Part shown: positions 1 through 64,000 of the stretch, in pieces
Numbering within the stretch: position 1 is the stretch's first letter
Layout of the letters: every line of letters begins with the position of its first letter
NCBI GenBank assembly: GCA_963663475.2
Contig: CAXXJV010000002.1
Location: 128,001-192,000 of the forward strand
Direction: 5' to 3'
From: Candidatus Cloacimonadales bacterium
GTDB lineage: Bacteria; Cloacimonadota; Cloacimonadia; Cloacimonadales; JAFGVF01
DNA: 64,000 bases
Translations under genes and position numbers: made by a program
The notes under the pieces: generated by a model
The model's input: only the letters and a program-made list of their open reading frames with translations
Databases searched by the model: none
What the model was told of the DNA's origin: nothing

Positions 1-498
1 AAACTGGAAATGCACAAAAGTCATTCTTGAATAGCAATATTTAAACACGCAAAAATATATCTTTTTCCGCTCTTTATTTGATAGTTTAATATAACATTCT
101 CCAGGATCTACTTGCATCTGAATCCCTGGCTTATAACTTACGACTTTGTAATATCTTTTTGTTGGTAGTTCTAAGCTCTCTTTAATTCTTTTAGAAAAAT
201 TAAAAAAACCTCTTTGACTTATCTGTAAATCTTCATAATCTCTCTTAAATATTTTGTATAATTTGCTTAGTCTCATCTTTGGATTTGATGATATTTTCTG
301 AGTTATTGCTTCTCTGTGAACTTCTAAAACACTCGGTCTTCTAACTTTTGTTAAAAGCTCTTCTACTTCATTATCAGGTACATTTAAATAGCGTAAAACA
401 GTTGTTTTAGATACTTTTAACTGCTTGGCTATATCTCTTACACTATTACCTGCTTTGCTTAACGACTTGATTGCATGATACACTTTGGCTCCTTTCAT
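1..498 (-). CDS. istA: IS21-family transposase IstA, N-terminal part (runs off the window start)
   Basis: Manual translation of the minus strand from ATG 498: MKGAKVYHAIKSLSKAGNSVRDIAKQLKVSKTTVLRYL (HTH) ... KPGIQMQVDPGE ... FKYCYSRMTFVHF. These are IstA-type motifs. Frame open to base 1; GGAG RBS upstream. Missing from the ORF track. Confidence 0.88.
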   Translation of the reverse strand, partial: MKGAKVYHAIKSLSKAGNSVRDIAKQLKVSKTTVLRYLNVPDNEVEELLTKVRRPSVLEVHREAITQKISSNPKMRLSKLYKIFKRDYEDLQISQRGFFNFSKRIKESLELPTKRYYKVVSYKPGIQMQVDPGECYIKLSNKERKKIYFCVFKYCYSRMTFVHFQF

Positions 499-587
499 AT
501 TGTCTCCAGGAATTTTTACTTTTTTACTCCTGAAAACTGTACCAGATTAAACTGCCATTTGTGTACCAGTTTAAACTTCCATCTACA
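1..587 (-). mobile_element. IS21-family insertion sequence, left end
   Basis: The minus strand begins TGTAGATGGAAGTTTAAACTGGTACA at 587. Two tandem subterminal repeats (tgtaccagattaaactgccat 538-558; tgtaccagtttaaacttccat 562-582) are typical of IS21 ends. Confidence 0.8.
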
Positions 588-598
588 CTTCCACAAAA

Positions 599-1011
599 CC
601 AAGCTTGAAAAGCTTGGTGCCGGCAGGGATGCCAGCGCTCCCAGTCTATGGTACATTATCTCAAATAACGACCTAACCCTGTAAGGGATTAATAGAAAGC
701 TTGCAAGTTTAATTAATAAGTATGGATCTCTTTTAAGTAGAGTTGGTACTACTATAATACTAAAAAAATACTAGAATTTTTTCTTGAAACTAATGGCGGA
801 AGAGGCCGTCCAGACTGTGTAAAAAGAAATAGTCTATCCACGGATTACACGAATTTCACGAATTACTTTTTGCTAAAAAGCAAAAAAAAGAGAAGATAGG
901 AGATCCTTAATACAGAGTTCACAGAGCTTGCCACAGAGTTACACAGAGTTTAGGAAAAAATTAGCTTGCTAAAAGTCTGCCCGTATTTGGGTCGCGGGAT
1001 TCCAGCCCGCG
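599..1011. repeat. Cluster of short REP-like hairpins and simple repeats
   Basis: ccaagcttgaaaagcttgg (599-617), tgccggcagggatgccagcgctcccag (618-644), ggcggaagaggccgtcc (795-811), ccacggattacacgaatttcacgaat (~838-863), 4x ACAGAG (912-948), cgcgggattccagcccgcg (993-1011). These are GC-rich motifs in AT-rich DNA. Confidence 0.6.
662..710 (+). repeat. Repeat D copy 1 (caaataacgacctaaccctgtaagg...gcttgcaagttt)
   Basis: Near-identical to 8808-8866. Confidence 0.75.
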
Positions 1012-1109
1012 TTTACGCAGATGACAAGCGGTTACGGGGCCTATGGAATAATCTTACATCATAGAATATAAGGATATTCATGACTATATAATAAGTTTAA
1101 GCCTTTTAA

Positions 1110-1147
1110 TCCGAAGTCCCTTACCTACGCTTGAGGAATACCGGTCT
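1110..1147 (+). repeat. ~38 bp imperfect hairpin, repeat C copy 1
   Basis: tccgaagtcccttacctacgcttgaggaataccggtct; also at 8907, 57458 and 57506. Confidence 0.8.
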
Positions 1148-1171
1148 TATCAATACCCTTATCATCCTTAT

Positions 1172-1232
1172 TCCTTCCTTTACAGTCTTTCGATGAAACT
1201 GGGACTTTCATCGAAAGACTGTAAAGGAAGGA
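1172..1232. repeat. Perfect 27 bp inverted repeat with 7 nt loop, repeat B copy 1
   Basis: TCCTTCCTTTACAGTCTTTCGATGAAA-ctgggac-TTTCATCGAAAGACTGTAAAGGAAGGA; imperfect extension to 1162-1242. Confidence 0.95.
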
Positions 1233-1336
1233 TTAGGGATGAATAGAGGAGAATATAGTTTTTTCTCAGTAATAATTGTGAAATAAAATAGGGTCTTTCA
1301 GGATAAAGTATTGGGAAGAAGGTGGCTTGATGGTTG

Positions 1337-1531
1337 AACCCAATAATGCATTAGATCTTTGCGAATAGCAGAATCTTCTTTTGCAAGAGTAAGCTACATA
1401 ATTTTCATGAAAATATATATATTATGCATTCAAATTCTGTGACTTATTTTGCTAACAGAATCTAGCACTCTTCACCTGTGATAGGTAGCTTTAGCAAAAT
1501 ATCATCAAAGTTCAAATGCACTATTCGGGTT
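1337..1531 (+). mobile_element. MITE family A (IS982-like ACCC ends), long copy
   Basis: aacccaataatgcattaga...aaagttcaaatgcactattcgggtt; has a ~30 bp extra segment shared with the copy at 57351. Confidence 0.8.
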
Positions 1532-1635
1532 GAACAGTCTCTAAATAAGATTCGATTAAAAAATATCTTTTTTTATTGACAAATTATCCCTTACCTACAA
1601 AAAGAAGAGAAAATGAGTTTCTAATGGAGAATTAT

Positions 1636-2586
1636 ATGAAAAATATTCTGATTCTTGGTGCTGCTGGTCAAATAGGTTCTGAATTAGTTCCTTACCTTAG
1701 AGAAAGATATGGTGCTAACAATGTTGTAGCTACTGATGTTCATAGTAATTGCGGTCCTGCTGTAACAGAAGGTGGACCTTTTGTAGTATGTGATGCTTTA
1801 GATGCTAAAAAACTAAATGAATTAGTTGATAAGTACAAAATTGATACTATTTATAATTTGGTTGCTATGTTGTCTGCAAAAGCAGAAGCTGATCCAAAAT
1901 TTGGTTGGGATTTAAACATGGGTGTCTTATTCAATTGTTTAGAGATTGCCAGAGAAAAGAAAGTTGCAGTCTTTACTCCAAGTTCTATTGGAGCTTTTGG
2001 TCCTGAAACTCCTCTTGATAATACTCCTCAAGATACAATCATGCGACCTAAAACTATCTATGGTGTATCTAAAGTAGCTGGTGAGTTATTAGCAGATTAC
2101 TATGTAAAAAGATTCGGAATTGATGCACGTGGAGTTCGTTATCCAGGTATCATTTCTTATGTTACACTACCTGGTGGTGGCACAACAGATTATGCTGTGG
2201 AAATATACTATGAAGCAATTAAGCAAAAAACTTATTCATCTAATTTAAAAGCTGGAACTTATCTTGATATGATGTATATGCCAGATGCTTTAAAAGCTGC
2301 TGTGGAAGTAATGGAAGCAGATCCTGCAAAACTTATTCATAGAAACTGTTTTAATGTAGCTTCAATGAGTTTTGATCCAGAAATAATTGCAAATGAAATT
2401 AAAAAGCACATTCCTGATTTTACCTTAACTTATAATGTAGATCCAATGAAACAAGCTATTGCTGAAAGCTGGCCTAATAGTATGGATGATTCAGCTGCAA
2501 GACAAGAATGGGGATGGAATCCTAGTTATAATTTAGAAAGTATGACTGTTGATATGTTAGAAAAATTAAAAGAGAAACTTAAATAA
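1636..2586 (+). CDS. L-threonine 3-dehydrogenase-like extended SDR (NAD-dependent epimerase/dehydratase family)
   Basis: GAAGQIG Rossmann motif, PSSIGAFG, YGVSK, PGGGTTDYA motif of SDR-type TDH. Start moved to ATG 1636 after a GGAG RBS. Confidence 0.85.
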   Translation: MKNILILGAAGQIGSELVPYLRERYGANNVVATDVHSNCGPAVTEGGPFVVCDALDAKKLNELVDKYKIDTIYNLVAMLSAKAEADPKFGWDLNMGVLFNCLEIAREKKVAVFTPSSIGAFGPETPLDNTPQDTIMRPKTIYGVSKVAGELLADYYVKRFGIDARGVRYPGIISYVTLPGGGTTDYAVEIYYEAIKQKTYSSNLKAGTYLDMMYMPDALKAAVEVMEADPAKLIHRNCFNVASMSFDPEIIANEIKKHIPDFTLTYNVDPMKQAIAESWPNSMDDSAARQEWGWNPSYNLESMTVDMLEKLKEKLK

Positions 2587-2606
2587 TTTCAATTAATTAT
2601 AAATGA

Positions 2607-2632
2607 AAAAGGGACGATTAATCGTCCCTTTT
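2607..2632. terminator. Bidirectional intrinsic terminator
   Basis: Perfect palindrome aaaagggacgattaatcgtccctttt between convergent genes. Confidence 0.8.
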
Positions 2633-2648
2633 CTATATTTTGAGTTTT

Positions 2649-2814
2649 AACCCAAATAATGCAGTAGACCTTTGCGAATAGCACTATCTTCTTTTGCAAA
2701 AGTAAGCTACATAATTTTCAGGAATATATATATTATATGCCTTCAAATTCTGTAACTTATTTTGCTAAAAGAATCTAGCACTCTTCATCAAAGTTCTACT
2801 GCACCATTCGGGTT
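2649..2814 (+). mobile_element. MITE family A, 166 bp copy
   Basis: 26 bp TIRs (22/26 match): AACCCAAATAATGCAGTAGACCTTTG / CAAAGTTCTACTGCACCATTCGGGTT; nested internal inverted repeat. Confidence 0.85.
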
Positions 2815-2816
2815 TA

Positions 2817-2856
2817 AACCCAAATAATGCACTATTATCTAAGCACCATTCGGATT
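2817..2856 (+). mobile_element. MITE family A, minimal ends-only copy
   Basis: aacccaaataatgcac-tattatcta-agcaccattcggatt, abutting the tldD stop codon. Confidence 0.65.
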
Positions 2857-4298
2857 TAGGCTTTTACATTACATACGATATTTTTAAATCTAGCAGGAGC
2901 AACACCATGTGAAAGGTGCATAGCTTGGCCAGGTTCACCTTTTCCACAGTAAGAAGTACCATGGAATTTCCATTCTGATTCAGAGCATACACCATCACAA
3001 GCAGCCCAGAATTCAGGAGTAATACCAAAATAAGTAGGTTCTTTCACGATACCAACTATTTGGCCATCAACAATTTTATAACCAATTTCGGTAGTGAATT
3101 GGAAGTTGTTTCTATTATCATCAATTGACCAAGTTTTAGTGAAATCAATGTAATATCCACGTTCTGTAGATTTGATAAGGTCTTCTAAAGAACCAGCTTT
3201 ACCAGGAGCTAAACAGAAGTTAGTCATTCTAACTAGAGGGAAATCATCTGCAAAAGATGCCATCATATTAGAAGAAGCTTCTAGGCCTAATTGTGGAGCT
3301 ATTTCTCGAGAAGTTTGTTGGTCTAAGAGAATACCATCTTTTATGATATCAACTCTTCTTCCTGGAACACCTTCATCATCAACTATGTGATAACCAATAC
3401 CACGTGGGTCAGTTGAATCACTATAGATATTGACATGCTCAGAACCATATTGGAAGTTTCCTAGCATTTCAGGCTTAATAAAGGTTTTACCAGCATAAGA
3501 AATTTCCATACCTAAGATTCTATCTGCTTCAGTGGCATGACCAACACTTTCATGAAGCTGTAAAGCAAGATGACCACCGCCGATAATAATGTCTGCTCTT
3601 TCTTCTTCAATAGTAGGAGCATCAAGTAAGTCAATGACTTCTTTAACTATTCTATCAACATTTTCTTCAAGTTTAGCATTTCTTACAACCTCAAAACCAC
3701 CTCTTTGAGTAGACATATGTCCTGGCCAGGTTCTGGTTTGCATGCCATTATTATTGACAGCAATAACCGACATAGAAGGCATAGTATCATAGACAAGGCT
3801 ATCAACAAAAGTTCCTTCTGTATTAGCATAGATTTTGTATTGTCTGTAAAAATCAGCATGAACTGAAGAGTGAATAATCTGAGAGTTTTCGTTTAGCTTA
3901 TTAGCAATATTTTGGAAATACTCAATTTTTTGATCATCAGGCATGGAGAAGGGGTCTTCAGTAGGTGTAAAGAAATAGGAAGCTTGGGTAGGCTGAATTG
4001 CTTTAAAGGCTACTGGAGTGTGTCTGAATTTAGCACTATGTTTTGCATTGCTGATAGCAAGTTTAATTAAAGAATCAACTTTTCTAACATCAATTACATC
4101 AGTACCAGCAAAGCCCCAACATCCATCAACCAAAACTCTTATTCCGAGGGCTTCTGCATCAGTTGATTTGGAAATATGTTTAAGATTCTTCTTTTCAAAG
4201 AAGATAGTTTGACTATCTGAAGATGTGAATCTTACATCTCCAAACTGAATATCTTGTCTATTTAATTTATTAATTATATCATAGATTAGCTTTTTCAT
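2856..4298 (-). CDS. tldD: TldD metalloprotease subunit
   Basis: HESVGHATEAD (HExxxH), DDEG, RMTN, CGKGEPGQ motifs. Confidence 0.92.
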   Translation of the reverse strand: MKKLIYDIINKLNRQDIQFGDVRFTSSDSQTIFFEKKNLKHISKSTDAEALGIRVLVDGCWGFAGTDVIDVRKVDSLIKLAISNAKHSAKFRHTPVAFKAIQPTQASYFFTPTEDPFSMPDDQKIEYFQNIANKLNENSQIIHSSVHADFYRQYKIYANTEGTFVDSLVYDTMPSMSVIAVNNNGMQTRTWPGHMSTQRGGFEVVRNAKLEENVDRIVKEVIDLLDAPTIEEERADIIIGGGHLALQLHESVGHATEADRILGMEISYAGKTFIKPEMLGNFQYGSEHVNIYSDSTDPRGIGYHIVDDEGVPGRRVDIIKDGILLDQQTSREIAPQLGLEASSNMMASFADDFPLVRMTNFCLAPGKAGSLEDLIKSTERGYYIDFTKTWSIDDNRNNFQFTTEIGYKIVDGQIVGIVKEPTYFGITPEFWAACDGVCSESEWKFHGTSYCGKGEPGQAMHLSHGVAPARFKNIVCNVKA

Positions 4299-4307
4299 TA
4301 GACTCTC

Positions 4308-5639
4308 CTATATTGTTTTGGTAGATGAAGTTATGTGGAATTTACCCACTTTAACATGTGGCATCTTTACTGAAGAAATACCAAAGGAACCATAGTTAGA
4401 AGAGAAGGGTATTACAAAGCTTTTATTTTCAATTTCTGTAATATTCTCTAGGATAGAGCTTATCTTTTCAGTAAATCTGAGGTTATTAACAACCTTTGTT
4501 ATCTTGCCATCTTCAATTAAGAATGTTCCATCACGAGTTAAACCTGTAAGAGAAGTTTCCTTTACATTGATGAAGTTCATGTAGTGAAGACTAGAGATAT
4601 AGATGCCTTTCTTAACACCTGAAATCATTTCATCAAGGGATTTATCACCTTCTTTCATTACCAAACAGGATGCTTGATTACCATTGATTGGCATATCCAT
4701 TTTAAGTCCATAATAGGTATTCACTAAATAATTTTTGAAAACACCATTTTCAATTAAAATTAATTTATCTAACTTATGCCCTTCGCCATTATAGTCAAAG
4801 GTGACTAAATCTGCATCATGTGGGTCGTCATACACAGTGATGTTGCTAGGGAAAATTTGCTTGTTTTCTTTACCTTCAAAGAAGGAAGATTTACGATCCA
4901 TTGAGCCTGCCCAGAATGAAGAACCTAAATAGCTCAAATACTCACCAATACAACGGGGAGCTAAGATAACTTCATAATGACCTGCATCTAAATCAACTAT
5001 ATCAGCACAGCCAGCTATTAGTTTTCTTTCAAAACTTTCTAGTGCACTATCAAAGTCTAAATTATTAATATTTTCTCCCCCTAATGATTCTAGGATGGTG
5101 ACCATGTTTTTGTCGGCTACACCTTTAATTTCTAACATGATTGGGGAATTATAATTAATCTTATCAACTCCATTAGAATTGAGCATAGTTTCTACTTCAT
5201 AATTACAGATGAAAGTACCAAATATCTTAAAGCCATGCTTGCTAGCAACAGAAGCAAACTTCTCTAAAACTTTAATTTTCTCTTCTAAGGATAAGATCTT
5301 AATATTGTTATCTTTAGCTATTTCATCACTCTTGCTAAGATCTTGTTCAATATCTATGAAATCTTCATCATTAGGGAGTTTATTAATTAAATCAAAAGAC
5401 TCTTCTAATTTATAGCTTAGCTTCTTAACATCAGGGTCTGATATTGAGAATGATAATGATTTTTTACCATGGAATATTTGTACTCCTAGTCCTTGACTAT
5501 TCTTACTTATGTTGTAGTTAACTTGACTTTGGTAAAAGCGAAGGAAATCAGTTTGCCAAGACTTATGACTAAAGACAAATTTATAATCTTTATGTGTGGC
5601 AATAACTTCCTCGAGGAATTTTCTTAATTGTTCTTGCAT
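4308..5639 (-). CDS. pmbA: TldE/PmbA partner subunit
   Basis: TldD/PmbA fold motifs (DDP, TGLTRDG, NNLRF) with no HExxxH; adjacent to tldD. Confidence 0.85.
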   Translation of the reverse strand: MQEQLRKFLEEVIATHKDYKFVFSHKSWQTDFLRFYQSQVNYNISKNSQGLGVQIFHGKKSLSFSISDPDVKKLSYKLEESFDLINKLPNDEDFIDIEQDLSKSDEIAKDNNIKILSLEEKIKVLEKFASVASKHGFKIFGTFICNYEVETMLNSNGVDKINYNSPIMLEIKGVADKNMVTILESLGGENINNLDFDSALESFERKLIAGCADIVDLDAGHYEVILAPRCIGEYLSYLGSSFWAGSMDRKSSFFEGKENKQIFPSNITVYDDPHDADLVTFDYNGEGHKLDKLILIENGVFKNYLVNTYYGLKMDMPINGNQASCLVMKEGDKSLDEMISGVKKGIYISSLHYMNFINVKETSLTGLTRDGTFLIEDGKITKVVNNLRFTEKISSILENITEIENKSFVIPFSSNYGSFGISSVKMPHVKVGKFHITSSTKTI

Positions 5640-5651
5640 TACTAACTCCTA

Positions 5652-6950
5652 TTAATAGTAATTTAGGGTTGTAGCCTGGAAATCCCTTTTGATTAGTTTT
5701 CCAAACCCTCTTTCGTCTCGAATACCTTCTGAAATATCATATATTTTCTCTCCCCTAAGATAGGTTTGAGTTACTTTACAGTTAATCTCTACATTTTTAA
5801 AGGAAGAATAAGGATCAATATCTTCTTCTTTCAAATTAGGATCAATCACTACAAAATCAGCATGCTTATCTTTTTCAAAAGAACCTTTAACATGATCAAT
5901 ACCAAGGATTTTAGATGGATTACCAGCTAACATTCTTTCTAGATTCCCCAAAGTCATTCTCTTTGATAAATAGTATTCTGAGAATAAATAAGGGAGCATA
6001 TACTGTAGATCTAGATAGTTGACCACACCTGCAAAATCTTCCTCTGTATAATTTAAATCTTGATTTATAAAACCACTATCGGTTGAAATAGATGGAACTT
6101 TACCAGTTTGTATCAAACTATCAATTGATAAGTTAGTGTTATTTTCTTGTACTCCTGGCAGATACATACTTTCTTTATTTGCTAAAAAATAATGAGGATT
6201 GATATCATATGTACAATGATACTTTTTGGTTGAATTCATTACAAAATCAACTATCTCAGGAGAAACAATGTTAAATAAATGAACTTGAGTCTCTTGTGAC
6301 CTTCTAAAAAGTTTTTTTACAGCTTCGAATTGATACTTACTAATATCGCGCGGGTCAGCATTCTTACTCTTACAATAGTTTGGGAAATCTAAGGGGAAAA
6401 CACCAAAGAGGATTTGAGAATTTGAGAAGTCTGTGAATAACTCTAATATCTCTTCATAATCTAATGGTGAAATAGTATCATTGTTACTGTAGAGATAAAA
6501 CTCAACACCAACCACGCCATTCTTAGATAGCTCTGATATTTCTTCATTATAGTAAGGGTAGTCATCACTGTTTATCAGACCCCATATACCATAGTCAATT
6601 AGAGAATTATTCTCATAAAGTTTTGCTATTGAAGAAAAGTTATAGCCTTCAGTGAGAGGAGAATCGGTATTGCTAGAGCTATCCGCTATGTAAGTAATAC
6701 CCCCTCTTGCAGCTGCTTTTGAAGCATTGAAGAAATAGTTTTGCCAGTTCTCATGATCTGATCTAAAATGAGTATGAACATCAATCCCACCAGGTAACAC
6801 AATTTTTCCATCAAGATCAATTATTGTTGTGTTTTCTGGGGGAGTAATTGAATCTTCGCGTACATCAACAATTTTTTCGTCGAATAAAATATCAACTTTT
6901 CTCTCCTTGGTTATCCCAGCAGAGATAGTTGCATTCTTAAATAGTATCAT
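5652..6950 (-). CDS. Dihydroorotase/allantoinase-like amidohydrolase, possibly degenerate
   Basis: PGGIDVHTH, AAARGGIT, NPSKILG, KG...ADFVVID, TYLRGE; later metal ligands look altered. Confidence 0.75.
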   Translation of the reverse strand: MILFKNATISAGITKERKVDILFDEKIVDVREDSITPPENTTIIDLDGKIVLPGGIDVHTHFRSDHENWQNYFFNASKAAARGGITYIADSSSNTDSPLTEGYNFSSIAKLYENNSLIDYGIWGLINSDDYPYYNEEISELSKNGVVGVEFYLYSNNDTISPLDYEEILELFTDFSNSQILFGVFPLDFPNYCKSKNADPRDISKYQFEAVKKLFRRSQETQVHLFNIVSPEIVDFVMNSTKKYHCTYDINPHYFLANKESMYLPGVQENNTNLSIDSLIQTGKVPSISTDSGFINQDLNYTEEDFAGVVNYLDLQYMLPYLFSEYYLSKRMTLGNLERMLAGNPSKILGIDHVKGSFEKDKHADFVVIDPNLKEEDIDPYSSFKNVEINCKVTQTYLRGEKIYDISEGIRDERGFGKLIKRDFQATTLNYY

Positions 6951-7095
6951 TATCGTTCCTTATTAAGTATAAATAACATTTAACAGTGGAAAATTATATT
7001 AAATCTTATAAACATAATATTGGAATTTGCATTTTCTGTCAATTAATTTCTTGAAATATGAGTTTTTAAAAATAAAAAGACAGAAAAAGAGCTTA

Positions 7096-7260
7096 AACCC
7101 AAATAATGCAGTAGACCTTTATGAATAGCACTATATTCTTCTGCAAATTAACTTACATAATTTCTCCGAATATATAAAATATATGCGTCAAAATTCTGTA
7201 AGCTATTTTGCTAAAAGAATCTAGCACTCTTCACTAAAGTTCTACTGCACTATCTTGGTT
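7096..7260 (+). mobile_element. MITE family A copy
   Basis: aacccaaataatgcagtagacc...ttctactgcactatcttggtt. Confidence 0.85.
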
Positions 7261-7333
7261 AAAATTATGAAAACTAATGTAAAAGAAGAGAATTGATGCT
7301 TGTAATACAATTGCTAAGTAGGATTTTTTGAAA

Positions 7334-7368
7334 TGCTATTCGCAAAGTTCTACTGCAGCATTCGGGGT
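7334..7368 (-). mobile_element. MITE family A, isolated inverted end
   Basis: tgctattcgcaaagttctactgcagcattcggggt is the reverse complement of the element's left end. Confidence 0.65.
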
Positions 7369-7484
7369 AAAGATGATTAATACTTTTTCAAAAGCTAAAG
7401 CTCTCCTAGGCTAGCTGGGATTAAGAAATAGTTTGACTGATTTTCCCACACAAAAAAACTTTAAAAAAATAATAGGGAGACAAT

Positions 7485-8642
7485 ATGCAATATCGTAAGC
7501 TAAGGAATACTGGAGAGAAAGTTTCAGTTTTAGGATTTGGAGCTATGAGACTACCGACTATAAAGGGAGAAAACACAAATATAGATGAAAAAGTAGCTAG
7601 TGAAATGCTAAGATATGCCATAGATAATGGTGTTAATTATGTAGATACTGCTTGGCCTTATCATGGCTCCGGTATGGGAGAAGCTGGTATGAGTGAGCCA
7701 TTTATCGGTAAGTTTCTTCAGACTGGTTATAGGGAAAAAGTCTTGCTTGCAACCAAACTCCCTACCTGGTTAGTTGATTCTCGGACTAAAATGGATGAAA
7801 TCCTTGATCAACAACTTAAGAGGTTACAGACAGATTATATAGACTTCTATTTAGTGCATGCTTTAAACAAAAGGTCATGGCTAAAAATCAAGGAATTAGG
7901 TATATTAGATTTTCTTCAAGAGGCTAAAGCGCAAGGGAAAATAAAGCATATTGGATTTTCTTTTCATGATGATTTCCCTACTTTTAAATCTATAGTAGAT
8001 GATTTTAACTGGAATTTTTGTCAGATTCAATACAATTATTTAGATGTTAAATATCAAGCAGGTAGGGAGGGACTAAAGTATGCTTATCAAAAAGGTCTTG
8101 ATGTGATAATAATGGAACCATTAAGAGGGGGAGCCTTGGTAAATAATTTAGCTAATGAGATAAAAGATCTCTATGCAAAGAGTGAGAAGAAAAAGTCTCC
8201 TGCTGAATGGGCCTTGGGTTGGTTATGGAATCAACAAGAAGTTGGACTTGTGTTGAGTGGAATGAGTAATCTAGATCAGGTTAAGGAGAATATAGAAATT
8301 GCTGATAAAGGTATTATAGATTCTTTCACAGATGAAGAAAACCAGGTGATGGAAGAGGTTCAGAACATCTTCATCTCCAAGTTGAAAGTAAATTGTACTA
8401 CATGTAGATACTGCATGCCTTGTCCATCTGGAGTAAATATACCAGAGATTTTTACTATTTATAATAACGGCTACTTATCTGATAATGTAAAGCAGGCCAA
8501 GTTTATGTATAAGATGGGATTTTCTCCTCAAGAAAAAGCTTCAGCTTGTATAGCATGTGGAAAGTGTCAAAGCCATTGCCCACAAGGAATTGATATTATA
8601 AATAAATTGAGTATTATTAAGAAAGAGTTTGAGAGTGATTAA
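7485..8642 (+). CDS. Aldo/keto reductase with C-terminal Fe-S domain
   Basis: GFGAMRLP, DTAWPY, ATKLP; CxxCxxCxxCP and CxxCxxCxxxCP. Confidence 0.92.
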   Translation: MQYRKLRNTGEKVSVLGFGAMRLPTIKGENTNIDEKVASEMLRYAIDNGVNYVDTAWPYHGSGMGEAGMSEPFIGKFLQTGYREKVLLATKLPTWLVDSRTKMDEILDQQLKRLQTDYIDFYLVHALNKRSWLKIKELGILDFLQEAKAQGKIKHIGFSFHDDFPTFKSIVDDFNWNFCQIQYNYLDVKYQAGREGLKYAYQKGLDVIIMEPLRGGALVNNLANEIKDLYAKSEKKKSPAEWALGWLWNQQEVGLVLSGMSNLDQVKENIEIADKGIIDSFTDEENQVMEEVQNIFISKLKVNCTTCRYCMPCPSGVNIPEIFTIYNNGYLSDNVKQAKFMYKMGFSPQEKASACIACGKCQSHCPQGIDIINKLSIIKKEFESD

Positions 8643-8806
8643 ACCCAAATAGTGCAGTAGACCTTTGCGAGTAGCACTATATTATTCTGCAAAAGTAACT
8701 TGCATAATTTCTCCGAATATATAAATTATATGCGTCAAAATTCTGTAAGCTATTTTGCTAGAATAATCTGCACTCTTCACTAAAGCTCTACTACACTATC
8801 TGGGTT
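8642..8806 (+). mobile_element. MITE family A copy, starting in the AKR stop codon
   Basis: aacccaaatagtgcagtagacc...ctctactacactatctgggtt. Confidence 0.85.
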
Positions 8807-8807
8807 A

Positions 8808-8866
8808 AACCCAAATAACGACCTAACCCTGTAAGGATTTTATAGAATAGAATGCTTGCAAGTTTA
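8808..8866 (+). repeat. Repeat D copy 2 (begins AACCCAAATAACGACCTAAC)
   Basis: Matches 662-710; has an ACCC end like family A. Confidence 0.75.
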
Positions 8867-8906
8867 TTTATCTAACCAGTATTTTGCTGATGTTAACAGA
8901 ATCTCT

Positions 8907-8945
8907 GTCCAAAGACTCTTACCTAAACTTGAGGAACTCTGGTCT
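8907..8945 (+). repeat. Repeat C copy 2 (degenerate)
   Basis: gtccaaagactcttacctaaacttgaggaactctggtct. Confidence 0.65.
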
Positions 8946-8959
8946 ACTTGAGAGAGAGC

Positions 8960-8988
8960 AAAAAAAAAGTGTAGGATAACCTACACTT
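8960..8988 (-). terminator. Intrinsic terminator
   Basis: aagtgtagg-ataa-cctacactt with a poly-A run on the left (U-tract on the minus strand). Confidence 0.75.
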
Positions 8989-9008
8989 AGATCGAGTTGT
9001 GTCTTAAA

Positions 9009-9362
9009 TTATTTTAGTATTAATGTTTTTCTTTTGGTAACAAAACGTTTATTTTCTTTAACTTGTACAGTATAGTTACCGTTTGCTAAGAGGTTACCTG
9101 CGAAATCTGTACGATCCCATTCTAAAGTATAATCCCCTACATTAAAGAAAGTTGAAGCAATGGTAGTAACTACCTGCCCTTCCTGATTTAGTATTTCAAT
9201 AGTTAAGTGAACACCAGTGTTACAGTGAAAACTGATTATAGCAAGGTCACTTACAGCTTCAGGACTTACCTTGAAGTCACTAATATTATCAGAGCTCTTA
9301 TTACCAGCAAATAAAACAAAAGTAAATACTAATAAGCATAAAACAATTAATCTTTTTTTCAT
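9009..9362 (-). CDS. Small secreted protein made only of a FlgD-Ig/T9SS-like C-terminal domain
   Basis: Signal peptide; I.N..GQVV.TI...G.Y.LEWD..D..G..L.NG.Y; ends KRKTLILK. Confidence 0.7.
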   Translation of the reverse strand: MKKRLIVLCLLVFTFVLFAGNKSSDNISDFKVSPEAVSDLAIISFHCNTGVHLTIEILNQEGQVVTTIASTFFNVGDYTLEWDRTDFAGNLLANGNYTVQVKENKRFVTKRKTLILK

Positions 9363-9427
9363 AATTCCTCCACTAAACTCACCTTACATACGATGCATAA
9401 ATTATTCCATAAATGATTATTTTACTA

Positions 9428-11836
9428 TTATTTGTATTCTTGCTGCAATATTTGGATATTTCTTTTGATTCCATTAACAATTTGGACAATATATTTGGAA
9501 GAGTTATCTTCTATAGAAGAGTAGATCTTAAGGGCTTTCTCGTAGTTTCTAATAGCATCATCATATTTGCCCTGTCTGATATAGATTCTAGCAAGTTCAG
9601 CAAAATGACCAATATAAGGAGCAGTTAGACGAGCTACAACTTCGTCCTTGTAAGTCTTGTTGTCCATGATAGAGTCAACAACATAGACATTTTCTAAAAG
9701 TTCTATGTATTTATCTTCTCTAACCATATTATCTTGAGTAACTTTTGATGTAACAAGTTTATTAACCATAACATGGCTTTCGAGGTAATCATCAAGACCT
9801 AAGAACTGACCTCCCACAGTAGTAGCAAAGTAGATAGGTCTTTTGCCTAAGTTATCTTTGATGATTTGCATAGTAGCCTTATCTTGTCCCCTCCAGTAGC
9901 CCAGAGTTAAATCTTCTTGTTTTACAGTAAAACTTACAATTTTATTAGGAAGTGGGATAGTGTAAGTAATAGGACGAGAGAAACGTTCAGGTGTAACAAG
10001 GTTTTCTATTTGATTATCAGGGATTGAGAAGTAAATACCTTCTCTATCTCTTAACTGGCGAATGTACCAAGGTGTATTCATTAAGGAGTAGTTAGCAACA
10101 GAAATATCTTTTCTGATACCAAAGCATTCTCTATTTTTGAAATCCATAGCTTGGGCCATAAGTGCATTGGCTAAGGAATCAGGTTGGACTTGATCATCTC
10201 TGGCGATACTTAAAGGTTGATTATTCAAAATATAAGGGTCATCAACAGCTTGAGCATACCATAGGGGGAAGGTGTCATTATCACCATTAGTGAAGATGAT
10301 AGCATTTTCTTCCAAAGAATTTAAGAAATTCATACCGTATTCAGCAGCATAGTATTCACGAGATCTATCTACATTATGGTAGTTGGAAAGGAGACTTATG
10401 GTAGGAAATATAAAAGCAATAAGAAGAATAATAGGATAAAGTTTTTTACTTTTAATGATTGCTATTAGTCCATAAATTAAACCTATAGCCATGAAAACAG
10501 TCCACATATTATAAGCAGTAACAAAGAAGTAATCTCTAGGTCTTGGTGTTTCTAAGGGGATATTCATCACAAATACCATAGCGATAGAGCCCATAATAAA
10601 GAGGGATGTTAAATAAATAAAAGATGCTTTATTCTTTCTGGCATGGATAAAGGCGCCTACTAGTCCTAGAAGATAGGTAATTGGTATAAAAATATTATCA
10701 AGCAAGACTTTTGAGAAAGGTGTAAATTTACTTAACATATTAGTATTGAAGAATTGCCAGTTAAAATATCTTAAGAAATGGGTTCCAAATTGAGTAGTTA
10801 AGAAACTAGCATTTCTATCCATGATGCTTGTTCCCCCAAACTGTTCTCTATTGAAGAAAGCCATGAATCTTTCCCAAGTTTGCGGATCTCCTTCATTAAT
10901 AAAAGGTCTAAAAGATGCTCTAATAGGGATATAGAGATGGGTAGAAAAACCAATTATAATAGCAAGTAAAGCTAGCATCCAAGCAGTTGAATTAACTTTA
11001 TCTCTTAAATAGTACATCAAGACAAGGGTAATAGCAAGGGCAAAAAGAGGTTGGGAAATTGAAGGAGAATAAGCATTTACTATAAAGTAAAAAATGAAAA
11101 GTCCTATAACCCAAAAAACTAATTGAGTAAAGAATGAGTTTGATGAAAAATGAGGTTTAATCATAGGGTAAACTACTATCAGCAAGACTGCGGGAACAAT
11201 TTGTAGTACAGTTTGATGGACTCCAAAACCTAAGAAAAAGAGATAGATAATAAAGAGTAGGTAGTTTTGGTGTGATAAATCTTCAGATTTTTGTAACCAA
11301 ACAAGGAGTAGGTAAACGATGAAGTTTATGAAGAAAGCCAAACCTGAATACACTTCAGCTTCGACACTATTGGTCCAGAAGGTGAAAGAAAAGGCTGTAA
11401 ATAAACTTGCAATAATGCCAATAGGGACAGCTATTTTTGCTCTTGTTTCAAACATACTAACTAACTTGATAGTAAAGAGATAGGTAAACATAGCTGCTAA
11501 GGCTCCCCAGAGAGATGAAAGGAAACTAATCACTTGCGGAGAAGTCATTCCTAAGCCAATAATGTTTAAAAATCTACCGAATATTATATAGGTTGGATTT
11601 CCAGGTGCATGTAAAACTGAAAATATTTTGGCTGTAGTAGCATATTCACCCGCATCCCAAAATGCTAGGGAAGGCGAGTTAGTCATTTGATAGATAATCA
11701 TAATAAAGGCAAAGACAATAAAAGCAATAATAGCATTATGTTTAGCCTCAATTATCTGTCTAGGTTTTATTATATCTGTTTTTACTTTAACGTTTTTAGG
11801 GACTTCAAACCCTTTAATATTTTTCTTTTTACTCAT
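9428..11836 (-). CDS. DUF2723/TMEM260-like GT-C membrane glycosyltransferase with C-terminal TPR
   Basis: FWDAGEY, HAPGNP, EAEVY, FTNGDNDTFPLWY motifs; many TM helices. Confidence 0.85.
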   Translation of the reverse strand: MSKKKNIKGFEVPKNVKVKTDIIKPRQIIEAKHNAIIAFIVFAFIMIIYQMTNSPSLAFWDAGEYATTAKIFSVLHAPGNPTYIIFGRFLNIIGLGMTSPQVISFLSSLWGALAAMFTYLFTIKLVSMFETRAKIAVPIGIIASLFTAFSFTFWTNSVEAEVYSGLAFFINFIVYLLLVWLQKSEDLSHQNYLLFIIYLFFLGFGVHQTVLQIVPAVLLIVVYPMIKPHFSSNSFFTQLVFWVIGLFIFYFIVNAYSPSISQPLFALAITLVLMYYLRDKVNSTAWMLALLAIIIGFSTHLYIPIRASFRPFINEGDPQTWERFMAFFNREQFGGTSIMDRNASFLTTQFGTHFLRYFNWQFFNTNMLSKFTPFSKVLLDNIFIPITYLLGLVGAFIHARKNKASFIYLTSLFIMGSIAMVFVMNIPLETPRPRDYFFVTAYNMWTVFMAIGLIYGLIAIIKSKKLYPIILLIAFIFPTISLLSNYHNVDRSREYYAAEYGMNFLNSLEENAIIFTNGDNDTFPLWYAQAVDDPYILNNQPLSIARDDQVQPDSLANALMAQAMDFKNRECFGIRKDISVANYSLMNTPWYIRQLRDREGIYFSIPDNQIENLVTPERFSRPITYTIPLPNKIVSFTVKQEDLTLGYWRGQDKATMQIIKDNLGKRPIYFATTVGGQFLGLDDYLESHVMVNKLVTSKVTQDNMVREDKYIELLENVYVVDSIMDNKTYKDEVVARLTAPYIGHFAELARIYIRQGKYDDAIRNYEKALKIYSSIEDNSSKYIVQIVNGIKRNIQILQQEYK

Positions 11837-11856
11837 AAAATGTTATCTCCGAAATT

Positions 11857-12954
11857 CTATTTAAGACCTGATTTAGCAGTACTTGCTATGATTTGTTTTT
11901 GGGCTAGGAAGAATAAGAATACTAAAGGCAAGATACTAAAGGTTGAAGCAGCCATTAGGAGAGCTGTTTCAGTACCTGAATCTTGACTGAAGTAACTAAG
12001 ACCAACTTGTAAGACACGCAGATGCTTACTGTCTGTCATAATTAAAGGCCACATGAAACTGTTCCATGAACCAATAACAGAGAAGATTGAAGCTGTAGCT
12101 ATTACTGGTTTTGAAAGAGGAAGTACAATTCTCCAGAGTGTTCCAAAGGTAGAACAACCATCAATTGCAGCAGCATCAAAAAGCTCTTGAGGAATAGTTT
12201 TAAACTGCTGTCTAAACAAGAAAATAGTAAATATATTAGCTACCCAAGGTACGATTAAGGCAAAATAGGTATCTACTAGTCCTAGATTACTTAAAACTAT
12301 ATAGGATGGAATAAGGTAGATAGGTTGTGGAACCATCATCATACTTATTAATAGATAGAAAAGGAAGTCTTTCCCAAAGAAGTTCATTCTTGCAAAAGCA
12401 TAGGCCGCCAAGGAAGAAGTGAACAAAACACCAATTAGAGTCATAAGAGCTACAAAAATAGTGTTTTTAAAGTAAACACCAAAGGGAACTTTATTCCAGG
12501 CTCTTACAAAGTTACCAAAGAAGGGTTTAATGAAGCTTTCTTCTTTGATATCATCTTTATGTACTAACTTGTATTCTAATTTGGCTTGGTCAGATAAAAG
12601 AACTCTTTTAGTTCTATTTTCAACTCTTCCATCATCATATCTATATTTATAGTCTAAATCATAAGCAATTTCACGATTTAAGTTTTCTGGATGTTTAGCA
12701 ATTTCACCATCAGGAGTGAAGGTAGAAACTAAGACAGAATCACCAATTTCTAATGCTCTACTAATTCTAACAGGTTGCTTATCCTCCAGGATATAGGTTG
12801 AGTTGTTTACCCAGTTGAAACCAATATTTCCATCATTTATCTCAACTTGATCCTTTAGGGCAGTATTAATCATCCATAGGAAAGGGACAACCATCACAAT
12901 ACCTAATATAACAAGCAAAGTATATATTAAAACACTAAAAGGGGTATTTTTCAT
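11857..12954 (-). CDS. Carbohydrate ABC transporter permease (MalG/UgpE-like)
   Basis: ELFDAAAIDGCS (EAA loop), WNSFMWP. Confidence 0.92.
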   Translation of the reverse strand: MKNTPFSVLIYTLLVILGIVMVVPFLWMINTALKDQVEINDGNIGFNWVNNSTYILEDKQPVRISRALEIGDSVLVSTFTPDGEIAKHPENLNREIAYDLDYKYRYDDGRVENRTKRVLLSDQAKLEYKLVHKDDIKEESFIKPFFGNFVRAWNKVPFGVYFKNTIFVALMTLIGVLFTSSLAAYAFARMNFFGKDFLFYLLISMMMVPQPIYLIPSYIVLSNLGLVDTYFALIVPWVANIFTIFLFRQQFKTIPQELFDAAAIDGCSTFGTLWRIVLPLSKPVIATASIFSVIGSWNSFMWPLIMTDSKHLRVLQVGLSYFSQDSGTETALLMAASTFSILPLVFLFFLAQKQIIASTAKSGLK

Positions 12955-12966
12955 TTTGATTCTCCT

Positions 12967-13905
12967 CTATTCGTATGTAACATGCTTTTCTAAGCGTTTT
13001 TGGATAAGAGTTAATAACAGGATAACAACAAAGAGTACCAAGGCAATAGCATTAGCATAAGAGAAGTTTAAATCAATAAAACCAGCTTCAAAGATATAAT
13101 AAACTATTAGAGATGTTGTTCCTTGTGGTCCACCAGCAGGAGTACCAGTCATAAGATAAATCTGTGAGAAAGATTGGAATGTAACAATAGTAGTCATCAT
13201 TAAAACATAGTAGGTAGTAGGTGATACTAAAGGAATAGTAATCCCAAAGAATTGTTTAGTTTTGCTAGCACCATCAATTGAAGATGCTTCATAATATTCT
13301 TTGGCAATATTCTGTAAGCCAGCTAAGTAGATGATAGTATTGTAGCCAATACTTTTCCAGACTGTTACAATCATAATAGAGAAGAGAGCTAAAGAAGGTC
13401 CCCCCATCCAATCAGGGATAGTAATTCCAAAGTTTTGGAAGAGAAGGGTAAAGATACCAGTAGGTTCATTAAGCCATTTAAGAGGTTCTAAGCCAATTCC
13501 CTCTAGAAAATAGTTAAATAAACCACTTCTTTGTTGGAAGATGATTTTCCAGACAATTGAAACAGCTACCATTGAAGTAACATAGGGTAAGAAATAGGCA
13601 GTACGAAAGAAGCCTCGTAGCCATTTAATATTATTCAATAGTACTGCAAAGAATAAGGAAAGAACTATTGTAACAGGTACGACCATGACTACAAACCAAA
13701 TAGTATTGGTCATTGATTGCAAGAATTCTGCATCAGTGAATAACTTTCCATAATTCTCAAATCCTACAAAATTCTCAACTCCAGTGAGTTTCCAGTCAAA
13801 AAAACTAATTACAAATGAGAGTAATATGGGTATAAATCTGAAAGCTATGATAATTATCATGGCTGGCAGAATATATAAATAGGGGCTTAGCTTATTTTTT
13901 TTCAT
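12967..13905 (-). CDS. Carbohydrate ABC transporter permease (MalF/UgpA-like)
   Basis: LAGLQNI...YEASSIDGA EAA motif. Confidence 0.92.
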   Translation of the reverse strand: MKKNKLSPYLYILPAMIIIIAFRFIPILLSFVISFFDWKLTGVENFVGFENYGKLFTDAEFLQSMTNTIWFVVMVVPVTIVLSLFFAVLLNNIKWLRGFFRTAYFLPYVTSMVAVSIVWKIIFQQRSGLFNYFLEGIGLEPLKWLNEPTGIFTLLFQNFGITIPDWMGGPSLALFSIMIVTVWKSIGYNTIIYLAGLQNIAKEYYEASSIDGASKTKQFFGITIPLVSPTTYYVLMMTTIVTFQSFSQIYLMTGTPAGGPQGTTSLIVYYIFEAGFIDLNFSYANAIALVLFVVILLLTLIQKRLEKHVTYE

Positions 13906-14174
13906 ACTTTATCCTATAATTTTTTTACAAGAATGTATTTCGATTAATTATTGTCAAATGTTTTATCTAAGATACTAGTAAATTTGTCTTTATTTATGCA
14001 GAAATGTAAAATATGTCTTAATTTGTAGCTTTAATAAAATCATGGAAACTAGTGAGATACTTGGCTGCTTGAAAAAAGATCGACTTACTTTCAGCTCTTG
14101 GTATTAGGAAAAATTCATGATAATAGAAAGACTTGGTCTGGTGCAGAACAAATGACAAGGAGCATTTTGAGCAT

Positions 14175-14203
14175 AAAAAAAATCCCTCTTAGGAGGGACT
14201 TTT
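14175..14203 (-). terminator. Intrinsic terminator
   Basis: aaaaaaaatccctc-ttag-gagggactttt, downstream of the thioredoxin gene. Confidence 0.7.
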
Positions 14204-14220
14204 AATATTATTAAGTTAGA

Positions 14221-14697
14221 TTATTTTTTTATCATTTTTTCTAAATGTTGGATATATTTATCAGGTCCACCTGGTTGGTAGCCTGTTTGGCCTACAACAT
14301 CACCTTGAGCATCAGCAAGAATAATGGTAGGATAACCACGTACTCCATATTGTTGTTGAAGTTGCTGTCTCTTAACCTGCTCTTCTTGAGGAAGTTGTTG
14401 GAAAGTTGTAGGGAAATCAATCTTGAGCATAATTAAGTTTTTGTCTGCGTAATCTACAAATTCCTTATGAGAAAAAACTTCTTGGTCAAGCTTGATACAC
14501 CATTTGCACCAATCAGAGCCTGTGAAATTAATTAAAATTGTTTTATCTTCTTTACTAGCATTATCTAAGGCCATTTGATAGTCTTCTATCCAATTTAATT
14601 TTGGGCTGTCTTTTTCTACAACTGCTTTCTCTTGGGCACAGCTCAAGGAGGTAATAAGAAGTAGACTTAAGCTTAGGATTAAAAAGATTTTTCTCAT
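14221..14697 (-). CDS. Exported thioredoxin-fold protein (possible lipoprotein)
   Basis: FTGSDWCKWC, GYPT; LSC lipobox-like site. Confidence 0.9.
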   Translation of the reverse strand: MRKIFLILSLSLLLITSLSCAQEKAVVEKDSPKLNWIEDYQMALDNASKEDKTILINFTGSDWCKWCIKLDQEVFSHKEFVDYADKNLIMLKIDFPTTFQQLPQEEQVKRQQLQQQYGVRGYPTIILADAQGDVVGQTGYQPGGPDKYIQHLEKMIKK

Positions 14698-15113
14698 ATT
14701 TCTTCTCCATTGATAAATATTTTAGTTTCAAAATCAGCAGCTTTTTTCAGCATAAAAGAAACTCCGCAATAGCTGTCTTCAGATAGTTTAACTGCTTTTT
14801 TTATTTTAGCTACAGGTAAATCTTGTCCTTTGAAATTATAAGCTAAATAGATTTTACTATAATGTTTAGGATGCTCACTAGTTTGATCAGCATCAGCTTC
14901 AAGCCAAAACTCATAATTATCGACTTTCATTTTTTTTAAGATTGAGACAACATCCATGCCTGTGCAACCAGTTAATGCGGTTAATAGTAAGCCTTTTGGA
15001 CGAGGTCCTTTATCATGGCCTCCCACTTCTGCATTAGCATCAATGGTCATATGGTGTCCATTTAGCTCAGAATCAAATTCCATGTCTCCATTCCATATTG
15101 TTTTAACAATCAT
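14694..15113 (-). CDS. OsmC/YhfA family protein
   Basis: GPRPKGLLL.AL.GCTGMDV, YCGVS; start at ATG 15113 after AGGTG. Confidence 0.9.
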   Translation of the reverse strand: MIVKTIWNGDMEFDSELNGHHMTIDANAEVGGHDKGPRPKGLLLTALTGCTGMDVVSILKKMKVDNYEFWLEADADQTSEHPKHYSKIYLAYNFKGQDLPVAKIKKAVKLSEDSYCGVSFMLKKAADFETKIFINGEEI

Positions 15114-15573
15114 TGATCTCACCTTCTTTTGTCATTTTTTGGGTCATGTTTTCGAAGGCTTTGGTGAAAAGTATTAGGTTTTCTAACATGTCGTCTAATT
15201 TATCTTCAGGTATTAACTTAAGAACACTCTTCTGATGATTTATAATATTATCAGAAATTTCTTTAGCTCTATATTCACCTTCAGGGGTTAAGACTGCATA
15301 CCATTGCCTTCTGTCTTCTTCAGAATGTTCTCTTTTGGCTAATTTTAAATCACACAAATTATCCATTAATCTGGTAACTCTACTGTGAGAAACATTTAAA
15401 ATGCCAGCAAGATCATTCATCACAACCTTACTCTTAGTATTATAAAGGAATTGCAATAAAAAGCAATCAATTTTTGATAAATCAGGACATTTTTTAAAAA
15501 TGCTATCTCTAATTGTTAAGTTCTTATGTAATACTTCCAACACATTTACAAATTCTTTAGCGCGATTAATCAT
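15103..15573 (-). CDS. MarR family transcriptional regulator
   Basis: wHTH SRVTRLMD..L, EEDRR, LTPEG; start at ATG 15573 after GGAGG. Confidence 0.9.
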   Translation of the reverse strand: MINRAKEFVNVLEVLHKNLTIRDSIFKKCPDLSKIDCFLLQFLYNTKSKVVMNDLAGILNVSHSRVTRLMDNLCDLKLAKREHSEEDRRQWYAVLTPEGEYRAKEISDNIINHQKSVLKLIPEDKLDDMLENLILFTKAFENMTQKMTKEGEINDC

Positions 15574-15765
15574 TATTTCCTCCAAGTAATAACTTTTAAT
15601 TATAATATATTTTTTTTATAAGTTTAATTGCTAGCATTGATAAAACATTGTAATATTGAATTGAATCAATATATAGAACAATTTAAACCAAATATTCAAT
15701 GGTGCAACTATTTTATTATAATATCATCACATTATGATAAATTTCATATGTTTATAAATTTTAGA

Positions 15766-17601
15766 TTATTCAACTGTTACACTTTTAGCTAGATTTCGAG
15801 GTTGATCAACGTCTAGATTACGAAGATCAGCAACGTGATAAGCTAACAATTGTAGTGGAATAACAGTTAAGATAGGTTGTAGATCACTTAGTGTTTTAGG
15901 CACTAATAAGACTTCTTCAGACATTTCTTCGATCTGTTCTTCAGATTCAGTAATAATAGTGAAAAGTTTACCTTTCCTAGCAACTACTTCTTGTAGGTTA
16001 GAGATAATTTTGTCATAAAGAACATCTTTAGGAGCTATAGCTATAACAGGCATGTTTTCATCAATTAGGGCAATAGGTCCATGTTTCATCTCAGCAGCAG
16101 GATAGCCTTCAGCGTGAATATAGGAAATTTCTTTAAGCTTGAGAGCTCCTTCTAAGGCAACTGGGAAATGAAGATCACGTCCTAGATATAAGGCATTGGT
16201 TGAATCCTTAATCTTTTTGGCAATCTCTCTAATTTTATCATTAAGTTTTAGGATTTCTTCAATTTGTTCAGGAATTTTTCTTAGGGCTTTTATGTATTCA
16301 ATACCTTCAACAGGAGATATACCTCTCATTCTCCCCAAGAGAAGTCCTAGTAAGAAGAGAATAGTAACTTGCGAGGTAAAGGCTTTAGTTGAAGCAACAC
16401 CAATTTCAGCACCAGCATAGATATAGACACCTCCGTCTGACTCCCTAGCAATGGTTGAACCAATACCATTAGTAATTCCCATAACTCGGGCACCTTTGGC
16501 ACTTGCTTCTTTCATGGCAGCTAAGGTATCAGCTGTTTCTCCAGATTGGCTAACAACAAATACTAGCGTATCATCTTCAATAATTGGGTTACGGTATCTA
16601 TATTCACTAGCATATTCAACTTCTACATGAAGTCTAGCCATTCTTTCTATTAAGTATTTACCTAATAAACAAGAATAATAAGATGTTCCACAGGCTAACA
16701 ACTGAAGTCTTTTTATTTTTCTTAGTTCACAAGGAATCATATTAAGTCCACCTAAGCGAGCAGTAGCCATACTATCATATAATCTACCCCGAAAAGCGTG
16801 TCTTACAGTACTTGCTTGTTCAAATATTTCCTTTAGCATGAAGTGTTTAAAACCGTTTTTTTCTACTGAAGAAGCTTCCCATTCTACAGTTGCAATTTCA
16901 GGGTCAACTGGAACATTATCAAGAGTAGAAATTAGGTAATTATCTTCATTAAGGACAGCTATTTCATTGTCATTTAAATAGATAACCTTATTAGTGTGGG
17001 TGAGAATAGCATTTACATCAGATGTAAGGAAGTAGGCATCATCACTAACTCCTAAGATAAGAGGTGAACCTTTACGGGCAGCAATCATTTGTTTAGGATT
17101 GTCTTTACAGAAGACTGCTATTCCGTAGGTACCTTCCACTAAGTGGAGAGAAGCTCTTACAGCCTCTTCTAAGGATTTATGTTTTTTATAAAAATAACCA
17201 ATGACATGGGCTAAAATCTCAGTATCAGTTTCACCTTCCACATGGTCATCATGGTCTATAAGTATTTTTCTTAGTTCTTTGTAATTTTCTATGATGCCGT
17301 TATGAACTAGGGCAATATTGTTATGTTTATCATGATGGGGATGGGCATTAAGCTTAGAAGGCTCACCATGAGTAGCCCAACGGGTATGAGCAATAGCAAT
17401 GTTTGACATAGTGAATTCAGGTTGAGGAAGTGATGATTCAAGCTCAATAATCTTGCCAGCTTCTTTAAATATTTTCAACTGTTCGTCATTATAAATAGCA
17501 ATACCAGAACTATCATATCCCCGATATTCTAATTTTTTAAGGGCAGCTAAGACAATTGGGACTGCACTTTTTTTGCCTAGATAACCAACTATTCCGCACA
17601 T
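15766..17601 (-). CDS. glmS: Glutamine--fructose-6-phosphate transaminase
   Basis: MCGIVG, LEYRGYDS, HTRWATHG, SQSGETADT, QPRNLAKSVTVE. Confidence 0.98.
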   Translation of the reverse strand: MCGIVGYLGKKSAVPIVLAALKKLEYRGYDSSGIAIYNDEQLKIFKEAGKIIELESSLPQPEFTMSNIAIAHTRWATHGEPSKLNAHPHHDKHNNIALVHNGIIENYKELRKILIDHDDHVEGETDTEILAHVIGYFYKKHKSLEEAVRASLHLVEGTYGIAVFCKDNPKQMIAARKGSPLILGVSDDAYFLTSDVNAILTHTNKVIYLNDNEIAVLNEDNYLISTLDNVPVDPEIATVEWEASSVEKNGFKHFMLKEIFEQASTVRHAFRGRLYDSMATARLGGLNMIPCELRKIKRLQLLACGTSYYSCLLGKYLIERMARLHVEVEYASEYRYRNPIIEDDTLVFVVSQSGETADTLAAMKEASAKGARVMGITNGIGSTIARESDGGVYIYAGAEIGVASTKAFTSQVTILFLLGLLLGRMRGISPVEGIEYIKALRKIPEQIEEILKLNDKIREIAKKIKDSTNALYLGRDLHFPVALEGALKLKEISYIHAEGYPAAEMKHGPIALIDENMPVIAIAPKDVLYDKIISNLQEVVARKGKLFTIITESEEQIEEMSEEVLLVPKTLSDLQPILTVIPLQLLAYHVADLRNLDVDQPRNLAKSVTVE

Positions 17602-19712
17602 TATTCTATCTCCTGGAAACCATTATTAATTTTATAAATAATTATATTGATTAAAATAAATATTACTAGTGAAATTGTCAAGATAGAAATTGAACTCAAG
17701 CTGTATCCTTCTAAGATTTCTAGATATTTTGTTGGGATAAATTCTCTTCCAACTAGGATAGCTAAGGCATTATTTAAGAAATGAGCTAGCATAGGAAGAT
17801 ATATAGATTTTGTTGTATAGAGTAGGTAGCCTAACCAAATACCCAGGAAGGTTATTGGTAATAATTTATAAAAATCTAAATGGAAAATTGCAAAAAGTAC
17901 ACCAGTAAGAATTATACTTGTCCAAATACCTTTCTTTTCAAAGAAACGAGGCAGTAATCCTCTAAAGAGAAGTTCTTCAAAGATAGCTGGAGCAAGAGCG
18001 ATAACTCCTATAATAACTAATAAAGGAAGTTGCTGACCTGTCATAAGTTCCATCATACCAGCAAAATAATCTTCTGGAATTGGATAGAAGAAGTTTACTA
18101 CATTAGTCAAGGCTGATGAAATAATTATTGTAGGAACAGCCATTAAGGGAACTAGAATGAAGTTAGAGATTTTAGAAGCTTTGTATCTAAGGAAATTACG
18201 TGATTCTGCTCTAACTTCAGCTTTATTTCCGCCTTTCTTTTTAGGAAAGAGGAGGTTAACTAAGAGTAGAACAGGGAGACCAATTATAAATACTTGAGTT
18301 TTAAGAACTCCTTCCATCAATACTTCTTGATTAATACTACCGTTAGCGTAAGCTTCTCTTTGCCAGCCAAAACCAACATAATAGAGGAGACCAAGCATTA
18401 TCATATAAAAAATTAATCCAATTGCAGGAGTAAGCAATTGTCCCTTGTTTTTCTTAATCCCAGAAAGAGAAGTTTCTGACTGGGTTCTAAAGAGAACTTT
18501 TTCTGAAGCAAAGACTTTGATTGTTACGATAATGGCAATAATGTTCAAGACTATAGTAGAAGCTACAGTCAATCCAAAATGAGTAAAATTAACTCCTGAT
18601 AACATGATTTCTTTAAATAGTAGGGAAATATTAATGATAGGAATAAAGGCCAGTCCTTTATTCATTTCAAATCCTGGGAACATAGAAATCATAGCAAGCA
18701 TCATAGCGACCAGCATTATAGGGCTTTCGTATGACCTAGCTTCTTTCATATTTCGACTGTAGGTTGAGATTGTTAAAAGGATAGCACTGAATAAAAAGAC
18801 TATTGGTAGTAGTGATAGAAGTACCCAGACAAAGGAAGATAATGGGATATTAGCACCAACCATAGATCCACCTACCTGACTTACCATCTGCCTGAAAGAG
18901 AAATACATAGAAAACATATTTACAAAGACATTTACCAAACTAGCAGTTACAATAGTGAAGAATTTACCCATTACTATTTCGTTTCTAGTTACTGATGAAA
19001 CTAAAAGTGTTTCTAAGGTCTTTCTTTCCTTCTCGCCTGCTACTAAATCTGTGGCTACTACTGCGCCCCCTGATATAAGCAACATTATGAGTAAATAGGG
19101 GAGTACCCGCCCCATTACCATTCCTAGCATCTGTTGAGAGGAAGCTACATTGGTCATCTTAGCTTCTTGAGAAAGAGGATTCAAGAAGGCATCATCATTG
19201 GCTAAATCAGTTATCTCTCTCAATCTAACCCTAATTAAGTCTTTTTCAAAAGCTCCTATTAGAGATTTAACATCTTCTAAGGCTAGATTACTTTTATCAG
19301 AAGAACCATCATACTTATATTCAAAGAAATAGGTTTGTGGTTGGGAAAAGGAAACAGAATCTAGTTTTACTATAGTATGAATTACACCATCTTTAAGAAG
19401 TGTATCTATTTCACTTTTGCCATTGTAGATTTTTATTTTTTCATTTTCAGAAAGTTTTTCTTGGATGTTTGCTATTATATAATCTAATTCTTGGTTTTGG
19501 TAGTCGGTATAAGCATCAAAGTTTTCTAAAGCAATGACCTTAGTTTCTTCTTCCATTTTCTGTGTTTGCCGACTCATTAAGGATGAAACACCAATAAAAA
19601 GAACAGGATAGAGAATAAGGGGTAAGAGAATAGTAGAAAAGAGGGTTCGTTTGTCTCTATAGACTTCTAAAAGTTCCTTTAAATATATCTTTCTTACTTT
19701 TTTATAATTCAT
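17601..19712 (-). CDS. NatB-like ABC-2 permease fused to a CPBP (Abi/CAAX) intramembrane protease
   Basis: AGEKERKTLETLL (NatB-type); EELLFRG, FAIFH, HFLNN (CPBP). Confidence 0.88.
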   Translation of the reverse strand: MNYKKVRKIYLKELLEVYRDKRTLFSTILLPLILYPVLFIGVSSLMSRQTQKMEEETKVIALENFDAYTDYQNQELDYIIANIQEKLSENEKIKIYNGKSEIDTLLKDGVIHTIVKLDSVSFSQPQTYFFEYKYDGSSDKSNLALEDVKSLIGAFEKDLIRVRLREITDLANDDAFLNPLSQEAKMTNVASSQQMLGMVMGRVLPYLLIMLLISGGAVVATDLVAGEKERKTLETLLVSSVTRNEIVMGKFFTIVTASLVNVFVNMFSMYFSFRQMVSQVGGSMVGANIPLSSFVWVLLSLLPIVFLFSAILLTISTYSRNMKEARSYESPIMLVAMMLAMISMFPGFEMNKGLAFIPIINISLLFKEIMLSGVNFTHFGLTVASTIVLNIIAIIVTIKVFASEKVLFRTQSETSLSGIKKNKGQLLTPAIGLIFYMIMLGLLYYVGFGWQREAYANGSINQEVLMEGVLKTQVFIIGLPVLLLVNLLFPKKKGGNKAEVRAESRNFLRYKASKISNFILVPLMAVPTIIISSALTNVVNFFYPIPEDYFAGMMELMTGQQLPLLVIIGVIALAPAIFEELLFRGLLPRFFEKKGIWTSIILTGVLFAIFHLDFYKLLPITFLGIWLGYLLYTTKSIYLPMLAHFLNNALAILVGREFIPTKYLEILEGYSLSSISILTISLVIFILINIIIYKINNGFQEIE

Positions 19713-20466
19713 GGTCTGCCACCTCTTCTTCTGTCATTTTATTAACATAATAGACGAATATATCGTCTAAATCTGATAGCTGAGTTTCTTGTCTTAAAAA
19801 TTCTAAGCTACCTTGGGTTAGTATTTTTCCTTGGTGAATCATGACAATTCTATCAGCTAGTCTTTCTGCTTCTCGCATAATATGAGTAGAAAAGAGAACA
19901 CTCTTTCCTTCTTCTTTTGATCTTTTGATAAAGGAAACAATATTTCTTGCAGTGAGTATATCCAATCCCGAAGTTGGTTCATCTAGAATCATTACTGGCG
20001 GATTATGGATTATAGAGCGAACAATTGAAACTTTTTGGCGCATACCAGTAGATAAAAAGTCAATCTTCTTATCAAGAAATTCTTGCATATCTAACATTTC
20101 TGCCATCTCAGCAATTCTCTGGTCAGTAACCCTACGTTCTAAGCCATAAAGATCCCCAAAATATCTGAGAAACTCTCTAACTTTAAGTCTAGTGTAAAGT
20201 CCTGTATCGCCTGAAAGAAAACCTAAGTTCCTTCTAACATCATGTCCTTGGTGTACTATATCATATCCTTCTATCTCAGCAGTACCTGAAGTTGGTTCAA
20301 ACACAGTTGAAAGTATTCTCATAGTTGTTGTTTTACCTGCTCCATTTACCCCCAGCAAGCAAACAATTTCACCTTTATTTACCTGAAAGGAGACATTATC
20401 TACAGCAGTAAAAAGTTCTCCATCCTTTTGCGTGAATTGTTTAGTTAAATTCATAACTTCTATCAT
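19702..20466 (-). CDS. NatA-like ABC ATPase
   Basis: GVNGAGKTT, LSTGMRQK, LDEPT, STH. Confidence 0.9.
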   Translation of the reverse strand: MIEVMNLTKQFTQKDGELFTAVDNVSFQVNKGEIVCLLGVNGAGKTTTMRILSTVFEPTSGTAEIEGYDIVHQGHDVRRNLGFLSGDTGLYTRLKVREFLRYFGDLYGLERRVTDQRIAEMAEMLDMQEFLDKKIDFLSTGMRQKVSIVRSIIHNPPVMILDEPTSGLDILTARNIVSFIKRSKEEGKSVLFSTHIMREAERLADRIVMIHQGKILTQGSLEFLRQETQLSDLDDIFVYYVNKMTEEEVADHEL

Positions 20467-20781
20467 AAACTATATCCTTGATTTTTATTTATTTTTTTAT
20501 TAGGTAAATATCAGCTTTGGTTAAAATATGTCAATATCTTTTTATTTGAGAAATAAAAAGATAGGAGACTGTTAAATTATCAAGCGACCCTCCCCAGTAG
20601 CTTATCCTTAAAGAAGTGAATAATATTGCCATTAATTAGGTGTTCTTGATAAATCTTCTTATATCCTCAAGGGATACTATATAATACGAGCAGAAGAGAG
20701 CACTAGAGGGGAGATATACCCTAATCAAATACCAATTTATGTCCAGATATAACCTTCATTATAATTTTGTTTATACTTTTT

Positions 20782-20947
20782 AACCCAAATAATGCAGTAG
20801 ACCATTGCGAATAGCACTATCTTCTTTTGCAAAAGTAAGCTACATAATTTTCAGGAATATATATATTATATGCCTTCAAATTCTGTAACTTATTTTGCTA
20901 AAAGAATCTAGCACTCTTCATCAAAGTTCTACTGCACCATTCGGGTT
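20782..20947 (+). mobile_element. MITE family A, 166 bp copy
   Basis: Essentially identical to 2649-2814 (one mismatch seen). Confidence 0.9.
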
Positions 20948-21025
20948 TAAAGAAACTTTGTGATGGTGGTTTTCATGGTCTTCATAAATGTATTTTCTAT
21001 ATTTATTAAGTTAATTTGTGAGAAT

Positions 21026-21059
21026 AAAAAAAGACCCTCATATTGGCATATATGAGGGT
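21026..21059 (-). terminator. Intrinsic terminator
   Basis: accctcatat-tggcat-atatgagggt preceded by a poly-A run. Confidence 0.75.
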
Positions 21060-21082
21060 AGTTTACTGTATCTTTACTTGAT

Positions 21083-22156
21083 TTAGTTAAGATGGAAAGG
21101 ATATAAATCAATATCCTCATCTATCTTTTTCACAAATTCAAAAATTAATTTTGCGGTATTTTCTAAGTCTTTTAAAGAAATAACTTCATTAGGGGAATGC
21201 ATATAGCGATTAGGAATGGAAATTACAGCAGTAGCAATACCACCATTAAGTTTAAAGAAAGAGTCTGCATCAGTACCAGTTCTGTTTGTATCAATAGAAA
21301 CTTGATAAGGTATTTTCTTTTCTTTAGCAGTTTCGATAAGCATTTTCCATACCTTAGGATTTAAGGAAGATCCCATAGCTATAACAGGTCCACCACCAAT
21401 TTTTACATCACCAAAGATTCTTTTATCAACACCAGGATGGTCTGAAGAGAATGTTACATCAACAGCGATACCAATAGTTGGTTTTAGGGTGTCAGCTATC
21501 GTATAAGCACCCTTGCCGTTAGACTCTTCACAAACAGTTGAAACACTGTGAACAGTTGGTAAGATTTCTTCTTTCTCTTTAGAAAGGTAATATTGAACTA
21601 AGCCAGCGACAAAAACTCCTGTTTTGTTATCAGCAGCTTTACTAACTACTATGTCATCAGTAAGTTCTTCATAACCAGGAGTAAAAGTAGCAAAATCACC
21701 AATAGAAACTCTTTTTTCAGCCTCTTCTTTATTTTTAGCTCCAATATCTAACCAAAGATCTTCAATCTTGTCAGGAGCTTTATCTCCACTTTTTACCATA
21801 TGAGCAGCTTTTTTACCAAAGATTGCCCTTACTATTTGTCCTTCATGAACAATAGAAATTCTTAAACCAGGTAGTAAAGTTACATCAAGTCCACCTAAGA
21901 CTCTTACATAAACATAACCATCACTATCAATATGATTAACCATAAAACCAATTTCATCACCATGACCAGCAATCATAACTGAGAAATCAGTTTTGCCTTT
22001 GGTAGTTGCAACAACATTCCCATTAATATCTGATTCGACTTGATCAGAATAATCTTTTACGAAATCATAATAAGCTTTTTGTCCTGCATACTCAAAACCT
22101 GAAGGTCCTTGAGCAGTAACTAAATCTTTATAGAATTCTTTTAATTTTTTATTCAC
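21083..22156 (-). CDS. M42 family aminopeptidase
   Basis: GHGDEIG, KAADNKTG, CEE, AVDVT, GTDAD, RYMHSPNE. Confidence 0.92.
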   Translation of the reverse strand: MNKKLKEFYKDLVTAQGPSGFEYAGQKAYYDFVKDYSDQVESDINGNVVATTKGKTDFSVMIAGHGDEIGFMVNHIDSDGYVYVRVLGGLDVTLLPGLRISIVHEGQIVRAIFGKKAAHMVKSGDKAPDKIEDLWLDIGAKNKEEAEKRVSIGDFATFTPGYEELTDDIVVSKAADNKTGVFVAGLVQYYLSKEKEEILPTVHSVSTVCEESNGKGAYTIADTLKPTIGIAVDVTFSSDHPGVDKRIFGDVKIGGGPVIAMGSSLNPKVWKMLIETAKEKKIPYQVSIDTNRTGTDADSFFKLNGGIATAVISIPNRYMHSPNEVISLKDLENTAKLIFEFVKKIDEDIDLYPFHLN

Positions 22157-22171
22157 TTTAAACTCCGTTTA

Positions 22172-22579
22172 TTAACAATTATTTGCAGTTCCAGCAGCGA
22201 ATGGATTGCCAGTACTTTCTTCTTTTTTCTTTTTTGGGGCATCTTCATGAGGAACGATGCAGAGGAATTTCATAACACTTTCACCAGTGTTCTTAAATTG
22301 GTGATAAATATCAGGATCAACATAGATAACATCATATCTTTTAAAAGGTCTCTTTTCGCCAGCAAGAACTAACTCACCTTCACCTTCAAGGACAAATACT
22401 TCATGCTCCCAAGCATGACTGTGGAATGGGGTATTACCACCAGCTTGTACTTCAAACATTCTGAGAGCAAAATTAGGGGCACTATCCTTTTTGGAGATTA
22501 ACCATCTAATCTTAGTTCCAACAGCACCTTCTACATTTACATCTTCTAATTTGACTTTGTCAAAGGAGACTAATTTCAT
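22172..22579 (-). CDS. Cupin domain protein
   Basis: TPFHSHAWEHE...HQFKN; start at ATG 22579 after GGAGG. Confidence 0.88.
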   Translation of the reverse strand: MKLVSFDKVKLEDVNVEGAVGTKIRWLISKKDSAPNFALRMFEVQAGGNTPFHSHAWEHEVFVLEGEGELVLAGEKRPFKRYDVIYVDPDIYHQFKNTGESVMKFLCIVPHEDAPKKKKEESTGNPFAAGTANNC

Positions 22580-22774
22580 CTTTACCTCCAAGGGTTTTTA
22601 TATTTTTAGAGATAATAATATTTTTTAGTCTTACTGTCAAATAAAATTATTACTTTATTAGATAAATTTAGTCTTTAACTAATTAGTTGTGAAAATAATT
22701 TCACTTTATCTTGACTGATTTACTAGTTAAAAATAGGAGTCCCTTGTAAAATTATTATAAAAAGGAAAAATTGA

Positions 22775-24595
22775 ATGCAGAAAATTAAGAATATCGCCAT
22801 CATTGCTCATGTTGACCACGGAAAAACTACTCTAGTAGATGCAGCTTTGAAGCAAGCTGGTGTCTTTCGTGTGAATGAGAAAATTGAAGAAAGAGTGATG
22901 GATTCTAACGATATAGAAAAGGAGAGAGGTATTACAATATTCTCAAAGAACGCATCTCTCTTCTATAAAGATTATAAGATAAATATTGTTGATACTCCAG
23001 GTCATGCTGATTTTGGAGGAGAGGTTCAGAGAATTATGAAGATGGTGGACTCTGTTCTTCTACTAGTTGATGCTTATGAGGGCCCAATGCCTCAAACTAA
23101 ATATGTTTTAAAAAAGTCTTTAGAACTAGGAATCAAACCTATAGTTGTAATTAACAAAATTGATAGGCCTAACTCTAAACCTCATGATGTTCTTGATGCT
23201 ATATTTGAACTTTTTATGGAACTTAATGCTTCTGATGAACAGCTAGACTTCCCAGTTGTTTATGCTTCAGCTCGAGATGGCTATGCAAAGAAAAATTTGG
23301 AAGATGAATCTGATGATATTTTTCCTCTTTTAGATACTATATTAGAGAGTGTAGATGATACAAAAGGTGATAGAAGTAAGCCTCTTCAAATGCTTACTTC
23401 AGCTATAGAATATGATAACTATATTGGTAAGTTAGGTACTGGTAAAATCCATAATGGCGAGATTTCTGTGGGCCAAGAGGTAGCTTTAATAAAAAGAGAT
23501 GAAAAAGTTATCTCTTTTAAAGTTTCAAAACTCTTTACCTTCGATGGTCTTAAGAAAAAATCAGTTTACACCGCCTATGCTGGTGATATTGTTTCTGTGG
23601 CAGGCTCAGATTTTATTGATGTTGGTGAAACAATCTCTGATAAAGATTTCTTAGAAGCTTTACCTTCTATTGATATTGACGAACCTACTATCGCTATGGA
23701 ATTTATGGTTAATGATTCACCTTTTGTGGGAAAATCAGGTAAATGGGTAACTTCTAAGAAGATTTGGGAACGCTTACAAAAAGAGCTCCAAACAAATGTT
23801 TCTTTAGTGGTAGAAAAAACTGCTTCAGCTGATACTTTTGTTGTTAAAGGAAGAGGTGAGCTTCAGCTTTCAATCTTAATCGAAAACATGAGAAGAGAAG
23901 GTTATGAATTACAAGTTTCAAAACCTAAGGTTATACTTAAAGAGATTGATGGCAAAATTCATGAACCGATTGAACTTGCTATTGTGGATGTCTCAGAAGA
24001 ATTTGTGGGAACTGTGATTGAGATGATGGGAAAAAGAAAAGGTGAGTTAGTTAATATGAACTCTGCTGTAGATGGCTATTCTCGTTGTGAATTCACTATT
24101 CCTGCTCGTGGACTTATTGGCTTTAGAAATGAATTTATGACTGTTACTCGTGGTACAGGTATTATTAATCACAGTTTCTTTGAATATGAACTGCATAAGG
24201 GTGAAATTACTGGTTCAAATCATGGATCATTAATTGCCATGGAAGCTGGCGTTGCCTTAGGTTATTCTCTGAATAATTTCCAACCAAGAGGTGTTCTTTT
24301 TATCCATCCAAACACCCAAGTTTATGCTGGTATGATTGTTGGCCAACACTCTAAAGATTCTGATTTGGTTATCAATGTAATCAAAGGGAAAAAATTAACT
24401 AACATGAGAGCTTCAGGCAGTGATGATGCTTTAAAACTTGCTCCGCCAAGAATATTCTCTCTAGAACAAGCACTGGAATATATTGGCGATGATGAGCTTT
24501 TAGAGGTTACACCTGATGCTATTAGAATGAGAAAGAAAATACTAAATCATTTAGATCGAAAAAGATTTGATAATAAAAAAGGTGAGATAAACTAA
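22775..24595 (+). CDS. typA: Translational GTPase TypA/BipA
   Basis: AHVDHGKTT, DTPGHADFGGEV, GRGELQL, EVTPDAIRMRK. Confidence 0.98.
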   Translation: MQKIKNIAIIAHVDHGKTTLVDAALKQAGVFRVNEKIEERVMDSNDIEKERGITIFSKNASLFYKDYKINIVDTPGHADFGGEVQRIMKMVDSVLLLVDAYEGPMPQTKYVLKKSLELGIKPIVVINKIDRPNSKPHDVLDAIFELFMELNASDEQLDFPVVYASARDGYAKKNLEDESDDIFPLLDTILESVDDTKGDRSKPLQMLTSAIEYDNYIGKLGTGKIHNGEISVGQEVALIKRDEKVISFKVSKLFTFDGLKKKSVYTAYAGDIVSVAGSDFIDVGETISDKDFLEALPSIDIDEPTIAMEFMVNDSPFVGKSGKWVTSKKIWERLQKELQTNVSLVVEKTASADTFVVKGRGELQLSILIENMRREGYELQVSKPKVILKEIDGKIHEPIELAIVDVSEEFVGTVIEMMGKRKGELVNMNSAVDGYSRCEFTIPARGLIGFRNEFMTVTRGTGIINHSFFEYELHKGEITGSNHGSLIAMEAGVALGYSLNNFQPRGVLFIHPNTQVYAGMIVGQHSKDSDLVINVIKGKKLTNMRASGSDDALKLAPPRIFSLEQALEYIGDDELLEVTPDAIRMRKKILNHLDRKRFDNKKGEIN

Positions 24596-24632
24596 CCTAG
24601 AAATCTTTATTGAATGTCTTAAATAAACTCTT

Positions 24633-24661
24633 AAAACGTCTCATTCTTGTGAGGCGTTTTC
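24633..24661 (+). terminator. Intrinsic terminator
   Basis: aaaacgtctca-ttcttg-tgaggcgtttt. Confidence 0.7.
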
Positions 24662-24667
24662 TATATT

Positions 24668-24776
24668 AACCCAAATAATGCAATAGATCTTTGAGAATAG
24701 CACTATATTCTTTTGCAAGCTATTTTGCTAAAAGAACTTGCACTCTTCTCTAAAGCTCTATTGCACCATTGGGATT
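24668..24776 (+). mobile_element. MITE family A, internally deleted copy
   Basis: aacccaaataatgcaataga...ctctattgcaccattgggatt. Confidence 0.8.
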
Positions 24777-24879
24777 AATAGGAAATAGAAGCTCCTTGCT
24801 TCCACAAGAAAGCAAAGATAGACTTTGTGCCAAAATAACAAGAAAAGTCTCTTATTTTAACCCAAATAAGGAAAAATAA

Positions 24880-26115
24880 ATGATAAATCAAATTGAGTTA
24901 ATTATTAATCAGATTGTTGGTTCAACTTGGATAACAAAAATATTGATGTCAATACTTGTAATTGCTACGGCGGTGGTGATTTATAAGTTATCAGTATTTG
25001 TCATCTTGAAGATAGTAAGAAAGCTAGTTGAGAGAAAAGACCCTGAAGTGAGGGGTAACTATCTAAAAACAGGGATTTTTAGAAGAGCTTCTTTACTTAT
25101 TCCCTTGTCTTTTTTAACTGTTTTGATGACTATCTGGGATGGTTATTCTCAAATAGTATATAACATCTTTTATATTGCTGCTCTCTTTATAGCTGTCTTG
25201 GTTATTGATGCTATCTTAAATGCTATCGAGTTAGTTAATAGATCTAAATTTCAAGGTCATCCTAATTTCTCATTCAGAATATTCTCGCAAATAGCTAAAA
25301 TATTCCTTTTTATAGTATTCGCAATCATTTCTCTATCTCTACTCTTTGGTATGTCTCCTTACAAATTTATTACAGGTTTTTCAGCAATGACAGCAGTTGT
25401 TCTCCTCATATTCCGTGACACAATCTTATCCATAGTCTCATCAATGGAGATATCATCCTATGATCTAGTTAGAATCGGAGATTGGATAGAAATGCCTAGT
25501 ATGGATACTAATGGTGAAATTATCGAAATTAACCTGCATCAGATAAAAGTGCAAAACTGGGATAAAACAGTAACAACTATACCTACTCTTAAGCTGACAG
25601 AGCATTCTTTTAAGAACTGGAGACACATGAAGGATTCTGGCTCAAGAAGAATTAAAAGATCTATAAATATTGATTTGAATACAATTAAAATCTGTAGTCC
25701 TGAAATGATAGAAAGTTTTAGAAATATAAATATTTTACGAGACTATATCACTAAAAAAGAAAATGAAATACTAGAATATAACCGACAACAAACAAACTCT
25801 AATTTAAAAAAAAGAACTAACTATAGGGGTTTAACTAACATTGGTGTTTTTAGAACATATATTGAACAATATTTAAAGAATCATAAGGATGTAAATCAAG
25901 ATATGACCTTCCTTGTAAGGCAATTACAACCTAATGATAAAGGCTTACCTCTAGAAATTTATGCCTTCATCAACGAAACTAATCTATCTGAATTTGAAAG
26001 AATCCAATCTGATATTTTTGATTTTCTGATAGCAATATTACCTGAGTTTGAATTGAAGTTATTCCAACTACCCTCAGGCAGAGATTTTAAGAGAAAATTT
26101 AGACCAGAATATTAA
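24880..26115 (+). CDS. Mechanosensitive channel, MscS family (YbdG-like)
   Basis: GDWIEMP, VQNWDKT, FKNWR, RRIKRSI, LVRQLQP, QSDIFD. Confidence 0.92.
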   Translation: MINQIELIINQIVGSTWITKILMSILVIATAVVIYKLSVFVILKIVRKLVERKDPEVRGNYLKTGIFRRASLLIPLSFLTVLMTIWDGYSQIVYNIFYIAALFIAVLVIDAILNAIELVNRSKFQGHPNFSFRIFSQIAKIFLFIVFAIISLSLLFGMSPYKFITGFSAMTAVVLLIFRDTILSIVSSMEISSYDLVRIGDWIEMPSMDTNGEIIEINLHQIKVQNWDKTVTTIPTLKLTEHSFKNWRHMKDSGSRRIKRSINIDLNTIKICSPEMIESFRNINILRDYITKKENEILEYNRQQTNSNLKKRTNYRGLTNIGVFRTYIEQYLKNHKDVNQDMTFLVRQLQPNDKGLPLEIYAFINETNLSEFERIQSDIFDFLIAILPEFELKLFQLPSGRDFKRKFRPEY

Positions 26116-26125
26116 TATAGCAAAA

Positions 26126-28891
26126 CTAAAATTTACTAAAAGGAATAAAGATATCAAACTGATGTTTAGCTGACCTGTTCACAGCATAAGAATATCTAAA
26201 ACCAAGCTTGAATTCTATACTATCAAGCAAGTTGTAATCAAATATCAGCTCATTTCCAAGTGTATTCTGTTCCTGATAAGATGTCTTATTATCAATTGTT
26301 ATAGCAGATTTGGCATAGGCAAGCAGGAAGGAGGTATAAATTCTTTTTAAAAAGATAACATTCTCTATTCCCCGCTCAGGATATAATAAAGGGAGATAAT
26401 ACTTCACTGATGTCTTATATATTCTGTCATGTTCAGGTAAATCGGTATATCCATACACATTGGAAAACATGTTACCAAACTGATATTCATTTGTGTTTTT
26501 CTCTGCTATGAAAGAGTTCTCTAAAAGAATAGAATCACTTTTTCTTAGTCCTTGGAAAGAGAAATCAGCCATTGCGTAAAATTGTTGAGCTTTGTTTTCT
26601 TTCAAAGATTTTTTATAACTAAGCAAATAGTTTTGTCCTAAGGGTGAATAGAAATGATTCTTAGCCCTAATCTTAGAGTAATTAAAGCTTAGGTCGCCTT
26701 TAAAATAGTTTAACTTAAAATCAGCATCATGTACAAAATTTAAAATATTCCTAGCCTTATAACGATCTAAGTGATACAATCCCAGATTTATGTTGAAATA
26801 GCCCTTATAAGAAGCAAATCCGAAATGATAAGGTAACTTTACAGACGAACCATAGGTAATTTCTTCAAATTTATCACTAGTAAAATTAGAGTTTGCATGT
26901 GATATCTCGGACAGAATATTAGGGTAGTGTTTGGACATAACATTGGAAATTGTAGTTTTTATACCCTTGTTAGAAAAGTTAAACTGGCTCTTAGCATGAA
27001 TAGTAAAAGTCCGCATAGGGTTTTGAGAAATAGTGTAAAGAAAAAGATCTTTTTGGTCATAACTAAGACGGACTCTTTTAAAATCAATCAGTTTATAAAA
27101 AGGATTAAGCTTCTTAGCTTTAAAAGTACGCCCATTATCTAGCTTTAAGATATGTGAGCACTCCTGAGTTAAATCTTGGTAGTCATTCCAAAGGATAGGA
27201 GTCCAAAACTCTTCATCTAAATCAACTTGCCTTAGCTGACTTCCCCAGTATCTATTAGACGTAAATACGAGAAGGCTATCTTTAATACTTGCTTGTCCTG
27301 CACTAACTTCAGGGTAAAAAGTCTGATATGCTAAACTATCTCCAAGTGATAAAGCACAGATATTATAGACATTATTTACTGGGTATGAGAAGAATATTTT
27401 ATTATTTGCCACTGTCAAATCTTTGATTGGATCAATAGAATAAGGAGTGATTTTTTCTTGTTTATTTAACTTTAAATCATAGCTATAGATAGCTGATTGG
27501 CCTAAGAAATTTTCTATCACATAGAGTAACTTGTTGTTATTTAACCAAACAAGATCATGAAAAGAATAACAATTAGGATTTGCTATTGCTTTAACAAGTG
27601 AACCATCATTAAAGTCTATTAGCTCAATTCTTTGATCGAAATCTTCATTGTAGGAAACAAGACTTACTAGCTTATGATTAGGCGAGAGCACAGGCTGTAA
27701 GTAGATGTTATTTTCTCCAAGATAACGTTTCTCATTAGTCTTATAATTTAAAATTGCTATCCTAGAGTAGTCTAAATTATCAAAGTTAGGATAGGCAAAA
27801 TTTTGACTCCATAAAATATAAGGCTCAGTAACACTTATCTTATCTGAGTTGCTATAACCTAGTTCAGCAAGATAATTTTTATTTCCCTGCTTATCAATTT
27901 TCACAATTTTAGGGCTTTCTTCAAAACTAGAGTAAAGAGCTATAAGCTCTTTGTTAGGTAATTGATGAGGATGGCTATAAGAAATATTTTTTAGATAATT
28001 TTCCTGGGATAAGAAAGGCTTACTAACATCAGGGGGAAGGGAGTTGATGTCAGATCTAAACTTAGTTTTATAGTAATCATGAGTCTTTTTATAAAACTGG
28101 GCTAAACTAAGACCTGTGTGCTTTTTAAAGGCTGATGAATAAGGAAAAAAGATGTTGTCAAAATACTCCACATCTTTAACAATTTTCTGCCATTTACTAA
28201 GGCCAAACTCAAACATGAAGTAGTCCTGAGCCAGGATACCTAAATAGAGTTGGGATGGTTGCTTTCTCAAATAAGAACTATTTAAAAGCTGATTAATGGT
28301 AAAATCTTGATTATTAAGAGCAAAATCTCTATAATTATCATAAGAATTTAACTCAATTTTCCTTTCAAAAGACTGCATGAGATCAAAGGTTTGGCTTTTC
28401 TCACTAGGATTTTCAAACCAATCTGGATAGAGAGCTTTCTTAGTACTCTGTAAAGATTTTCCTCTTGTGAGATTATAAGTATATTGAAGGAGGTCTTGTT
28501 TTAACTCTGTAAGATTAAGTGAAAGAGGTATATCAGTCAATTGTTGGAGATTATTTAGTGAAATGGGGTCATAATCTAACTTTGCTTGCTTATTTTTTTT
28601 AAAAGAATTCTCAACAAAATTATAGAAATCAAAATTTAGATTCTCCGACATAAATTTAGCATCAATAATAATCCTATCACTTTTAAGTAGAGGCTTCATT
28701 TCTGCTTGTTCGCTAATGATAAACTGTAAAAAAGAGGCTACAAGTTTAGCCCTTTCTTGGTAAGTTACGTCGTAGATTACTTGAGTACTATCAACCTGAA
28801 TATATTGCCATTTAGGTAAATAAAAGAAAGGAATAGCCTGTAAAATAGCTGAGAAAATTATTAAATATATAAGTAAGAATATTCTTCTCAT
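26126..28891 (-). CDS. Secreted/outer-membrane protein: degenerate peptidase-MA-like N-terminus, TolB-like beta-propeller, C-terminal beta-barrel-like region
   Basis: Signal peptide; PDWFE without HExxH; P..SP / W....L.Y propeller repeats; alternating aromatic strands; terminal Phe. Confidence 0.55.
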   Translation of the reverse strand: MRRIFLLIYLIIFSAILQAIPFFYLPKWQYIQVDSTQVIYDVTYQERAKLVASFLQFIISEQAEMKPLLKSDRIIIDAKFMSENLNFDFYNFVENSFKKNKQAKLDYDPISLNNLQQLTDIPLSLNLTELKQDLLQYTYNLTRGKSLQSTKKALYPDWFENPSEKSQTFDLMQSFERKIELNSYDNYRDFALNNQDFTINQLLNSSYLRKQPSQLYLGILAQDYFMFEFGLSKWQKIVKDVEYFDNIFFPYSSAFKKHTGLSLAQFYKKTHDYYKTKFRSDINSLPPDVSKPFLSQENYLKNISYSHPHQLPNKELIALYSSFEESPKIVKIDKQGNKNYLAELGYSNSDKISVTEPYILWSQNFAYPNFDNLDYSRIAILNYKTNEKRYLGENNIYLQPVLSPNHKLVSLVSYNEDFDQRIELIDFNDGSLVKAIANPNCYSFHDLVWLNNNKLLYVIENFLGQSAIYSYDLKLNKQEKITPYSIDPIKDLTVANNKIFFSYPVNNVYNICALSLGDSLAYQTFYPEVSAGQASIKDSLLVFTSNRYWGSQLRQVDLDEEFWTPILWNDYQDLTQECSHILKLDNGRTFKAKKLNPFYKLIDFKRVRLSYDQKDLFLYTISQNPMRTFTIHAKSQFNFSNKGIKTTISNVMSKHYPNILSEISHANSNFTSDKFEEITYGSSVKLPYHFGFASYKGYFNINLGLYHLDRYKARNILNFVHDADFKLNYFKGDLSFNYSKIRAKNHFYSPLGQNYLLSYKKSLKENKAQQFYAMADFSFQGLRKSDSILLENSFIAEKNTNEYQFGNMFSNVYGYTDLPEHDRIYKTSVKYYLPLLYPERGIENVIFLKRIYTSFLLAYAKSAITIDNKTSYQEQNTLGNELIFDYNLLDSIEFKLGFRYSYAVNRSAKHQFDIFIPFSKF

Positions 28892-28908
28892 AGAATAGGC
28901 TTATTAAA

Positions 28909-29649
28909 TTATTTAGTAACTGAGTAAATATTTAAAGCAAGAGAAATAGTTGCCAAAAGAGCAGTGTAGATATGCCATGGGAACTCTCGAGGTGGTGGAA
29001 CTACAATAGTATCACCTTCAAAGATAAGAAGTTGGTCTTCAGATGCTTCAACTGTATTAGAAAACCAAAGATCTCTAATTTCAACATCAAAAATCTCTCC
29101 ATTCTTCCTAATTAATCTTATCTCTTTCACATCACGAATATTTTTGATACCACGAGCTAAGGCTAGAGCATCTGTAAGTTTTAAGGGCTCATAAATTTGA
29201 TACTCACCAGGACTTGTCACATAACCAATGATATTAACCTTATGTCCATAAATTTTTTCTACATAGATAGTTACAACTGGAATAGTTACATAAGGGAGAA
29301 GTCGCTTTTCAATTAAGGCCCTTAAAGAAGAGATATTCATACCTTCAGCTCTTATATTTCCTAGTAAAGGATACTCAATACCTCCATCAGGTAAAACTCG
29401 GATAGATTGCTTTGTAAATTCAGCATGTCCCATAACTACTATAGAGATAATATCTCCCTTTTGTAGTATATATTTCTCAGTTTCAAGAACTGCTAAGGTA
29501 TCATTTGGTTCAAGGTCACTAGATATTAAGCCTCTAGCAATATCATCCTTAGTGATTACAGGAATACCTTCATTATCTTCAATCTGTGCAAAGATAGATA
29601 TCCAACTTATTACAAGCATGGCTAATATATATATTCTGAGATTCTTCAT
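28909..29649 (-). CDS. wza: Wza-like (OPX) polysaccharide export protein
   Basis: YILQKGDIISI, V.PDG.I.YPLLG.I.AEG, SLBB domain (G.V.SPG.Y, ALALA.G), C-terminal hydrophobic helix; no lipobox Cys. Confidence 0.85.
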   Translation of the reverse strand: MKNLRIYILAMLVISWISIFAQIEDNEGIPVITKDDIARGLISSDLEPNDTLAVLETEKYILQKGDIISIVVMGHAEFTKQSIRVLPDGGIEYPLLGNIRAEGMNISSLRALIEKRLLPYVTIPVVTIYVEKIYGHKVNIIGYVTSPGEYQIYEPLKLTDALALARGIKNIRDVKEIRLIRKNGEIFDVEIRDLWFSNTVEASEDQLLIFEGDTIVVPPPREFPWHIYTALLATISLALNIYSVTK

Positions 29650-29720
29650 AATTTTACCATTTATTCCTTAGATTTAACATTTAGTCAATATAGTTGATTC
29701 AGACAAATAGTCAATATTTA

Positions 29721-30827
29721 TTATTGAAGCTCAAGTTTAAGATCAAGAAGTTTCTGTTGATATTCTTGAAGTTTTGTTTCCCAGTAAACTTGGCCATTAA
29801 TAGTCTTATAGATACCAGGATAAGTGAAATACTCAATTTTTCTATTCTTCATCTTCTGCACTTGTCTAGCAAGGGGAATAGCTTTTTGAACAGTTAAGTT
29901 AGTTTCTGCTTCCTTTAAAATCTGTCTGCCAATATTACTTGAGGTAAAGAAGTCTTGCTGAGTGAATTTCTTATATAACTCTAACATAAAATCTTTTTGT
30001 CTTTTTATTCTGTTATGGGAACCAGTTTTAAAGTCTATCTTACGCATATCTTTTGATATAAAGGTAATATATAGCCAAGATGTATAACCATCTATAATAT
30101 GTAATCCAGAATTAACATAATACTCCTTAGCGAAACTTTCTGGGATATCAACTTTAATACCACCTAGAAGGTCAATAAAGTTTATCCAGGCAGGTCTATC
30201 TTGACAGAAGTAGTAATCTATCTTTTTATTGGTAATAGTTTGAATACCGCTGACAAGTCCACTAGTACCTTCATAAAGATAAGTTTCGTAAAGTGTTTTA
30301 GTGCCAGAAACAGGGTCAGGTATAGCAGTAAACCAAGGAAGATGACCAGCTAAGAGTAACTCTTGTTGGGGATATATAGTTATTAAGATATAAGTACGGG
30401 GTAGTCCTGCATAGATAATGTTAATCTGAGGAAAGTCTTCCAGCTTTGGCATTTCTGGGTGTTTGACTTGTATTTCAGGTTCTTGAGGTGGGAGACTTAT
30501 TTTTTCTGGAGCTTTACAGGGGATACAGTAAACTTCCCAAGGCCTTATCTCTTTATCTAGGTTTATCTTTGAAAGGTCTGCATTCTTTTTAGCTCCTTGA
30601 GCAGACATAATAAGTTCAAAGAGGGTAGTTTTAACCTGAACTGGGTAAACACCAGGGTCATTAACACAGCCACCTATACCAGCATAAATTATATCATTTT
30701 CTCTGCTACAAGCTCGAAGAGATAATAGAATCAAAATAATGATAATAATTATCATGATAAGTGAAATAATATAAGAAGCTATTTTCCCTCTTGAGACTTC
30801 TCTGGATTTTTTTCTAGATGTCATCAT
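29721..30827 (-). CDS. Membrane-anchored SLBB + LytR/CpsA/Psr (LCP)-like protein
   Basis: N-terminal TM; GCVNDPGVY...ADLSKINL (SLBB); IDYY, FIDLLGGIKVD, RIKRQ, ETNL (LCP). Start uncertain (30824-30848). Confidence 0.75.
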   Translation of the reverse strand: MMTSRKKSREVSRGKIASYIISLIMIIIIIILILLSLRACSRENDIIYAGIGGCVNDPGVYPVQVKTTLFELIMSAQGAKKNADLSKINLDKEIRPWEVYCIPCKAPEKISLPPQEPEIQVKHPEMPKLEDFPQINIIYAGLPRTYILITIYPQQELLLAGHLPWFTAIPDPVSGTKTLYETYLYEGTSGLVSGIQTITNKKIDYYFCQDRPAWINFIDLLGGIKVDIPESFAKEYYVNSGLHIIDGYTSWLYITFISKDMRKIDFKTGSHNRIKRQKDFMLELYKKFTQQDFFTSSNIGRQILKEAETNLTVQKAIPLARQVQKMKNRKIEYFTYPGIYKTINGQVYWETKLQEYQQKLLDLKLELQ

Positions 30828-33489
30828 AATCATCATCTTCAATGTCAATGTAGTCTGATAGACCTAAGAAGTCTTTAATAATATCTTTACTCCTAGTTAG
30901 AGCATTTTTCTTCTTAACATTCTTATATGATTTTTTGCTTGGAAAAGCATTTTTTAGGGAATTATCAATATTATTAGAGCTCTCATCATCGTATTCGTCA
31001 GGTTTTTGCTTGAACCTTTTTTTCTTTTTCTTAGAACCATCTTCCAGGGTATAGTAATAATATTCATAGCTATAGGAGTAATAATCATAGTAGGCTGTAT
31101 CAAAGATATCTTTCACTATTCCATTGGCAATGAAACCTGAGCAGACGGTATTAACCATGGCTAATTTTCTGATAATTCTATTAATACTTTTAAGGGTTGT
31201 AGTATTTATTTTAGCAGTAAGCAAGGTATAATCTAAATGACTAACAAGCACAGAGGTTTCTGGGAAGTACATATAAGCTGGAGTATCGATGATAACTATA
31301 TCTGCGAAGGATTTAATAGCTTTTATATAATCTCCAAATTTATCACTATGGTAGAGTTTATTGACACTTGGAGGCAGTTTACCTGATGGTAAGATAAAGA
31401 GGTTTTCGAAACGAGTTTCAATGATAGCGTCTTCTAGGTCTACTTGTTCTGTTACTACTTCTGAGAAACCAGGTAGATTTTTGAAATCATAATAACGAGA
31501 CACTCTTGGATTATAAAAATCAGCATCTACTAGCAGTACTTTTGTATTATTTCTAGCTAAAGCAACAGCTAGGTAATTTGAGATAGTAGATTTACCTTCA
31601 CCTTTAATGGAAGAGATAATTCCAACTAGGTTATTCTCTTTGTTCATGATCATATACTTAAAGTTGAGAGCAATCTCATTAAAGACAGATAATACTGAAT
31701 CCTTTAATTGATTGTTTTCCTTAGTGTCTTTCTGAGTAAGAATATCTAAATCCATAGGACTAAAGTCAAGTTTTGGTACAAGACCTACCATAGGTATTGC
31801 CGGAAATTCTTTTTCTAAGGTTTTAACTGTTCTAATTTTGTTATCAAACATATTAAGAAGCATAGCTAAACCAAAGCCAAGACCTAGGCCTAAAATAGTT
31901 CCAATTAATAAGTTTAATTTAAGCTTATTATTAGATGGTTTAGAAGGTACAGTAGCTTGTTCTAATTGAACTATTCTATAAGCATCTATGCTAGAACTTA
32001 ATCTCATCTCACTAAGTTGAGTTTGCAAATTTATTATGATAGCACTTAAAGCATCTTTCTGTCTGTGAAGATCATTTAACAGAGAAGAAACTTCAGGGTT
32101 TAACTCCATACTCTTAATAATTCGTGCTAAAGCAATTTTCCTTTGGGAAAGAGAGATAACTTTTGTTTCTGATTTGATCAAATCTGATAGAATTTGTTGC
32201 TTTAATGGATTATTACCAACACTTTTTAATTGAACATTCTGCTCAGCACCTTCTTCAATTAAAGTGGTTATATTTGCAATATTTCTTCTGATACCAATAA
32301 CTTTAGGATGGTTTTCTCCATAGGAAGTTAAAGCTCTAGCAAGATCAACTTCGAGATTGAGAAGTCTCATTTTAAGGGGTTCACTGTAGGTTGTTTCGGT
32401 AGTATATTCCGAATCTTCTTCTTTTAATCTTTGTTTTAATGCTCGAATATTGGCATTTTCTGATTCAAGTTCAACCTCTGTACTTGAGAGTATGTCTTTA
32501 AAACTAGATAAACGCTTAAAATTATCTTCAATATCACCAGAAAAATTTTTAAAATTATGTTTTCTATAGAGATTTTCAATAGCTACATTTAGAGAATCTA
32601 ATTCCCTATTATTCCTGTCTAATTGCTCTTCTAAATAGCGGATAGTCTGAGCATAGTTATCATTTCTGATAGACATATCATAGTCATTGACTGCGTAATA
32701 GTAGTAATTAGCAATCTGGGCTGCGATATTAGGGTTTGTGTGGGTAGAAGTGAGGTTAATGACTCTTTCTTCATCTCTTAAGGTAGAGGTCTCTAGAGAA
32801 GCTTTAATAGCTCCTGGAGAAACAATTCCTTCCATATAACGAGATACTCTAGTAGCTACATCAGATGATTCGATAATCTGTATCCAAGTAGAAAGTTTCA
32901 TTTGTTCTTTAAGAACAGGTTTCTGATTAATAACTTTAAGTTCCATAATGTCATTATTAATCAAGAGTTTAGTAGTTGCCTTGTAGATAGGAGTCTGGTT
33001 TATTGAGTAAATATAGGCTGCTAAAATTAAAGCAATTGTTACTAAAATTATCATAAACTTATAACGATAAGCAATCTCTAAATAATCCATGATATTTATT
33101 TCATCTTCAAATATGTTCTTCTTAGGTGGAGCAGGGGGATAATTTGTATAGCGATTTACTTGGTCATTGTTTAGAGAAGAAGTCTGTTGATTTGAACCTG
33201 TATCTGGATTATTCACAAAATCAGTTCCATAAGAACCAATATTGGCTGGCTGATTAATTTCTAAATTAGTCTGATTAGTTACTTGCTGATTAGTTTGGTC
33301 AATATTATTGCTCTTAAGATTAGACTGTAGATCAGGAGAACCATCCTTTTTTTCACTTCTATTAACGAAAACAGATTTTTTCCCATCTTCATTTTTCTCA
33401 GAAGTAAAAGCATTTTTATCAATCTCGCTAGCTTTAGCAGCTGCTCTCATTGATCTTAATTCTGCAATAGATATTTTTTTATCTGCCAT
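30814..33489 (-). CDS. wzc: Wzc-type polysaccharide co-polymerase / BY-kinase
   Basis: Wzz-like TM-periplasmic-TM region (YGENHPKV); Walker A KGEGKST, A' LLVDAD, B IIDTP; Tyr cluster. Confidence 0.92.
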   Translation of the reverse strand: MADKKISIAELRSMRAAAKASEIDKNAFTSEKNEDGKKSVFVNRSEKKDGSPDLQSNLKSNNIDQTNQQVTNQTNLEINQPANIGSYGTDFVNNPDTGSNQQTSSLNNDQVNRYTNYPPAPPKKNIFEDEINIMDYLEIAYRYKFMIILVTIALILAAYIYSINQTPIYKATTKLLINNDIMELKVINQKPVLKEQMKLSTWIQIIESSDVATRVSRYMEGIVSPGAIKASLETSTLRDEERVINLTSTHTNPNIAAQIANYYYYAVNDYDMSIRNDNYAQTIRYLEEQLDRNNRELDSLNVAIENLYRKHNFKNFSGDIEDNFKRLSSFKDILSSTEVELESENANIRALKQRLKEEDSEYTTETTYSEPLKMRLLNLEVDLARALTSYGENHPKVIGIRRNIANITTLIEEGAEQNVQLKSVGNNPLKQQILSDLIKSETKVISLSQRKIALARIIKSMELNPEVSSLLNDLHRQKDALSAIIINLQTQLSEMRLSSSIDAYRIVQLEQATVPSKPSNNKLKLNLLIGTILGLGLGFGLAMLLNMFDNKIRTVKTLEKEFPAIPMVGLVPKLDFSPMDLDILTQKDTKENNQLKDSVLSVFNEIALNFKYMIMNKENNLVGIISSIKGEGKSTISNYLAVALARNNTKVLLVDADFYNPRVSRYYDFKNLPGFSEVVTEQVDLEDAIIETRFENLFILPSGKLPPSVNKLYHSDKFGDYIKAIKSFADIVIIDTPAYMYFPETSVLVSHLDYTLLTAKINTTTLKSINRIIRKLAMVNTVCSGFIANGIVKDIFDTAYYDYYSYSYEYYYYTLEDGSKKKKKRFKQKPDEYDDESSNNIDNSLKNAFPSKKSYKNVKKKNALTRSKDIIKDFLGLSDYIDIEDDDYDDI

Positions 33490-33492
33490 TAG

Positions 33493-34326
33493 TTACTGCC
33501 CATTGTTTTCTAAATCTTGAAAGACAATTTCTACTAAGTCTTTATCGATAAGTTTGATAGATTCCATAGAGGCTATATCCATGGATATTTTGCAAACTCG
33601 GTTAATTTCTCTTGGAATTCCGTTAGTTTTAGCATGGATTAAGTTTCTTGCTTCAGGAGAAAAAACATGGCTTTCTGCACCTGCTATCTTTAATCTATGC
33701 TGAATATATTTACTAGTCTCATTTGCTGAAAGATGGGAAAGATGGTAACGCATACCTATTCTTTGGTTGACTTGAGGTAACTTTTCAACATTTTTAATTA
33801 AAGATGGTTGACCTATCAAGATGATAATAATTGGACTATCAAAACCAAAGGTTATATTGGTTAAATCTTTTAAATAATCAAGGTCTCGAGAGGCAATTTT
33901 CTGAGCTTCATCAAATAAAAGAAAGAGTCTATTATTTGAGCTATTGAGTTTTTTTTCTAGAAGTTTTCTTAATTTAATTTCTAAAGAATATCTACGGGAA
34001 GGTAGGTTATCAGGGTCTTCTTTAGTTAGCTGATAGAGGGTTTCTTTCATTATCTCAGCAAAACTGTAGGAAGTAGAATTGATATTAACAAGCATGTTGT
34101 CAGGATTTTCTGTTTTTAAAGATTCAATAAGAACTAGTTTTGTAATAGTTTTTCCTGTGCCTACATCACCACTCAGCATTCCCATATTCATAGAACCTGA
34201 TTCTGTAACGTAATGCAGACGTTCTAGTGCTTCTAAATGGTCAGAACTTTTATAGTAAAATCTTGGGTCGTTGTTATCCTGAAAAGGAGGGATTTTTAAG
34301 TTCCAAAAGGAATAATAATCTATCAT
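33493..34326 (-). CDS. ExeA/GspA-type AAA+ ATPase
   Basis: YYSFWNL..PPF...DPRFYY.S..H.EAL, GDVGTGKT, LFDEAQ, LIGQP, QRI, GIPREIN. Confidence 0.9.
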   Translation of the reverse strand: MIDYYSFWNLKIPPFQDNNDPRFYYKSSDHLEALERLHYVTESGSMNMGMLSGDVGTGKTITKLVLIESLKTENPDNMLVNINSTSYSFAEIMKETLYQLTKEDPDNLPSRRYSLEIKLRKLLEKKLNSSNNRLFLLFDEAQKIASRDLDYLKDLTNITFGFDSPIIIILIGQPSLIKNVEKLPQVNQRIGMRYHLSHLSANETSKYIQHRLKIAGAESHVFSPEARNLIHAKTNGIPREINRVCKISMDIASMESIKLIDKDLVEIVFQDLENNGQ

Positions 34327-35015
34327 TAGCTTTCCTCTTTTCTCTGTTTGCTAAGTTTAATCTCAACTCTTCTATTCTTTTCTCTATTTATTTCAGTATC
34401 ATTTGGGGCAATAGGTTTAAATTCTCCATAGCCCATAATCTGCAATTGATCAGCAGAAAAATAATTATTTCTTAAGAAAAATTTAACTATACTAAGAGCT
34501 CTTGCTGTTGATAGCTCCCAGTTAGAAGCATACTTAGTAGTTGATATGGGAATATTATCAGTATGACCTTCTATTCTAATACTCCAACTGTCGCCGTCAT
34601 CAATTATGCTTTGTATTTCTTTAGCAATATCTAAAAGAGTGGACTGTGAGTTCCATTTTAAATCTGCCTTACCACTTTCAAACAAAATTTCTCCTGGAAT
34701 GGAAATAACTTTTTCATTGAGGTCAGAAACTTCTTCATAGAGAGTTGAATCAACTGCTACTTCATTTTCTGATAGTATCTTCTGGGCTTGCTGATCAGCA
34801 ACATTTTGCCAGCCTATTTCAGTGTCTTTTATTAAATAGAAAAAAACAAAGAATATTAAGAGAAGGGTCATCATATCAGAGTAGGGAACTAAGCTCACAT
34901 AAAAACCTGAAAAATCACTCTCAGGGCTGTCAAAATCTTGCCCTTTATGCTGATCTTCTGCAATATCATATTTGTTAGTCTTGATTTTATCCCTATCCTT
35001 TAAAGAATTAAACAT
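34326..35015 (-). CDS. motB: MotB/PomB stator subunit
   Basis: TM PYSDMMTLLLIFFV with the conserved Asp; OmpA-like domain EGHTDN, NWELSTARA, GYGEFKP, NRRVEI. Confidence 0.92.
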   Translation of the reverse strand: MFNSLKDRDKIKTNKYDIAEDQHKGQDFDSPESDFSGFYVSLVPYSDMMTLLLIFFVFFYLIKDTEIGWQNVADQQAQKILSENEVAVDSTLYEEVSDLNEKVISIPGEILFESGKADLKWNSQSTLLDIAKEIQSIIDDGDSWSIRIEGHTDNIPISTTKYASNWELSTARALSIVKFFLRNNYFSADQLQIMGYGEFKPIAPNDTEINREKNRRVEIKLSKQRKEES

Positions 35016-35745
35016 AAATCTTTTCTAGACCTGCTTTAATCAATTCTGAGTTCTTTTTGTTCATAATTCCGATTACACCTTCAATGATAATTTTCCTACT
35101 CATAAAGGAATATTCAGCCTTGCTGGCTAGTTTACCTGACATAGGTCTGAAGATAACAACAGATATAATTAGTCCATAAAGGGTAGTAACTAAGGCCAAA
35201 CTCATGGCTTTAGGAATGACTGTTGGGTTGGTAATATTTCCTAACATAGCAATCAAACCAATAACTGTTCCTATCATTCCAAAGAGAGGGGCAATATTAC
35301 TGGCAACTGAAAATATTTTAGCTGAATTCTTATGCTTATTCAAAATAGAATAAGATTCTTTTTCTAATAATCTGGGTATTTCTTCGGCAGGAAGATTATC
35401 AGTAATTAACTTTAAAGCATTTCTAAAAAATGGTAACTTCTGAACTTCATCGTAGTCCATGATTTCCTTGATAGTAACAGAACGAGAATCTTTACTAATG
35501 GAAACTATAGTATCTACTAGGTCATCATGACTATATTGATCTTGTGGGTTACTATGAAAGAAGTCCTTTAGAGCTCTCATAAGAGAAGTAGCTGAATAAG
35601 TGCTTATTAAAGATGTAATGGTTCCACCAAAAGTTACCAAAAGAGCTATGGGATCCAAATAAGAACTAAGGTCTCCTTTATTATTAATAGCAATAAAGAG
35701 TATTAAAACACAGAGAAACCCACCAATAAAAGTAGAAATTTTCAT
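35008..35745 (-). CDS. motA: MotA/PomA stator subunit
   Basis: 4-TM MotA layout: LLVTFGGT, APLFGMIGTVIGLIAML, ALVTTLYG, IIIEGV. Confidence 0.92.
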   Translation of the reverse strand: MKISTFIGGFLCVLILFIAINNKGDLSSYLDPIALLVTFGGTITSLISTYSATSLMRALKDFFHSNPQDQYSHDDLVDTIVSISKDSRSVTIKEIMDYDEVQKLPFFRNALKLITDNLPAEEIPRLLEKESYSILNKHKNSAKIFSVASNIAPLFGMIGTVIGLIAMLGNITNPTVIPKAMSLALVTTLYGLIISVVIFRPMSGKLASKAEYSFMSRKIIIEGVIGIMNKKNSELIKAGLEKIYV

Positions 35746-35757
35746 AAATTAAAATCC

Positions 35758-37140
35758 TTAATAGTTTAGTATATAACGTATTTTTTGAAGTGAATGATTT
35801 ATAATTTTTTCAGCTTCATCTTCTTGAATTTTACCGATTACTTCCATATCTTCTTTAAGAATAATAACAGCTCTTTCTGATAATTGAGAGAAAAACTTCT
35901 GCCTAATATTATCTGGCAAGCATTTAAGGAACTGTACCATTTCTAAATGACTAAACTCACTGTTAATCTGCTCAATTTGGACATTCTTGAGATTTAAAAT
36001 ATCATCCATTAGGAATATTTTCTGTTTAACTTGCTCAGCAATTTCTGGTTTTAACTCTTTTAACTTGTTGAAAAGAGTTTGGGCTACACTCAATGAAGAA
36101 GAATTGATAAAGTTTATCATTGTCTTCACATTGTTAATTTTAACAGGATTTTTATCAAGGGCTTCCAGATACTTCTGATACATTCCAACAACCATAATTT
36201 TCATGTCTAATTGCAGAATATTTTCCATCTCTATTATATGTTTCAAGACTTCATCAATAGATCCATCATAAAATTTGAAAAAGTAATCGACCTTACTAGC
36301 TTCAACCTGTGTCAAGATTAAAGCGATTTCACGAGGATTCTCGTTTTTCACAATAGAGAGAAAATTACTGTTAGATAATTCATTAAGGAAATCAAGATTG
36401 GTATTCTCAGCCTCATCATCATCCTTGAGTAATTTTACCTGTAGAGGTTTATTTGAACCTCCTGAAAGCTGATTATTTGCAGCTGATTCTGCACTTTTGA
36501 ACATTTGAAAATCTCTAGTTTCCCCTAACTTTAGCTGGTCAAGGTTAGATATCTTTATTCTTCTTAGGGACTTAGCAATGATTCTTGTTGAATTTCTAAT
36601 ATTATTAATTATCAACATAGCTAAAAGAAAAGCTATGAGTAATAATACGTTTCTAAAATTAAAGAGGGAAGAACTAGCACTAGTAACCAGGGGTAGGTCT
36701 GCTCTAATAGATACTTGGTCCTGAGTTACTAATTCTTGGGAAGAAGTGTTTATGACGATTTCTTCAATCTCTTTAAGTAGCTCTTCTTTAGTGTCTTCTG
36801 GAACCCGCACCATAATCGATAATTTTGTTATTTCAGTAGGTGCATAGTCGCTTAGATCTATGTTAGGCATTGAAGAATCACTCTTACCAACTGGTAATCC
36901 TGGTAGACTTAATTTCTCATCAAGTCTTAAATTACCTTGGTTTGACTCAAATAGATTATACTTTAAATCTAAATCTACAAAGACAATCGCTCTATCAACA
37001 AAAATACTTAAATTTTTCTCTATTCTCTCAGCTAACTCATTTTCTGCCTTTATTTCTCCTAGCGAGTTTTTAGGAGTTGCTGTCAGTAGTGTGTTAGTGC
37101 AAAAGAATAGTGCTAAGATTAATCCAATATATGATTTCAT
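35758..37140 (-). CDS. FliF-RBM-like / TM / FliG middle+C-terminal fusion protein
   Basis: Signal peptide from ATG 37140 (AGGGG RBS); TM NVLLLIAFLLAMLII; FliG motifs ENPREIALIL, PEIAEQVKQKIFLMDDI, SQLSERAVIILKEDME. Confidence 0.8.
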   Translation of the reverse strand: MKSYIGLILALFFCTNTLLTATPKNSLGEIKAENELAERIEKNLSIFVDRAIVFVDLDLKYNLFESNQGNLRLDEKLSLPGLPVGKSDSSMPNIDLSDYAPTEITKLSIMVRVPEDTKEELLKEIEEIVINTSSQELVTQDQVSIRADLPLVTSASSSLFNFRNVLLLIAFLLAMLIINNIRNSTRIIAKSLRRIKISNLDQLKLGETRDFQMFKSAESAANNQLSGGSNKPLQVKLLKDDDEAENTNLDFLNELSNSNFLSIVKNENPREIALILTQVEASKVDYFFKFYDGSIDEVLKHIIEMENILQLDMKIMVVGMYQKYLEALDKNPVKINNVKTMINFINSSSLSVAQTLFNKLKELKPEIAEQVKQKIFLMDDILNLKNVQIEQINSEFSHLEMVQFLKCLPDNIRQKFFSQLSERAVIILKEDMEVIGKIQEDEAEKIINHSLQKIRYILNY

Positions 37141-37751
37141 TAAACTTACCCCTATTGTGGCAAGAATGAGAAATAAGCTAATTTTGGCAAGCACTTTTTT
37201 TTATAATCTTTATAATTCTGCAAAATTTGCATGTTTATGGTTATTATAAACTCAAAATGTCTCCCAAAAATAATGTTAAAATAATATAGTAAAATGTAGA
37301 TTATATCTATGTTAAACAGAAAGATAAGCTGAATATATAGAAATGAAATACTTATCTAAATTAGCAAAATGTCTTCTAAAAGTATCCATTTAGAAGGGAG
37401 ATTAATATTTTCTATACAATCTGCAAATTTAAGAGTCTATTTCCTAATAAACCCTAATATTGCTAGAGAATTTAGCCAATGTACTTATTTCTAATATTCT
37501 ACTATTTTCCCCGAGCTTACAGTCTGAATTTTTCTTTTAAGGAGTCTATCCTAACCAGCGAGTATTCAATGAATAATACATAAATTAATGCAAATAATTA
37601 AGTCTTAATTTTCATTATCCAACAAAGATACTACCAGTAAAAATATAGTGACAATACAAAGATAAATTCATTGATAAAAAAAACTGTTAATTCTTTCTTC
37701 TAGTAATGTGCCTATGGCTCACCTGTGTTTTGTTTCCCTTAGCCATGACTA

Positions 37752-37814
37752 ATCCTTCCTTTACAGTCTTTCGATGAAAGTCCAGGTTTCATCGAAAGAC
37801 TGTAAAGGAAGGAT
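37752..37814. repeat. Perfect 28 bp inverted repeat with 7 nt loop, repeat B copy 2
   Basis: Arms identical to 1172-1232; loop gtccagg. Confidence 0.95.
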
Positions 37815-38058
37815 CAAGGATGAACCAAGGGTAAAAAACATAATTTCGGAAGGTGAAAATCATTTTAAAGCAATATAAAAACATGTTTATAATTTGCTAG
37901 TTAAAAAATATTTAATATAACTACTATAAATCTACAAAAATAAAATAAATTAAAAATAATCAAGAAATGCAAGCAGAATATTCTCTTGAATCCTATTTTT
38001 TTATTGACTATGATGCTTGTCTAAATATTATCAGCCCATAAATCATAGGAGCACTTTA

Positions 38059-41000
38059 ATGAAGTTATTTATAGCTAAAAATAAGACTATTCTTGTACTT
38101 GCTTATCTCTTAATGTTTGCTACTTTTCTCGCTGGAAACAAGCAGTTTGATCTAAACAGTTGGCAAGGAAACTATAATGTTAAAGGGAAAAATGCTTTTG
38201 ATCAATTTGGTTATCAAATTATGTCTGGTGACTTTAATGGCGATGGAATTGATGATATTATTGCCTCAAGTCCTTCAGCTGATCCATTAGGTAGAAACTC
38301 TGCAGGAGAAGTCTATATTTTTTGGGGTAATGAACAGAGTGAACAGTCTGTCAACATAGATTTAAGTTCTGCTACTGCAGATGTAACCATTATAGGGGCA
38401 GCAAGTGGAGACAAACTAGGCTACTCAATAGCTACCGGATCCTTTAATGGTGATAGCTATAGAGATTTTGCTATATCAGCTCCTTATAGCAATAATGGGC
38501 AGACTCTCCAAACTGGTTCTGTTTACTTATTTTATGGAGGCACAAATCTAGCAGGGACTATTGATTTAAGTATCGATACAGCCCAACACCACTTTCTGGG
38601 ACAAACAACAAATGATTATCTCGGGCAAGAATTAATCTTTACAGACCTTAATAATGACAATAAGGATGAATTAGTAATTTCTGCTCCTGAAGGAGATAAA
38701 GCAGAACTTAATAATTGTGGTTTGGTTTATCTTATATGGTCTCATGAAAGTTATGGACAAACAGTTAATTTATCACAAGCTAGTAATATTTCATTTTTGG
38801 CTGGTTTGTCTATTAATGATAATTTAGGACGATCCCTAGCAAGTGCCAATATTAATAATGATCTTTTTCAAGACTTACTTTTAGGAGCTCCTGGAGTTGA
38901 TGAGGAGAGTCTGATAAATAACGGGAGTGTATATCTTCTTAAAGGGCGGACTTTCTTTCCTTATGGGGAAATATCCCTAGTTAATGATAATTTTATTGAA
39001 ACTGAAATTAAGGGAGGCTTTCATTCCTCAAATTTAGGAAGGACTATGGCTGCTGGTGATATTAATGGAGATGGATTTGGAGATATTAGTCTAAGTGATT
39101 TTTCTCAAAATAGCGCTTCTAATCTGGTTTATATCGTCTATGGAAGCAATTCTCTAGCTAGCTCAATGAGCCTTAACGATGAATCAGCTAATATAAAGAT
39201 ATCTCATCAAGGAATCTCAGATAATTTATTTGCAACAAATCTCTTTATTGGTAATGTAAATCAAACCAGTCCCGAAGATTTAATAATTTCTTCTCCTCAG
39301 GCTTTTTCCAATAATGGTAATGAAAGTGGCTTAGTACATGTTCTTTATGGAAGAAATCAGTTTGAAACAAGCTATGATTTAGCACTAGATTCTTACGATG
39401 AGATATATCATGGACAGGTAGCTAATGCAAATTTGGGTTCTGCTCTAGCTTTAGCTGATTTTAACAATGACCTTAAAACAGATATATTCCTAGGTTCAAT
39501 CAATGCAGGTAATACTAAAGGTTCTCTTTATGGAGTCTATGGAGGAATACCATGGGCCTGGAACCTACTGCCAACTGACGGAGCAAGCAATGTTGATATT
39601 GATCAAGCAATAGCTTTTTCCTTGTCTGATGACCAGCAAATAGACTTAAACTCTCTTAATGTTAATATTGCTGGAACAGCTTATGATATCAATTCTAATA
39701 ATCTCTCCTATAGTGGTTCTGGAAACTTTTATAGGATAACAATTGTACCAGAAGCCTATTTTGGTTATAATCAGATAATCAATGTAAGTATTCAAGCAAG
39801 TGATAATGAAGGTTGGCAGATACCAACAAGCAATTATAGATTTTTTACTAGAGAAGATACTGATCCACCCTTTACTAACCAATGGTTACCAGCTCCTGAC
39901 CAACAAGGAGTTCCAATTGATACTAATATTGAATTTAATGTCTATGATTTAGGAGAAGGGGTTAATCTATCCTCAATTATCGTTAATATTGATGGAACAA
40001 ACTACTATTCTGGTTCTCCTTACTTCTCTCACTTAGGGCAAGTTAATAATTTTAGAATTATAGTTAATCCACCAGACAACTTTTCTTTTGGACAAGAAGT
40101 TTTTGTTACAATTGATTGCCAAGATTTAGCTCCCCTCCCTAATTCTATGTCCACCTTTAGTTATTCATTTATATGTGGACAGGATAACTCAGCTCCATCA
40201 ATTATTGTGATTGAGCCTAGTTATGGGGAAGAGGTGGCCAGAACTAATATCTTATCTGTTGAGGTAGCTGATAGTGAATCAAATCTTAACCAGAACTCCT
40301 TAATCTTTAGACTAGATAATGAAAATATCTTACCATTCTCAGATATTCAAACTCTTAGTAATGGCAATCTAAAAGTTACTTATAATCCTTTAGAAAATCA
40401 GTTATTAACTTATGGACAAAGAGAGATTTATTTTTATGTGGAAGATGCTTCAACTAATGCTAATAGTATTGATACAACTTCTGTTTTTACTGTGATAGCA
40501 GATAATCAAGCCCCCTATACAGCTAATCATTTCCCAGAAAAGTTCTCTGTAGATAATCCAACTAATAGCCAATTTAAGATTGATGTTTTTGATTTGCTCA
40601 GTGGTATCGATCTTACAACTTTATCAATAAAAATTAATGATGTAGAAATTAGTCTCAGTGAAACTACTTCAATATCTGCCCTCAATAATGGATATAGGGT
40701 CATTTATAACCCACCTGAAAGACTTGTGGGGGAGGTATCGGTAGAAGTTCAAGTAAGCGACTTAGAAAATCCAGCTAATACCATGCCTTTAGAAAGCTAT
40801 ACATTTACAACTTCTTTAGATGAAGATGCTCCTTATATTAGTGATTTGTATCCTGAGGAAGGGGCGGTTAATATACCCATAGATGCTAATCTTTCCTTTA
40901 AACTTTATGATGATAAAACAGGGGTAGATAGGTCGTCTATCCAAGTTTTAATAAATGATAATGATGTTAGCCAAGATTTGAATATTGCTACTATTTCAGG

Positions 41001-42723
41001 AGGCTTTGATCTTCTTTACCTGATAGATTACCCTTATGATTTTAATGAGCTGGTAAGTGTCTTTATCAAGTGTTCAGACTTAGAAGAACCAGCTAATTTT
41101 TACGAAAACAGCTATACCTTTAGAGTAACCCCTGACCTAGAAGCTCCTTACTTAGTTAACTTATTGCCTGAGGCTAATGCAAGTGGTGTTGCCGTTGATA
41201 GCGGTGTTTATTTCGAAATCCATGATAATGGTATAGGTATTGATATTGCAAGTCTTGTAATGAAGGTTAATAATGAAAATGTAGTTCCTGAAACTAGTCA
41301 AATTCCTGAAACTATGTTTTATGAGGTTTTTTATAGTGGCCAAGATTTTGAATATGGTCAAGAAGTAAGAGTGCTTGTATCTGTGGATGATTTAGCTACT
41401 AATCCTAATAGCTTAACTAATTTTAACTATAGTTTTACAGTAGTTGATGATGACCAAAGTCCACCAATTTTTACAGGACTAACCCCTGCTGAAGATAGTA
41501 GTGATAACCCTGTGAATACTTCTATATCAATGTCAATAATTGATACAGAATCTGATGTTGATCAGAATTCAATAATATTTAAAATTAATAACACTAGTAT
41601 TGAAGACTATCAGCTTACTCCTCTACAAACAGAAGAAGGGTTTGGTTATAAATTAAACTATCAACCTCAAATCCCTTTTGCATATGGAGAAATAGTCAGG
41701 ATTCAAATATATGCTATGGATACTTCGAGTAATAACAATGCTTCAAATAAATCATATTCTTTTACTTGCCAAGAAGATAATCAAGCTCCTTATCTAGAAA
41801 TATCAACTCCAGCCGATGGCGGTCAAGGTTATGCTAATTCTATTCTATACCTTTCCCTAAAAGATGATCTATCTGGTATTGATGATGATAGCTTCTCCCT
41901 GATCATTAATGGAGATTTTATTACTGCCTATCAAGATTCCTTACATGATAACCGCTTAGAAGTCTGGTATTCAACCCAATCTTTCTTTGCTAATGAAAGT
42001 GTAGCTGTGGACTTTTCTGTATCTGATAATGTAGGTAATACTTTCGAAGATTCTTATAGCTTTGATATTATTCCAGATATTTACCCACCTTATTTTGTTA
42101 TGGAGAAACCAGAAGATAATTCAGATCTTGCTATTTATGATTATTTAGAAATAGCAATCTTGGATAAGGGCGTTGGCATAGAAGAAGAATCTATTTCTTT
42201 TATGTTAAATGGGAGAATTATTGAAAATTATCATTTAGATAGAGATACTTATAATAGTAATCCAGATTCCCTAGGATTCATCCTCAAATATCAGATTGAT
42301 GATACTTATTATCCTGGTCAGAATCTTGCTATCCAGATTTCAGCAAATGATAAAAATCAACCACAAGCTCTTCAAAATATGCAAGAATATAATATTTTTG
42401 TTGAGAGGGCTTTAGCTCAAGATAAGGTGGAAGTTATACCTAATATAATTTCACTCAATTTTGATGGTATTAACGATTATAGCAGGATTATTATTCCTAG
42501 TAGAGCTAAAGTTTCGTGTAAGATATTTACTAGGGCAGGAAAGGAAATACGAGACCTAGCCACAAGTGTCTATCAAGTACAAGGTGATTCTGATAAGCAA
42601 TATCAAGTTGCTATTTGGGATGGTAAAAATTCAGATAATAAAGCTGTCAATGCAGGTATTTATATCTGCCAAGTTAAGTATGGAAGTAAGGTCCATAGAA
42701 ACACTATAACGGTGGCGAAGTAG
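38059..42723 (+). CDS. Large surface adhesin-like protein: 7 FG-GAP repeats + 9 Ig-like repeats + type-B/FlgD-like CTD
   Basis: Seven (G)DxNxD motifs; nine ~105 aa D..AP...P......D...G.D..S repeats; C-terminal IPNIISLNFDGIND...WDGKN...AGIY. Start at ATG 38059 after AGGAG. Confidence 0.85.
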   Translation: MKLFIAKNKTILVLAYLLMFATFLAGNKQFDLNSWQGNYNVKGKNAFDQFGYQIMSGDFNGDGIDDIIASSPSADPLGRNSAGEVYIFWGNEQSEQSVNIDLSSATADVTIIGAASGDKLGYSIATGSFNGDSYRDFAISAPYSNNGQTLQTGSVYLFYGGTNLAGTIDLSIDTAQHHFLGQTTNDYLGQELIFTDLNNDNKDELVISAPEGDKAELNNCGLVYLIWSHESYGQTVNLSQASNISFLAGLSINDNLGRSLASANINNDLFQDLLLGAPGVDEESLINNGSVYLLKGRTFFPYGEISLVNDNFIETEIKGGFHSSNLGRTMAAGDINGDGFGDISLSDFSQNSASNLVYIVYGSNSLASSMSLNDESANIKISHQGISDNLFATNLFIGNVNQTSPEDLIISSPQAFSNNGNESGLVHVLYGRNQFETSYDLALDSYDEIYHGQVANANLGSALALADFNNDLKTDIFLGSINAGNTKGSLYGVYGGIPWAWNLLPTDGASNVDIDQAIAFSLSDDQQIDLNSLNVNIAGTAYDINSNNLSYSGSGNFYRITIVPEAYFGYNQIINVSIQASDNEGWQIPTSNYRFFTREDTDPPFTNQWLPAPDQQGVPIDTNIEFNVYDLGEGVNLSSIIVNIDGTNYYSGSPYFSHLGQVNNFRIIVNPPDNFSFGQEVFVTIDCQDLAPLPNSMSTFSYSFICGQDNSAPSIIVIEPSYGEEVARTNILSVEVADSESNLNQNSLIFRLDNENILPFSDIQTLSNGNLKVTYNPLENQLLTYGQREIYFYVEDASTNANSIDTTSVFTVIADNQAPYTANHFPEKFSVDNPTNSQFKIDVFDLLSGIDLTTLSIKINDVEISLSETTSISALNNGYRVIYNPPERLVGEVSVEVQVSDLENPANTMPLESYTFTTSLDEDAPYISDLYPEEGAVNIPIDANLSFKLYDDKTGVDRSSIQVLINDNDVSQDLNIATISGGFDLLYLIDYPYDFNELVSVFIKCSDLEEPANFYENSYTFRVTPDLEAPYLVNLLPEANASGVAVDSGVYFEIHDNGIGIDIASLVMKVNNENVVPETSQIPETMFYEVFYSGQDFEYGQEVRVLVSVDDLATNPNSLTNFNYSFTVVDDDQSPPIFTGLTPAEDSSDNPVNTSISMSIIDTESDVDQNSIIFKINNTSIEDYQLTPLQTEEGFGYKLNYQPQIPFAYGEIVRIQIYAMDTSSNNNASNKSYSFTCQEDNQAPYLEISTPADGGQGYANSILYLSLKDDLSGIDDDSFSLIINGDFITAYQDSLHDNRLEVWYSTQSFFANESVAVDFSVSDNVGNTFEDSYSFDIIPDIYPPYFVMEKPEDNSDLAIYDYLEIAILDKGVGIEEESISFMLNGRIIENYHLDRDTYNSNPDSLGFILKYQIDDTYYPGQNLAIQISANDKNQPQALQNMQEYNIFVERALAQDKVEVIPNIISLNFDGINDYSRIIIPSRAKVSCKIFTRAGKEIRDLATSVYQVQGDSDKQYQVAIWDGKNSDNKAVNAGIYICQVKYGSKVHRNTITVAK

Positions 42724-42731
42724 GAGGCAAC

Positions 42732-44210
42732 ATGAGAAAAATCAATTTTAACCAATTAATATTACTTGCTTTCCTCTTACCTGTCATTACACTTAACTCC
42801 TTTGATTTTCAACAAGGAGGAATTAGGAACTACAGTCTTGGAGGAACAGGTATTGCTTCTTCTGAAGACTTATCTGCTTCTGTTTATAACCCTGCTTTAT
42901 TAGCAAATAGACAGCTTGAATTCCTAACTGACTCAAGAATCTATCTCTATGATTTAGAAAATGATGATTTGACTTATAACTTTTTCTCTTTTGCCTTTCC
43001 TTTAGCTTCTCTGGGAACTACTGCCTTTTCTGGAGATGTATTCTCTGCAAACCTCTATCAGGAAGTTAGGGCTGGTTTCCACTGGGGATCTTCCTTCTTT
43101 AACTCCCTTATGGAAGTTGGATTTGGCTTGAATTATTATAATATTTCTTATGAATCAAACGAGTTTACTCTTAATGATCCACTTTTTATTAATAATGAAA
43201 ACTCTAGTTCAGCTCTAGATTTAGATTTAGGAGCTGGATTTAATCTTAATGAAAGACTCAAACTTGCTCTTGTAGCTAAAAATATTCTGGCTAGTGATTT
43301 AGCCCTTGATTCTGAAAATGAAGAGAAATTAAATAGAGACTTGGGTATTGGAGTAAATTATAATATCTCTCCAAAAATTACCCTCATGATGGATGCTAAA
43401 TTAACCCAGAACTCTACTTTAGAAGAAAATGAATACTTTTATGCTTTAGCTAGTGAGTATCGCTTGCTAGATGGCTTTACTATTAGAACAGGACTCAATA
43501 ATAATGAAATAACTTCAGGATTTGGCTTTAAACTTATTGAAAAAAATTATGTTAAGTCTTATCGCAATCCTTTCAATTCTAAGAGGATGATAGAGAGTAG
43601 GTCTTTACGCTTATCTCTTGATTATGCCTTCTCTTACCCTCTTTTCACAGACTTAGAAATTCCTTATGGAAATCACTTCTTAGGACTCAGTTTTCAGCTT
43701 GGTTCATCAAATTCTTGGGAAGATGATCTAAAAAACCATGTTCAACCTAAAATTGAGACTTCAATATTAGAAGTACCTGTAAGAGCTAACTTAGAATCTG
43801 CTAAACCTCAAGTTCTTATTGATACTATTTATGTTGAGAAGTTAGTGAGAGATACTGTATTCGTAATTGATACTTTAGAAGTTATGGTAGGGGTTAGTCA
43901 AGATGATTATGTTAAGAAGCTTCAAGAGTTGGATGTGGCTAAATCAAGAATAGAAACCTATAAGACTAATAATCAAGCCTTAATACACTTGATGAATGCT
44001 ACTAACCTTTTCTACAATAGCCAATTAGAATCTGCTGCTCAAGAATGTATTCAAGCTATTAAACTGGCTCCAGATATGGCCTTAGCATATATAAAATTAG
44101 GGTCTATCTATTATCGGCAAGGGAAACAAGATCTAGCTATTAAAAATTGGAGAAAAGCTAAGGAATTAGATCCTAATAATCCTGAGATAAAAGCAATTTT
44201 CAAAGAGTAA
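42732..44210 (+). CDS. PorP/SprF- or PorV-like outer-membrane beta-barrel with C-terminal coiled coil/TPR
   Basis: G.R..SLGG...A...D.SA.VYNPA.L, LDLG, RTG, LDYA, HFLGLSF; C-terminal TPR (KAKELDPNN). Confidence 0.7.
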   Translation: MRKINFNQLILLAFLLPVITLNSFDFQQGGIRNYSLGGTGIASSEDLSASVYNPALLANRQLEFLTDSRIYLYDLENDDLTYNFFSFAFPLASLGTTAFSGDVFSANLYQEVRAGFHWGSSFFNSLMEVGFGLNYYNISYESNEFTLNDPLFINNENSSSALDLDLGAGFNLNERLKLALVAKNILASDLALDSENEEKLNRDLGIGVNYNISPKITLMMDAKLTQNSTLEENEYFYALASEYRLLDGFTIRTGLNNNEITSGFGFKLIEKNYVKSYRNPFNSKRMIESRSLRLSLDYAFSYPLFTDLEIPYGNHFLGLSFQLGSSNSWEDDLKNHVQPKIETSILEVPVRANLESAKPQVLIDTIYVEKLVRDTVFVIDTLEVMVGVSQDDYVKKLQELDVAKSRIETYKTNNQALIHLMNATNLFYNSQLESAAQECIQAIKLAPDMALAYIKLGSIYYRQGKQDLAIKNWRKAKELDPNNPEIKAIFKE

Positions 44211-44306
44211 CGTAATTGTGAAAAAAAAGAAAAATATATACAAGATAGCTCATCTGTAAAATATAGTGTAAATTAATAACTAATCAAGCAGGGATAAAAT
44301 AAAATA

Positions 44307-47300
44307 ATGAAAAAGATATTACTCATATTAGCTCTAGTAATAAATCTGTTAATAATATCGAAAGTCTTCGGTAGTGAAGTCGATTTAACATACACCGAAG
44401 AACAATACTTACAAGAACTGGGACCAATAAAAATAGCAGTAGATCCAGATTGGTACCCCTATGAGTTTGTCGATGAACATGATAACTATGCTGGTATTAT
44501 TCCAGAGATATTGATTTTATTAGAAAACAGATTAAATATCAGGTTCGAAAGAATCCCTACTAAAGATTGGTCAGAAACAATTGCCTTATCCCAAAAAGGA
44601 CAAGTAAGCTTAATCCCTGCCTTAAACCAAACAGAATATCGAGAAGAATGGCTATATTTTACTGATCCAATAATGATAGAACCTAATGTAATTATCACTA
44701 AAAAAGATGCAAGTTCCATCAATAATTTAGCAAAGATTAAAAACAAAACTCTTGTAACTATACCCAATACTATGATTGATGAATGGGCAAGAAAAGATTT
44801 TACTAACCTTAACTTAATCTATCGCGGTACAGAATATGAATGCTTACAAGCCGTTGAATCAGGTCAAGCTGATCTAACAGTTCTTAACCTTCTCTTAACA
44901 CCCTATAGATTAAAAAGACAAGGTTTCCTAGACTTAAAAATAAACAATGAAATCCCAGGATATGCTAACCATATTAGAATGGGAGTTGTAAAATCTGAGC
45001 CCCTCTTAGTTGAAATACTTAATAAGGGGATTAGGTCAATTGCTTTCTATGAAAAAGAAGCAATTATCCAGAAATTTATTCAAAGTAATATGGAAGAACC
45101 TCTCAATTATCCTGTTATATTTACTATTAGTTTCGTAGCTATTCTCATTGCTTTAATTTTGTTTCTTTGGAATAGAAAACTAAGAAAACTAAACTTGCAA
45201 ATTAAAGCAGGAGAAGAAAAACAACGAGCAATTATTCAAGCAATACCTGATGGTTTAGCTATTTCTGATTTGCAAGGTATGATAACCTATGTTTCTAAAG
45301 AAGCATTAAAGATGTGGGGCTTTTCTTCAAAAAATGATGCTGTTGGTAAAAACATTTTGAACTTTATTCATCCCAGCTATCATGATAAAGCTCTAGATAA
45401 TATTAAACAAATGTTGCAAGGTATTTCAACAGGCTTTACAGAATACAAGATGCTAAAAAAGAATAGGAAAAGATTCTATGCAGAAGCTAATGCAGAGGTT
45501 ATAAAGGATAATAATGAAAAATCAAATGCTATTCTTTTTGTAATAAGAGATATTACTGAGAAAAAACAAACAGAACTTAAACTTAAAAAAGCTATTACCC
45601 GTTATGAATCAATAATAAATCATTCACGAACAATAAATTGGGAAATTGATAATAATGGACTATATACCTATGTAAGTAGTAATGTTAAGCATGTTCTCGG
45701 CTATGATAAAAAAGAAATTGTCAGGAAAATGCATTTTTATGATCTTTTCCCTGCAAATATGCCTGAAGATTTTAAAGAAAAAGTCTTAAATATAATGCGA
45801 GAAAAGAAGTCTATTTTGGATCTTGAAAACCCTGTTGTTCATAAAGAAGGAAGATTGATATGGTTACTTACTTCAGGCTTACCTAAGTTAAATGAACAAG
45901 GTAAAACAATTGGTTACCAAGGCTCAGGAACCGATATCTCTTTACGTAAGAATGCTGAAGAGAGACTTAAAGCTCAGAGTAAGTATCAAAAGACTATTGC
46001 AGAAGTCTCATCCCAGTTTATAGATGTTAACTTGGATAATTACCAAGATAAGTTTATGATGATGCTATCTAAACTAGGAAATGAACTAAATGCTAGTCAT
46101 ACCTTCATTCTAGAATTATCAGAAGATAAAAAGATCCTCAGAAACACCTATGAATGGACTGCTAAAGGAGTAATACCAAGTAAGAAAAAACTAGATCAAG
46201 TTAAATTGTCTGACTTCCCAGGAATAGCAGAAGTTATTGAAAAGCAAGAAAGAATTCTGGTTAAAGATATTGATGAACTTACTTCAGATAATCCTTTTAA
46301 AGACTTCTTAAAGTTTATTGGAGTAAAATCAGGAATATGTTTGCCTATTATCAGAAGTAATAAATTCTTTGGTTATTTTGGTTTTGATTCAGTTTATCTG
46401 CCCCTTAACATAGTTGAAGAAGATCTTGAACTTCTCCAAATTGCAGTTAATGTTATTGGAGATATTTATATTAGAAACAATATTGAACTAGAAAAAGCTA
46501 AAATACAAGATTCTCTGAGGGAAGCTAGTATCCAGGCCCAACAGGCTAATAAAGCTAAATCCGAATTCTTGGCTAATATGAGTCATGAAATTAGAACCCC
46601 TCTTAATGGTGTTATTGGTTTTACAGAGTTATTGTTAAATACAGACCTTGATCCAGTCCAAGAACAATATGCCTACCATACAAATGTCTCAGGACAAGCT
46701 CTACTAGGTATCATTAATGATATTCTAGATTTCTCAAAGATTGAAGCAGGCAAACTAGATCTGGATATCCATGAAGTACATATCCATGATCTGCTAAATC
46801 AAGTGGTAGATATTCTTCAATATCAAGCAGATAAAAAGAAGATTGAACTCCTAATTGATATTGATCCTAAACTTCCAGATTTAATAAAAGCAGACTCAAT
46901 AAGGCTCAAACAAATTTTGATTAATCTTTTAAGTAATGCTATTAAATTCACAGAAAAAGGGCAAGTCAAAATGAAAGTTGATTTTGAGCAAGCTGATAAC
47001 TTCAAGGGGGCTTGTACTTTTTCTATTGCTGATACTGGGATTGGAATTCCTCAAAATCAATTGAAGAAGCTCTTTCTTGCCTTCTCCCAAGCTGATGGTT
47101 CAATCACTAGAAAATATGGAGGGACTGGTTTAGGATTAACTATTTCTAACTTATTAGTCCAAAAAATGGGTGGGGAAATACAGGTTGATTCTCAAGAAGG
47201 TAAGGGCTCTAACTTCTATTTCACTATTATAACTGATTATTATCGACAAGATAGAAAGGATATCGAACACGATTATTCCCATAAAAAGATCTTGATAGTA

Positions 47301-48122
47301 GATGATAACGACCATAATCGCCAGATTATTGAAAAGAATCTTAATCATTGGGGAATTAATTATCTTAGTGCTAACTCAGGCCAAGAAGCCTTGGATATTC
47401 TTGCTAAGGATAATGAGATAGATTTAGCTATTTTTGATTTAATTATGCCAGGAAAGGATGGAATAGAAAGTATTAGGGAGCTAAGACAAAGATTTGATAA
47501 CTATAAAAATCTACCAATAATCCTCCTTCATAGCTCTGTAGAGGATAAAAAAATCAATCAAGAAGCACAAAACTTGAATATTGCTCACAAAATGGTAAAA
47601 CCACTTAAAGCAAAAGAGTTGAAAGAACTTATCTTCTCAATATTTGAAGATAATTCTCGTAACATAATTAAGCTCTCTGCTAAATCTTATGAACCAACCA
47701 CTTATACTCTTGATAAGGGTAAACAGAAGGTCCTTATAGCTGAAGATGTGGAGTTAAATTTAGTCTTAATTAAAACTATCATTAAAAAGGCTATTCCACT
47801 GGTAGAGACAGTTACTGTAGTCAATGGTCAGGAAGCAGTAGATGTCTTTAAAAAGAACAAGTTTGATTTAGTTTTAATGGATGTTCAAATGCCTGTTATG
47901 GATGGACTACAAGCTACTAAAATTATCAGAACTTTAGAAAAAACAAGAGATCATAAAACACCTATATTAGCTTTAACAGCTGGGGCAACTAAAGAAGAAA
48001 CTAGAAAATGCCTTGAAGCTGGTATGGATGAAATAGTTACAAAACCTATTGACCAAGAAAAACTAAGATCTATTTTAGATAAACTACTTAAACCCAATAA
48101 TGCAGTAGATCTTTGTGAATAG
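44307..48122 (+). CDS. Hybrid sensor histidine kinase (periplasmic SBP, 2 PAS, GAF, HisKA/HATPase, 2 receivers)
   Basis: [28 protein letters not shown], two receiver domains (DLIMP, DVQMP). Confidence 0.95.
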
Positions 48123-48135
48123 CACTATCTGGGTT
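48091..48135 (+). mobile_element. MITE family A, 45 bp mini-copy overlapping the kinase 3' end
   Basis: aacccaataatgcagtagatctttgtgaatagcactatctgggtt. Confidence 0.8.
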
Positions 48136-48157
48136 AGAAGAAAACAAGGAAATAATA

Positions 48158-48805
48158 ATGGATAATATTAAAATTAGATTAGAAGAAAAAAATGATTACC
48201 GAGAAGTTGAAATTCTTACAAAACAAGCATTTTGGAATATTCATGTTCCTGGCTGTGATGAACACTATTTAGTCCATGTTTTAAGAGACTGTCCAGCTTT
48301 TATCCCTCAACTTGATTTAGTAATGGAGCTTAATGGTAAAATAATTGGCCATATCATCTACACAAAAGCAAAAATTGTTAATGAAGGACAAGAAAAAGAG
48401 GTTCTTACTTTTGGACCTGTTAGTATTCATCCTGATTATCAAGGTTTAGGCTATGGTAGTAAGCTTATTAATCATTCTCTCCAAAAAGCTAAAGAACTTG
48501 GCTTTAAGATTGTAGTTATTTATGGTGATCCTGATTATTATAGAAGATTCGCTTTTCTTAGTGGTGAAGACTATGATATTTATTCAAGTGATGGTTACTA
48601 TAATCCAGCCTTACAAGTACTAGAATTAGAAGAATCTGCTCTAGATAATATTTCAGGTAGTTTTCATGAAGATAAGACTTTTGCAATTGACGAAGAGGCT
48701 GCCAAAGCTTTTGATAAGGACTTTCCTTTTATGGAGAAAAAGAATACTCCCTCACAGGTTAAGTTTATGAATATTATTAGCAAAAGGAAGAAAAGACTTA
48801 AGTAA
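48158..48805 (+). CDS. GNAT N-acetyltransferase
   Basis: GPVSIHPDYQGLGYGSKLI, YGDPDYYRRF. Confidence 0.9.
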   Translation: MDNIKIRLEEKNDYREVEILTKQAFWNIHVPGCDEHYLVHVLRDCPAFIPQLDLVMELNGKIIGHIIYTKAKIVNEGQEKEVLTFGPVSIHPDYQGLGYGSKLINHSLQKAKELGFKIVVIYGDPDYYRRFAFLSGEDYDIYSSDGYYNPALQVLELEESALDNISGSFHEDKTFAIDEEAAKAFDKDFPFMEKKNTPSQVKFMNIISKRKKRLK

Positions 48806-48899
48806 GAGGAATCTCTTTTTTACAGCTTATGCGAAAAAACTTGCCATAAACAAGTAGCCAACTATTATTGTAAAAAGAATAAATTTAAGGATAAATCAG

Positions 48900-49505
48900 A
48901 TGCAAAGTAAATTACATCCCTTACTTCAATCTTTAGCTTTACTTGTGGTTCCTTGCCTAGTTTTGCTAATTATAAACTATATTTTCTCTGTTACAGGCAG
49001 AGTAGAAAATTCTGCTTATCTTACTGCAAGCTTAAAGATGAGTATTTTCGTTATACCTAATGCTTTTTATATTATCTTATATAAGTATAAGTTGGGTTAT
49101 TTAGGTTTTCTTGTTGCTCTGTTAGCAACTTTCTCAGCTGTAAATAGTCTTGCAACAAATCAATTAGCTCTCTTTTCAACTTTTTCTTTATATTTAATAA
49201 ACTTTATATATTTCCTATTTTTAATGGGGATTATTTATATAGCATACTTTGTAGTAAATGGCTTTAAATTAAAGAATATTATCTTTATTATAGGTGGGGT
49301 TATAGTTCATACATTTTCATTTATAGGGCTTTTCTCCATCAATAAAATACCTCTTGAAAGAGTAATAATCAGGGATATAATATTCCGTGGATTTAACTTA
49401 TATCTAATGGTAGGATTAGCTATAGCTATTGGACTACTCTTTTTTGAGCTTCCTAAGCAGGTTGATTCTTACCCTAGTGATATAGAAGAAGATGATGATT
49501 TATAG
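48900..49505 (+). CDS. Hypothetical integral membrane protein
   Basis: ~6 hydrophobic helices, acidic tail. Confidence 0.7.
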   Translation: MQSKLHPLLQSLALLVVPCLVLLIINYIFSVTGRVENSAYLTASLKMSIFVIPNAFYIILYKYKLGYLGFLVALLATFSAVNSLATNQLALFSTFSLYLINFIYFLFLMGIIYIAYFVVNGFKLKNIIFIIGGVIVHTFSFIGLFSINKIPLERVIIRDIIFRGFNLYLMVGLAIAIGLLFFELPKQVDSYPSDIEEDDDL

Positions 49506-49528
49506 AAAAAAAAGACAAGGGATAGAGT

Positions 49529-50173
49529 GTGGGTAGAAGAAAAATAAGAAAGCCTGCTGATTATGAGCAGAGAAAAGATAAATTTGTTATTGAAGTTGAA
49601 GAAGGGAAAGTTTTGGATTTTAATCAAATCTTTAACAATAATAAGCCAGTTCATATAGAAATTGGATCGGGTAAAGGGGAGTTTATCTCTCAAAAAAGTC
49701 GTGAAATGCTTGATGTTAACTTTATCGGAATAGAACTTAACCCTCATAGGATTACCTCTATACTAAAGAAATTAGATTTAGAGGAAGACCATAATGTGAA
49801 ACTTTTAAATCATTATGTAGATAAAGAAATAAGTCAGGTTATTCCAAAATATTCTATACCTGTGATTTATATTCAGCATCCTGATCCTTGGCCTAAAAGA
49901 AGACATCACAAGTATCGTTTAATTAATCAAGATTTTATTGATGCTTTAAATCTTATGTTAGAGTTAGGAGGTAGGGTAGAGATAGCTACTGACCATCCTG
50001 AATATTCACAATGGATAATTGAGCATTTTGATCAAAGGAAAGATTTTGTTTCTCTTTTTGAAAAGGGTTATACCTATGAGAAACAAGCAGGACATATTGA
50101 AACATATTTTGAAGAAATTAAAAGAGCTGAAGGCTTTGAACCAATATTTATGTTTTATCAAAAAGTAAAGTAA
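49529..50173 (+). CDS. trmB: tRNA (guanine-N7)-methyltransferase
   Basis: EIGSGKG, PDPWPKRRH, ATDH, TYFE. Confidence 0.93.
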   Translation: MGRRKIRKPADYEQRKDKFVIEVEEGKVLDFNQIFNNNKPVHIEIGSGKGEFISQKSREMLDVNFIGIELNPHRITSILKKLDLEEDHNVKLLNHYVDKEISQVIPKYSIPVIYIQHPDPWPKRRHHKYRLINQDFIDALNLMLELGGRVEIATDHPEYSQWIIEHFDQRKDFVSLFEKGYTYEKQAGHIETYFEEIKRAEGFEPIFMFYQKVK

Positions 50174-50185
50174 GTGGGAGCTATT

Positions 50186-51331
50186 ATGCAGAAAAATGAG
50201 ATATTTAAAAAGATTGTTGAATCTACTTATGAAAACCTTTCACCTTTTGCCTTTAAAGATAAGGATGCCTACCGTCTAAAAGCTGAGCCAAAGGAACATA
50301 TTCGGACTAACTTTGCCTTAGATAGAGATAGAATCTTGTATAGTGGTGCTTATAGAAGGTATCATGGCAAGACTCAAGTTTTTTCTTTTACTAACTTGAT
50401 AGATGAGGAAATGACAAACAGGAATCTTCATACAACCTATGTTTCTCAGATTTCAAGAACAATAGGTAAAGCTCTCAAACTTAATCTTGAGTTAATAGAA
50501 GCTATTGCTTTAGGTCATGATTTAGGTCATTGTCCTTTTGGCCATGATGGAGAAAAAGCTCTCTCAAGAGTCTGTCGAGCTCATGGAATTGCTTCTTTTC
50601 ACCATAATATTGAATCATTGCAGATTGTTGACCATATATCTAAGAAGGGTAGAGGAATGAATTTAACATTCCAAGTAAGGGATGGGATAATTTCCCATGA
50701 TGGGGAAGTTCATAATACAGTTTTAAAACCTCAAAGAGATAAATGTGAAGCTGATATAAAAAATTATATTAGCATGAAGAGTCAGGATAAGAAGGTAAAT
50801 TGGATGCCTGCCACTATGGAGGGTTGTGTTGTAAGAATTTCAGACACCATTGCCTATATTGGGCAAGACATAGAAGATGCAGTTAGGTTTAAGATTTTAA
50901 AAAGTCAGCAACTTCCTAAGGATTGTACTGATTTTTTAGGTAAGACTAATTCTCAGATTATTGATACTTTAGTTAAGAGTGTAATTGTTAATAGTTATGA
51001 ACATGAACATATTGCTTTTGATGAAGAAACTTCTCATTACCTCTTGAAGTTAAAAAAATTCAATTATCAATACATCTATACTGATGAGAACGTAAAACAT
51101 GCTAATGAAATAATTAATAGATCAATGGATATTTTATTTGAAAAGTATTTAACTGATTTAATACACAATAAGACTAATTCAAAGATTTTCTTACAATTCT
51201 TAAATCATAAGAATGATGAATATAGAGATAATTTCTCTAATGCTGAAAAAGTTAGAGATTTTATAGCTACAATGACTGACAGATATTATAATGAAGAGAT
51301 AAAAGACTATCTTTTACCATGGAAACTATAA
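50186..51331 (+). CDS. dGTP triphosphohydrolase-like HD protein
   Basis: DRDRIL, KTQVF, GHDLGH.PFGH.GE, D.IAY...DIED, ATMTDRY. Confidence 0.88.
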   Translation: MQKNEIFKKIVESTYENLSPFAFKDKDAYRLKAEPKEHIRTNFALDRDRILYSGAYRRYHGKTQVFSFTNLIDEEMTNRNLHTTYVSQISRTIGKALKLNLELIEAIALGHDLGHCPFGHDGEKALSRVCRAHGIASFHHNIESLQIVDHISKKGRGMNLTFQVRDGIISHDGEVHNTVLKPQRDKCEADIKNYISMKSQDKKVNWMPATMEGCVVRISDTIAYIGQDIEDAVRFKILKSQQLPKDCTDFLGKTNSQIIDTLVKSVIVNSYEHEHIAFDEETSHYLLKLKKFNYQYIYTDENVKHANEIINRSMDILFEKYLTDLIHNKTNSKIFLQFLNHKNDEYRDNFSNAEKVRDFIATMTDRYYNEEIKDYLLPWKL

Positions 51332-51344
51332 AGGAGAAGTATAT

Positions 51345-52139
51345 ATGTATAAAGTAGGAGTTTTACAGTTCCAACCAAAGCTTATGCAAGTTGATGAAAA
51401 CTTAGCTTATTTAGAGAAGATGTTACAGGATGTTGATGCTGACCTTATTGTTTTACCTGAGTTAGCAACATCTGGATATGTGTTTCAGACAAAGTCAGAA
51501 GTTTTCCAAGTAGCTGAAGATGCCAAAACAGGAAAAACAGCTAAATTATTTACAAGATTAGCTAGTCAACTAAATGTTTCATTAGTTGTGGGTTTCCCTG
51601 AATTAGCTGAAGGAAAAGTCTATAATTCTGCTTCTCTCTTTAACCCAAACGGTGAGATATTTACTTATAGAAAAACCCATCTCTTTTTTGAAGAAAAGAC
51701 TTTTTTTGAAGCAGGGGACAGTGGTTTTAATGTATTTCCAGCTAAAAGTGGAGTAAAAGTTGGTTTAATGATTTGTTTTGACTGGCAGTTTCCTGAATCA
51801 GCCAGAACTTTAGCTCTTCGTGGTGCTCAAATTATTGCCCACCCCTCTAACTTAGTCTTGCCTTGGTGTCAAAAAGCTATGACTATTAGATCTCTAGAAA
51901 ATAGGGTATTCTCTATAACTTCAAACCGAGTGGGTAGAGAAGTTAATGGCGATAAGGAATTATACTTCACTGGAATTAGTCAAATCCTCAATACTAAGGG
52001 AGAGGTCTTGGCTTCTTTCAATAAAACAGAGGAAGGGATAGTTTATAGTCGAATTAATCCTACAGATGCTCTTGATAAGCAAGTTACAGAGCATAATAAT
52101 GCATTTTCAGATAGACGACCTGATATGTACGAAAGATAA
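51345..52139 (+). CDS. Nitrilase/carbon-nitrogen hydrolase
   Basis: LPEL, YRKTHL, ICFDW (E-K-C triad). Confidence 0.92.
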   Translation: MYKVGVLQFQPKLMQVDENLAYLEKMLQDVDADLIVLPELATSGYVFQTKSEVFQVAEDAKTGKTAKLFTRLASQLNVSLVVGFPELAEGKVYNSASLFNPNGEIFTYRKTHLFFEEKTFFEAGDSGFNVFPAKSGVKVGLMICFDWQFPESARTLALRGAQIIAHPSNLVLPWCQKAMTIRSLENRVFSITSNRVGREVNGDKELYFTGISQILNTKGEVLASFNKTEEGIVYSRINPTDALDKQVTEHNNAFSDRRPDMYER

Positions 52140-52167
52140 GAAATTTTAAAGAAAGAAGGAAATTACT

Positions 52168-53247
52168 ATGCATAGAATTATGAGAAAATTAAACATTCTG
52201 ATAAGTTTGATTTTAATTCTCTTTACTTTTGCATGTGCGGATAAAACTACTTCAACTCAAGCTAGTGAACAAGACCAAGGTCAAATCCCGATAGCAATAT
52301 CTTTAGTTCCTTTAGAAGAGATTGATATTACTGTTACTCAGGCAATAGCTACACTTACAAAGGATAATGATGAAATAAGCCAAGCTCTAACAATTAACCA
52401 GAATACTGCTTTTGCTACTATCAATAATTTAAGTCCAGGAATCTGGCATCTTGAAGTAGAATTGTTTTCTAATGAGTATGCTGTAGCTTTCGGGGAAACT
52501 GATGTAGAAGTCTTTCCTGGTCAAACTTCAGAGGTTAATCTTACCTTAAGACTTAATGACATTACAGGTTCTATTGAAATTCTAGTAGATTGGGAAATTA
52601 ACCAAACTCAGCCTGAACGCTTTTTATTTATAGGAAATTCATACACCTATTATAATGATGGTTTAGAGTACATGTTTAGAAATATTGCTCAATCTAGTTC
52701 AGAAGAATTAACTATTGAAGTTCAATCAATTACTGGTGGTGGACTTACCCTGCAAAATCATTTTCAAAATCATGCTACTCATTCTATGATCTTAAACGGA
52801 AATTGGGATATGGTTATTTTGCAAGAGCAAAGTCAAATGCCTATTTTGGATACTCAATCATTTCTTACCTATGCGAGTAAGTTAGATAGTTTGATAGATA
52901 TTAGTGGGGCTCAAACCTGTTTCTTTATGACCTGGGCAAGAGAATATGATCAAAGCCAAATAAATGGCCTTGCTTCGGCTTACTTACAAGCTGGACAAGA
53001 GCTTGATGCTATTGTAGTACCTGTTGGTCAGATTTTTAATTATGTATATGAAGATGATAATCAGATAAACCTCTACATGGGAGATGGTTCTCATCCTTCT
53101 CTGCATGGTAGCTACCTTGCTGGTCTTACTTTCTATAAAGAATTTTTCAATTATGACCTAAGTGATGTTCTTTATATACCTACAGGAATAAGTATAAATG
53201 AAGCTAATTATCTGAAGGAAAGTGTAGAGAATTGGTATTCGTTTTAA
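52168..53247 (+). CDS. Lipoprotein with SGNH-hydrolase-like domain
   Basis: FA-C lipobox; FIGNSYT, LQEQS, DGSHPS. Confidence 0.8.
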   Translation: MHRIMRKLNILISLILILFTFACADKTTSTQASEQDQGQIPIAISLVPLEEIDITVTQAIATLTKDNDEISQALTINQNTAFATINNLSPGIWHLEVELFSNEYAVAFGETDVEVFPGQTSEVNLTLRLNDITGSIEILVDWEINQTQPERFLFIGNSYTYYNDGLEYMFRNIAQSSSEELTIEVQSITGGGLTLQNHFQNHATHSMILNGNWDMVILQEQSQMPILDTQSFLTYASKLDSLIDISGAQTCFFMTWAREYDQSQINGLASAYLQAGQELDAIVVPVGQIFNYVYEDDNQINLYMGDGSHPSLHGSYLAGLTFYKEFFNYDLSDVLYIPTGISINEANYLKESVENWYSF

Positions 53248-53284
53248 CAAAATAACAATACAAAAATAATATTGGGAGAAAATT

Positions 53285-53644
53285 ATGATAGGAAAACTAG
53301 CTTGGTATGATATACCTGTTTTAGATATGGATAGAGCTTGTAAGTTTTATAGTGAGATTTTTCAAATAGAAATCAAACAAGATTCAGCTGGAGAATACAA
53401 GATGGGGATTTTTCAAACTGAAGGGGCTACTGGAGCTTTAGTGTCAGGTCCAGGATTGACTCCTTCTAAGATTGGTTTTCTACCTTACTTCACAGGTGGG
53501 GAAGATCTAAATAATATCTTGCTTAGGGTGCCTGCAGCTGGGGGGAAAGTTGAATTAGTAAAAACTTCTCTTCAAGATCATGGCTACTATGCAATTTTCC
53601 ATGATACTGAAGGTAATAGACTAGGATTGCACTCTTCCAAATAA
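53285..53644 (+). CDS. VOC/glyoxalase family protein
   Basis: DMDRA.KFY, AAGGKV, DTEGNRLGL. Confidence 0.9.
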   Translation: MIGKLAWYDIPVLDMDRACKFYSEIFQIEIKQDSAGEYKMGIFQTEGATGALVSGPGLTPSKIGFLPYFTGGEDLNNILLRVPAAGGKVELVKTSLQDHGYYAIFHDTEGNRLGLHSSK

Positions 53645-53645
53645 T

Positions 53646-55055
53646 ATGAAAAGGAATACCTACAAGTCTTTTCAATGGTCTCTTTTTACAGCTCTATTTC
53701 GGAAGCTAATTCTCTTTGGTGTTTTTCTCTTAATAGCCAAAGAAATTGGTAAAGAAGACTTAGGTATTTTCCGAGAATTTTCATTAGTTATTGCCATTTT
53801 TGCTTCAATTTCATTTTTTGGTTTTAAAGACCTCTTAATCGTTAAAAAAGAAAGTACTAAATCACTTTTTCAAGAACTTCTTCAATTCTCTATTATTATT
53901 GCCCTTTTTTCTAGTCTGGCCCTCTTCTTGCTTGGTCCACGCATAGGACAATATTATAAGAGTAGCCTTTTAGGAGACTTGCTAGTCAGCTTGAGTCCTC
54001 TGATCGGACTTGAGATTTTTAGACTAGCCTTAAGGAGCTATTATCAGAAGAAACTTAGATTCAAAGCCTTAGCAATTATAGAAACAGTTAATGTCCTAGT
54101 TTATTCTGCTTTAATAATCCTCTTCCTATTCATTAGCTTAGATATTAAATCCTTAATTATTATCTTTTATTTTGGTAATTTAGTGGAATTAATCCTCTTA
54201 CTAGCCATGGAGTCTTCCTTAATGAAAGAAACTCTAGGCAAGGTCTTTTCTTTTAGCCTCTTAAAAGATTTTGCTTTAAGCTATAAGAGGAACAAAAAGT
54301 TTCTGCTAACTGCTAGTTCCAATAATCTACTTTCAATGCTGATCAATGATTTACCAGTCATTGTCTTAGGCATTCTTTTCAACCCTGCCTTGATAGGCTT
54401 ATATTATTTGGCAAATCAACTAATTGGCCAGCCAGTAGTCTTAGCCTGTAATTCACTAGGACAAGTTCTTTTTCCTACTTTTACCTTGATGACAAAAGCA
54501 GAGATTAGGGAGAGAATTGCTAAGTTCTTCAGAATTGTTACCCTCTTAGCTTTTCCACTCTTCTTCCTCTTCGTGATTTATGTTCTAAATCTGGTTCCAC
54601 TTGTGTTAGGTGATAAATGGAATCAAGCCCTTCCTATTGTTAGTATCTTAGCCTTCTCCCTAGCAACTACCATGTTGATGAATCCTATTTCTAGTCTTCC
54701 TTATGTTTTTCAACTTCCCCATATTGAAATGATTTTCATGATTATTAACCTATCAATTAAATCATTGGCTATTTATCTTGGTCATTCTGCTGGTTTCGAA
54801 ACAGCTCTTCTTTACTATGTAATTGCTAGTATGCTGATTCATTTAGTTTTTATATCCCTGGTAACTAAATTACTTGAGGGGTCTATTGTTAAATCTCTTG
54901 TGAGTATCCTAATCAAAAGTATTCCAACCTTGCTTTTAATCCTTATTTATCAACTCTTAGGAGACTGGACTAGCTTCTATAAGCTCCTTTTACTTTCTAT
55001 ACTGATTCTTATATATCTTATAATAGCTAAGCGGTTAGGGGCTTTTAATAAATAG
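53646..55055 (+). CDS. Wzx-type oligosaccharide flippase
   Basis: Many TM helices; GLYYLA, VLFP, LGDKW. Confidence 0.8.
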   Translation: MKRNTYKSFQWSLFTALFRKLILFGVFLLIAKEIGKEDLGIFREFSLVIAIFASISFFGFKDLLIVKKESTKSLFQELLQFSIIIALFSSLALFLLGPRIGQYYKSSLLGDLLVSLSPLIGLEIFRLALRSYYQKKLRFKALAIIETVNVLVYSALIILFLFISLDIKSLIIIFYFGNLVELILLLAMESSLMKETLGKVFSFSLLKDFALSYKRNKKFLLTASSNNLLSMLINDLPVIVLGILFNPALIGLYYLANQLIGQPVVLACNSLGQVLFPTFTLMTKAEIRERIAKFFRIVTLLAFPLFFLFVIYVLNLVPLVLGDKWNQALPIVSILAFSLATTMLMNPISSLPYVFQLPHIEMIFMIINLSIKSLAIYLGHSAGFETALLYYVIASMLIHLVFISLVTKLLEGSIVKSLVSILIKSIPTLLLILIYQLLGDWTSFYKLLLLSILILIYLIIAKRLGAFNK

Positions 55056-55194
55056 TAATAACTAGTATCTTTTTATCCATTTTCTTCTTCACTTTCCCAC
55101 AAAGAAGAGTCTGAATTTAAAAAGAATTAAAAAATACTTTGACAAAATGGTCAAGGGTATTGAAATTGCTTAAATTGAAATTCTAAATGGAGGA

Positions 55195-56550
55195 ATGATG
55201 GCTAAAGGAACCAAGGACCATACATTTTCTTTAGTAGAATACTTAATGATTGTAATGATCGTTGGTATTCTAATTGTATTTATTGTGCCATTTACTCAGG
55301 CTAATCAAGCACAACCAAAAATTAGAGAAATGAAGAATAACGTGAATAGTATCTTGAAGGCATATGACCAAACAGGATTACTTAATGAGCTAAAACTAAG
55401 TGAAATTGAAGATCTTAACCGTGAAGAACTTAACTACTCAATTGGTGTTAATGATTTCTTAAAATATGTTAACTTTGAAAAAGATTTTGCCAAGAAGTAT
55501 CTAAGTTTTACTAAGAAAAAAGATTATCTTAACTTCTTAAAAACTGAAGTTAGACCTCTTGTAAAAGTTGCTTACTTATCAAAATTTGATAAATATGTCA
55601 ATGATGTTAGCTTAGTTAAACTTAATTTTGACTATGATGTACTTCCTAACTTAGGTACTTTCTTAGAAGATGATAAATTCTTTGATTTTTACGATTTAGC
55701 TGAAAGAAGATTTGGTGATTTTGTAACTCCAGGTTTAGAAGAACAATTCAATAATGAGATTATTCAAGTTATTACCTTTATTAAGGGCCTTAAACCAGAA
55801 GATGGATTCTATAACTTAACTTATAATCAAATTAGAAACTTCACTAATATTAATGTAGTTGACCTTAATAAAGTTGAAGATCAATATTTTGCTTATAAAG
55901 TAACTAGAGATTCTACTATTATTGCTGAAACAACTGAGAATTTCGGTAGTAAAGGTGCTCAAATAATCTATAGTATTCAAGATGAAATTTATCAAGTTGG
56001 ACCTAGAAGTGAATACATGGAATTAGGACCTAATTTCTTAGAAGAAAATATTGCTAAACTTCCTGCTCTTAGCCAAGAAAGAGATGCTGCTATTAATAGC
56101 TTTAAAGCATCAATCAAACCTGAGGAATTAGACCTTAATGTTAGTTTAATTTCTGATTCTGATCGTGAATTATTTACTTCTTTTGAAAGCTATATCAAAG
56201 AAAATTTCAAACATCAAGATATTGAGATTTACTCAGAATTCTATAAAAACTTTGATGCTATTATTTCTTCTGCAATTTCTAATAATAAGACTTCTCTAGA
56301 AAATGCTGTTGAAACTCATGATAAAATGAGAAATCCAAGCCAAAAGGCTAAAACTGAAATCACTGAAAGAGTTGATAACTGGGAAAAATTAATTGATGCT
56401 AAAGCAAAACTTGATAACAGAATCAAATCTCTTAACGAAATTAATACTTTGATTAATAAAGTTGAAACTGTTGAAGATTACCAATCTCTTAAAGAAAATT
56501 ATATTAACTCATTTAATGTAATTGATCAAGACTGGTTAATCTTAGAATAA
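55195..56550 (+). CDS. Large protein with a type IV pilin-like N-terminal helix
   Basis: KDHT|FSLVEYLMIVMIVGILIVFIVP (F1, E5, P22); helical body; TTGACA upstream and GGAGG RBS. Confidence 0.6.
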   Translation: MMAKGTKDHTFSLVEYLMIVMIVGILIVFIVPFTQANQAQPKIREMKNNVNSILKAYDQTGLLNELKLSEIEDLNREELNYSIGVNDFLKYVNFEKDFAKKYLSFTKKKDYLNFLKTEVRPLVKVAYLSKFDKYVNDVSLVKLNFDYDVLPNLGTFLEDDKFFDFYDLAERRFGDFVTPGLEEQFNNEIIQVITFIKGLKPEDGFYNLTYNQIRNFTNINVVDLNKVEDQYFAYKVTRDSTIIAETTENFGSKGAQIIYSIQDEIYQVGPRSEYMELGPNFLEENIAKLPALSQERDAAINSFKASIKPEELDLNVSLISDSDRELFTSFESYIKENFKHQDIEIYSEFYKNFDAIISSAISNNKTSLENAVETHDKMRNPSQKAKTEITERVDNWEKLIDAKAKLDNRIKSLNEINTLINKVETVEDYQSLKENYINSFNVIDQDWLILE

Positions 56551-56568
56551 TAAAATTAAGAAGGGTGT

Positions 56569-56889
56569 ATGACTGATAATACTAATACTATCCAGAATTT
56601 CAAGATTAATTTTGATAGTTTATTGAAGTTAGGGTATGGCGTGATTGATGTAAGATATAAAGATTATGATCTTACTTGTGGTGGATTTAAATATATCATT
56701 ACACTTATCGAAAATGATAGAGACACTTTCTATATTGATATGCTTAAACAGTATAGTGGAACTGAATTTAAACAAAATGAAGTTTTAGATGTTTGGAAAA
56801 ATATCTTAGACCATAAAGTTAAAATGTCACAAGTCCTCAATAGAGACGTTTCTATAAAAGTTGCTACTTTAGATTTCCTTGAATCTTAA
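56569..56889 (+). CDS. Hypothetical protein, DUF4032-like C-terminus
   Basis: W..ILDHK..MS....RDV....A.LDF resembles the DUF4032 motif. Confidence 0.5.
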   Translation: MTDNTNTIQNFKINFDSLLKLGYGVIDVRYKDYDLTCGGFKYIITLIENDRDTFYIDMLKQYSGTEFKQNEVLDVWKNILDHKVKMSQVLNRDVSIKVATLDFLES

Positions 56890-56914
56890 AGTAGAAAAAT
56901 GCTATTTAACTTTT

Positions 56915-56937
56915 GAGGGCTTTTATGCCCTCTTTTT
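56915..56937 (+). terminator. Possible intrinsic terminator
   Basis: gagggc-ttttat-gccctc-ttttt. Confidence 0.55.
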
Positions 56938-56950
56938 GTTTGGAGGTTTT

Positions 56951-57352
56951 ATGCTGGAATCTACTCTGCTACTTATTAAAGCTAATGCTGTGAAACATAA
57001 ACATGTAGGCGAAATTATCTCAATTATTGAGAAAGATGGATTCACTATCCAAGATATTAAAATTTTTACATTTGACCAAGAATTAATCAAAAACTTCTAC
57101 AAAGACCATTTAGGTAAGGCTTTCTTTCCTAATCTCCAAGAATTTATGATGTCTGGACCAACCATTGCCCTAAAACTTCAAAGAGATCAAGCAATTATGA
57201 GATTAAGACAACTTAATGGAGATGCTGATCCTGATAAAAGAGAAGCTGGTACTATAAGAGCTCTCTATGCTGATACTATCACTGCTAATGCAGTCCATTC
57301 TTCAGATTCTCAGGCAAATGCAATAAGAGAATTAGCTATTATTTTCCCTTAA
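56951..57352 (+). CDS. ndk: Nucleoside diphosphate kinase
   Basis: FM.SGP, GTIRA, NAVHSSDS; start at ATG 56951 after GGAGG. Confidence 0.93.
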   Translation: MLESTLLLIKANAVKHKHVGEIISIIEKDGFTIQDIKIFTFDQELIKNFYKDHLGKAFFPNLQEFMMSGPTIALKLQRDQAIMRLRQLNGDADPDKREAGTIRALYADTITANAVHSSDSQANAIRELAIIFP

Positions 57353-57449
57353 TCCCAAGTAGTGCAGTAGAACTTTAGTAATACTTCGCTAAAACTAGGT
57401 ATCACAGGTGAAGAGTGCAGAAAAATATGTGCTATTCGCAAAGGTCTAC
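57351..57449 (-). mobile_element. MITE family A, inverted deleted copy at the ndk stop codon
   Basis: aatcccaagtagtgcagtagaacttt...atcacaggtgaagagtgc...gtgctattcgcaaaggtctac. Confidence 0.75.
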
Positions 57450-57457
57450 AATCTCCA

Positions 57458-57544
57458 TCTGAAGTCCCTTACCTAGGGTTGAGGAAGTCCAGTCTACCAA
57501 TATCAGTCCGAAGTCCCTTACCTAGGGTTGAGGAACTCCGGTCT
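57458..57544 (+). repeat. Repeat C, tandem copies 3 and 4
   Basis: gaagtcccttacctagggttgaggaa.tcc.gtct, twice (57458-57495, 57506-57544). Confidence 0.85.
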
Positions 57545-57555
57545 GGTATAAAAGT

Positions 57556-60444
57556 TTATTTCATAAGAATCATTTTATTAGTTTGACTTAACCCCTTGTC
57601 GGTAGTTAATTTGTAAAGATAAAGTCCAGAACTTAACTCTTTGCCCTGCTTATCTTGTCCATCCCATGACATCATATGCTGTCCTGTAGCAAGATTATTT
57701 CTTTTATGGCTATAGACTAGTTGCCCTTTAATATTATAAATCTTTAGGTGGATATCAGCCTTTGTCTTTAAGTAAAAACTAATTGTGGTTGCTGGATTAA
57801 AGGGATTAGGATAGGAAGATAGTCTTAAAGCAGATTCAAGCTGGTTTATCTCATTATCATGATTTGCTACACTCTCATTGAAAGACATTAAAGCTTGGTT
57901 AAGAAAATCTTTAGCTTGGTGATTCTTGATAAAGTAGAGTGGGATAGAGGTAAGTATAACTTGAGAGTTCTCTAGTTCCTTACTAACAGCTACAATATAA
58001 TCATCAAAGTCATTTTGCGGGGAAGTAGTTAAATCTGATTGATAGGTTAACAGATTTTGAACAGAGTCATCATCACTAGTTACAAGGGCTTCTAAACTAA
58101 AAACTCTTCCGTCAAAAGTTGGATAAATTTTATCAGGATCAATTTCTAAGTCTGGAATATCCCAATAGATTGATTGTCCTCTAGCGAACCTAGCAGAAGA
58201 ATTGTTATCTACCTGGTTAATACCAAAGACTTGGTTAGCTAAATCATTTGGGGTGAATGTAGCAGGATAAGTTTCATTGTTTAGTCCTAAGAAACGCAAA
58301 GGATCTGCTGCAGAGATTAAAAGGTTACCGCCTAACTGACTGTAGTTATTTAGGATTGGGACTAATTGAGAATTAGTAGTTGTTGAGAAGGAATTTTTAA
58401 AGATAATAAGGGTAGAGTAGATACCGATAGTTTCAATTTTTATTTCTTCTAAATCACTGGCAAGAATTAAATCATAAGAAAAATCATCAAGACTTTGCTC
58501 ATAGAAGCTCTCAATAGCTGTTTGGGCAGGGAAGAGAAGGTTAGATTCTGAGAAAGTAGTAAAATCTAGGATTCCTATACCTGCATTGAAGCTTAAAGGT
58601 CTGCTGACAATACTTTCAGAATAATCACTTTCATTATCATCAAAATCGTAAGCAGTAACTACATAGTTGTACCAAGAATGGTCTTGAACATCGTTGTCAA
58701 TATAGCTAGTAAGATCATTAGAAATACTTGCTAATAGACTATAATCACTTTCATTTTCTGCTTTTCTATAGATCTTGTAGCCTGCTAAATCTAATTCAGA
58801 ATTAGCCTGCCAAGTAAAGCTAATCTCATTAAGACCTGGTTGATGACTAAAGTTTTCAACTATTCTTGGTCTACTTTGAGGAGTGATAAATCTTGTTTCA
58901 CCAAAAGATATTGAATCGCTCCAGTGGGTGAAAAGTGTTACTTCATAAGGGGTATTATCTTCCAAATCTTCTATTGTATAAGAGTTGGAAATTGTGAAAA
59001 TTGAATTAAGTTCATCAGTAATAAGATTTTTAATATCTAACTTGTATTCTACATCCCATATATTAACTTCATCCCAAGATGCGTTAACGGAAGTTCCTGA
59101 ACCAGTATCTTCAAGGGTGAAGTTCTCAGGAGAAGGCATTAAATTACCTACAGAAATAGCTGTAGATGCTACAAGCTTGATAAATTGGGCAGCATAGTCT
59201 GGATTAGTGTTTTCACTTATGTCTTGGTCTGAATGATAATAGGGAGAGAACTCATACTCAGCAAAGAAAATTGCTTTAAAACCATTAGAATGATAGGCCC
59301 AGCTATCTGACCCAGTAATAGAAGTATCTAGGGCAAAAGTAGTCATATCCAATTCTGAGCTATTAGCAAGGGCTAGATTTGTAAGTCCTTCTGCTCCAGG
59401 ATAGTTTCTTAGAGTAAAGATATAATCATCTGAAGGAGAATTTGAAATCATATCACTGTTGAGCATGGCTACGACATTAACATTATTATCTGCTAAATAC
59501 TCAGCATCATGATAGCCACCAAAAAGACCAAACTCCTCCATAGCAAAAGTAACAAATCTAAGGGAATTATTGAGTTGAATATTGTTTTCTTTTAGAACAC
59601 GAGCTGTTTCTAAAACAGCTGCTGTTCCACTAGCATTATCATCTGCTCCAGGTGCATAAGTATATGCTTCATTTATATTTGGAGTAATTATTGAATCATG
59701 ATGACCACCAATTACTACATATTGGTCAGGAAATACAGATCCTTCTTCAATACAAACTACATTATACTGCCAAGTGTTGTAGTTATTTACATAGAAGGAA
59801 TCTATAGCTACATTTGTGTAGCCAAAACGAGTAAACTGACTAGCTATCCAGTCTGATATTTCTCTTCTATTGTCTAAAAGAGCAAAGCGAGAACCGTAGT
59901 CTTCTAAAGTCTGTATGTAAGAAGCTATTGAATCAGCATTAACAGACTCAAGAACTTGATCAAGATCACGAGTAATATTGGTATCTAAGCTTGTTTGTTT
60001 ACTATAAGAAGAAGCTTTATTACGGTAAAGTTTGGAACTTGTTCTGACAGGTATAAATTTAATTCCTGCCTGGGGAAGGAGATTATCAGGTCTTATTTGT
60101 GCTTTCTCAAGTCTAATTTTATCATTAATTAATATCTCATCTAAATAAGCTTGTTTTTGCAGTTGAAAGCCTGGTTTAGCTGAAATTATATAAAGTGGAG
60201 AAGTATTATTATCACTGGTCAAAAGCCTATAAGGTATTTTAGCTGCATCTAGATCAGCAGTTTCTTGAGGTGAAACTAGCAGGTAATCATCCATCTCAAA
60301 ACAGAGTTTTACATTAAGCTCTTCTAATTTATTTAGTGACTTGTGATCTGTTTTTTGAACTTCTATAATGGTTTGTGAGTCAAGTAAAGTTGAGAAAGAA
60401 CCTACAAAAATTAAAAGTGTTAGCAATAAGCTGTTCTTGGTCAT
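57556..60444 (-). CDS. Secreted M28 peptidase with FN3-like domains and T9SS/FlgD-like CTD
   Basis: GGHHDS, PGADDNASG, MEEFG, NSDMI, YHSDQD; SYPNPFNP...KMILMK. Confidence 0.9.
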   Translation of the reverse strand: MTKNSLLLTLLIFVGSFSTLLDSQTIIEVQKTDHKSLNKLEELNVKLCFEMDDYLLVSPQETADLDAAKIPYRLLTSDNNTSPLYIISAKPGFQLQKQAYLDEILINDKIRLEKAQIRPDNLLPQAGIKFIPVRTSSKLYRNKASSYSKQTSLDTNITRDLDQVLESVNADSIASYIQTLEDYGSRFALLDNRREISDWIASQFTRFGYTNVAIDSFYVNNYNTWQYNVVCIEEGSVFPDQYVVIGGHHDSIITPNINEAYTYAPGADDNASGTAAVLETARVLKENNIQLNNSLRFVTFAMEEFGLFGGYHDAEYLADNNVNVVAMLNSDMISNSPSDDYIFTLRNYPGAEGLTNLALANSSELDMTTFALDTSITGSDSWAYHSNGFKAIFFAEYEFSPYYHSDQDISENTNPDYAAQFIKLVASTAISVGNLMPSPENFTLEDTGSGTSVNASWDEVNIWDVEYKLDIKNLITDELNSIFTISNSYTIEDLEDNTPYEVTLFTHWSDSISFGETRFITPQSRPRIVENFSHQPGLNEISFTWQANSELDLAGYKIYRKAENESDYSLLASISNDLTSYIDNDVQDHSWYNYVVTAYDFDDNESDYSESIVSRPLSFNAGIGILDFTTFSESNLLFPAQTAIESFYEQSLDDFSYDLILASDLEEIKIETIGIYSTLIIFKNSFSTTTNSQLVPILNNYSQLGGNLLISAADPLRFLGLNNETYPATFTPNDLANQVFGINQVDNNSSARFARGQSIYWDIPDLEIDPDKIYPTFDGRVFSLEALVTSDDDSVQNLLTYQSDLTTSPQNDFDDYIVAVSKELENSQVILTSIPLYFIKNHQAKDFLNQALMSFNESVANHDNEINQLESALRLSSYPNPFNPATTISFYLKTKADIHLKIYNIKGQLVYSHKRNNLATGQHMMSWDGQDKQGKELSSGLYLYKLTTDKGLSQTNKMILMK

Positions 60445-60522
60445 ATCATGCTCCTAAGTTATAATTTTTTTAACTAATATAAATATAAAGGGAAACTGCT
60501 CTAAGGCAATTATTAAGAAATC

Positions 60523-61089
60523 CTATTGGCCAATTACTCCAAAGAAAAAGAATCTAAGTAGGTCTTCTGATTGGTCATCAACTGAAGAATAGAAGCTGGA
60601 AAACTCCTTGTCACTCATGGTATCAATCATTACTCTTTTGTAGAGGCAGAGTAGTTTGTCAGCAGTAAATCTTTGCTTAATTCCCATTTTTTCAGACTCA
60701 AAAATAATAAACTGTATCATTCGTTGATTAATATATTCAATTTTCTTTTGGCAGATAGGGTTATCATTTGGTCTAAGAATATTGAGATCTGTATAAAAAA
60801 GTTGAGAATAGCCTGAGTGGTGACTTTTTTTTTGACTTATAAACTTATCAATTTTTTGGGTAAAAGAGGCATCTGAATCAAAGATTTTGATCATTTCCTC
60901 AGTATGTTTATCCATTTGCTTTAGCCACCATTGAAAAAAGCAATCATACTTATCTTTAAAAAACTTATAGAAATTTACCCTATTAATATCTGCTTCTTGA
61001 CATAGCTGTTTAACAGTTATTTTCTTTACACCAAATTCTCTGTATAGTTTATCACAGCTTTCGAATATTTTGTTTTTAATATTTTCCAT
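60523..61089 (-). CDS. TetR/AcrR family regulator
   Basis: GVKKITVKQLCQEADINRVNFYKFFKDK; start 61089 or 61104. Confidence 0.88.
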   Translation of the reverse strand: MENIKNKIFESCDKLYREFGVKKITVKQLCQEADINRVNFYKFFKDKYDCFFQWWLKQMDKHTEEMIKIFDSDASFTQKIDKFISQKKSHHSGYSQLFYTDLNILRPNDNPICQKKIEYINQRMIQFIIFESEKMGIKQRFTADKLLCLYKRVMIDTMSDKEFSSFYSSVDDQSEDLLRFFFFGVIGQ

Positions 61090-61351
61090 GATTTCTCCAA
61101 TCATTTTTTTTCATTTTCTGAAAATACACTTATATGTCAAACAATTTTACAGATATTTTACATTTAAGAAGAATTAAAAAGGTCTAAATATGTAAGTTAC
61201 TGCTTTACATGAAATTATTGCATTACACTTGGGAAACAGTAAAATAACATAAAATTTATAAAATACTGACTTGAAAAATATATAAATTATTGTTTGACAT
61301 ATATTTAGCAATATGAAAAAAGTGTATCAGAAAATAAAAAAGGGAGACATT

Positions 61352-63838
61352 ATGAAAGAACGAATTTTTATAGTATTAATGATTTGTATTGCTTTTGTAG
61401 GCGCTTATGCTCAAAATGAACAACTAACTCCTCCGACTGATTTAACATATAATGTAGGGGCTGATTTTGTTGAATTATCATGGTCTGGTCCACAATCCGT
61501 AGTAAGTAATTCATTTAACTTAAACTGGGGTATTCCAACAAATTTCCAAAATATTGATAATGATGGTGATGGTGAAAGCTGGCAAGAAATTAATGAGGCT
61601 GGTTTTTTAAATACTGGAGCTGCTATAAGCTATATGTCTAATACTGGTAATCCAGAAGATGTTGATAACTGGTTAATAACTATTCCTTATGACATTACAG
61701 AAGACTCTCATTTGATTCTCCATGTAAAATCTTTAGATAGTGGAATGAATCAAGAGTTTGAAGTATTAGTTAATAGTCAAGGCATTGATGTTAGTGACTT
61801 TGATGATGTAATATATAGTGGAAGTGTTTCTGATAATGAGATGCAAAGAATTGATATTGATTTAAGTAATTATGGAGAAAGCCAACTATTCTTTGCATTC
61901 AGACATACTAATAGTCAGGATTCTGGACTTGTTTTAGATGAAATTTGGTTAACTAATTTGCAAGAACCTGAAGAAAGAAATGATAGAGATGACTTACTCT
62001 ATGGTTTTAATATATACAAAGATAATGTTTTAGTTGGCTTTAACACGGGGCAGATGTTTTTTGATTTCCAACCTCTTATAGGAACAAGTGAGTACTATGT
62101 TACAAGTCTTTATAACAATGGTGAATCTCAACCTTCTACGAGTGTTTTTGTTGAATTCGGTAGTGTAGTGGAATCAGATGAGTCGTTTGAAGATGGAATT
62201 TTACCTGACTATTGGCAGATTATTGATAATGGTAACTTCCCTTTCTGGAAAGTATCTACATCAGAACCAAACTCAGGGGATTATTCTGTTTCTATAAGTG
62301 CTTATGGCCCTCAAGATGACTGGTTAATTACCCCCATGTTATCTCCTAATGAGATGGAGTCTACTCTTTCATTTTATGCTAAAGCAGATGTTTTTGAGCC
62401 TAATACCGCTATTTTAGATGTCTGGGTTTCTACTGAAAGTAACAATATTGAAGATTTTACTGATTTACTAGATGAAATCAATTTTACTGATGGTGAATAT
62501 CAAGAATATTCTTATTCTTTAGCAAACTATATTGATCAGCAAATTTATATTGCTTATCAATTTATGGGAGATCAGATTTCCTCAGTCTATATGGATGATA
62601 TTACCCATCCTCCAATAATAACACCTAATAACAGTATAGCTGTTTCTGATATCACTGTAGAAGATTTTCTACAAGTAGGTGTTAGTAATGAAGTTACATG
62701 TAGTATCATAAATAAAGGTTCTTATCCAATAGATGGTTATGTAGCTGATCTTGTTGATAGTGATAGTGGTGAGATTTTAGCTTCTTATCAAGGTGGATTC
62801 GTCATTCCTGGTATGAATGAGGAAATTTCAATTACTTATATTCCGCAACAAACAGGCATTAAGAATATCCATGTTGAAAGCTCTCTTACAGGGGATCCTT
62901 ACACTTTTGATAATGCTTCTCAAATACACCAAGTTTTTATTCAAGATGAAAATGACTCAGTTATTAGCCTTGGTACTGATAATCAAGTTGAATTAGGACT
63001 TCCTTTTAATATGCTATGGCCATATAATCTGACTCAAACTATTTATCCAAGTTCAGATATTAGTGATTTACAAGCTAATCAGAGTCAGATTACTGGACTT
63101 TCTTACTACTATGCAAACGAATATTCTCCTGAACCACTTGAAATAACCATTTGGTTGGGTGAAACAACTAATACTAACCTTGATGCAGGCTGGGAAAGTT
63201 ATGAAAATTTAACCCAAGTATATAATGGGCCTATTGAAATGGTAACAAATGAATATGTTGAATCTATGATGACTGTAGAGTTTGATCAAGTCTATAATTA
63301 TCGTGGACAAAATTTAGTAATTATGATTTATCGCCAAGACTCTGGAATTCATATTGGGGATAACAACTTGCTTTGTAGTCCGTCAGCTTCTCAAGAAAAT
63401 GTTAGTCTTGTTTTCTTTGATGATGATTTGAATCCTGATCCTCAAAATCCACCTGAAACAGGAAGCTATTGCTTCTTAAGTCAAAACTATCCTAACATAT
63501 CCTTTATTTATAGTGATGGACCTACTGCTAATGAAGAAAATGAAAATATAAGTCCTGTTCAAACACTTATCAAAGGTAATTATCCTAATCCATTTAATCC
63601 AGTAACAAGTATATCTTTCTCTTTAGCAAAGGATTCTTTTGTTGAGATTGAGATATACAACCTCAAAGGACAATTAGTTAAATCTCTTGTTAATGAGAGA
63701 TTAATTTCTGGAAATCATAATGTTGTCTGGAATGGTAAAAACTCACAAGGTCAGATAGTAAGCTCAGGTATCTATTTCTCTAAGCTAAAGACTGATGGAC
63801 AAAATAAATCACTTTCAAAAATGATATTGATAAAGTAA
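61352..63838 (+). CDS. Secreted protein with cleaved-adhesin (choice-of-anchor J)-like and CARDB-like domains and T9SS/FlgD-like CTD
   Basis: DNDGDGESW, DNWLIT, DDWLITP, FAFRH; NYPNPFNP...KMILIK. Confidence 0.8.
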   Translation: MKERIFIVLMICIAFVGAYAQNEQLTPPTDLTYNVGADFVELSWSGPQSVVSNSFNLNWGIPTNFQNIDNDGDGESWQEINEAGFLNTGAAISYMSNTGNPEDVDNWLITIPYDITEDSHLILHVKSLDSGMNQEFEVLVNSQGIDVSDFDDVIYSGSVSDNEMQRIDIDLSNYGESQLFFAFRHTNSQDSGLVLDEIWLTNLQEPEERNDRDDLLYGFNIYKDNVLVGFNTGQMFFDFQPLIGTSEYYVTSLYNNGESQPSTSVFVEFGSVVESDESFEDGILPDYWQIIDNGNFPFWKVSTSEPNSGDYSVSISAYGPQDDWLITPMLSPNEMESTLSFYAKADVFEPNTAILDVWVSTESNNIEDFTDLLDEINFTDGEYQEYSYSLANYIDQQIYIAYQFMGDQISSVYMDDITHPPIITPNNSIAVSDITVEDFLQVGVSNEVTCSIINKGSYPIDGYVADLVDSDSGEILASYQGGFVIPGMNEEISITYIPQQTGIKNIHVESSLTGDPYTFDNASQIHQVFIQDENDSVISLGTDNQVELGLPFNMLWPYNLTQTIYPSSDISDLQANQSQITGLSYYYANEYSPEPLEITIWLGETTNTNLDAGWESYENLTQVYNGPIEMVTNEYVESMMTVEFDQVYNYRGQNLVIMIYRQDSGIHIGDNNLLCSPSASQENVSLVFFDDDLNPDPQNPPETGSYCFLSQNYPNISFIYSDGPTANEENENISPVQTLIKGNYPNPFNPVTSISFSLAKDSFVEIEIYNLKGQLVKSLVNERLISGNHNVVWNGKNSQGQIVSSGIYFSKLKTDGQNKSLSKMILIK

Positions 63839-63888
63839 ATAACAAGAAATCTCAGAAAACTGCTAAAAGGCTTAGTAGCATTCTCCTC

Positions 63889-63918
63889 AATGGGTGGGTT
63901 TACCTCACCCATTATTTC
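63889..63918 (+). terminator. Probable intrinsic terminator
   Basis: aatgggtggg-tttac-ctcacccatt followed by a T-rich run. Confidence 0.6.
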
Positions 63919-64000
63919 TTCATCTTCTTTTTAGCTTTTGGGTCTGGAAGCTCTCTTACTGATCTGACAACTAACTCAGTTAACCAATCACTATCTTCGA

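Follow-up and report, generated by a model that had tools for sequence, protein, structure and literature searches.

Here, we describe a tightly packed operon of eight minus-strand genes, all reading in one direction (26126-37140), in a stretch of 64,000 nucleotides (the window) from a Candidatus Cloacimonadales bacterium. The operon points to an undescribed motor-driven envelope machine in a bacterium without flagellum genes. From gene 1 to gene 8, the products are a FliG-type protein, MotA, MotB, an ExeA-like ATPase, a Wzc-type kinase, an SLBB-LCP protein, a small Wza and a protein of 921 residues (Table 1). Our ORF listing agrees with the initial annotation on the shared direction, overlaps and spacings: counting from gene 1 to gene 5, neighbours are 12 nt apart, overlap by 8 nt, share 1 base and lie 3 nt apart; from gene 5 to gene 8, they overlap by 35 nt (with a TTG start for gene 6) and are then spaced by 71 and 17 nt. 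Pfam and NCBIfam back the labels of genes 1 to 7, and gene 8 matched no sequence in Pfam, NCBIfam or the PDB. No c-di-GMP riboswitch or other Rfam family was found at the locus. An MscS-like gene adjoins the operon, and MscS-like genes follow motB in four loci.

Table 1. Genes of the operon and of its divergent neighbourhood, with positions in the window
Feature	Position	Strand	Basis
Gene 1, fused mini rotor, 460 aa	35758-37140 (ATG; 37194 with upstream GTG)	-	FliG_C, fold match
Gene 2, MotA/PomA-type stator A subunit, 245 aa	35008-35745	-	MotA_ExbB
Gene 3, MotB-type stator B subunit, 229 aa	34326-35015	-	OmpA + MotB_plug
Gene 4, ExeA-like AAA ATPase, PEP-CTERM-locus type, 277 aa	33493-34326	-	AAA_22, TIGR03015
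Gene 5, Wzc-type polysaccharide co-polymerase/tyrosine autokinase, 891 aa	30814-33489	-	Wzz, GNVR, AAA_31
Gene 6, membrane-anchored SLBB + LCP (LytR-CpsA-Psr) glycopolymer transferase-like, 375 aa	29721-30848	-	Pfam
Gene 7, small Wza-type outer-membrane polysaccharide export protein, 246 aa	28909-29649	-	Poly_export
Gene 8, exported protein, family unassigned, 921 aa	26126-28891	-	Signal peptide
Giant FG-GAP/Ig surface protein, 1,554 aa (first ATG)	38059-42723	+	FG-GAP, Big_5, CHU_C
PorV/PorQ-like outer-membrane barrel + TPR, 492 aa	42732-44210	+	NF033709, TPR
Hybrid sensor histidine kinase (SBP-PAS-HisKA-HATPase-2xREC), 1,271 aa	44307-48122	+	Pfam

Gene 1 encodes a miniature FliF-FliG fusion that occurs naturally as one polypeptide. 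After a signal peptide or first transmembrane segment comes a periplasmic ring-building domain resembling FliF RBM3 (residues ~24-165), in which 40 inserted residues include a conserved SLPGLPVGK. A transmembrane helix follows (~176-198), then the conserved sequence IIAKSLRRIK next to the membrane, and a linker leads to the middle and C-terminal domains of FliG (~250-460). Several lines of evidence confirm both the FliF-like and the FliG-like part that had been read in this gene. First, it matches Pfam FliG_C with 57.6 bits (cut-off 23.3; 1.8e-15) and positions 109-308 of TIGR00207, and the gene-1 family profile matches residues 113-320 of FliG in the PDB (3hjl, E 6.8e-21). Second, a moderate model of residues 24-165 (pLDDT 67.1, from 9 sequences, with the 40-residue insertion unmodelled) has an alpha-beta-beta-alpha-beta fold with a core pLDDT of 75-87; the full-length model is poor (pLDDT 56.5). 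Third, VIA-align matched this periplasmic model to the FliF MS-ring with Z scores of 13.0, 12.3 and 10.7, followed by PrgK at 8.9, and FliF accounted for 17 of the first 19 rows listed by Foldseek, with E-values all >0.001 (best 1.8e-3). At the sequence level, the periplasmic domain has no match to FliF. In the torque helix, R423 is invariant and E430 is at least 90% conserved (23 sequences).

Genes 2 and 3 encode an intact PomAB-like MotA/MotB stator with channel Asp, plug and peptidoglycan anchor. Gene 2 matches MotA_ExbB (88.1 bits, 5.1e-25) in Pfam and MotA (8ucs/6ysf) and PomA in the PDB (E 2e-30 to 6e-28); its nearest NCBIfam models, MotP (149 bits) and PomA (134 bits), are both matched far under their equivalog cut-offs. 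Gene 3 combines a transmembrane Asp, a plug (MotB_plug, 4.8e-7) and an OmpA-like peptidoglycan-binding domain (OmpA, 5.4e-19). Nine orthologues share, without exception, E94, the SKDSR motif (R88) and the two prolines flanking TM3/TM4 in gene 2, as well as the Asp in PY(S/A)DMMTLLL of gene 3; one distant locus (L016) has a MotB-like ORF of 140 aa that lacks the OmpA part. In a quick MotA tree (SH-aLRT 77 and 89), the MotAs of this system grouped apart from 5 other Cloacimonadota MotAs and 47 database MotA/PomA/MotP relatives.

The genome (3.30 Mb, 2 contigs, 99.24% complete) contains no flagellar set. Searches of the whole genome for FHIPEP, FliP, Flg_bb_rod, Flagellin_N, YscJ_FliF and FliMN_C gave 0 matches each, with each search positive in 4 of 14 reference genomes, and the single FliG_C match is gene 1 itself. 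The reported absence of flagellar export, rod, hook, filament and FliM/N genes from the window thus extends to the whole genome, leaving the middle domain of FliG in gene 1 without a FliM or FliN to pair with. With an intact MotAB, a fused gene 1 and a flagellum-free genome, the proposal of a stator and minimal rotor outside a flagellum stands.

Downstream of the stator genes lies a polysaccharide-export set. Gene 4 matches AAA_22 (1.2e-15) and TIGR03015 (1.2e-41; 143 bits, under the cut-off of 324.5). Gene 5 scores above the cut-off of TIGR01007 (114.1 versus 108.05 bits), has an N-terminal extension of 128 residues and, by direct reading, ends in the Tyr-rich tail YYDYYSYSYEYYYY. Gene 6 matches LytR_cpsA_psr (2.9e-10) and SLBB (6.3e-8) and contains a transmembrane segment, and gene 7 has a PES domain, one SLBB and a hydrophobic C-terminal helix, the segment and the helix both being read directly from the sequence; gene 7 matches Poly_export (2.2e-18), SLBB_2 (1.5e-7) and, under the cut-off, TIGR03027 (2.8e-22). 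Gene 8 carries a signal peptide and an invariant C-terminal Phe, and its product is probably outer-membrane associated. It belongs to the operon here and in 6 of 8 related loci and is missing from 2 of the 8, so its listing as an operon member holds in part. Look-alikes of gene 8 among the Atlas features are named TolB family/WD40 proteins, which we note as a lead only.

At the studied locus, the giant FG-GAP gene and the PorV-like gene run divergently from the motor operon. The giant protein matches FG-GAP (5.8e-38) and Big_5 in Pfam; CHU_C scores 28.1 bits versus a cut-off of 27 and TIGR04183 gives E 0.38, a marginal match to a C-terminal sorting domain of the T9SS type. The PorV-like protein consists of a barrel (residues ~32-300), a conserved linker and a C-terminal TPR domain, and matches NF033709 PorV_fam over positions 14-326 of 326 (1.1e-9; 38.4 bits, cut-off 90); its barrel-TPR look-alikes in the Atlas are PorP/SprF+TPR and PorV/PorQ+TPR clusters, mostly from Elusimicrobiota. 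FG-GAP homologues adjoin motor genes in 8/8 close loci, in 10/13 distant loci and also in G191, G140 and G209. The PorV-like gene is co-directional with and directly upstream of gene 1 in 9 of the 13 distant loci and absent from 4. The phylum-wide partners of the motor are the PorV-like barrel/TPR protein and the giant FG-GAP protein, both encoded outside the operon to which the initial annotation was confined. T9SS-tagged proteins are common in Cloacimonadota, and some adjacency to the motor could be coincidence. The next gene encodes the hybrid histidine kinase, possibly a regulator of the motor system; in G191, a histidine kinase and a single-domain REC protein are encoded directly upstream of gene 1, and in L027 and L028 kinases and response regulators lie beside the motor genes.

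The gene-1 profile matched 71 of 232 Cloacimonadota genomes. A full-span fused gene 1 (one match over at least profile positions 47-457) is present in 38, and in 11 further genomes the fused-type matches are split or incomplete, giving a fusion total of ~49/232; 19 genomes match solely positions ~236-456, in ORFs of 277-396 aa, and have canonical FliG, and three have a weak match alone. MotA is encoded downstream of gene 1 in 8/8 close loci, at 14/14 gene-1 copies in the 13 distant loci and in L045, L046 and L049; all genomes are related, so that these and the other locus counts overstate independence. About one in five Cloacimonadota genomes has the rotor-stator triad as a conserved unit. Moreover, the triad is paralogous to the true flagellar motor and not a remnant of it: two flagellated genomes (G118 and G119) have the fused gene, canonical FliG and FlhA together. 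Gene 1, motA, motB and exeA are under purifying selection: dN is 0.05-0.15 relative to the closest locus (L006), and dS is saturated.

The export set is less widely tied to this triad. The order of genes 1-7 is kept in 8/8 related Cloacimonadales loci, at gene-1 identities from 78% down to 40%, and the set is linked to the motor in at least three gene orders, i.e., g1-motAB-exeA-wzc-LCP-wza in the own family, g1-motAB-exeA in G139, exeA-wzc-LCP-wza-HK-REC-g1-motAB-FGGAP in G191, and FGGAP-PorV/TPR-exeA-wzc and LCP-wza-g1-motAB on two contigs in G209. These orders refute a chance linkage of motAB-fliG to wzc, which the initial annotation had allowed for. However, in 12 of 13 distant loci the fetched flanks contain no ExeA, Wzc, LCP or Wza gene, and a strong ExeA orthologue (E<=1e-37) occurs in only 13/232 genomes, all carrying gene 1. 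The idea that motor and wzc together form the core of the system is, therefore, not supported.

Altogether, with moderate confidence, we favor a model in which the locus encodes a flagellum-independent rotor-stator machine of the cell envelope. We suggest that gene-1 subunits assemble into an inner-membrane ring, and that peptidoglycan-anchored MotA5B2 units turn or push this ring using an ion gradient, with the MotA loop (R88/E94) contacting the FliG torque helix (R423, E430/D431). The periplasmic ring would then pass work on to the outer membrane, where, because they are the conserved neighbours, the PorV-like barrel with its periplasmic TPR tail and the giant T9SS-tagged FG-GAP/Ig surface protein would be the recipients. 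This family and a few other lineages add an exopolysaccharide export set, which is complete (Wzc/LCP/Wza) and comes with the ExeA-like ATPase. Ring formation, rotation and the contacts with MotA, the PorV-like protein, Wzc and Wza are predicted from homology and gene order. As for the output, we infer adhesin handling, slime export or gliding; our best guess is that the motor handles a surface adhesin while slime is secreted alongside. In wastewater and mat communities, this could result in gliding-like surface movement or in controlled attachment and aggregation. Among the outputs initially proposed, the neighbours speak for adhesin export or gliding-like motility no less than for ion-driven polysaccharide export. 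A literature search found no description of such a motor system.

It is also conceivable, if unlikely, that the motor energizes secretion or anchoring of the giant T9SS-tagged protein, replacing GldLM/PorLM at this one specialised PorV-like barrel, and that no movement results. Such a role would fit with the motor having both the FG-GAP protein and the PorV-like/TPR barrel as conserved neighbours, with the SprA translocon in the genome and with the reported pairing of type-B CTD proteins with cognate PorP-like barrels (PMC9143113). In keeping with it, searches without a positive control detected neither GldL nor GldM in this genome and no GldL over the cut-off in the 232 Cloacimonadota genomes. 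Nevertheless, SprA is present in 212/232 genomes, including 93/98 of a family (f3) without the fused rotor, and the T9SS of the phylum is, therefore, not generally dependent on the motor; the marginal sorting-domain match also argues against this role.

That the motor instead mainly energizes polysaccharide export, the leading idea of the initial annotation, with an ion-driven gene-1 ring coupled to the Wzc octamer/Wza channel and pushing or spooling polymer, appears quite improbable to us. The translational packing and conserved order of genes 1-7, the presence of gene 1 in every genome with a strong ExeA orthologue and the persistence of the EPS set beside the motor through at least three rearrangements are what it would lead one to expect. 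Against this, most fused-rotor loci lack nearby EPS-export genes and the motor, therefore, works without them; moreover, to our knowledge, Wzc/Wza systems (group 1 capsule export) require no such motor.

We consider it very unlikely that the module is a sensor or brake in which the stator on a static FliG-like scaffold reports membrane potential, envelope load or surface contact to the nearby kinases and the Wzc autokinase and thereby tunes adhesion and slime production. Hybrid histidine kinases, a single-domain REC protein and sigma-54 regulators beside the motor in several loci, the MscS-like genes and the reported surface-sensing role of flagellar stators in other bacteria are compatible with sensing; however, the signalling genes are not conserved as partners across loci, and a periplasmic ring-building domain and conserved torque-helix charges fit a turning rotor and exceed the needs of a sensor. 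Finally, flagella exist in some Cloacimonadota lineages and, according to a preprint, filament-free rotor proteins in 11% of non-motile species may be remnants (bioRxiv 10.1101/2024.12.05.626484), but a functionless module, decaying from an ancestral flagellum or juxtaposed by chance, is strongly disfavored and highly improbable given intact frames, functional residues kept at 21-40% identity, dN far under dS, a specific domain fusion without FliF sequence relatives, coexistence with canonical FliG and FlhA in G118 and G119, a separate MotA group and conserved non-flagellar neighbours.

Compared to known systems, the machine resembles the flagellar motor core in having the middle and C-terminal domains of FliG, including the Arg and the acidic pair of the torque helix, in the RBM3-like periplasmic ring-building fold of gene 1, and in a MotA/MotB pair with channel Asp, plug, prolines and OmpA-like anchor. 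By contrast, the rotor here is a single polypeptide of 460 aa without the FliG N-terminal domain and without FliF RBM1/RBM2, the genome lacks FliM/N, export gate, rod, hook and filament, the neighbours are outer-membrane and polysaccharide-export genes, and the MotAs fall outside the sampled flagellar group. Engineered FliF-FliG fusions of Salmonella and Vibrio, which have the same order of parts as gene 1, assemble into rings according to two reports (PMC10941966, PMC11481574). They were built in the laboratory from full-length FliF and FliG and belong to a complete flagellum, whereas gene 1 is natural, much shorter and found in a genome without a flagellum. Genes 4, 5 and 7 match families of Wzx/Wzy PCP-OPX export of the PEP-CTERM/XrtA flavor, including the Tyr-rich kinase tail; here, however, the export genes share an operon with a rotor-stator and an SLBB-LCP protein, the operon adjoins no gene for a glycosyltransferase, a flippase or an exosortase (the nearest Wzx-like gene lies at 53646-55055), and scores stay under the PEP-CTERM equivalog cut-offs. 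The gliding/T9SS machinery of Bacteroidota comprises the GldLM motor, the GldKN ring, SprA, PorV and the SprB adhesin with its SprF/PorP-like barrel. In both systems, an inner-membrane motor, predicted to be ion-driven in the present case, is linked at the gene level to a barrel of the PorV/PorP type and to a giant adhesin with a T9SS-type C-terminal domain, and the genome studied here has SprA and PorV-like genes; however, in place of GldLM, the motor consists of MotAB and a FliG-type rotor, and the barrel carries a TPR tail.

Here, we identify a natural mini FliF-FliG fusion (gene 1) that is encoded together with a MotA-MotB stator in Cloacimonadota. The domain make-up of these proteins, their conservation, the linkage of their genes and their independence of a flagellum are observed directly, and we consider it somewhat probable that they form a non-flagellar FliF/FliG-MotAB machine of the cell envelope, the output of which would be surface movement or, alternatively, active secretion or anchoring.

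Gene 1 is the first of eight co-directional minus-strand genes across 26126-37140 in the ORF listing, which follow one another with a 12-nt gap, an 8-nt overlap, 1 shared base, a 3-nt gap, a 35-nt overlap that holds with a TTG start, a 71-nt gap and a 17-nt gap. The eight-gene arrangement, the spacings and the family labels proposed in the initial annotation are borne out by this listing and by the Pfam and NCBIfam searches. Gene 8 has no Pfam or PDB sequence match, even with a 7-sequence profile or at E values up to 10; its translation, read directly, has a signal peptide and an invariant C-terminal Phe, and the latter suggests that it may be part of an outer-membrane barrel. It is found in six of the eight close loci and is absent from the operon in L012 and L013, the loci of the two most distant family members. 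The language-model look-alikes of gene 8 are 940-960-aa "TolB family/WD40" proteins from Bacteroidota.

A promoter and terminator scan of 25900-38100 was uninformative (56 promoter-like sites versus 53.9 expected; 5 terminator-like sites versus 4.8 expected), and no Rfam model reached its gathering score anywhere in the window, so there is no riboswitch leader. The spacer between gene 1 and the divergent FG-GAP gene holds a long perfect-stem hairpin, matched within 37100-38100 only by sub-threshold miRNA-precursor Rfam models. Because 37700-37880 has 190 BLASTN matches in the genome (contig C2 holds each of the first 25 listed), we regard this hairpin as a dispersed palindromic repeat (REP/MITE-like), which partly accounts for the unusual spacer length of 820 nt, compared to 20-130 nt in several related loci. 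At the other end, an MscS-like mechanosensitive-channel gene converges on the operon, and in 4 of 13 distant loci motB is immediately followed by an MscS-like gene (L018, with homologues in L022, L025 and L026); this adjacency may be accidental or may reflect a connection with membrane tension.

Features of the operon, its surroundings and related loci (L, locus; G, genome; positions in the window unless a related locus is named)
Feature	Locus	Position	Strand	Length	Assignment
Gene 1	window	35758-37140	-	460 aa	FliG_C-containing protein (Pfam/NCBIfam)
Gene 2	window		-		MotA (Pfam/NCBIfam)
Gene 3	window		-		MotB, plug and OmpA (Pfam/NCBIfam)
Gene 4	window		-		ExeA-like ATPase, AAA_22/TIGR03015 (Pfam/NCBIfam)
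Gene 5	window		-		Wzz and P-loop tyrosine-autokinase protein (Pfam/NCBIfam)
Gene 6	window		-		SLBB and LytR-CpsA-Psr protein (Pfam/NCBIfam)
Gene 7	window		-	246 aa	Poly_export and SLBB (Pfam/NCBIfam)
Gene 8	window	26126-28891	-	921 aa	no family (Pfam/NCBIfam)
Hairpin	window	37743-37836			dispersed palindromic repeat
FG-GAP gene	window	38059-42723	+		giant FG-GAP/Ig-like protein
PorV-like gene	window	42732-44210	+	492 aa	PorV-like barrel with TPR tail
Hybrid kinase gene	window	44307-48122		1,271 aa	follows the PorV-like gene
Wzx-like gene	window	53646-55055			nearest to the operon
MscS-like gene	window	24880-26115	+		mechanosensitive channel
FlgD_ig frame	window	9009-9362	-	117 aa	T9SS-type C-terminal domain
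TMEM260-like gene	window	9428-11836	-		protein O-mannosyltransferase with TPR repeats
TMEM260-like gene	L045 (G191)	1192-3777			right beside the cluster
Kinase and receiver genes	L045 (G191)	9815-12543			directly upstream of gene 1
Short MotB-like frame	L016 (G223)	8080-8502		140 aa	after motA
MscS-like gene	L018	8974-9879		300 aa	directly after motB
Tandem motor copies	L024 (G144:C42)	6086-13415			two copies

Several lines of evidence support gene 1 as a fusion. First, its translation comprises an N-terminal hydrophobic signal, ~140 periplasmic residues, a TM helix, the conserved motif IIAKSLRRIK, a low-complexity linker and a helical C-terminal half. Second, the C-terminal torque domain of FliG is recognized by Pfam (FliG_C, 57.6 bits versus a cut-off of 23.3), and a 12-sequence gene 1 profile hits the middle and C-terminal domains of solved FliG structures, with profile positions 251-457 aligning to residues 113-320 of Aquifex FliG (3hjl; E 6.8e-21). 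Gene 1 falls short of the full-length FliG equivalog TIGR00207 (76 bits versus a cut-off of 226.7, with the match confined to profile positions 109-308), and the periplasmic domain and TM helix replace the N-terminal part. In flagella, the N-terminal domain of FliG binds FliF, and this domain is missing from gene 1. Third, across 23 Cloacimonadota gene 1 sequences with identities down to 21%, R423 never varies and E430 is conserved in at least 90%, while E430 and D431 are both invariant within the close family; we take R423 and E430/D431 to correspond to R281 and D288/D289 of E. coli FliG. These E. coli residues are named in passages of a recent survey (PMC12505986).

Fourth, the periplasmic part resembles FliF in its predicted fold. 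The full-length model of gene 1 is poor (pLDDT 56.5); in structural comparison it retrieves FliG ahead of FliF RBM3. A separate model of the periplasmic part has an alpha-beta-beta-alpha-beta fold (mean pLDDT 67.1, core 75-87) with a 40-residue unmodelled insertion between strands 1 and 2. A search of this model against representative structures places the RBM3/collar of the FliF MS-ring on top (Z 13.0, 12.3 and 10.7; ~100 aligned residues, rmsd ~4 Å, 16-19% identity), followed by other ring-building proteins (PrgK, 8.9; SpoIIIAG, 8.7), and FliF makes up 17 of the first 19 rows listed by Foldseek, at E 1.8e-3 and weaker. The model thus indicates a single RBM that is closest to RBM3 by fold only: neither YscJ_FliF in the genome nor a periplasmic-domain profile against the PDB gave a sequence-level link to FliF. 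The best match of that profile is an unrelated salivary protein (E 0.12). Searching 1.84 billion proteins with a profile of the N-terminal 180 residues yields no more than 46 representatives, nearly all of which are 440-540 aa long.

The stator looks functional, judging from sequence. Gene 2 has a MotA_ExbB channel domain and can be aligned over its full length with MotA and PomA chains of solved structure (E 2e-30 to 6e-28), and gene 3 has the MotB TM Asp, the plug and an OmpA-like peptidoglycan-binding domain. Across nine orthologues, the SKDSR loop motif (R88), E94 and two prolines near the channel helices of MotA are invariant, as is the Asp in the PY(S/A)DMMTLLL motif of MotB, and the OmpA-like domain is kept. 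Gene 2 is not an equivalog of MotA, PomA or MotP (best NCBIfam score 149.3 bits versus a cut-off of 394). In a quick maximum-likelihood MotA tree, which the initial annotation had set as a check, the 23 MotAs of the system lie on one side of a branch with SH-aLRT 77, and 52 other MotA/PomA/MotP rows group together without them (SH-aLRT 89), the root on three long outgroup branches being unsure. The tree holds 84 rows, i.e., the 23 of the system, 5 other Cloacimonadota sequences, 53 of the 104 full-length database relatives (the first 8 and a random draw of 45, with 51 omitted) and 3 ExbB/TolQ outgroups. For gene 1, motA, motB and exeA, dN to the closest relative is 0.05-0.15; dS is saturated and gives no dN/dS ratio for gene 1.

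The gene neighbourhood extends beyond the operon. All eight close loci (gene 1 identity 78-40%) keep the order of genes 1-7 together with the divergent upstream pair of FG-GAP and 492-aa PorV-like genes. In 13 distant loci with 14 gene 1 copies, MotA follows every copy and MotB follows 13, the exception being L016; there, the short MotB-like frame keeps the TM Asp motif and lacks the OmpA-like domain, and may reflect a frameshift, a misassembly or a variant without an anchor. In 9 of these 13 loci, a homologue of the 492-aa protein lies directly upstream of and co-directional with gene 1, preceded by an FG-GAP homologue; the homologue of the FG-GAP protein comes after motB in L028. Where the barrel-TPR gene is lacking, motB is followed by a TPR/YfiO-like gene, and further T9SS-tagged proteins are encoded in the vicinity. 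The non-flagellar rotor-stator of the initial annotation stands, and its conserved partners lie partly beyond the coordinates given there.

The PorV-like protein matches the PorV/PorQ profile NF033709 over positions 14-326 of 326 (E 1.1e-9; 38.4 bits, below the cut-off of 90) and ends in TPR repeats; its feature look-alikes, taken as a lead only, are PorP/SprF+TPR and PorV/PorQ+TPR clusters. The giant protein combines FG-GAP and Ig-like domains with a C-terminal CHU_C match (28.1 bits versus a Pfam cut-off of 27). A complex prediction for the TPR tail (residues 327-492) and the gene 1 periplasmic domain (24-165) says nothing either way (score 0.07, mark 0.32). Elsewhere, the genome encodes SprA in a 2,133-aa frame (TIGR04189, 204.7 bits; 487 with neighbouring pieces) and PorV-like proteins below cut-off. 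GldL and GldM have no matches in the genome and GldL none over cut-off in 232 phylum genomes, with models that scored over cut-off in no control genome; either the T9SS motor of Cloacimonadota is too diverged for these models or the T9SS is powered differently. SprA occurs in 212 of the 232 genomes. A GldLM replacement acting as the general T9SS energizer of the phylum was rejected, because 93 of the 98 genomes of family f3 have SprA without the fused rotor. A motor dedicated to energizing adhesin secretion accords with the retained FG-GAP and PorV-like pair; we regard it as unlikely. The FlgD_ig domain of a short frame marks, in Cloacimonadota, T9SS-type C-terminal domains and not flagellar FlgD, and a TMEM260-like gene occurs both in the window and at the G191 cluster.

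The polysaccharide-export link is real but secondary. Gene 5 has the features of Wzc (Wzz, 6e-11; AAA_31, 1.2e-11; TIGR01007, 114.1 bits versus 108.05; and a C-terminal Tyr-rich cluster, read directly), and gene 7 those of a small Wza (Poly_export, 66.7 bits versus 28; SLBB_2, 31.8 bits versus 27) with one SLBB and, read directly, a terminal hydrophobic helix. The XrtA/PEP-CTERM models are the best or near-best matches and stay below their cut-offs (TIGR03015, 143 versus 324.5; TIGR03007, 104.8 versus 278.85; TIGR03027, 79.2 versus 180). The ExeA-like ATPase has strong orthologues (E ≤ 1e-37, 39-100% identity) in 13 of 232 genomes, i.e., the host, eight others of its family f1, and G139, G140, G191 and G209, all of which carry the fused rotor. 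The order is g1-motA-motB-exeA-wzc-LCP-wza in the host family; g1-motA-motB-exeA up to a contig end in G139; and exeA-wzc-LCP-wza, hybrid kinase, single-domain response regulator, g1-motA-motB and FG-GAP protein in G191. G209 has FG-GAP, PorV/TPR, exeA and wzc up to the end of one contig and LCP, wza, g1, motA and motB on another, and G140 has its motor and export sets on two short contigs, at the contig ends. That the sets stay together through rearrangement argues for a working relation between motor and export genes. By contrast, the 13 distant loci have no ExeA or Wzc homologue and only L020 has LCP and Wza; this absence from most motor loci shows that the motor does not need the export set. 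The exporter was added to the operon in this lineage, and no glycosyltransferase or flippase gene adjoins it. The motAB-fliG to wzc linkage noted initially holds for the close loci and is absent from the 13 distant ones, and polysaccharide export as the primary load of the motor is quite unlikely.

The module could in principle serve as a sensor or a brake, a reading to which we give very little weight. Separately, signalling genes are seen at several loci: a hybrid histidine kinase and a single-domain CheY-like receiver in G191, a hybrid kinase gene after the PorV-like gene in the window, and TPR-kinases with sigma-54 response regulators at the motor in L027 and L028.

The absence of flagellar genes from the window extends to the whole host genome (3.30 Mb, 2 contigs, 99.24% complete), where the full flagellar set that might have used these genes was sought. 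There are no matches to FHIPEP (FlhA) and FliP of the type III export gate, to Flg_bb_rod and Flagellin_N of rod/hook and filament, to FliMN_C of the C-ring partners FliM and FliN (E ≤ 0.01) or to YscJ_FliF of a full MS-ring protein (RBM1-3); each search gave matches in 4 of 14 control genomes. Gene 1 is the single genomic FliG_C match, and MotA_ExbB has four, gene 2 and the three used as ExbB/TolQ outgroup. Across the phylum, the gene 1 profile matches in 71 of 232 genomes: 38 have one match spanning at least positions 47-457, 11 more have fused-type matches that are split or cut off by a contig end, in 19 the match is limited to positions ~236-456, in frames of 277-396 aa that are the canonical FliG of flagellated lineages, and 3 have weak matches only. 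The fused type occurs in f1 (the host plus 8 of 11), in 3 genomes of f6, 34 of 62 of f12, 1 of f15 and 2 of f17, whereas none of the 98 genomes of f3, the largest family, has it. Cloacimonadota are mentioned in parts of PMC13277936 solely for a high loss of flagellar genes. In two genomes, G118 and G119, the fused gene is found alongside a canonical FliG and FlhA, which argues that the system is a paralogue able to coexist with a flagellum and not a flagellar remnant; a remnant or a chance juxtaposition is scarcely credible. More than one rotor match is found in G152, G156, G157 and G188, and L024 has tandem copies of fused rotor, MotA, MotB and a 371-379-aa TPR/YfiO-like protein.

We return to the envelope machine. 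Gene 1 subunits would form an inner-membrane ring via the RBM3-like domain, and peptidoglycan-anchored MotA5B2 units would act on their FliG-like domains with an ion gradient as the energy source. The periplasmic ring may then hand on work to the PorV-like/TPR barrel and the giant adhesin, with exopolysaccharide exported in concert in this family. In this fullest form, i.e., an undescribed rotary machine of Cloacimonadota in which a MotAB-turned one-protein FliF/FliG ring passes torque via the PorV-like barrel to the adhesin with co-secreted polysaccharide, the proposal is tentative. Overall, the non-flagellar machine suggested by the initial annotation is retained, and its polysaccharide link is demoted, being absent from most motor loci.

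If true, the proposal would imply a novel kind of surface motility or of active adhesion in bacteria that are abundant in wastewater and digester communities; DNA sequencing runs containing the stretch are labelled wastewater, microbial mat and bioreactor. To our knowledge, FliG-type rotors and MotAB stators have been thought of only as parts of the flagellum. Flagellar stators are treated, in portions of a recent survey, as one clade defined by its flagellar role (PMC12505986). A conserved, selected rotor-stator pair that works with neither export gate nor rod, hook, filament or C-ring would demonstrate that the torque core is a portable module, would offer a naturally minimal 3-protein system for torque generation and ring assembly, and would make questions on the origin of the flagellar motor testable; the machine may also serve as a living model for rotor-stators of a minimal or pre-flagellar kind. 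Through its association with a PorV-like barrel, a giant adhesin and a Wzc/Wza exporter, it would represent a further, new means of powering outer-membrane events. In the literature searched, with supplements and subscription journals outside it, we found no account of non-flagellated bacteria that naturally combine a FliF-FliG fusion with MotAB. The nearest known items, going by portions of two papers, are engineered FliF-FliG fusions that form rings (PMC10941966, PMC11481574).

What the first reader, a model, noticed from the sequence alone, without database searches (positions are those of the whole stretch)
35758..37140. Natural single-chain 'MS-ring + C-ring' rotor: FliF-RBM3-like domain fused via one TM to FliG M+C
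Seen: after a signal peptide, ENELAERIEKNL...AIVFVDLDL...EITKLSIMVRV...LLKEIEEIV...DQVSI follows the FliF ring-building motif 3 pattern (E..L..RI...L..V.V.LD...IKRLSVAVVV...L..IE.LV...D.V.V) with a short insert in place of the beta-collar. One TM follows, then FliG motifs: ENPREIALIL (EHPQ motif), IFLMDDI (MFxF linker) and SERAVIILKEDME, which keeps the Arg and acidic pair of the torque helix. The FliG N-domain, which normally binds FliF, appears absent, as expected if the two are fused. Inference: a self-assembling rotor ring with no FliM/N switch, possibly unidirectional.
Basis: partly seen in the sequence, partly recalled or inferred. Interest (0 to 1): 0.85.

Follow-up and report, generated by a model that had tools for sequence, protein, structure and literature searches.

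The report
Flagellar-type rotor without a flagellum
A bacterium with no flagellum genes encodes one protein that joins the ring-building part of FliF to the torque-receiving part of FliG, next to its own MotA/MotB ion motor, a giant surface protein and an outer-membrane barrel, which points to an undescribed rotary machine of the cell envelope.

Summary
ORF 35758-37140 (-) encodes 460 aa: an N-terminal hydrophobic leader, a periplasmic domain whose model matches FliF RBM3 best (VIA Z 12.8; Foldseek ranks 1-17 all FliF), one TM helix, a disordered linker, then FliG middle and C domains (PDB profile E 6e-30). The torque-helix residues R423, E430 and D431 are invariant in 18 of 18 aligned relatives. 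FliG_N is absent.

MotA and MotB follow directly in 14 of 14 related loci. A giant FG-GAP/Ig protein with a T9SS type-B tail and a PorP/PorV-like barrel fused to TPR repeats accompany them, also in three distant metagenome loci. The 99%-complete genome has no FlhA, FliF, flagellin or FliM/N. In Cloacimonadota, 44 of 47 carrier genomes lack FlhA and 3 also hold a complete flagellar set, so this is a separate system and not a relic.

Best reading: the rotor subunit of a flagellum-independent, MotAB-driven envelope machine that probably handles the surface protein. Ring assembly, rotation and output are inferred.

Seven literature searches found no description. This scan has noted the same class on other genomes. 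An unfused variant exists in Neomarinimicrobiota.

The parts
35758..37140 (-). Rotor gene, 460 aa: leader, RBM3-like domain, TM helix, linker, FliG M+C (stop codon 35758-35760)
36664..37065 (-). Periplasmic FliF-RBM3-like domain (residues 26-159), with a short insert that carries the invariant SLPGLPVxK motif (residues 78-86)
   Evidence: Model. Foldseek ranks 1-17 are FliF. VIA Z 12.8. Motif invariant in 15 of 15 and 18 of 18.
36586..36654 (-). Single transmembrane helix (about residues 163-185), followed by basic residues
   Evidence: Translation; helix 162-197 in the AF2 model
35761..36399 (-). FliG middle and C-terminal domains (residues 248-460), including the torque helix with R423, E430 and D431
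   Evidence: Foldseek ranks 1-13 on the full model are FliG.
35008..35745 (-). MotA/PomA-type stator A subunit (245 aa)
   Evidence: MotA_ExbB E 5e-25. MotP/PomA models E 1e-43 and 5e-39. C. sporogenes MotA 6ysf E 2.4e-30 and PomA 5e-28.
34326..35015 (-). MotB-type stator B subunit (229 aa): plug, TM helix with invariant Asp47, OmpA-like peptidoglycan-binding domain
   Evidence: Asp invariant in 15 of 15.
38017..42723 (+). Giant surface protein (1568 aa): FG-GAP repeats, Big_5 Ig-like domains, CHU_C type-B T9SS tail; transcribed divergently from the rotor gene
   Evidence: CHU_C 28.1 bits against cut-off 27. Homologues next to the rotor.
42732..44210 (+). Outer-membrane barrel of PorV/PorQ/PorP type fused to C-terminal TPR repeats (492 aa)
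   Evidence: TPR families and OMP_b-brl. PorV_fam E 1.1e-9, below its cut-off. The L035 homologue reaches PorP_SprF above the Pfam cut-off.
33493..34326 (-). ExeA-like / PEP-CTERM-locus-type AAA ATPase, same operon string
   Evidence: AAA_22; TIGR03015 E 1.2e-41, below its cut-off
30814..33489 (-). Wzz chain-length determinant fused to a BY-kinase-type P-loop domain
   Evidence: Wzz, GNVR, AAA_31
29721..30848 (-). SLBB + LytR_cpsA_psr protein
28909..29649 (-). Short Poly_export/SLBB (Wza-like OPX) protein
26126..28891 (-). 921-aa protein with no Pfam or NCBIfam hit; the last gene of the co-directional string
   Evidence: Language-model look-alikes are named TolB/WD40-type (a lead only).

Best explanation
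The gene encodes the rotor subunit of a flagellum-independent, ion-driven machine built from flagellar motor-core parts. Many copies would form a ring in the inner membrane. On the periplasmic side sits an S-ring-like crown of FliF-RBM3 domains with a stub of the beta-collar. On the cytoplasmic side sits a ring of FliG M+C domains, joined through one TM helix and a flexible linker. That covalent link replaces the FliF-tail/FliG_N contact. The adjacent PomA/MotA-MotB-type stator is anchored to peptidoglycan by its OmpA-like domain and conducts ions through the invariant MotB Asp. It would push on the conserved charged torque helix (R423, E430, D431) and turn the ring. There is no FliM/FliN, and the FliM-binding EHPQR motif is degenerate, so no CheY-type switch is expected. 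Output is probably passed through the periplasm to the co-conserved PorP/PorV-like barrel-TPR protein and the giant type-B-CTD surface protein, so that the motor moves, turns or mounts that surface protein. In this lineage the output may also involve the co-operonic Wzz/OPX polysaccharide export set. What is shown: domain identities, conserved key residues, gene linkage across phyla, absence of flagellar genes, and independence from the flagellum. What is inferred: ring assembly, rotation, and what the output is.
For: Architecture:
- FliG_C E 1.8e-15.
- TIGR00207 aligns model positions 109-308 of 338.
- Family profile against PDB: 14 of 20 listed hits are FliG, the best at E 6e-30.
- Full model: Foldseek ranks 1-13 are FliG and ranks 14-29 plus 31-32 are FliF.
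- N-domain: Foldseek ranks 1-17 are FliF RBM3; VIA Z 12.8, 12.2 and 10.8 for FliF against 8.9 for the next family.
- The N-domain profile reaches one true FliF (P0094, E 9.6e-4, inside its RBM3) among 72 hits.
- 13 of 66 family members touch Pfam YscJ_FliF_C.
- 3 of 3 weak Neomarinimicrobiota hits that I examined are RBM3-only FliF-like proteins above the Pfam cut-off.

Key residues:
- R423, E430 and D431 invariant in 18 of 18.
- MotB Asp invariant in 15 of 15; MotA position 88 is R in 11, K in 1 and H in 3 of 15.

Stator type: best PDB matches are flagellar MotA and PomA, and MotB has plug and OmpA domains.

Linkage:
- rotor->MotA->MotB in 14 of 14 loci that hold downstream DNA.
- A barrel-TPR homologue lies nearby in 13 of 14.
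- The order rotor-MotA-MotB-giant-barrel is kept in 3 of 3 long metagenome loci of a group that tblastn aligns to the window protein only in pieces of 18-34% identity, with unrelated flanks.

Not flagellar:
- The own genome (99.24% complete) has 1 FliG_C and 0 FlhA, YscJ_FliF, flagellin or FliMN_C.
- 47 of 232 Cloacimonadota genomes carry the N-domain and 24 of 232 carry FlhA; only 3 carry both.
- G118 holds a canonical FliF, FlhA and a 349-aa FliG in addition to the fused protein.

Tree of the M+C region (82 rows): the window sits in a starred 39-row clade made only of fused proteins, from Cloacimonadota and Neomarinimicrobiota. The 12 flagellar FliGs, including those of both phyla, group elsewhere.
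Against: - No experiment, no expression data and no image of a ring.
- The N-domain model is of middling confidence (pLDDT 70.9, 15 sequences), and the Foldseek E-values are modest (2.9e-4).
- The N-domain profile finds no FliF among PDB sequences by HMMER, and Pfam YscJ_FliF_C does not hit the window protein itself.
- Pfam FliG_M is below its cut-off for this protein (15.1 against 25 bits), and the TIGR00207 score is far below the equivalog cut-off (76 against 226.7).
- MotA's acidic partner residues are kept only in the near clade.
- No rod-like or other part that could carry torque across the periplasm was identified. The link to the barrel-TPR and giant protein rests on gene neighbourhood alone.
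- In L016 and L018 the neighbouring giant protein is of a different make-up (Big_9/cadherin/PKD).
Confidence: 0.6

Rival explanations
1. Force transducer for secretion or anchoring, without continuous rotation. MotAB and the FliG-RBM3 protein would work like ExbBD-TonB or PorLM: they pass energy to the PorP/PorV-like barrel so that the type-B-CTD giant protein is released from the T9SS translocon and mounted on the surface.
For: - The giant protein carries a CHU_C type-B T9SS tail.
- The barrel is PorV/PorQ/PorP-like.
- The genome has SprA.
- The GldM and GldL models give no significant hit in this genome, and GldM gives none in 232 Cloacimonadota genomes.
Against: - 5 of 5 sampled genomes of family f3 have SprA, yet none of the 98 f3 genomes carries the rotor. 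The rotor is therefore not the general T9SS motor of the phylum.
- The GldM and GldL searches had silent controls, so their blanks are not validated.
- A conserved torque helix paired with a flagellar-type stator is what a rotary drive needs and is more than a TonB-like pull would need.
Confidence: 0.2
2. Energiser of polysaccharide export. The rotor-stator pair drives or gates the Wzz-BY-kinase / OPX / LCP pathway encoded in the same co-directional gene string.
For: The ATPase, Wzz-BYK, SLBB-LCP and OPX genes lie within 10 kb of the rotor in 11 of 14 loci, in two phyla and in two different gene orders. In the window they follow MotB with overlaps or short gaps.
Against: These genes are missing from the 10-kb flanks of L016 and L018 and of L032, L034 and L035, where only rotor, MotA, MotB, giant protein and barrel stay together. 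No known Wzx/Wzy-type pathway needs an ion-driven motor (my own knowledge, not a call).
Confidence: 0.12
3. Decaying remnant of a lost flagellum with no present function, or an alternative rotor used by a real flagellum.
For: Some Cloacimonadota are flagellated (24 of 232 with FlhA), so flagellar loss within the phylum is plausible. The ISME J 2025 paper PMC12199754 (passages read) reports rotor proteins without filament proteins in 11% of non-motile species.
Against: - The frames are open and functional residues are invariant across relatives down to 27% identity.
- The same five-gene order is kept in distant lineages.
- The system coexists with a full canonical FliF/FliG/FlhA set in G118.
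- No other flagellar gene is present in this 99%-complete genome.
- The fused proteins do not branch with the flagellar FliGs of their own phylum.
Confidence: 0.04

Closest known systems
Bacterial flagellar motor core (FliF MS-ring, FliG, MotA5B2/PomA5B2 stator)
   Same: RBM3 fold of the S-ring; FliG M and C domains with a charged torque helix; flagellar-type MotA; MotB with plug, Asp and OmpA-like domain.
   Different: One polypeptide instead of two. No RBM1 or RBM2, only a stub of the beta-collar, no FliG_N and no FliF tail. No FliM/N, export gate, rod, hook or filament anywhere in the genome. The partners are instead a PorP/PorV-like barrel-TPR protein and a giant T9SS-tailed protein.
Chlamydiaceae FliF-FliG fusion (Bergeron 2016, PeerJ, PMC4768692; passages read)
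   Same: A natural fusion of a shortened FliF to FliG sequence, in organisms that are not thought to be flagellated.
   Different: According to that paper the chlamydial protein is about 330 aa, keeps RBM2 plus one further RBM-like stretch, and carries only a FliG_M-like region. It is discussed in relation to the injectisome. Here the periplasmic part is RBM3-like, both FliG M and C are present, and a dedicated MotAB follows.
Engineered or spontaneous FliF-FliG fusions of Salmonella and Vibrio (cited in PMC4768692; Vibrio FliFG S-ring entries 8z4d/8z4g; PMC11481574 seen as listing and abstract only)
   Same: A covalent FliF-FliG link is compatible with ring formation. The Vibrio fusion's S-ring is among the best structural matches of the N-domain.
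   Different: Those are full-length FliF joined to FliG within a complete flagellum. The protein here is a natural, minimal version without the rest of the organelle.
T9SS / gliding apparatus of Bacteroidota (GldLM motor; SprB adhesin with its PorP-like SprF)
   Same: An ion-driven inner-membrane motor genetically tied to a giant surface protein with a type-B CTD and a neighbouring PorP/SprF-type barrel. The SprB/SprF pairing itself is recalled knowledge; T9SS reviews were seen only as listings.
   Different: The motor here is FliG plus MotAB and not GldLM. No GldM or GldL match was found (controls silent). The barrel carries its own TPR domain.
Flagellum-free FliF-FliG / MotAB cassettes noted earlier by this scan on other genomes
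   Same: A fused rotor, MotA, MotB, an outer-membrane barrel, a TPR protein, often a giant T9SS-tailed protein, and no other flagellar genes.
   Different: Going by the titles of those notes, barrel and TPR are two proteins there; here they are one protein. The linkage to Wzz/OPX genes and the Cloacimonadota/Neomarinimicrobiota range are particular to this locus. Those notes are unchecked AI notes, not publications.

Membership tests
FliG (flagellar motor switch protein, TIGR00207; Pfam FliG_N + FliG_M + FliG_C) | FliG_C domain with the charged torque helix | tested here: met
   FliG_C 57.6 bits against cut-off 23.3. R423, E430 and D431 invariant in 18 of 18 and aligned to the torque helix of 3hjl and 1lkv.
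FliG (flagellar motor switch protein, TIGR00207; Pfam FliG_N + FliG_M + FliG_C) | FliG_M domain | tested here: met
   The PDB profile alignment covers FliG residues 113-320 of 3hjl, that is M plus C, at E 6e-30. Pfam FliG_M is below its cut-off for this protein (15.1 against 25 bits) but is hit in 34 of 66 family members.
FliG (flagellar motor switch protein, TIGR00207; Pfam FliG_N + FliG_M + FliG_C) | EHPQR motif of FliG_M that binds FliM | tested here: not met
   At the aligned position the family reads ENPRE, EDPTE, ETPED, ENNDN or ESDDN. Only E267 of the motif's own residues is invariant.
FliG (flagellar motor switch protein, TIGR00207; Pfam FliG_N + FliG_M + FliG_C) | FliG_N domain that binds the FliF C-terminal tail | tested here: not met
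   No FliG_N hit. The TIGR00207 match begins at model position 109. Residues 198-246 are modelled as disordered.
FliG (flagellar motor switch protein, TIGR00207; Pfam FliG_N + FliG_M + FliG_C) | Score above the NCBIfam equivalog cut-off, and a flagellar gene set in the genome | tested here: not met
   76 bits against 226.7. No FlhA, YscJ_FliF, flagellin or FliMN_C in a 99.24%-complete genome.
FliF (MS-ring protein; Pfam YscJ_FliF + YscJ_FliF_C) | RBM3 fold (helix-strand-strand-helix-strand with an insert between the first two strands) | tested here: met
   Secondary structure of the models. Foldseek ranks 1-17 are FliF RBM3. VIA Z 12.8, rmsd 2.4, 93 residues aligned to FliF 235..438.
FliF (MS-ring protein; Pfam YscJ_FliF + YscJ_FliF_C) | Sequence match to Pfam YscJ_FliF_C | tested here: inconclusive
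   No hit for the window protein. 13 of 66 family members hit; of those whose scores I saw, the fused members lie just under the cut-off, and only the unfused P0093 and the true FliF P0094 exceed it. The N-domain profile reaches a true FliF at E 9.6e-4 but none among PDB sequences.
FliF (MS-ring protein; Pfam YscJ_FliF + YscJ_FliF_C) | RBM1 and RBM2 (YscJ_FliF domain), a full beta-collar, and a C-terminal FliG-binding tail | tested here: not met
   No YscJ_FliF hit. The periplasmic part is about 135 aa in all. The stretch between the first two strands of the fold is about 42 aa. The C-terminal half is FliG itself.
Flagellar-type MotA/MotB stator (the neighbouring genes) | MotA_ExbB core with a long cytoplasmic loop; MotB plug, a TM helix with Asp, and an OmpA-like domain | tested here: met
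   Pfam MotA_ExbB, MotB_plug and OmpA. Best PDB matches are flagellar MotA and PomA, E 2e-30 to 5e-28, over residues 3-240. Asp invariant in 15 of 15. All NCBIfam equivalog cut-offs are missed.
T9SS type-B cargo with a cognate PorP/SprF-type barrel (the neighbouring genes) | CHU_C / type-B C-terminal domain on the cargo | tested here: met
   CHU_C 28.1 bits against cut-off 27 at residues 1474-1556. The same holds for the L035 homologue.
T9SS type-B cargo with a cognate PorP/SprF-type barrel (the neighbouring genes) | An adjacent PorP/SprF-family outer-membrane protein | tested here: inconclusive
   Window protein: PorV_fam 38.4 bits against cut-off 90. Its L035 homologue (28% identity over residues 20-492) reaches PorP_SprF at 24.1 bits against cut-off 22.3. 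The L018 homologue gives T9SS_PorP_fam E 4e-6, below its cut-off.
Flagellum-free FliF-FliG/MotAB cassette (a class noted by this scan, unpublished) | Fused RBM-TM-FliG rotor, adjacent MotA and MotB, an OM barrel and a TPR partner, and no other flagellar genes | tested here: met
   for the parts. for the missing flagellar genes. Here barrel and TPR are one protein.

The most novel reading that the evidence does not exclude
This is the rotor of a further kind of ion-driven rotary machine of the bacterial envelope. It would be a minimal 'flagellar motor without a flagellum' whose ring, turned by MotAB, drives a giant T9SS-type surface protein through a PorP-like barrel-TPR adaptor, for gliding-like movement, surface-protein rotation or active display. 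It belongs to an old lineage that runs parallel to the flagellar FliF/FliG pair and is spread over several phyla. If so, it also offers a living model of what a pre-flagellar or stripped-down rotor-stator pair can do.
Probability: 0.4. Interest if true: 0.92.

Novelty: new variant of a known kind. Interest (0 to 1): 0.8.

Why it matters
To my knowledge, FliG with MotAB has only been described as the torque generator of the flagellum.

This is a conserved, stand-alone rotor-stator pair in organisms without flagella, and it sits beside a complete flagellum in some relatives. That would mean the flagellar motor core has a second use.

It gives a one-protein rotor that may be easy to express for structural and single-molecule work. 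It bears on how the MS-ring/FliG/stator unit arose or was re-used. It ties a flagellar-type motor to T9SS-type surface proteins in Cloacimonadota and Neomarinimicrobiota.

A 2025 survey (PMC12199754, passages read) raised the question of what rotor proteins do in non-motile species. This locus makes that question testable.

Tried and rejected
- **Oligomer prediction.** Four copies of the N-domain gave scores of 0.39, 0.36 and 0.39 against a mark of 0.42, with controls at 0.00. The verdict was 'no answer'. I do not use it either way.
- **Expression.** The look-up of sequencing runs listed no RNA holder, so nothing can be said.
- **N-domain profile against PDB sequences by HMMER.** No FliF was found, only chance-level salivary proteins.
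- **Riboswitch.** No Rfam family reaches its gathering score anywhere in the window. The 37100-38100 spacer gave only sub-threshold plant-miRNA matches, caused by a long hairpin. So I found no c-di-GMP riboswitch of the kind that earlier scan notes report for Elusimicrobia.
- **Promoter and terminator scans.** No more sites than in shuffled sequence.
- **Reading as the general T9SS motor.** Rejected: SprA is present in 5 of 5 f3 genomes, a family without the rotor.
- **GldM and GldL searches.** No significant hits, but no control genome rang, so absence is not shown.
- **Second weak N-domain hit in the own genome** (C1:1219273-1219458). It lies in a PAS/HisKA/receiver hybrid kinase and is treated as chance.
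- **L019 and L022.** These loci from the genome scan are ordinary FliGs with an N domain, not family members.
- **First metagenome scan.** The 9-sequence alignment worked.
- **Literature.** Seven full-text searches found no description of a FliF-RBM3/FliG fusion with MotAB outside flagella. Subscription journals and supplementary files were not visible.
- **Tree.** 11 of 93 rows were left out because the M+C profile covered fewer than 150 positions or did not hit: P0049, P0058, P0061, P0065, P0071, P0073, P0074, P0088, P0093, P0094 and the L034 protein. The tree is unrooted and was built with the quick method, so I draw no direction of descent from it.
Full report
**1. The observation**

The ORF is on the minus strand. 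The ORF listing starts it at a GTG at 37194 (478 aa). That start fits the relatives: of 26 proteins found at E <= 1e-3, 20 are full-length, 19 of them with 443-461 aa and one (99% identical) with 478 aa. Two more are fragments and 4 match only the FliG half. The alignment of 18 relatives begins at this Met.

**2. The C-terminal half is FliG M+C**

- Pfam gives FliG_C at E 1.8e-15 (57.6 bits, cut-off 23.3). MgtE_N (18.7 bits) and FliG_M (15.1 bits) are both below their cut-offs.
- NCBIfam TIGR00207 aligns residues 264-463 of the 478-aa form to model positions 109-308 of 338, so the N domain is missing. The score of 76 bits is far under the equivalog cut-off of 226.7.
- A profile of 18 relatives matches A. 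aeolicus FliG (3hjl) at E 6e-30 over query 252-458 and chain 113-320, and T. maritima FliG M+C (1lkv) at 1.9e-29. Of the 20 chains listed, 14 are FliG and the other 6 have E > 0.2.
- In that alignment ENPREIALIL lies on EHPQTIAL, IFLMDDI lies on MFTFEDI, and SERAVIILKEDME lies on SKRAAKLFLEDME.
- R423, E430, D431 and E433 are invariant in 18 of 18. Within the EHPQR stretch only E267 is invariant.
- The position of the Gly-Gly hinge reads INN in the window's clade and IEG or LEG in more distant relatives.
- The full-length AF2 model (pLDDT 69) finds only FliG at Foldseek ranks 1-13. Ranks 14-29 and 31-32 are FliF, and ranks 30 and 33 are again FliG.

**3. The N-terminal half is FliF-RBM3-like**

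- After a hydrophobic leader, both models give helix, strand, an insert of about 42 residues that is poorly predicted, then strand, helix, strand. The Cys in the leader is not conserved among relatives, so a lipoprotein is unlikely.
- With the N-domain model (pLDDT 70.9), Foldseek ranks 1-17 are all FliF RBM3/S-ring chains of Salmonella and Vibrio (E 2.9e-4 to 4.7e-3, TMq 0.49-0.56). PrgK and OsmC-like folds follow.
- VIA-align against 48,161 representatives puts FliF first, second and third: Z 12.8 (rmsd 2.4, 93 residues, FliF 235..438), 12.2 and 10.8. It is followed by PrgK domain 2 (8.9) and SpoIIIAG (8.7). The tool's note says that unmatched models typically reach Z 7-8.
- Sequence support is weaker but points the same way. 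The N-domain profile finds no FliF among PDB sequences.
- Against 1.84 billion representatives the profile finds 72 proteins at E <= 1e-3, nearly all 440-540 aa with the domain at residues about 25-160.
- I scanned 66 sequences with Pfam: 65 of the 72 plus the window protein, leaving out 7 fragments under 300 aa. FliG_C is in 61, FliG_M in 34 and YscJ_FliF_C in 13. One is a true FliF (P0094), hit at E 9.6e-4 inside its RBM3.
- The invariant SLPGLPVxK motif of the insert lines up with the NVPGTP of that FliF.

**4.

*Stator genes.*
- The next two genes on the same strand are a MotA (MotP/PomA/MotA models at E 1e-43 to 1e-37) and a MotB with plug and OmpA domains.
- The best solved relatives of the MotA are flagellar stators: C. 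sporogenes MotA at 2e-30 and PomA at 5e-28.
- The MotB Asp is invariant in 15 of 15. MotA position 88 is R in 11, K in 1 and H in 3 of 15. The acidic residues nearby are kept only in the near clade.

*Genome loci.*
- The genome-contig scan gave 17 loci, from Cloacimonadota and Neomarinimicrobiota MAGs. Two of them are ordinary FliGs.
- In all 14 loci that hold downstream DNA, MotA and MotB follow the rotor directly.
- Eleven of the 14 also keep the ExeA-like ATPase, the Wzz-BY-kinase, SLBB-LCP and the short OPX protein nearby. These genes follow MotB in Cloacimonadales and precede the rotor in Neomarinimicrobiota.
- Thirteen of the 14 keep a homologue of the 492-aa protein at 42732-44210.

*The barrel-TPR protein.* It is an outer-membrane barrel with C-terminal TPR repeats. 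It resembles PorV/PorQ/PorP family models below their cut-offs.

*The giant protein.* Its neighbour at 38017-42723 has FG-GAP repeats, Big_5 domains and a CHU_C type-B T9SS tail.

*The core unit.*
- In L016 and L018 the operon reads giant protein, barrel-TPR, rotor, MotA, MotB. In L016 an unrelated tRNA methyltransferase gene follows.
- A metagenome scan seeded with a distant group of about 500 aa gave six loci, three of them long enough to read.
- All three read rotor, MotA, MotB, a 1546-1560-aa homologue of the giant protein (25% identity along its length, with the same FG-GAP/Big_5/CHU_C make-up), then barrel-TPR.
- In L035 the barrel-TPR reaches PorP_SprF at 24.1 bits against a cut-off of 22.3, and the flanks are unrelated (CoaE upstream, a sigma-54 regulator downstream).

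The conserved unit is therefore five genes. The polysaccharide genes are a lineage-specific addition.

**5. Not part of a flagellum**

- The window's genome (3.3 Mb, 2 contigs, 99.24% complete) has one FliG_C match, which is this gene. It has none for FHIPEP/FlhA, YscJ_FliF, Flagellin_N or FliMN_C. The control genomes rang in each of these searches.
- In 232 Cloacimonadota genomes the N-domain occurs in 47 (31 of 151 high-quality ones). It is absent from all 98 genomes of family f3.
- FlhA occurs in 24 of the 232. Only G118, G119 and G121 have both.
- G118 also has a canonical FliF and a 349-aa FliG elsewhere in its genome.
- Four further carrier genomes (two Neomarinimicrobiota, two Cloacimonadota; completeness not given) have no FlhA match.
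- I built a quick maximum-likelihood tree of the M+C region with 82 rows; 11 of 93 were left out, as listed under Tried and rejected. The window sits in a starred clade of 39 fused proteins from both phyla.
- In the same tree the 12 flagellar FliGs, including six from Cloacimonadota and two from Neomarinimicrobiota, group together elsewhere (SH-aLRT 90, not starred). The tree is unrooted and canonical sampling is thin, so I infer an old separate lineage but no direction of descent.

**6. An unfused relative**

- In 251 Neomarinimicrobiota genomes the N-domain profile gave 2 strong hits and 30 weak ones.
- The three weak hits I examined are proteins of about 525 aa with YscJ_FliF_C (30.8-35.2 bits, cut-off 23.8) at residues about 48-220 and no YscJ_FliF domain.
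- In G423 the gene order is: a TPR/YfiO-like protein, a 460-aa protein ending in TPR repeats, MotA, MotB, the RBM3-only FliF-like protein (with a coiled coil, a late TM helix and a Pro-rich tail), and a 310-aa FliG with N, M and C domains. An unrelated lyase gene follows.
- G423 and G439 also have a canonical FliF and FlhA on another contig. G461, G469 and G476 show neither.

The fused protein thus looks like one form of a wider class of mini rotor-stator modules.

**7. Mechanism**

*What is shown:* the domains, the conserved torque-helix and MotB residues, the linkage, and the independence from flagella.

*What I infer:*
- Many copies form a membrane ring, as RBM3 does in FliF. FliG M and C domains can stack between neighbours in the flagellar C-ring (established knowledge, not tested here).
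- MotAB, fixed to peptidoglycan, turns the ring.
- Without FliM/N, with a degenerate EHPQR motif and (in this clade) without the hinge glycines, there is no CheY-type switching.
- The periplasmic crown, with its invariant SLPGLPVxK loop, contacts the TPR part of the barrel protein. That protein holds or handles the T9SS-delivered giant protein.

The last step is the weakest. It rests on synteny alone, and no periplasm-spanning part was found.

*Rivals:*
- A non-rotary energiser for mounting the type-B cargo.
- An energiser of the Wzz/OPX polysaccharide pathway. This is weakened by the five loci that lack those genes.
- A relic, which is disfavoured.

The rotor is not the general T9SS motor. 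SprA is present here and in 5 of 5 f3 genomes, although f3 lacks the rotor.

**8. Known or new**

- Seven full-text searches found no description of this family.
- The nearest published case is the Chlamydiaceae FliF-FliG fusion: RBM2-type periplasmic part, FliG_M only, no stator (PMC4768692, passages read).
- A 2025 stator phylogeny treats flagellar-type stators as one clade tied to FliG (PMC12505986, passages read).
- A 2026 preprint only lists Cloacimonadota among phyla with high flagellar gene loss (PMC13277936, passages read).
- One member is named 'FliG C-terminal domain-containing protein [Candidatus Omnitrophota bacterium]' in NCBI.
- This scan has noted the same class before on other DNA: 62 notes hold the words searched, in at least 58 genomes. 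Some describe PorV-like barrels and giant T9SS-tailed proteins in Elusimicrobiota, Margulisbacteria and Bacteroidota. I read those notes after forming my own reading, and I treat them as unchecked leads.
- New here: the Cloacimonadota/Neomarinimicrobiota members with barrel and TPR in one protein, the link to polysaccharide export genes, the unfused variant, and the co-occurrence counts with flagella.

**9. Verdict**

- Observation: confirmed.
- Interpretation: supported for the architecture. Ring assembly, rotation and output remain inferred.
- Novelty: a new variant of a known kind, namely the flagellar motor core re-used without a flagellum.
- Interest: high.

Noticed in passing
window 37754-37812 and 1173-1231: A perfect hairpin (about 31-bp stem, 7-nt loop; -64 kcal/mol, z -12.8) lies in the divergent spacer between the rotor operon and the giant-protein operon. 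An identical copy lies 36 kb away. It looks like a repeated palindromic element of the genome, and its role here is unknown.
   Followed up: partly
L041 (G423:C46) 7146-12611; also L039, L040: An unfused mini-rotor cluster in Neomarinimicrobiota: a TPR-ending protein, MotA, MotB, an RBM3-only FliF-like protein of 525 aa and a 310-aa FliG with N, M and C domains, with no other flagellar gene adjacent. It coexists with a canonical FliF and FlhA in 2 of 5 genomes checked.
   Followed up: partly
G144:C42:19669-20049 and 24078-24458; also G150, G152, G188, G191, G132: Some Cloacimonadota genomes carry two N-domain matches. In G144 they lie about 4 kb apart on one contig, so the rotor gene is duplicated in some lineages.
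   Followed up: no
whole genome G000 and 232 Cloacimonadota genomes: SprA, the T9SS translocon, is present, but the NCBIfam GldM and GldL models give no significant hit. No control genome rang, so this is only a lead that the phylum's T9SS may use an unrecognised motor.
   Followed up: partly
window 26126-28891 (-): A 921-aa protein closes the rotor/polysaccharide gene string and has no Pfam or NCBIfam hit. Its language-model look-alikes are clusters named TolB family or WD40/PD40 proteins. It is conserved next to the OPX gene in L006-L011.
   Followed up: partly
P0076, P0087, P0089 (proteins): Longer family members (619-701 aa) show two FliG_C stretches in tandem. P0076 is from a Candidatus Omnitrophota bacterium according to its NCBI name.
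   Followed up: no
window 44307-48122 (+): A 1271-aa hybrid sensor histidine kinase/response regulator follows the barrel-TPR gene on the same strand. In L035 a sigma-54 response regulator sits at the corresponding place. This may be local regulation of the module.
   Followed up: no
P0025, P0026 (proteins): Two proteins of about 510 aa are named flagellar motor switch protein FliG by a source and have the M+C region at residues about 270-480. In the tree they branch with the fused protein P0085 and not with canonical FliGs, so they may be family members whose N-domain the profile did not detect.
   Followed up: no
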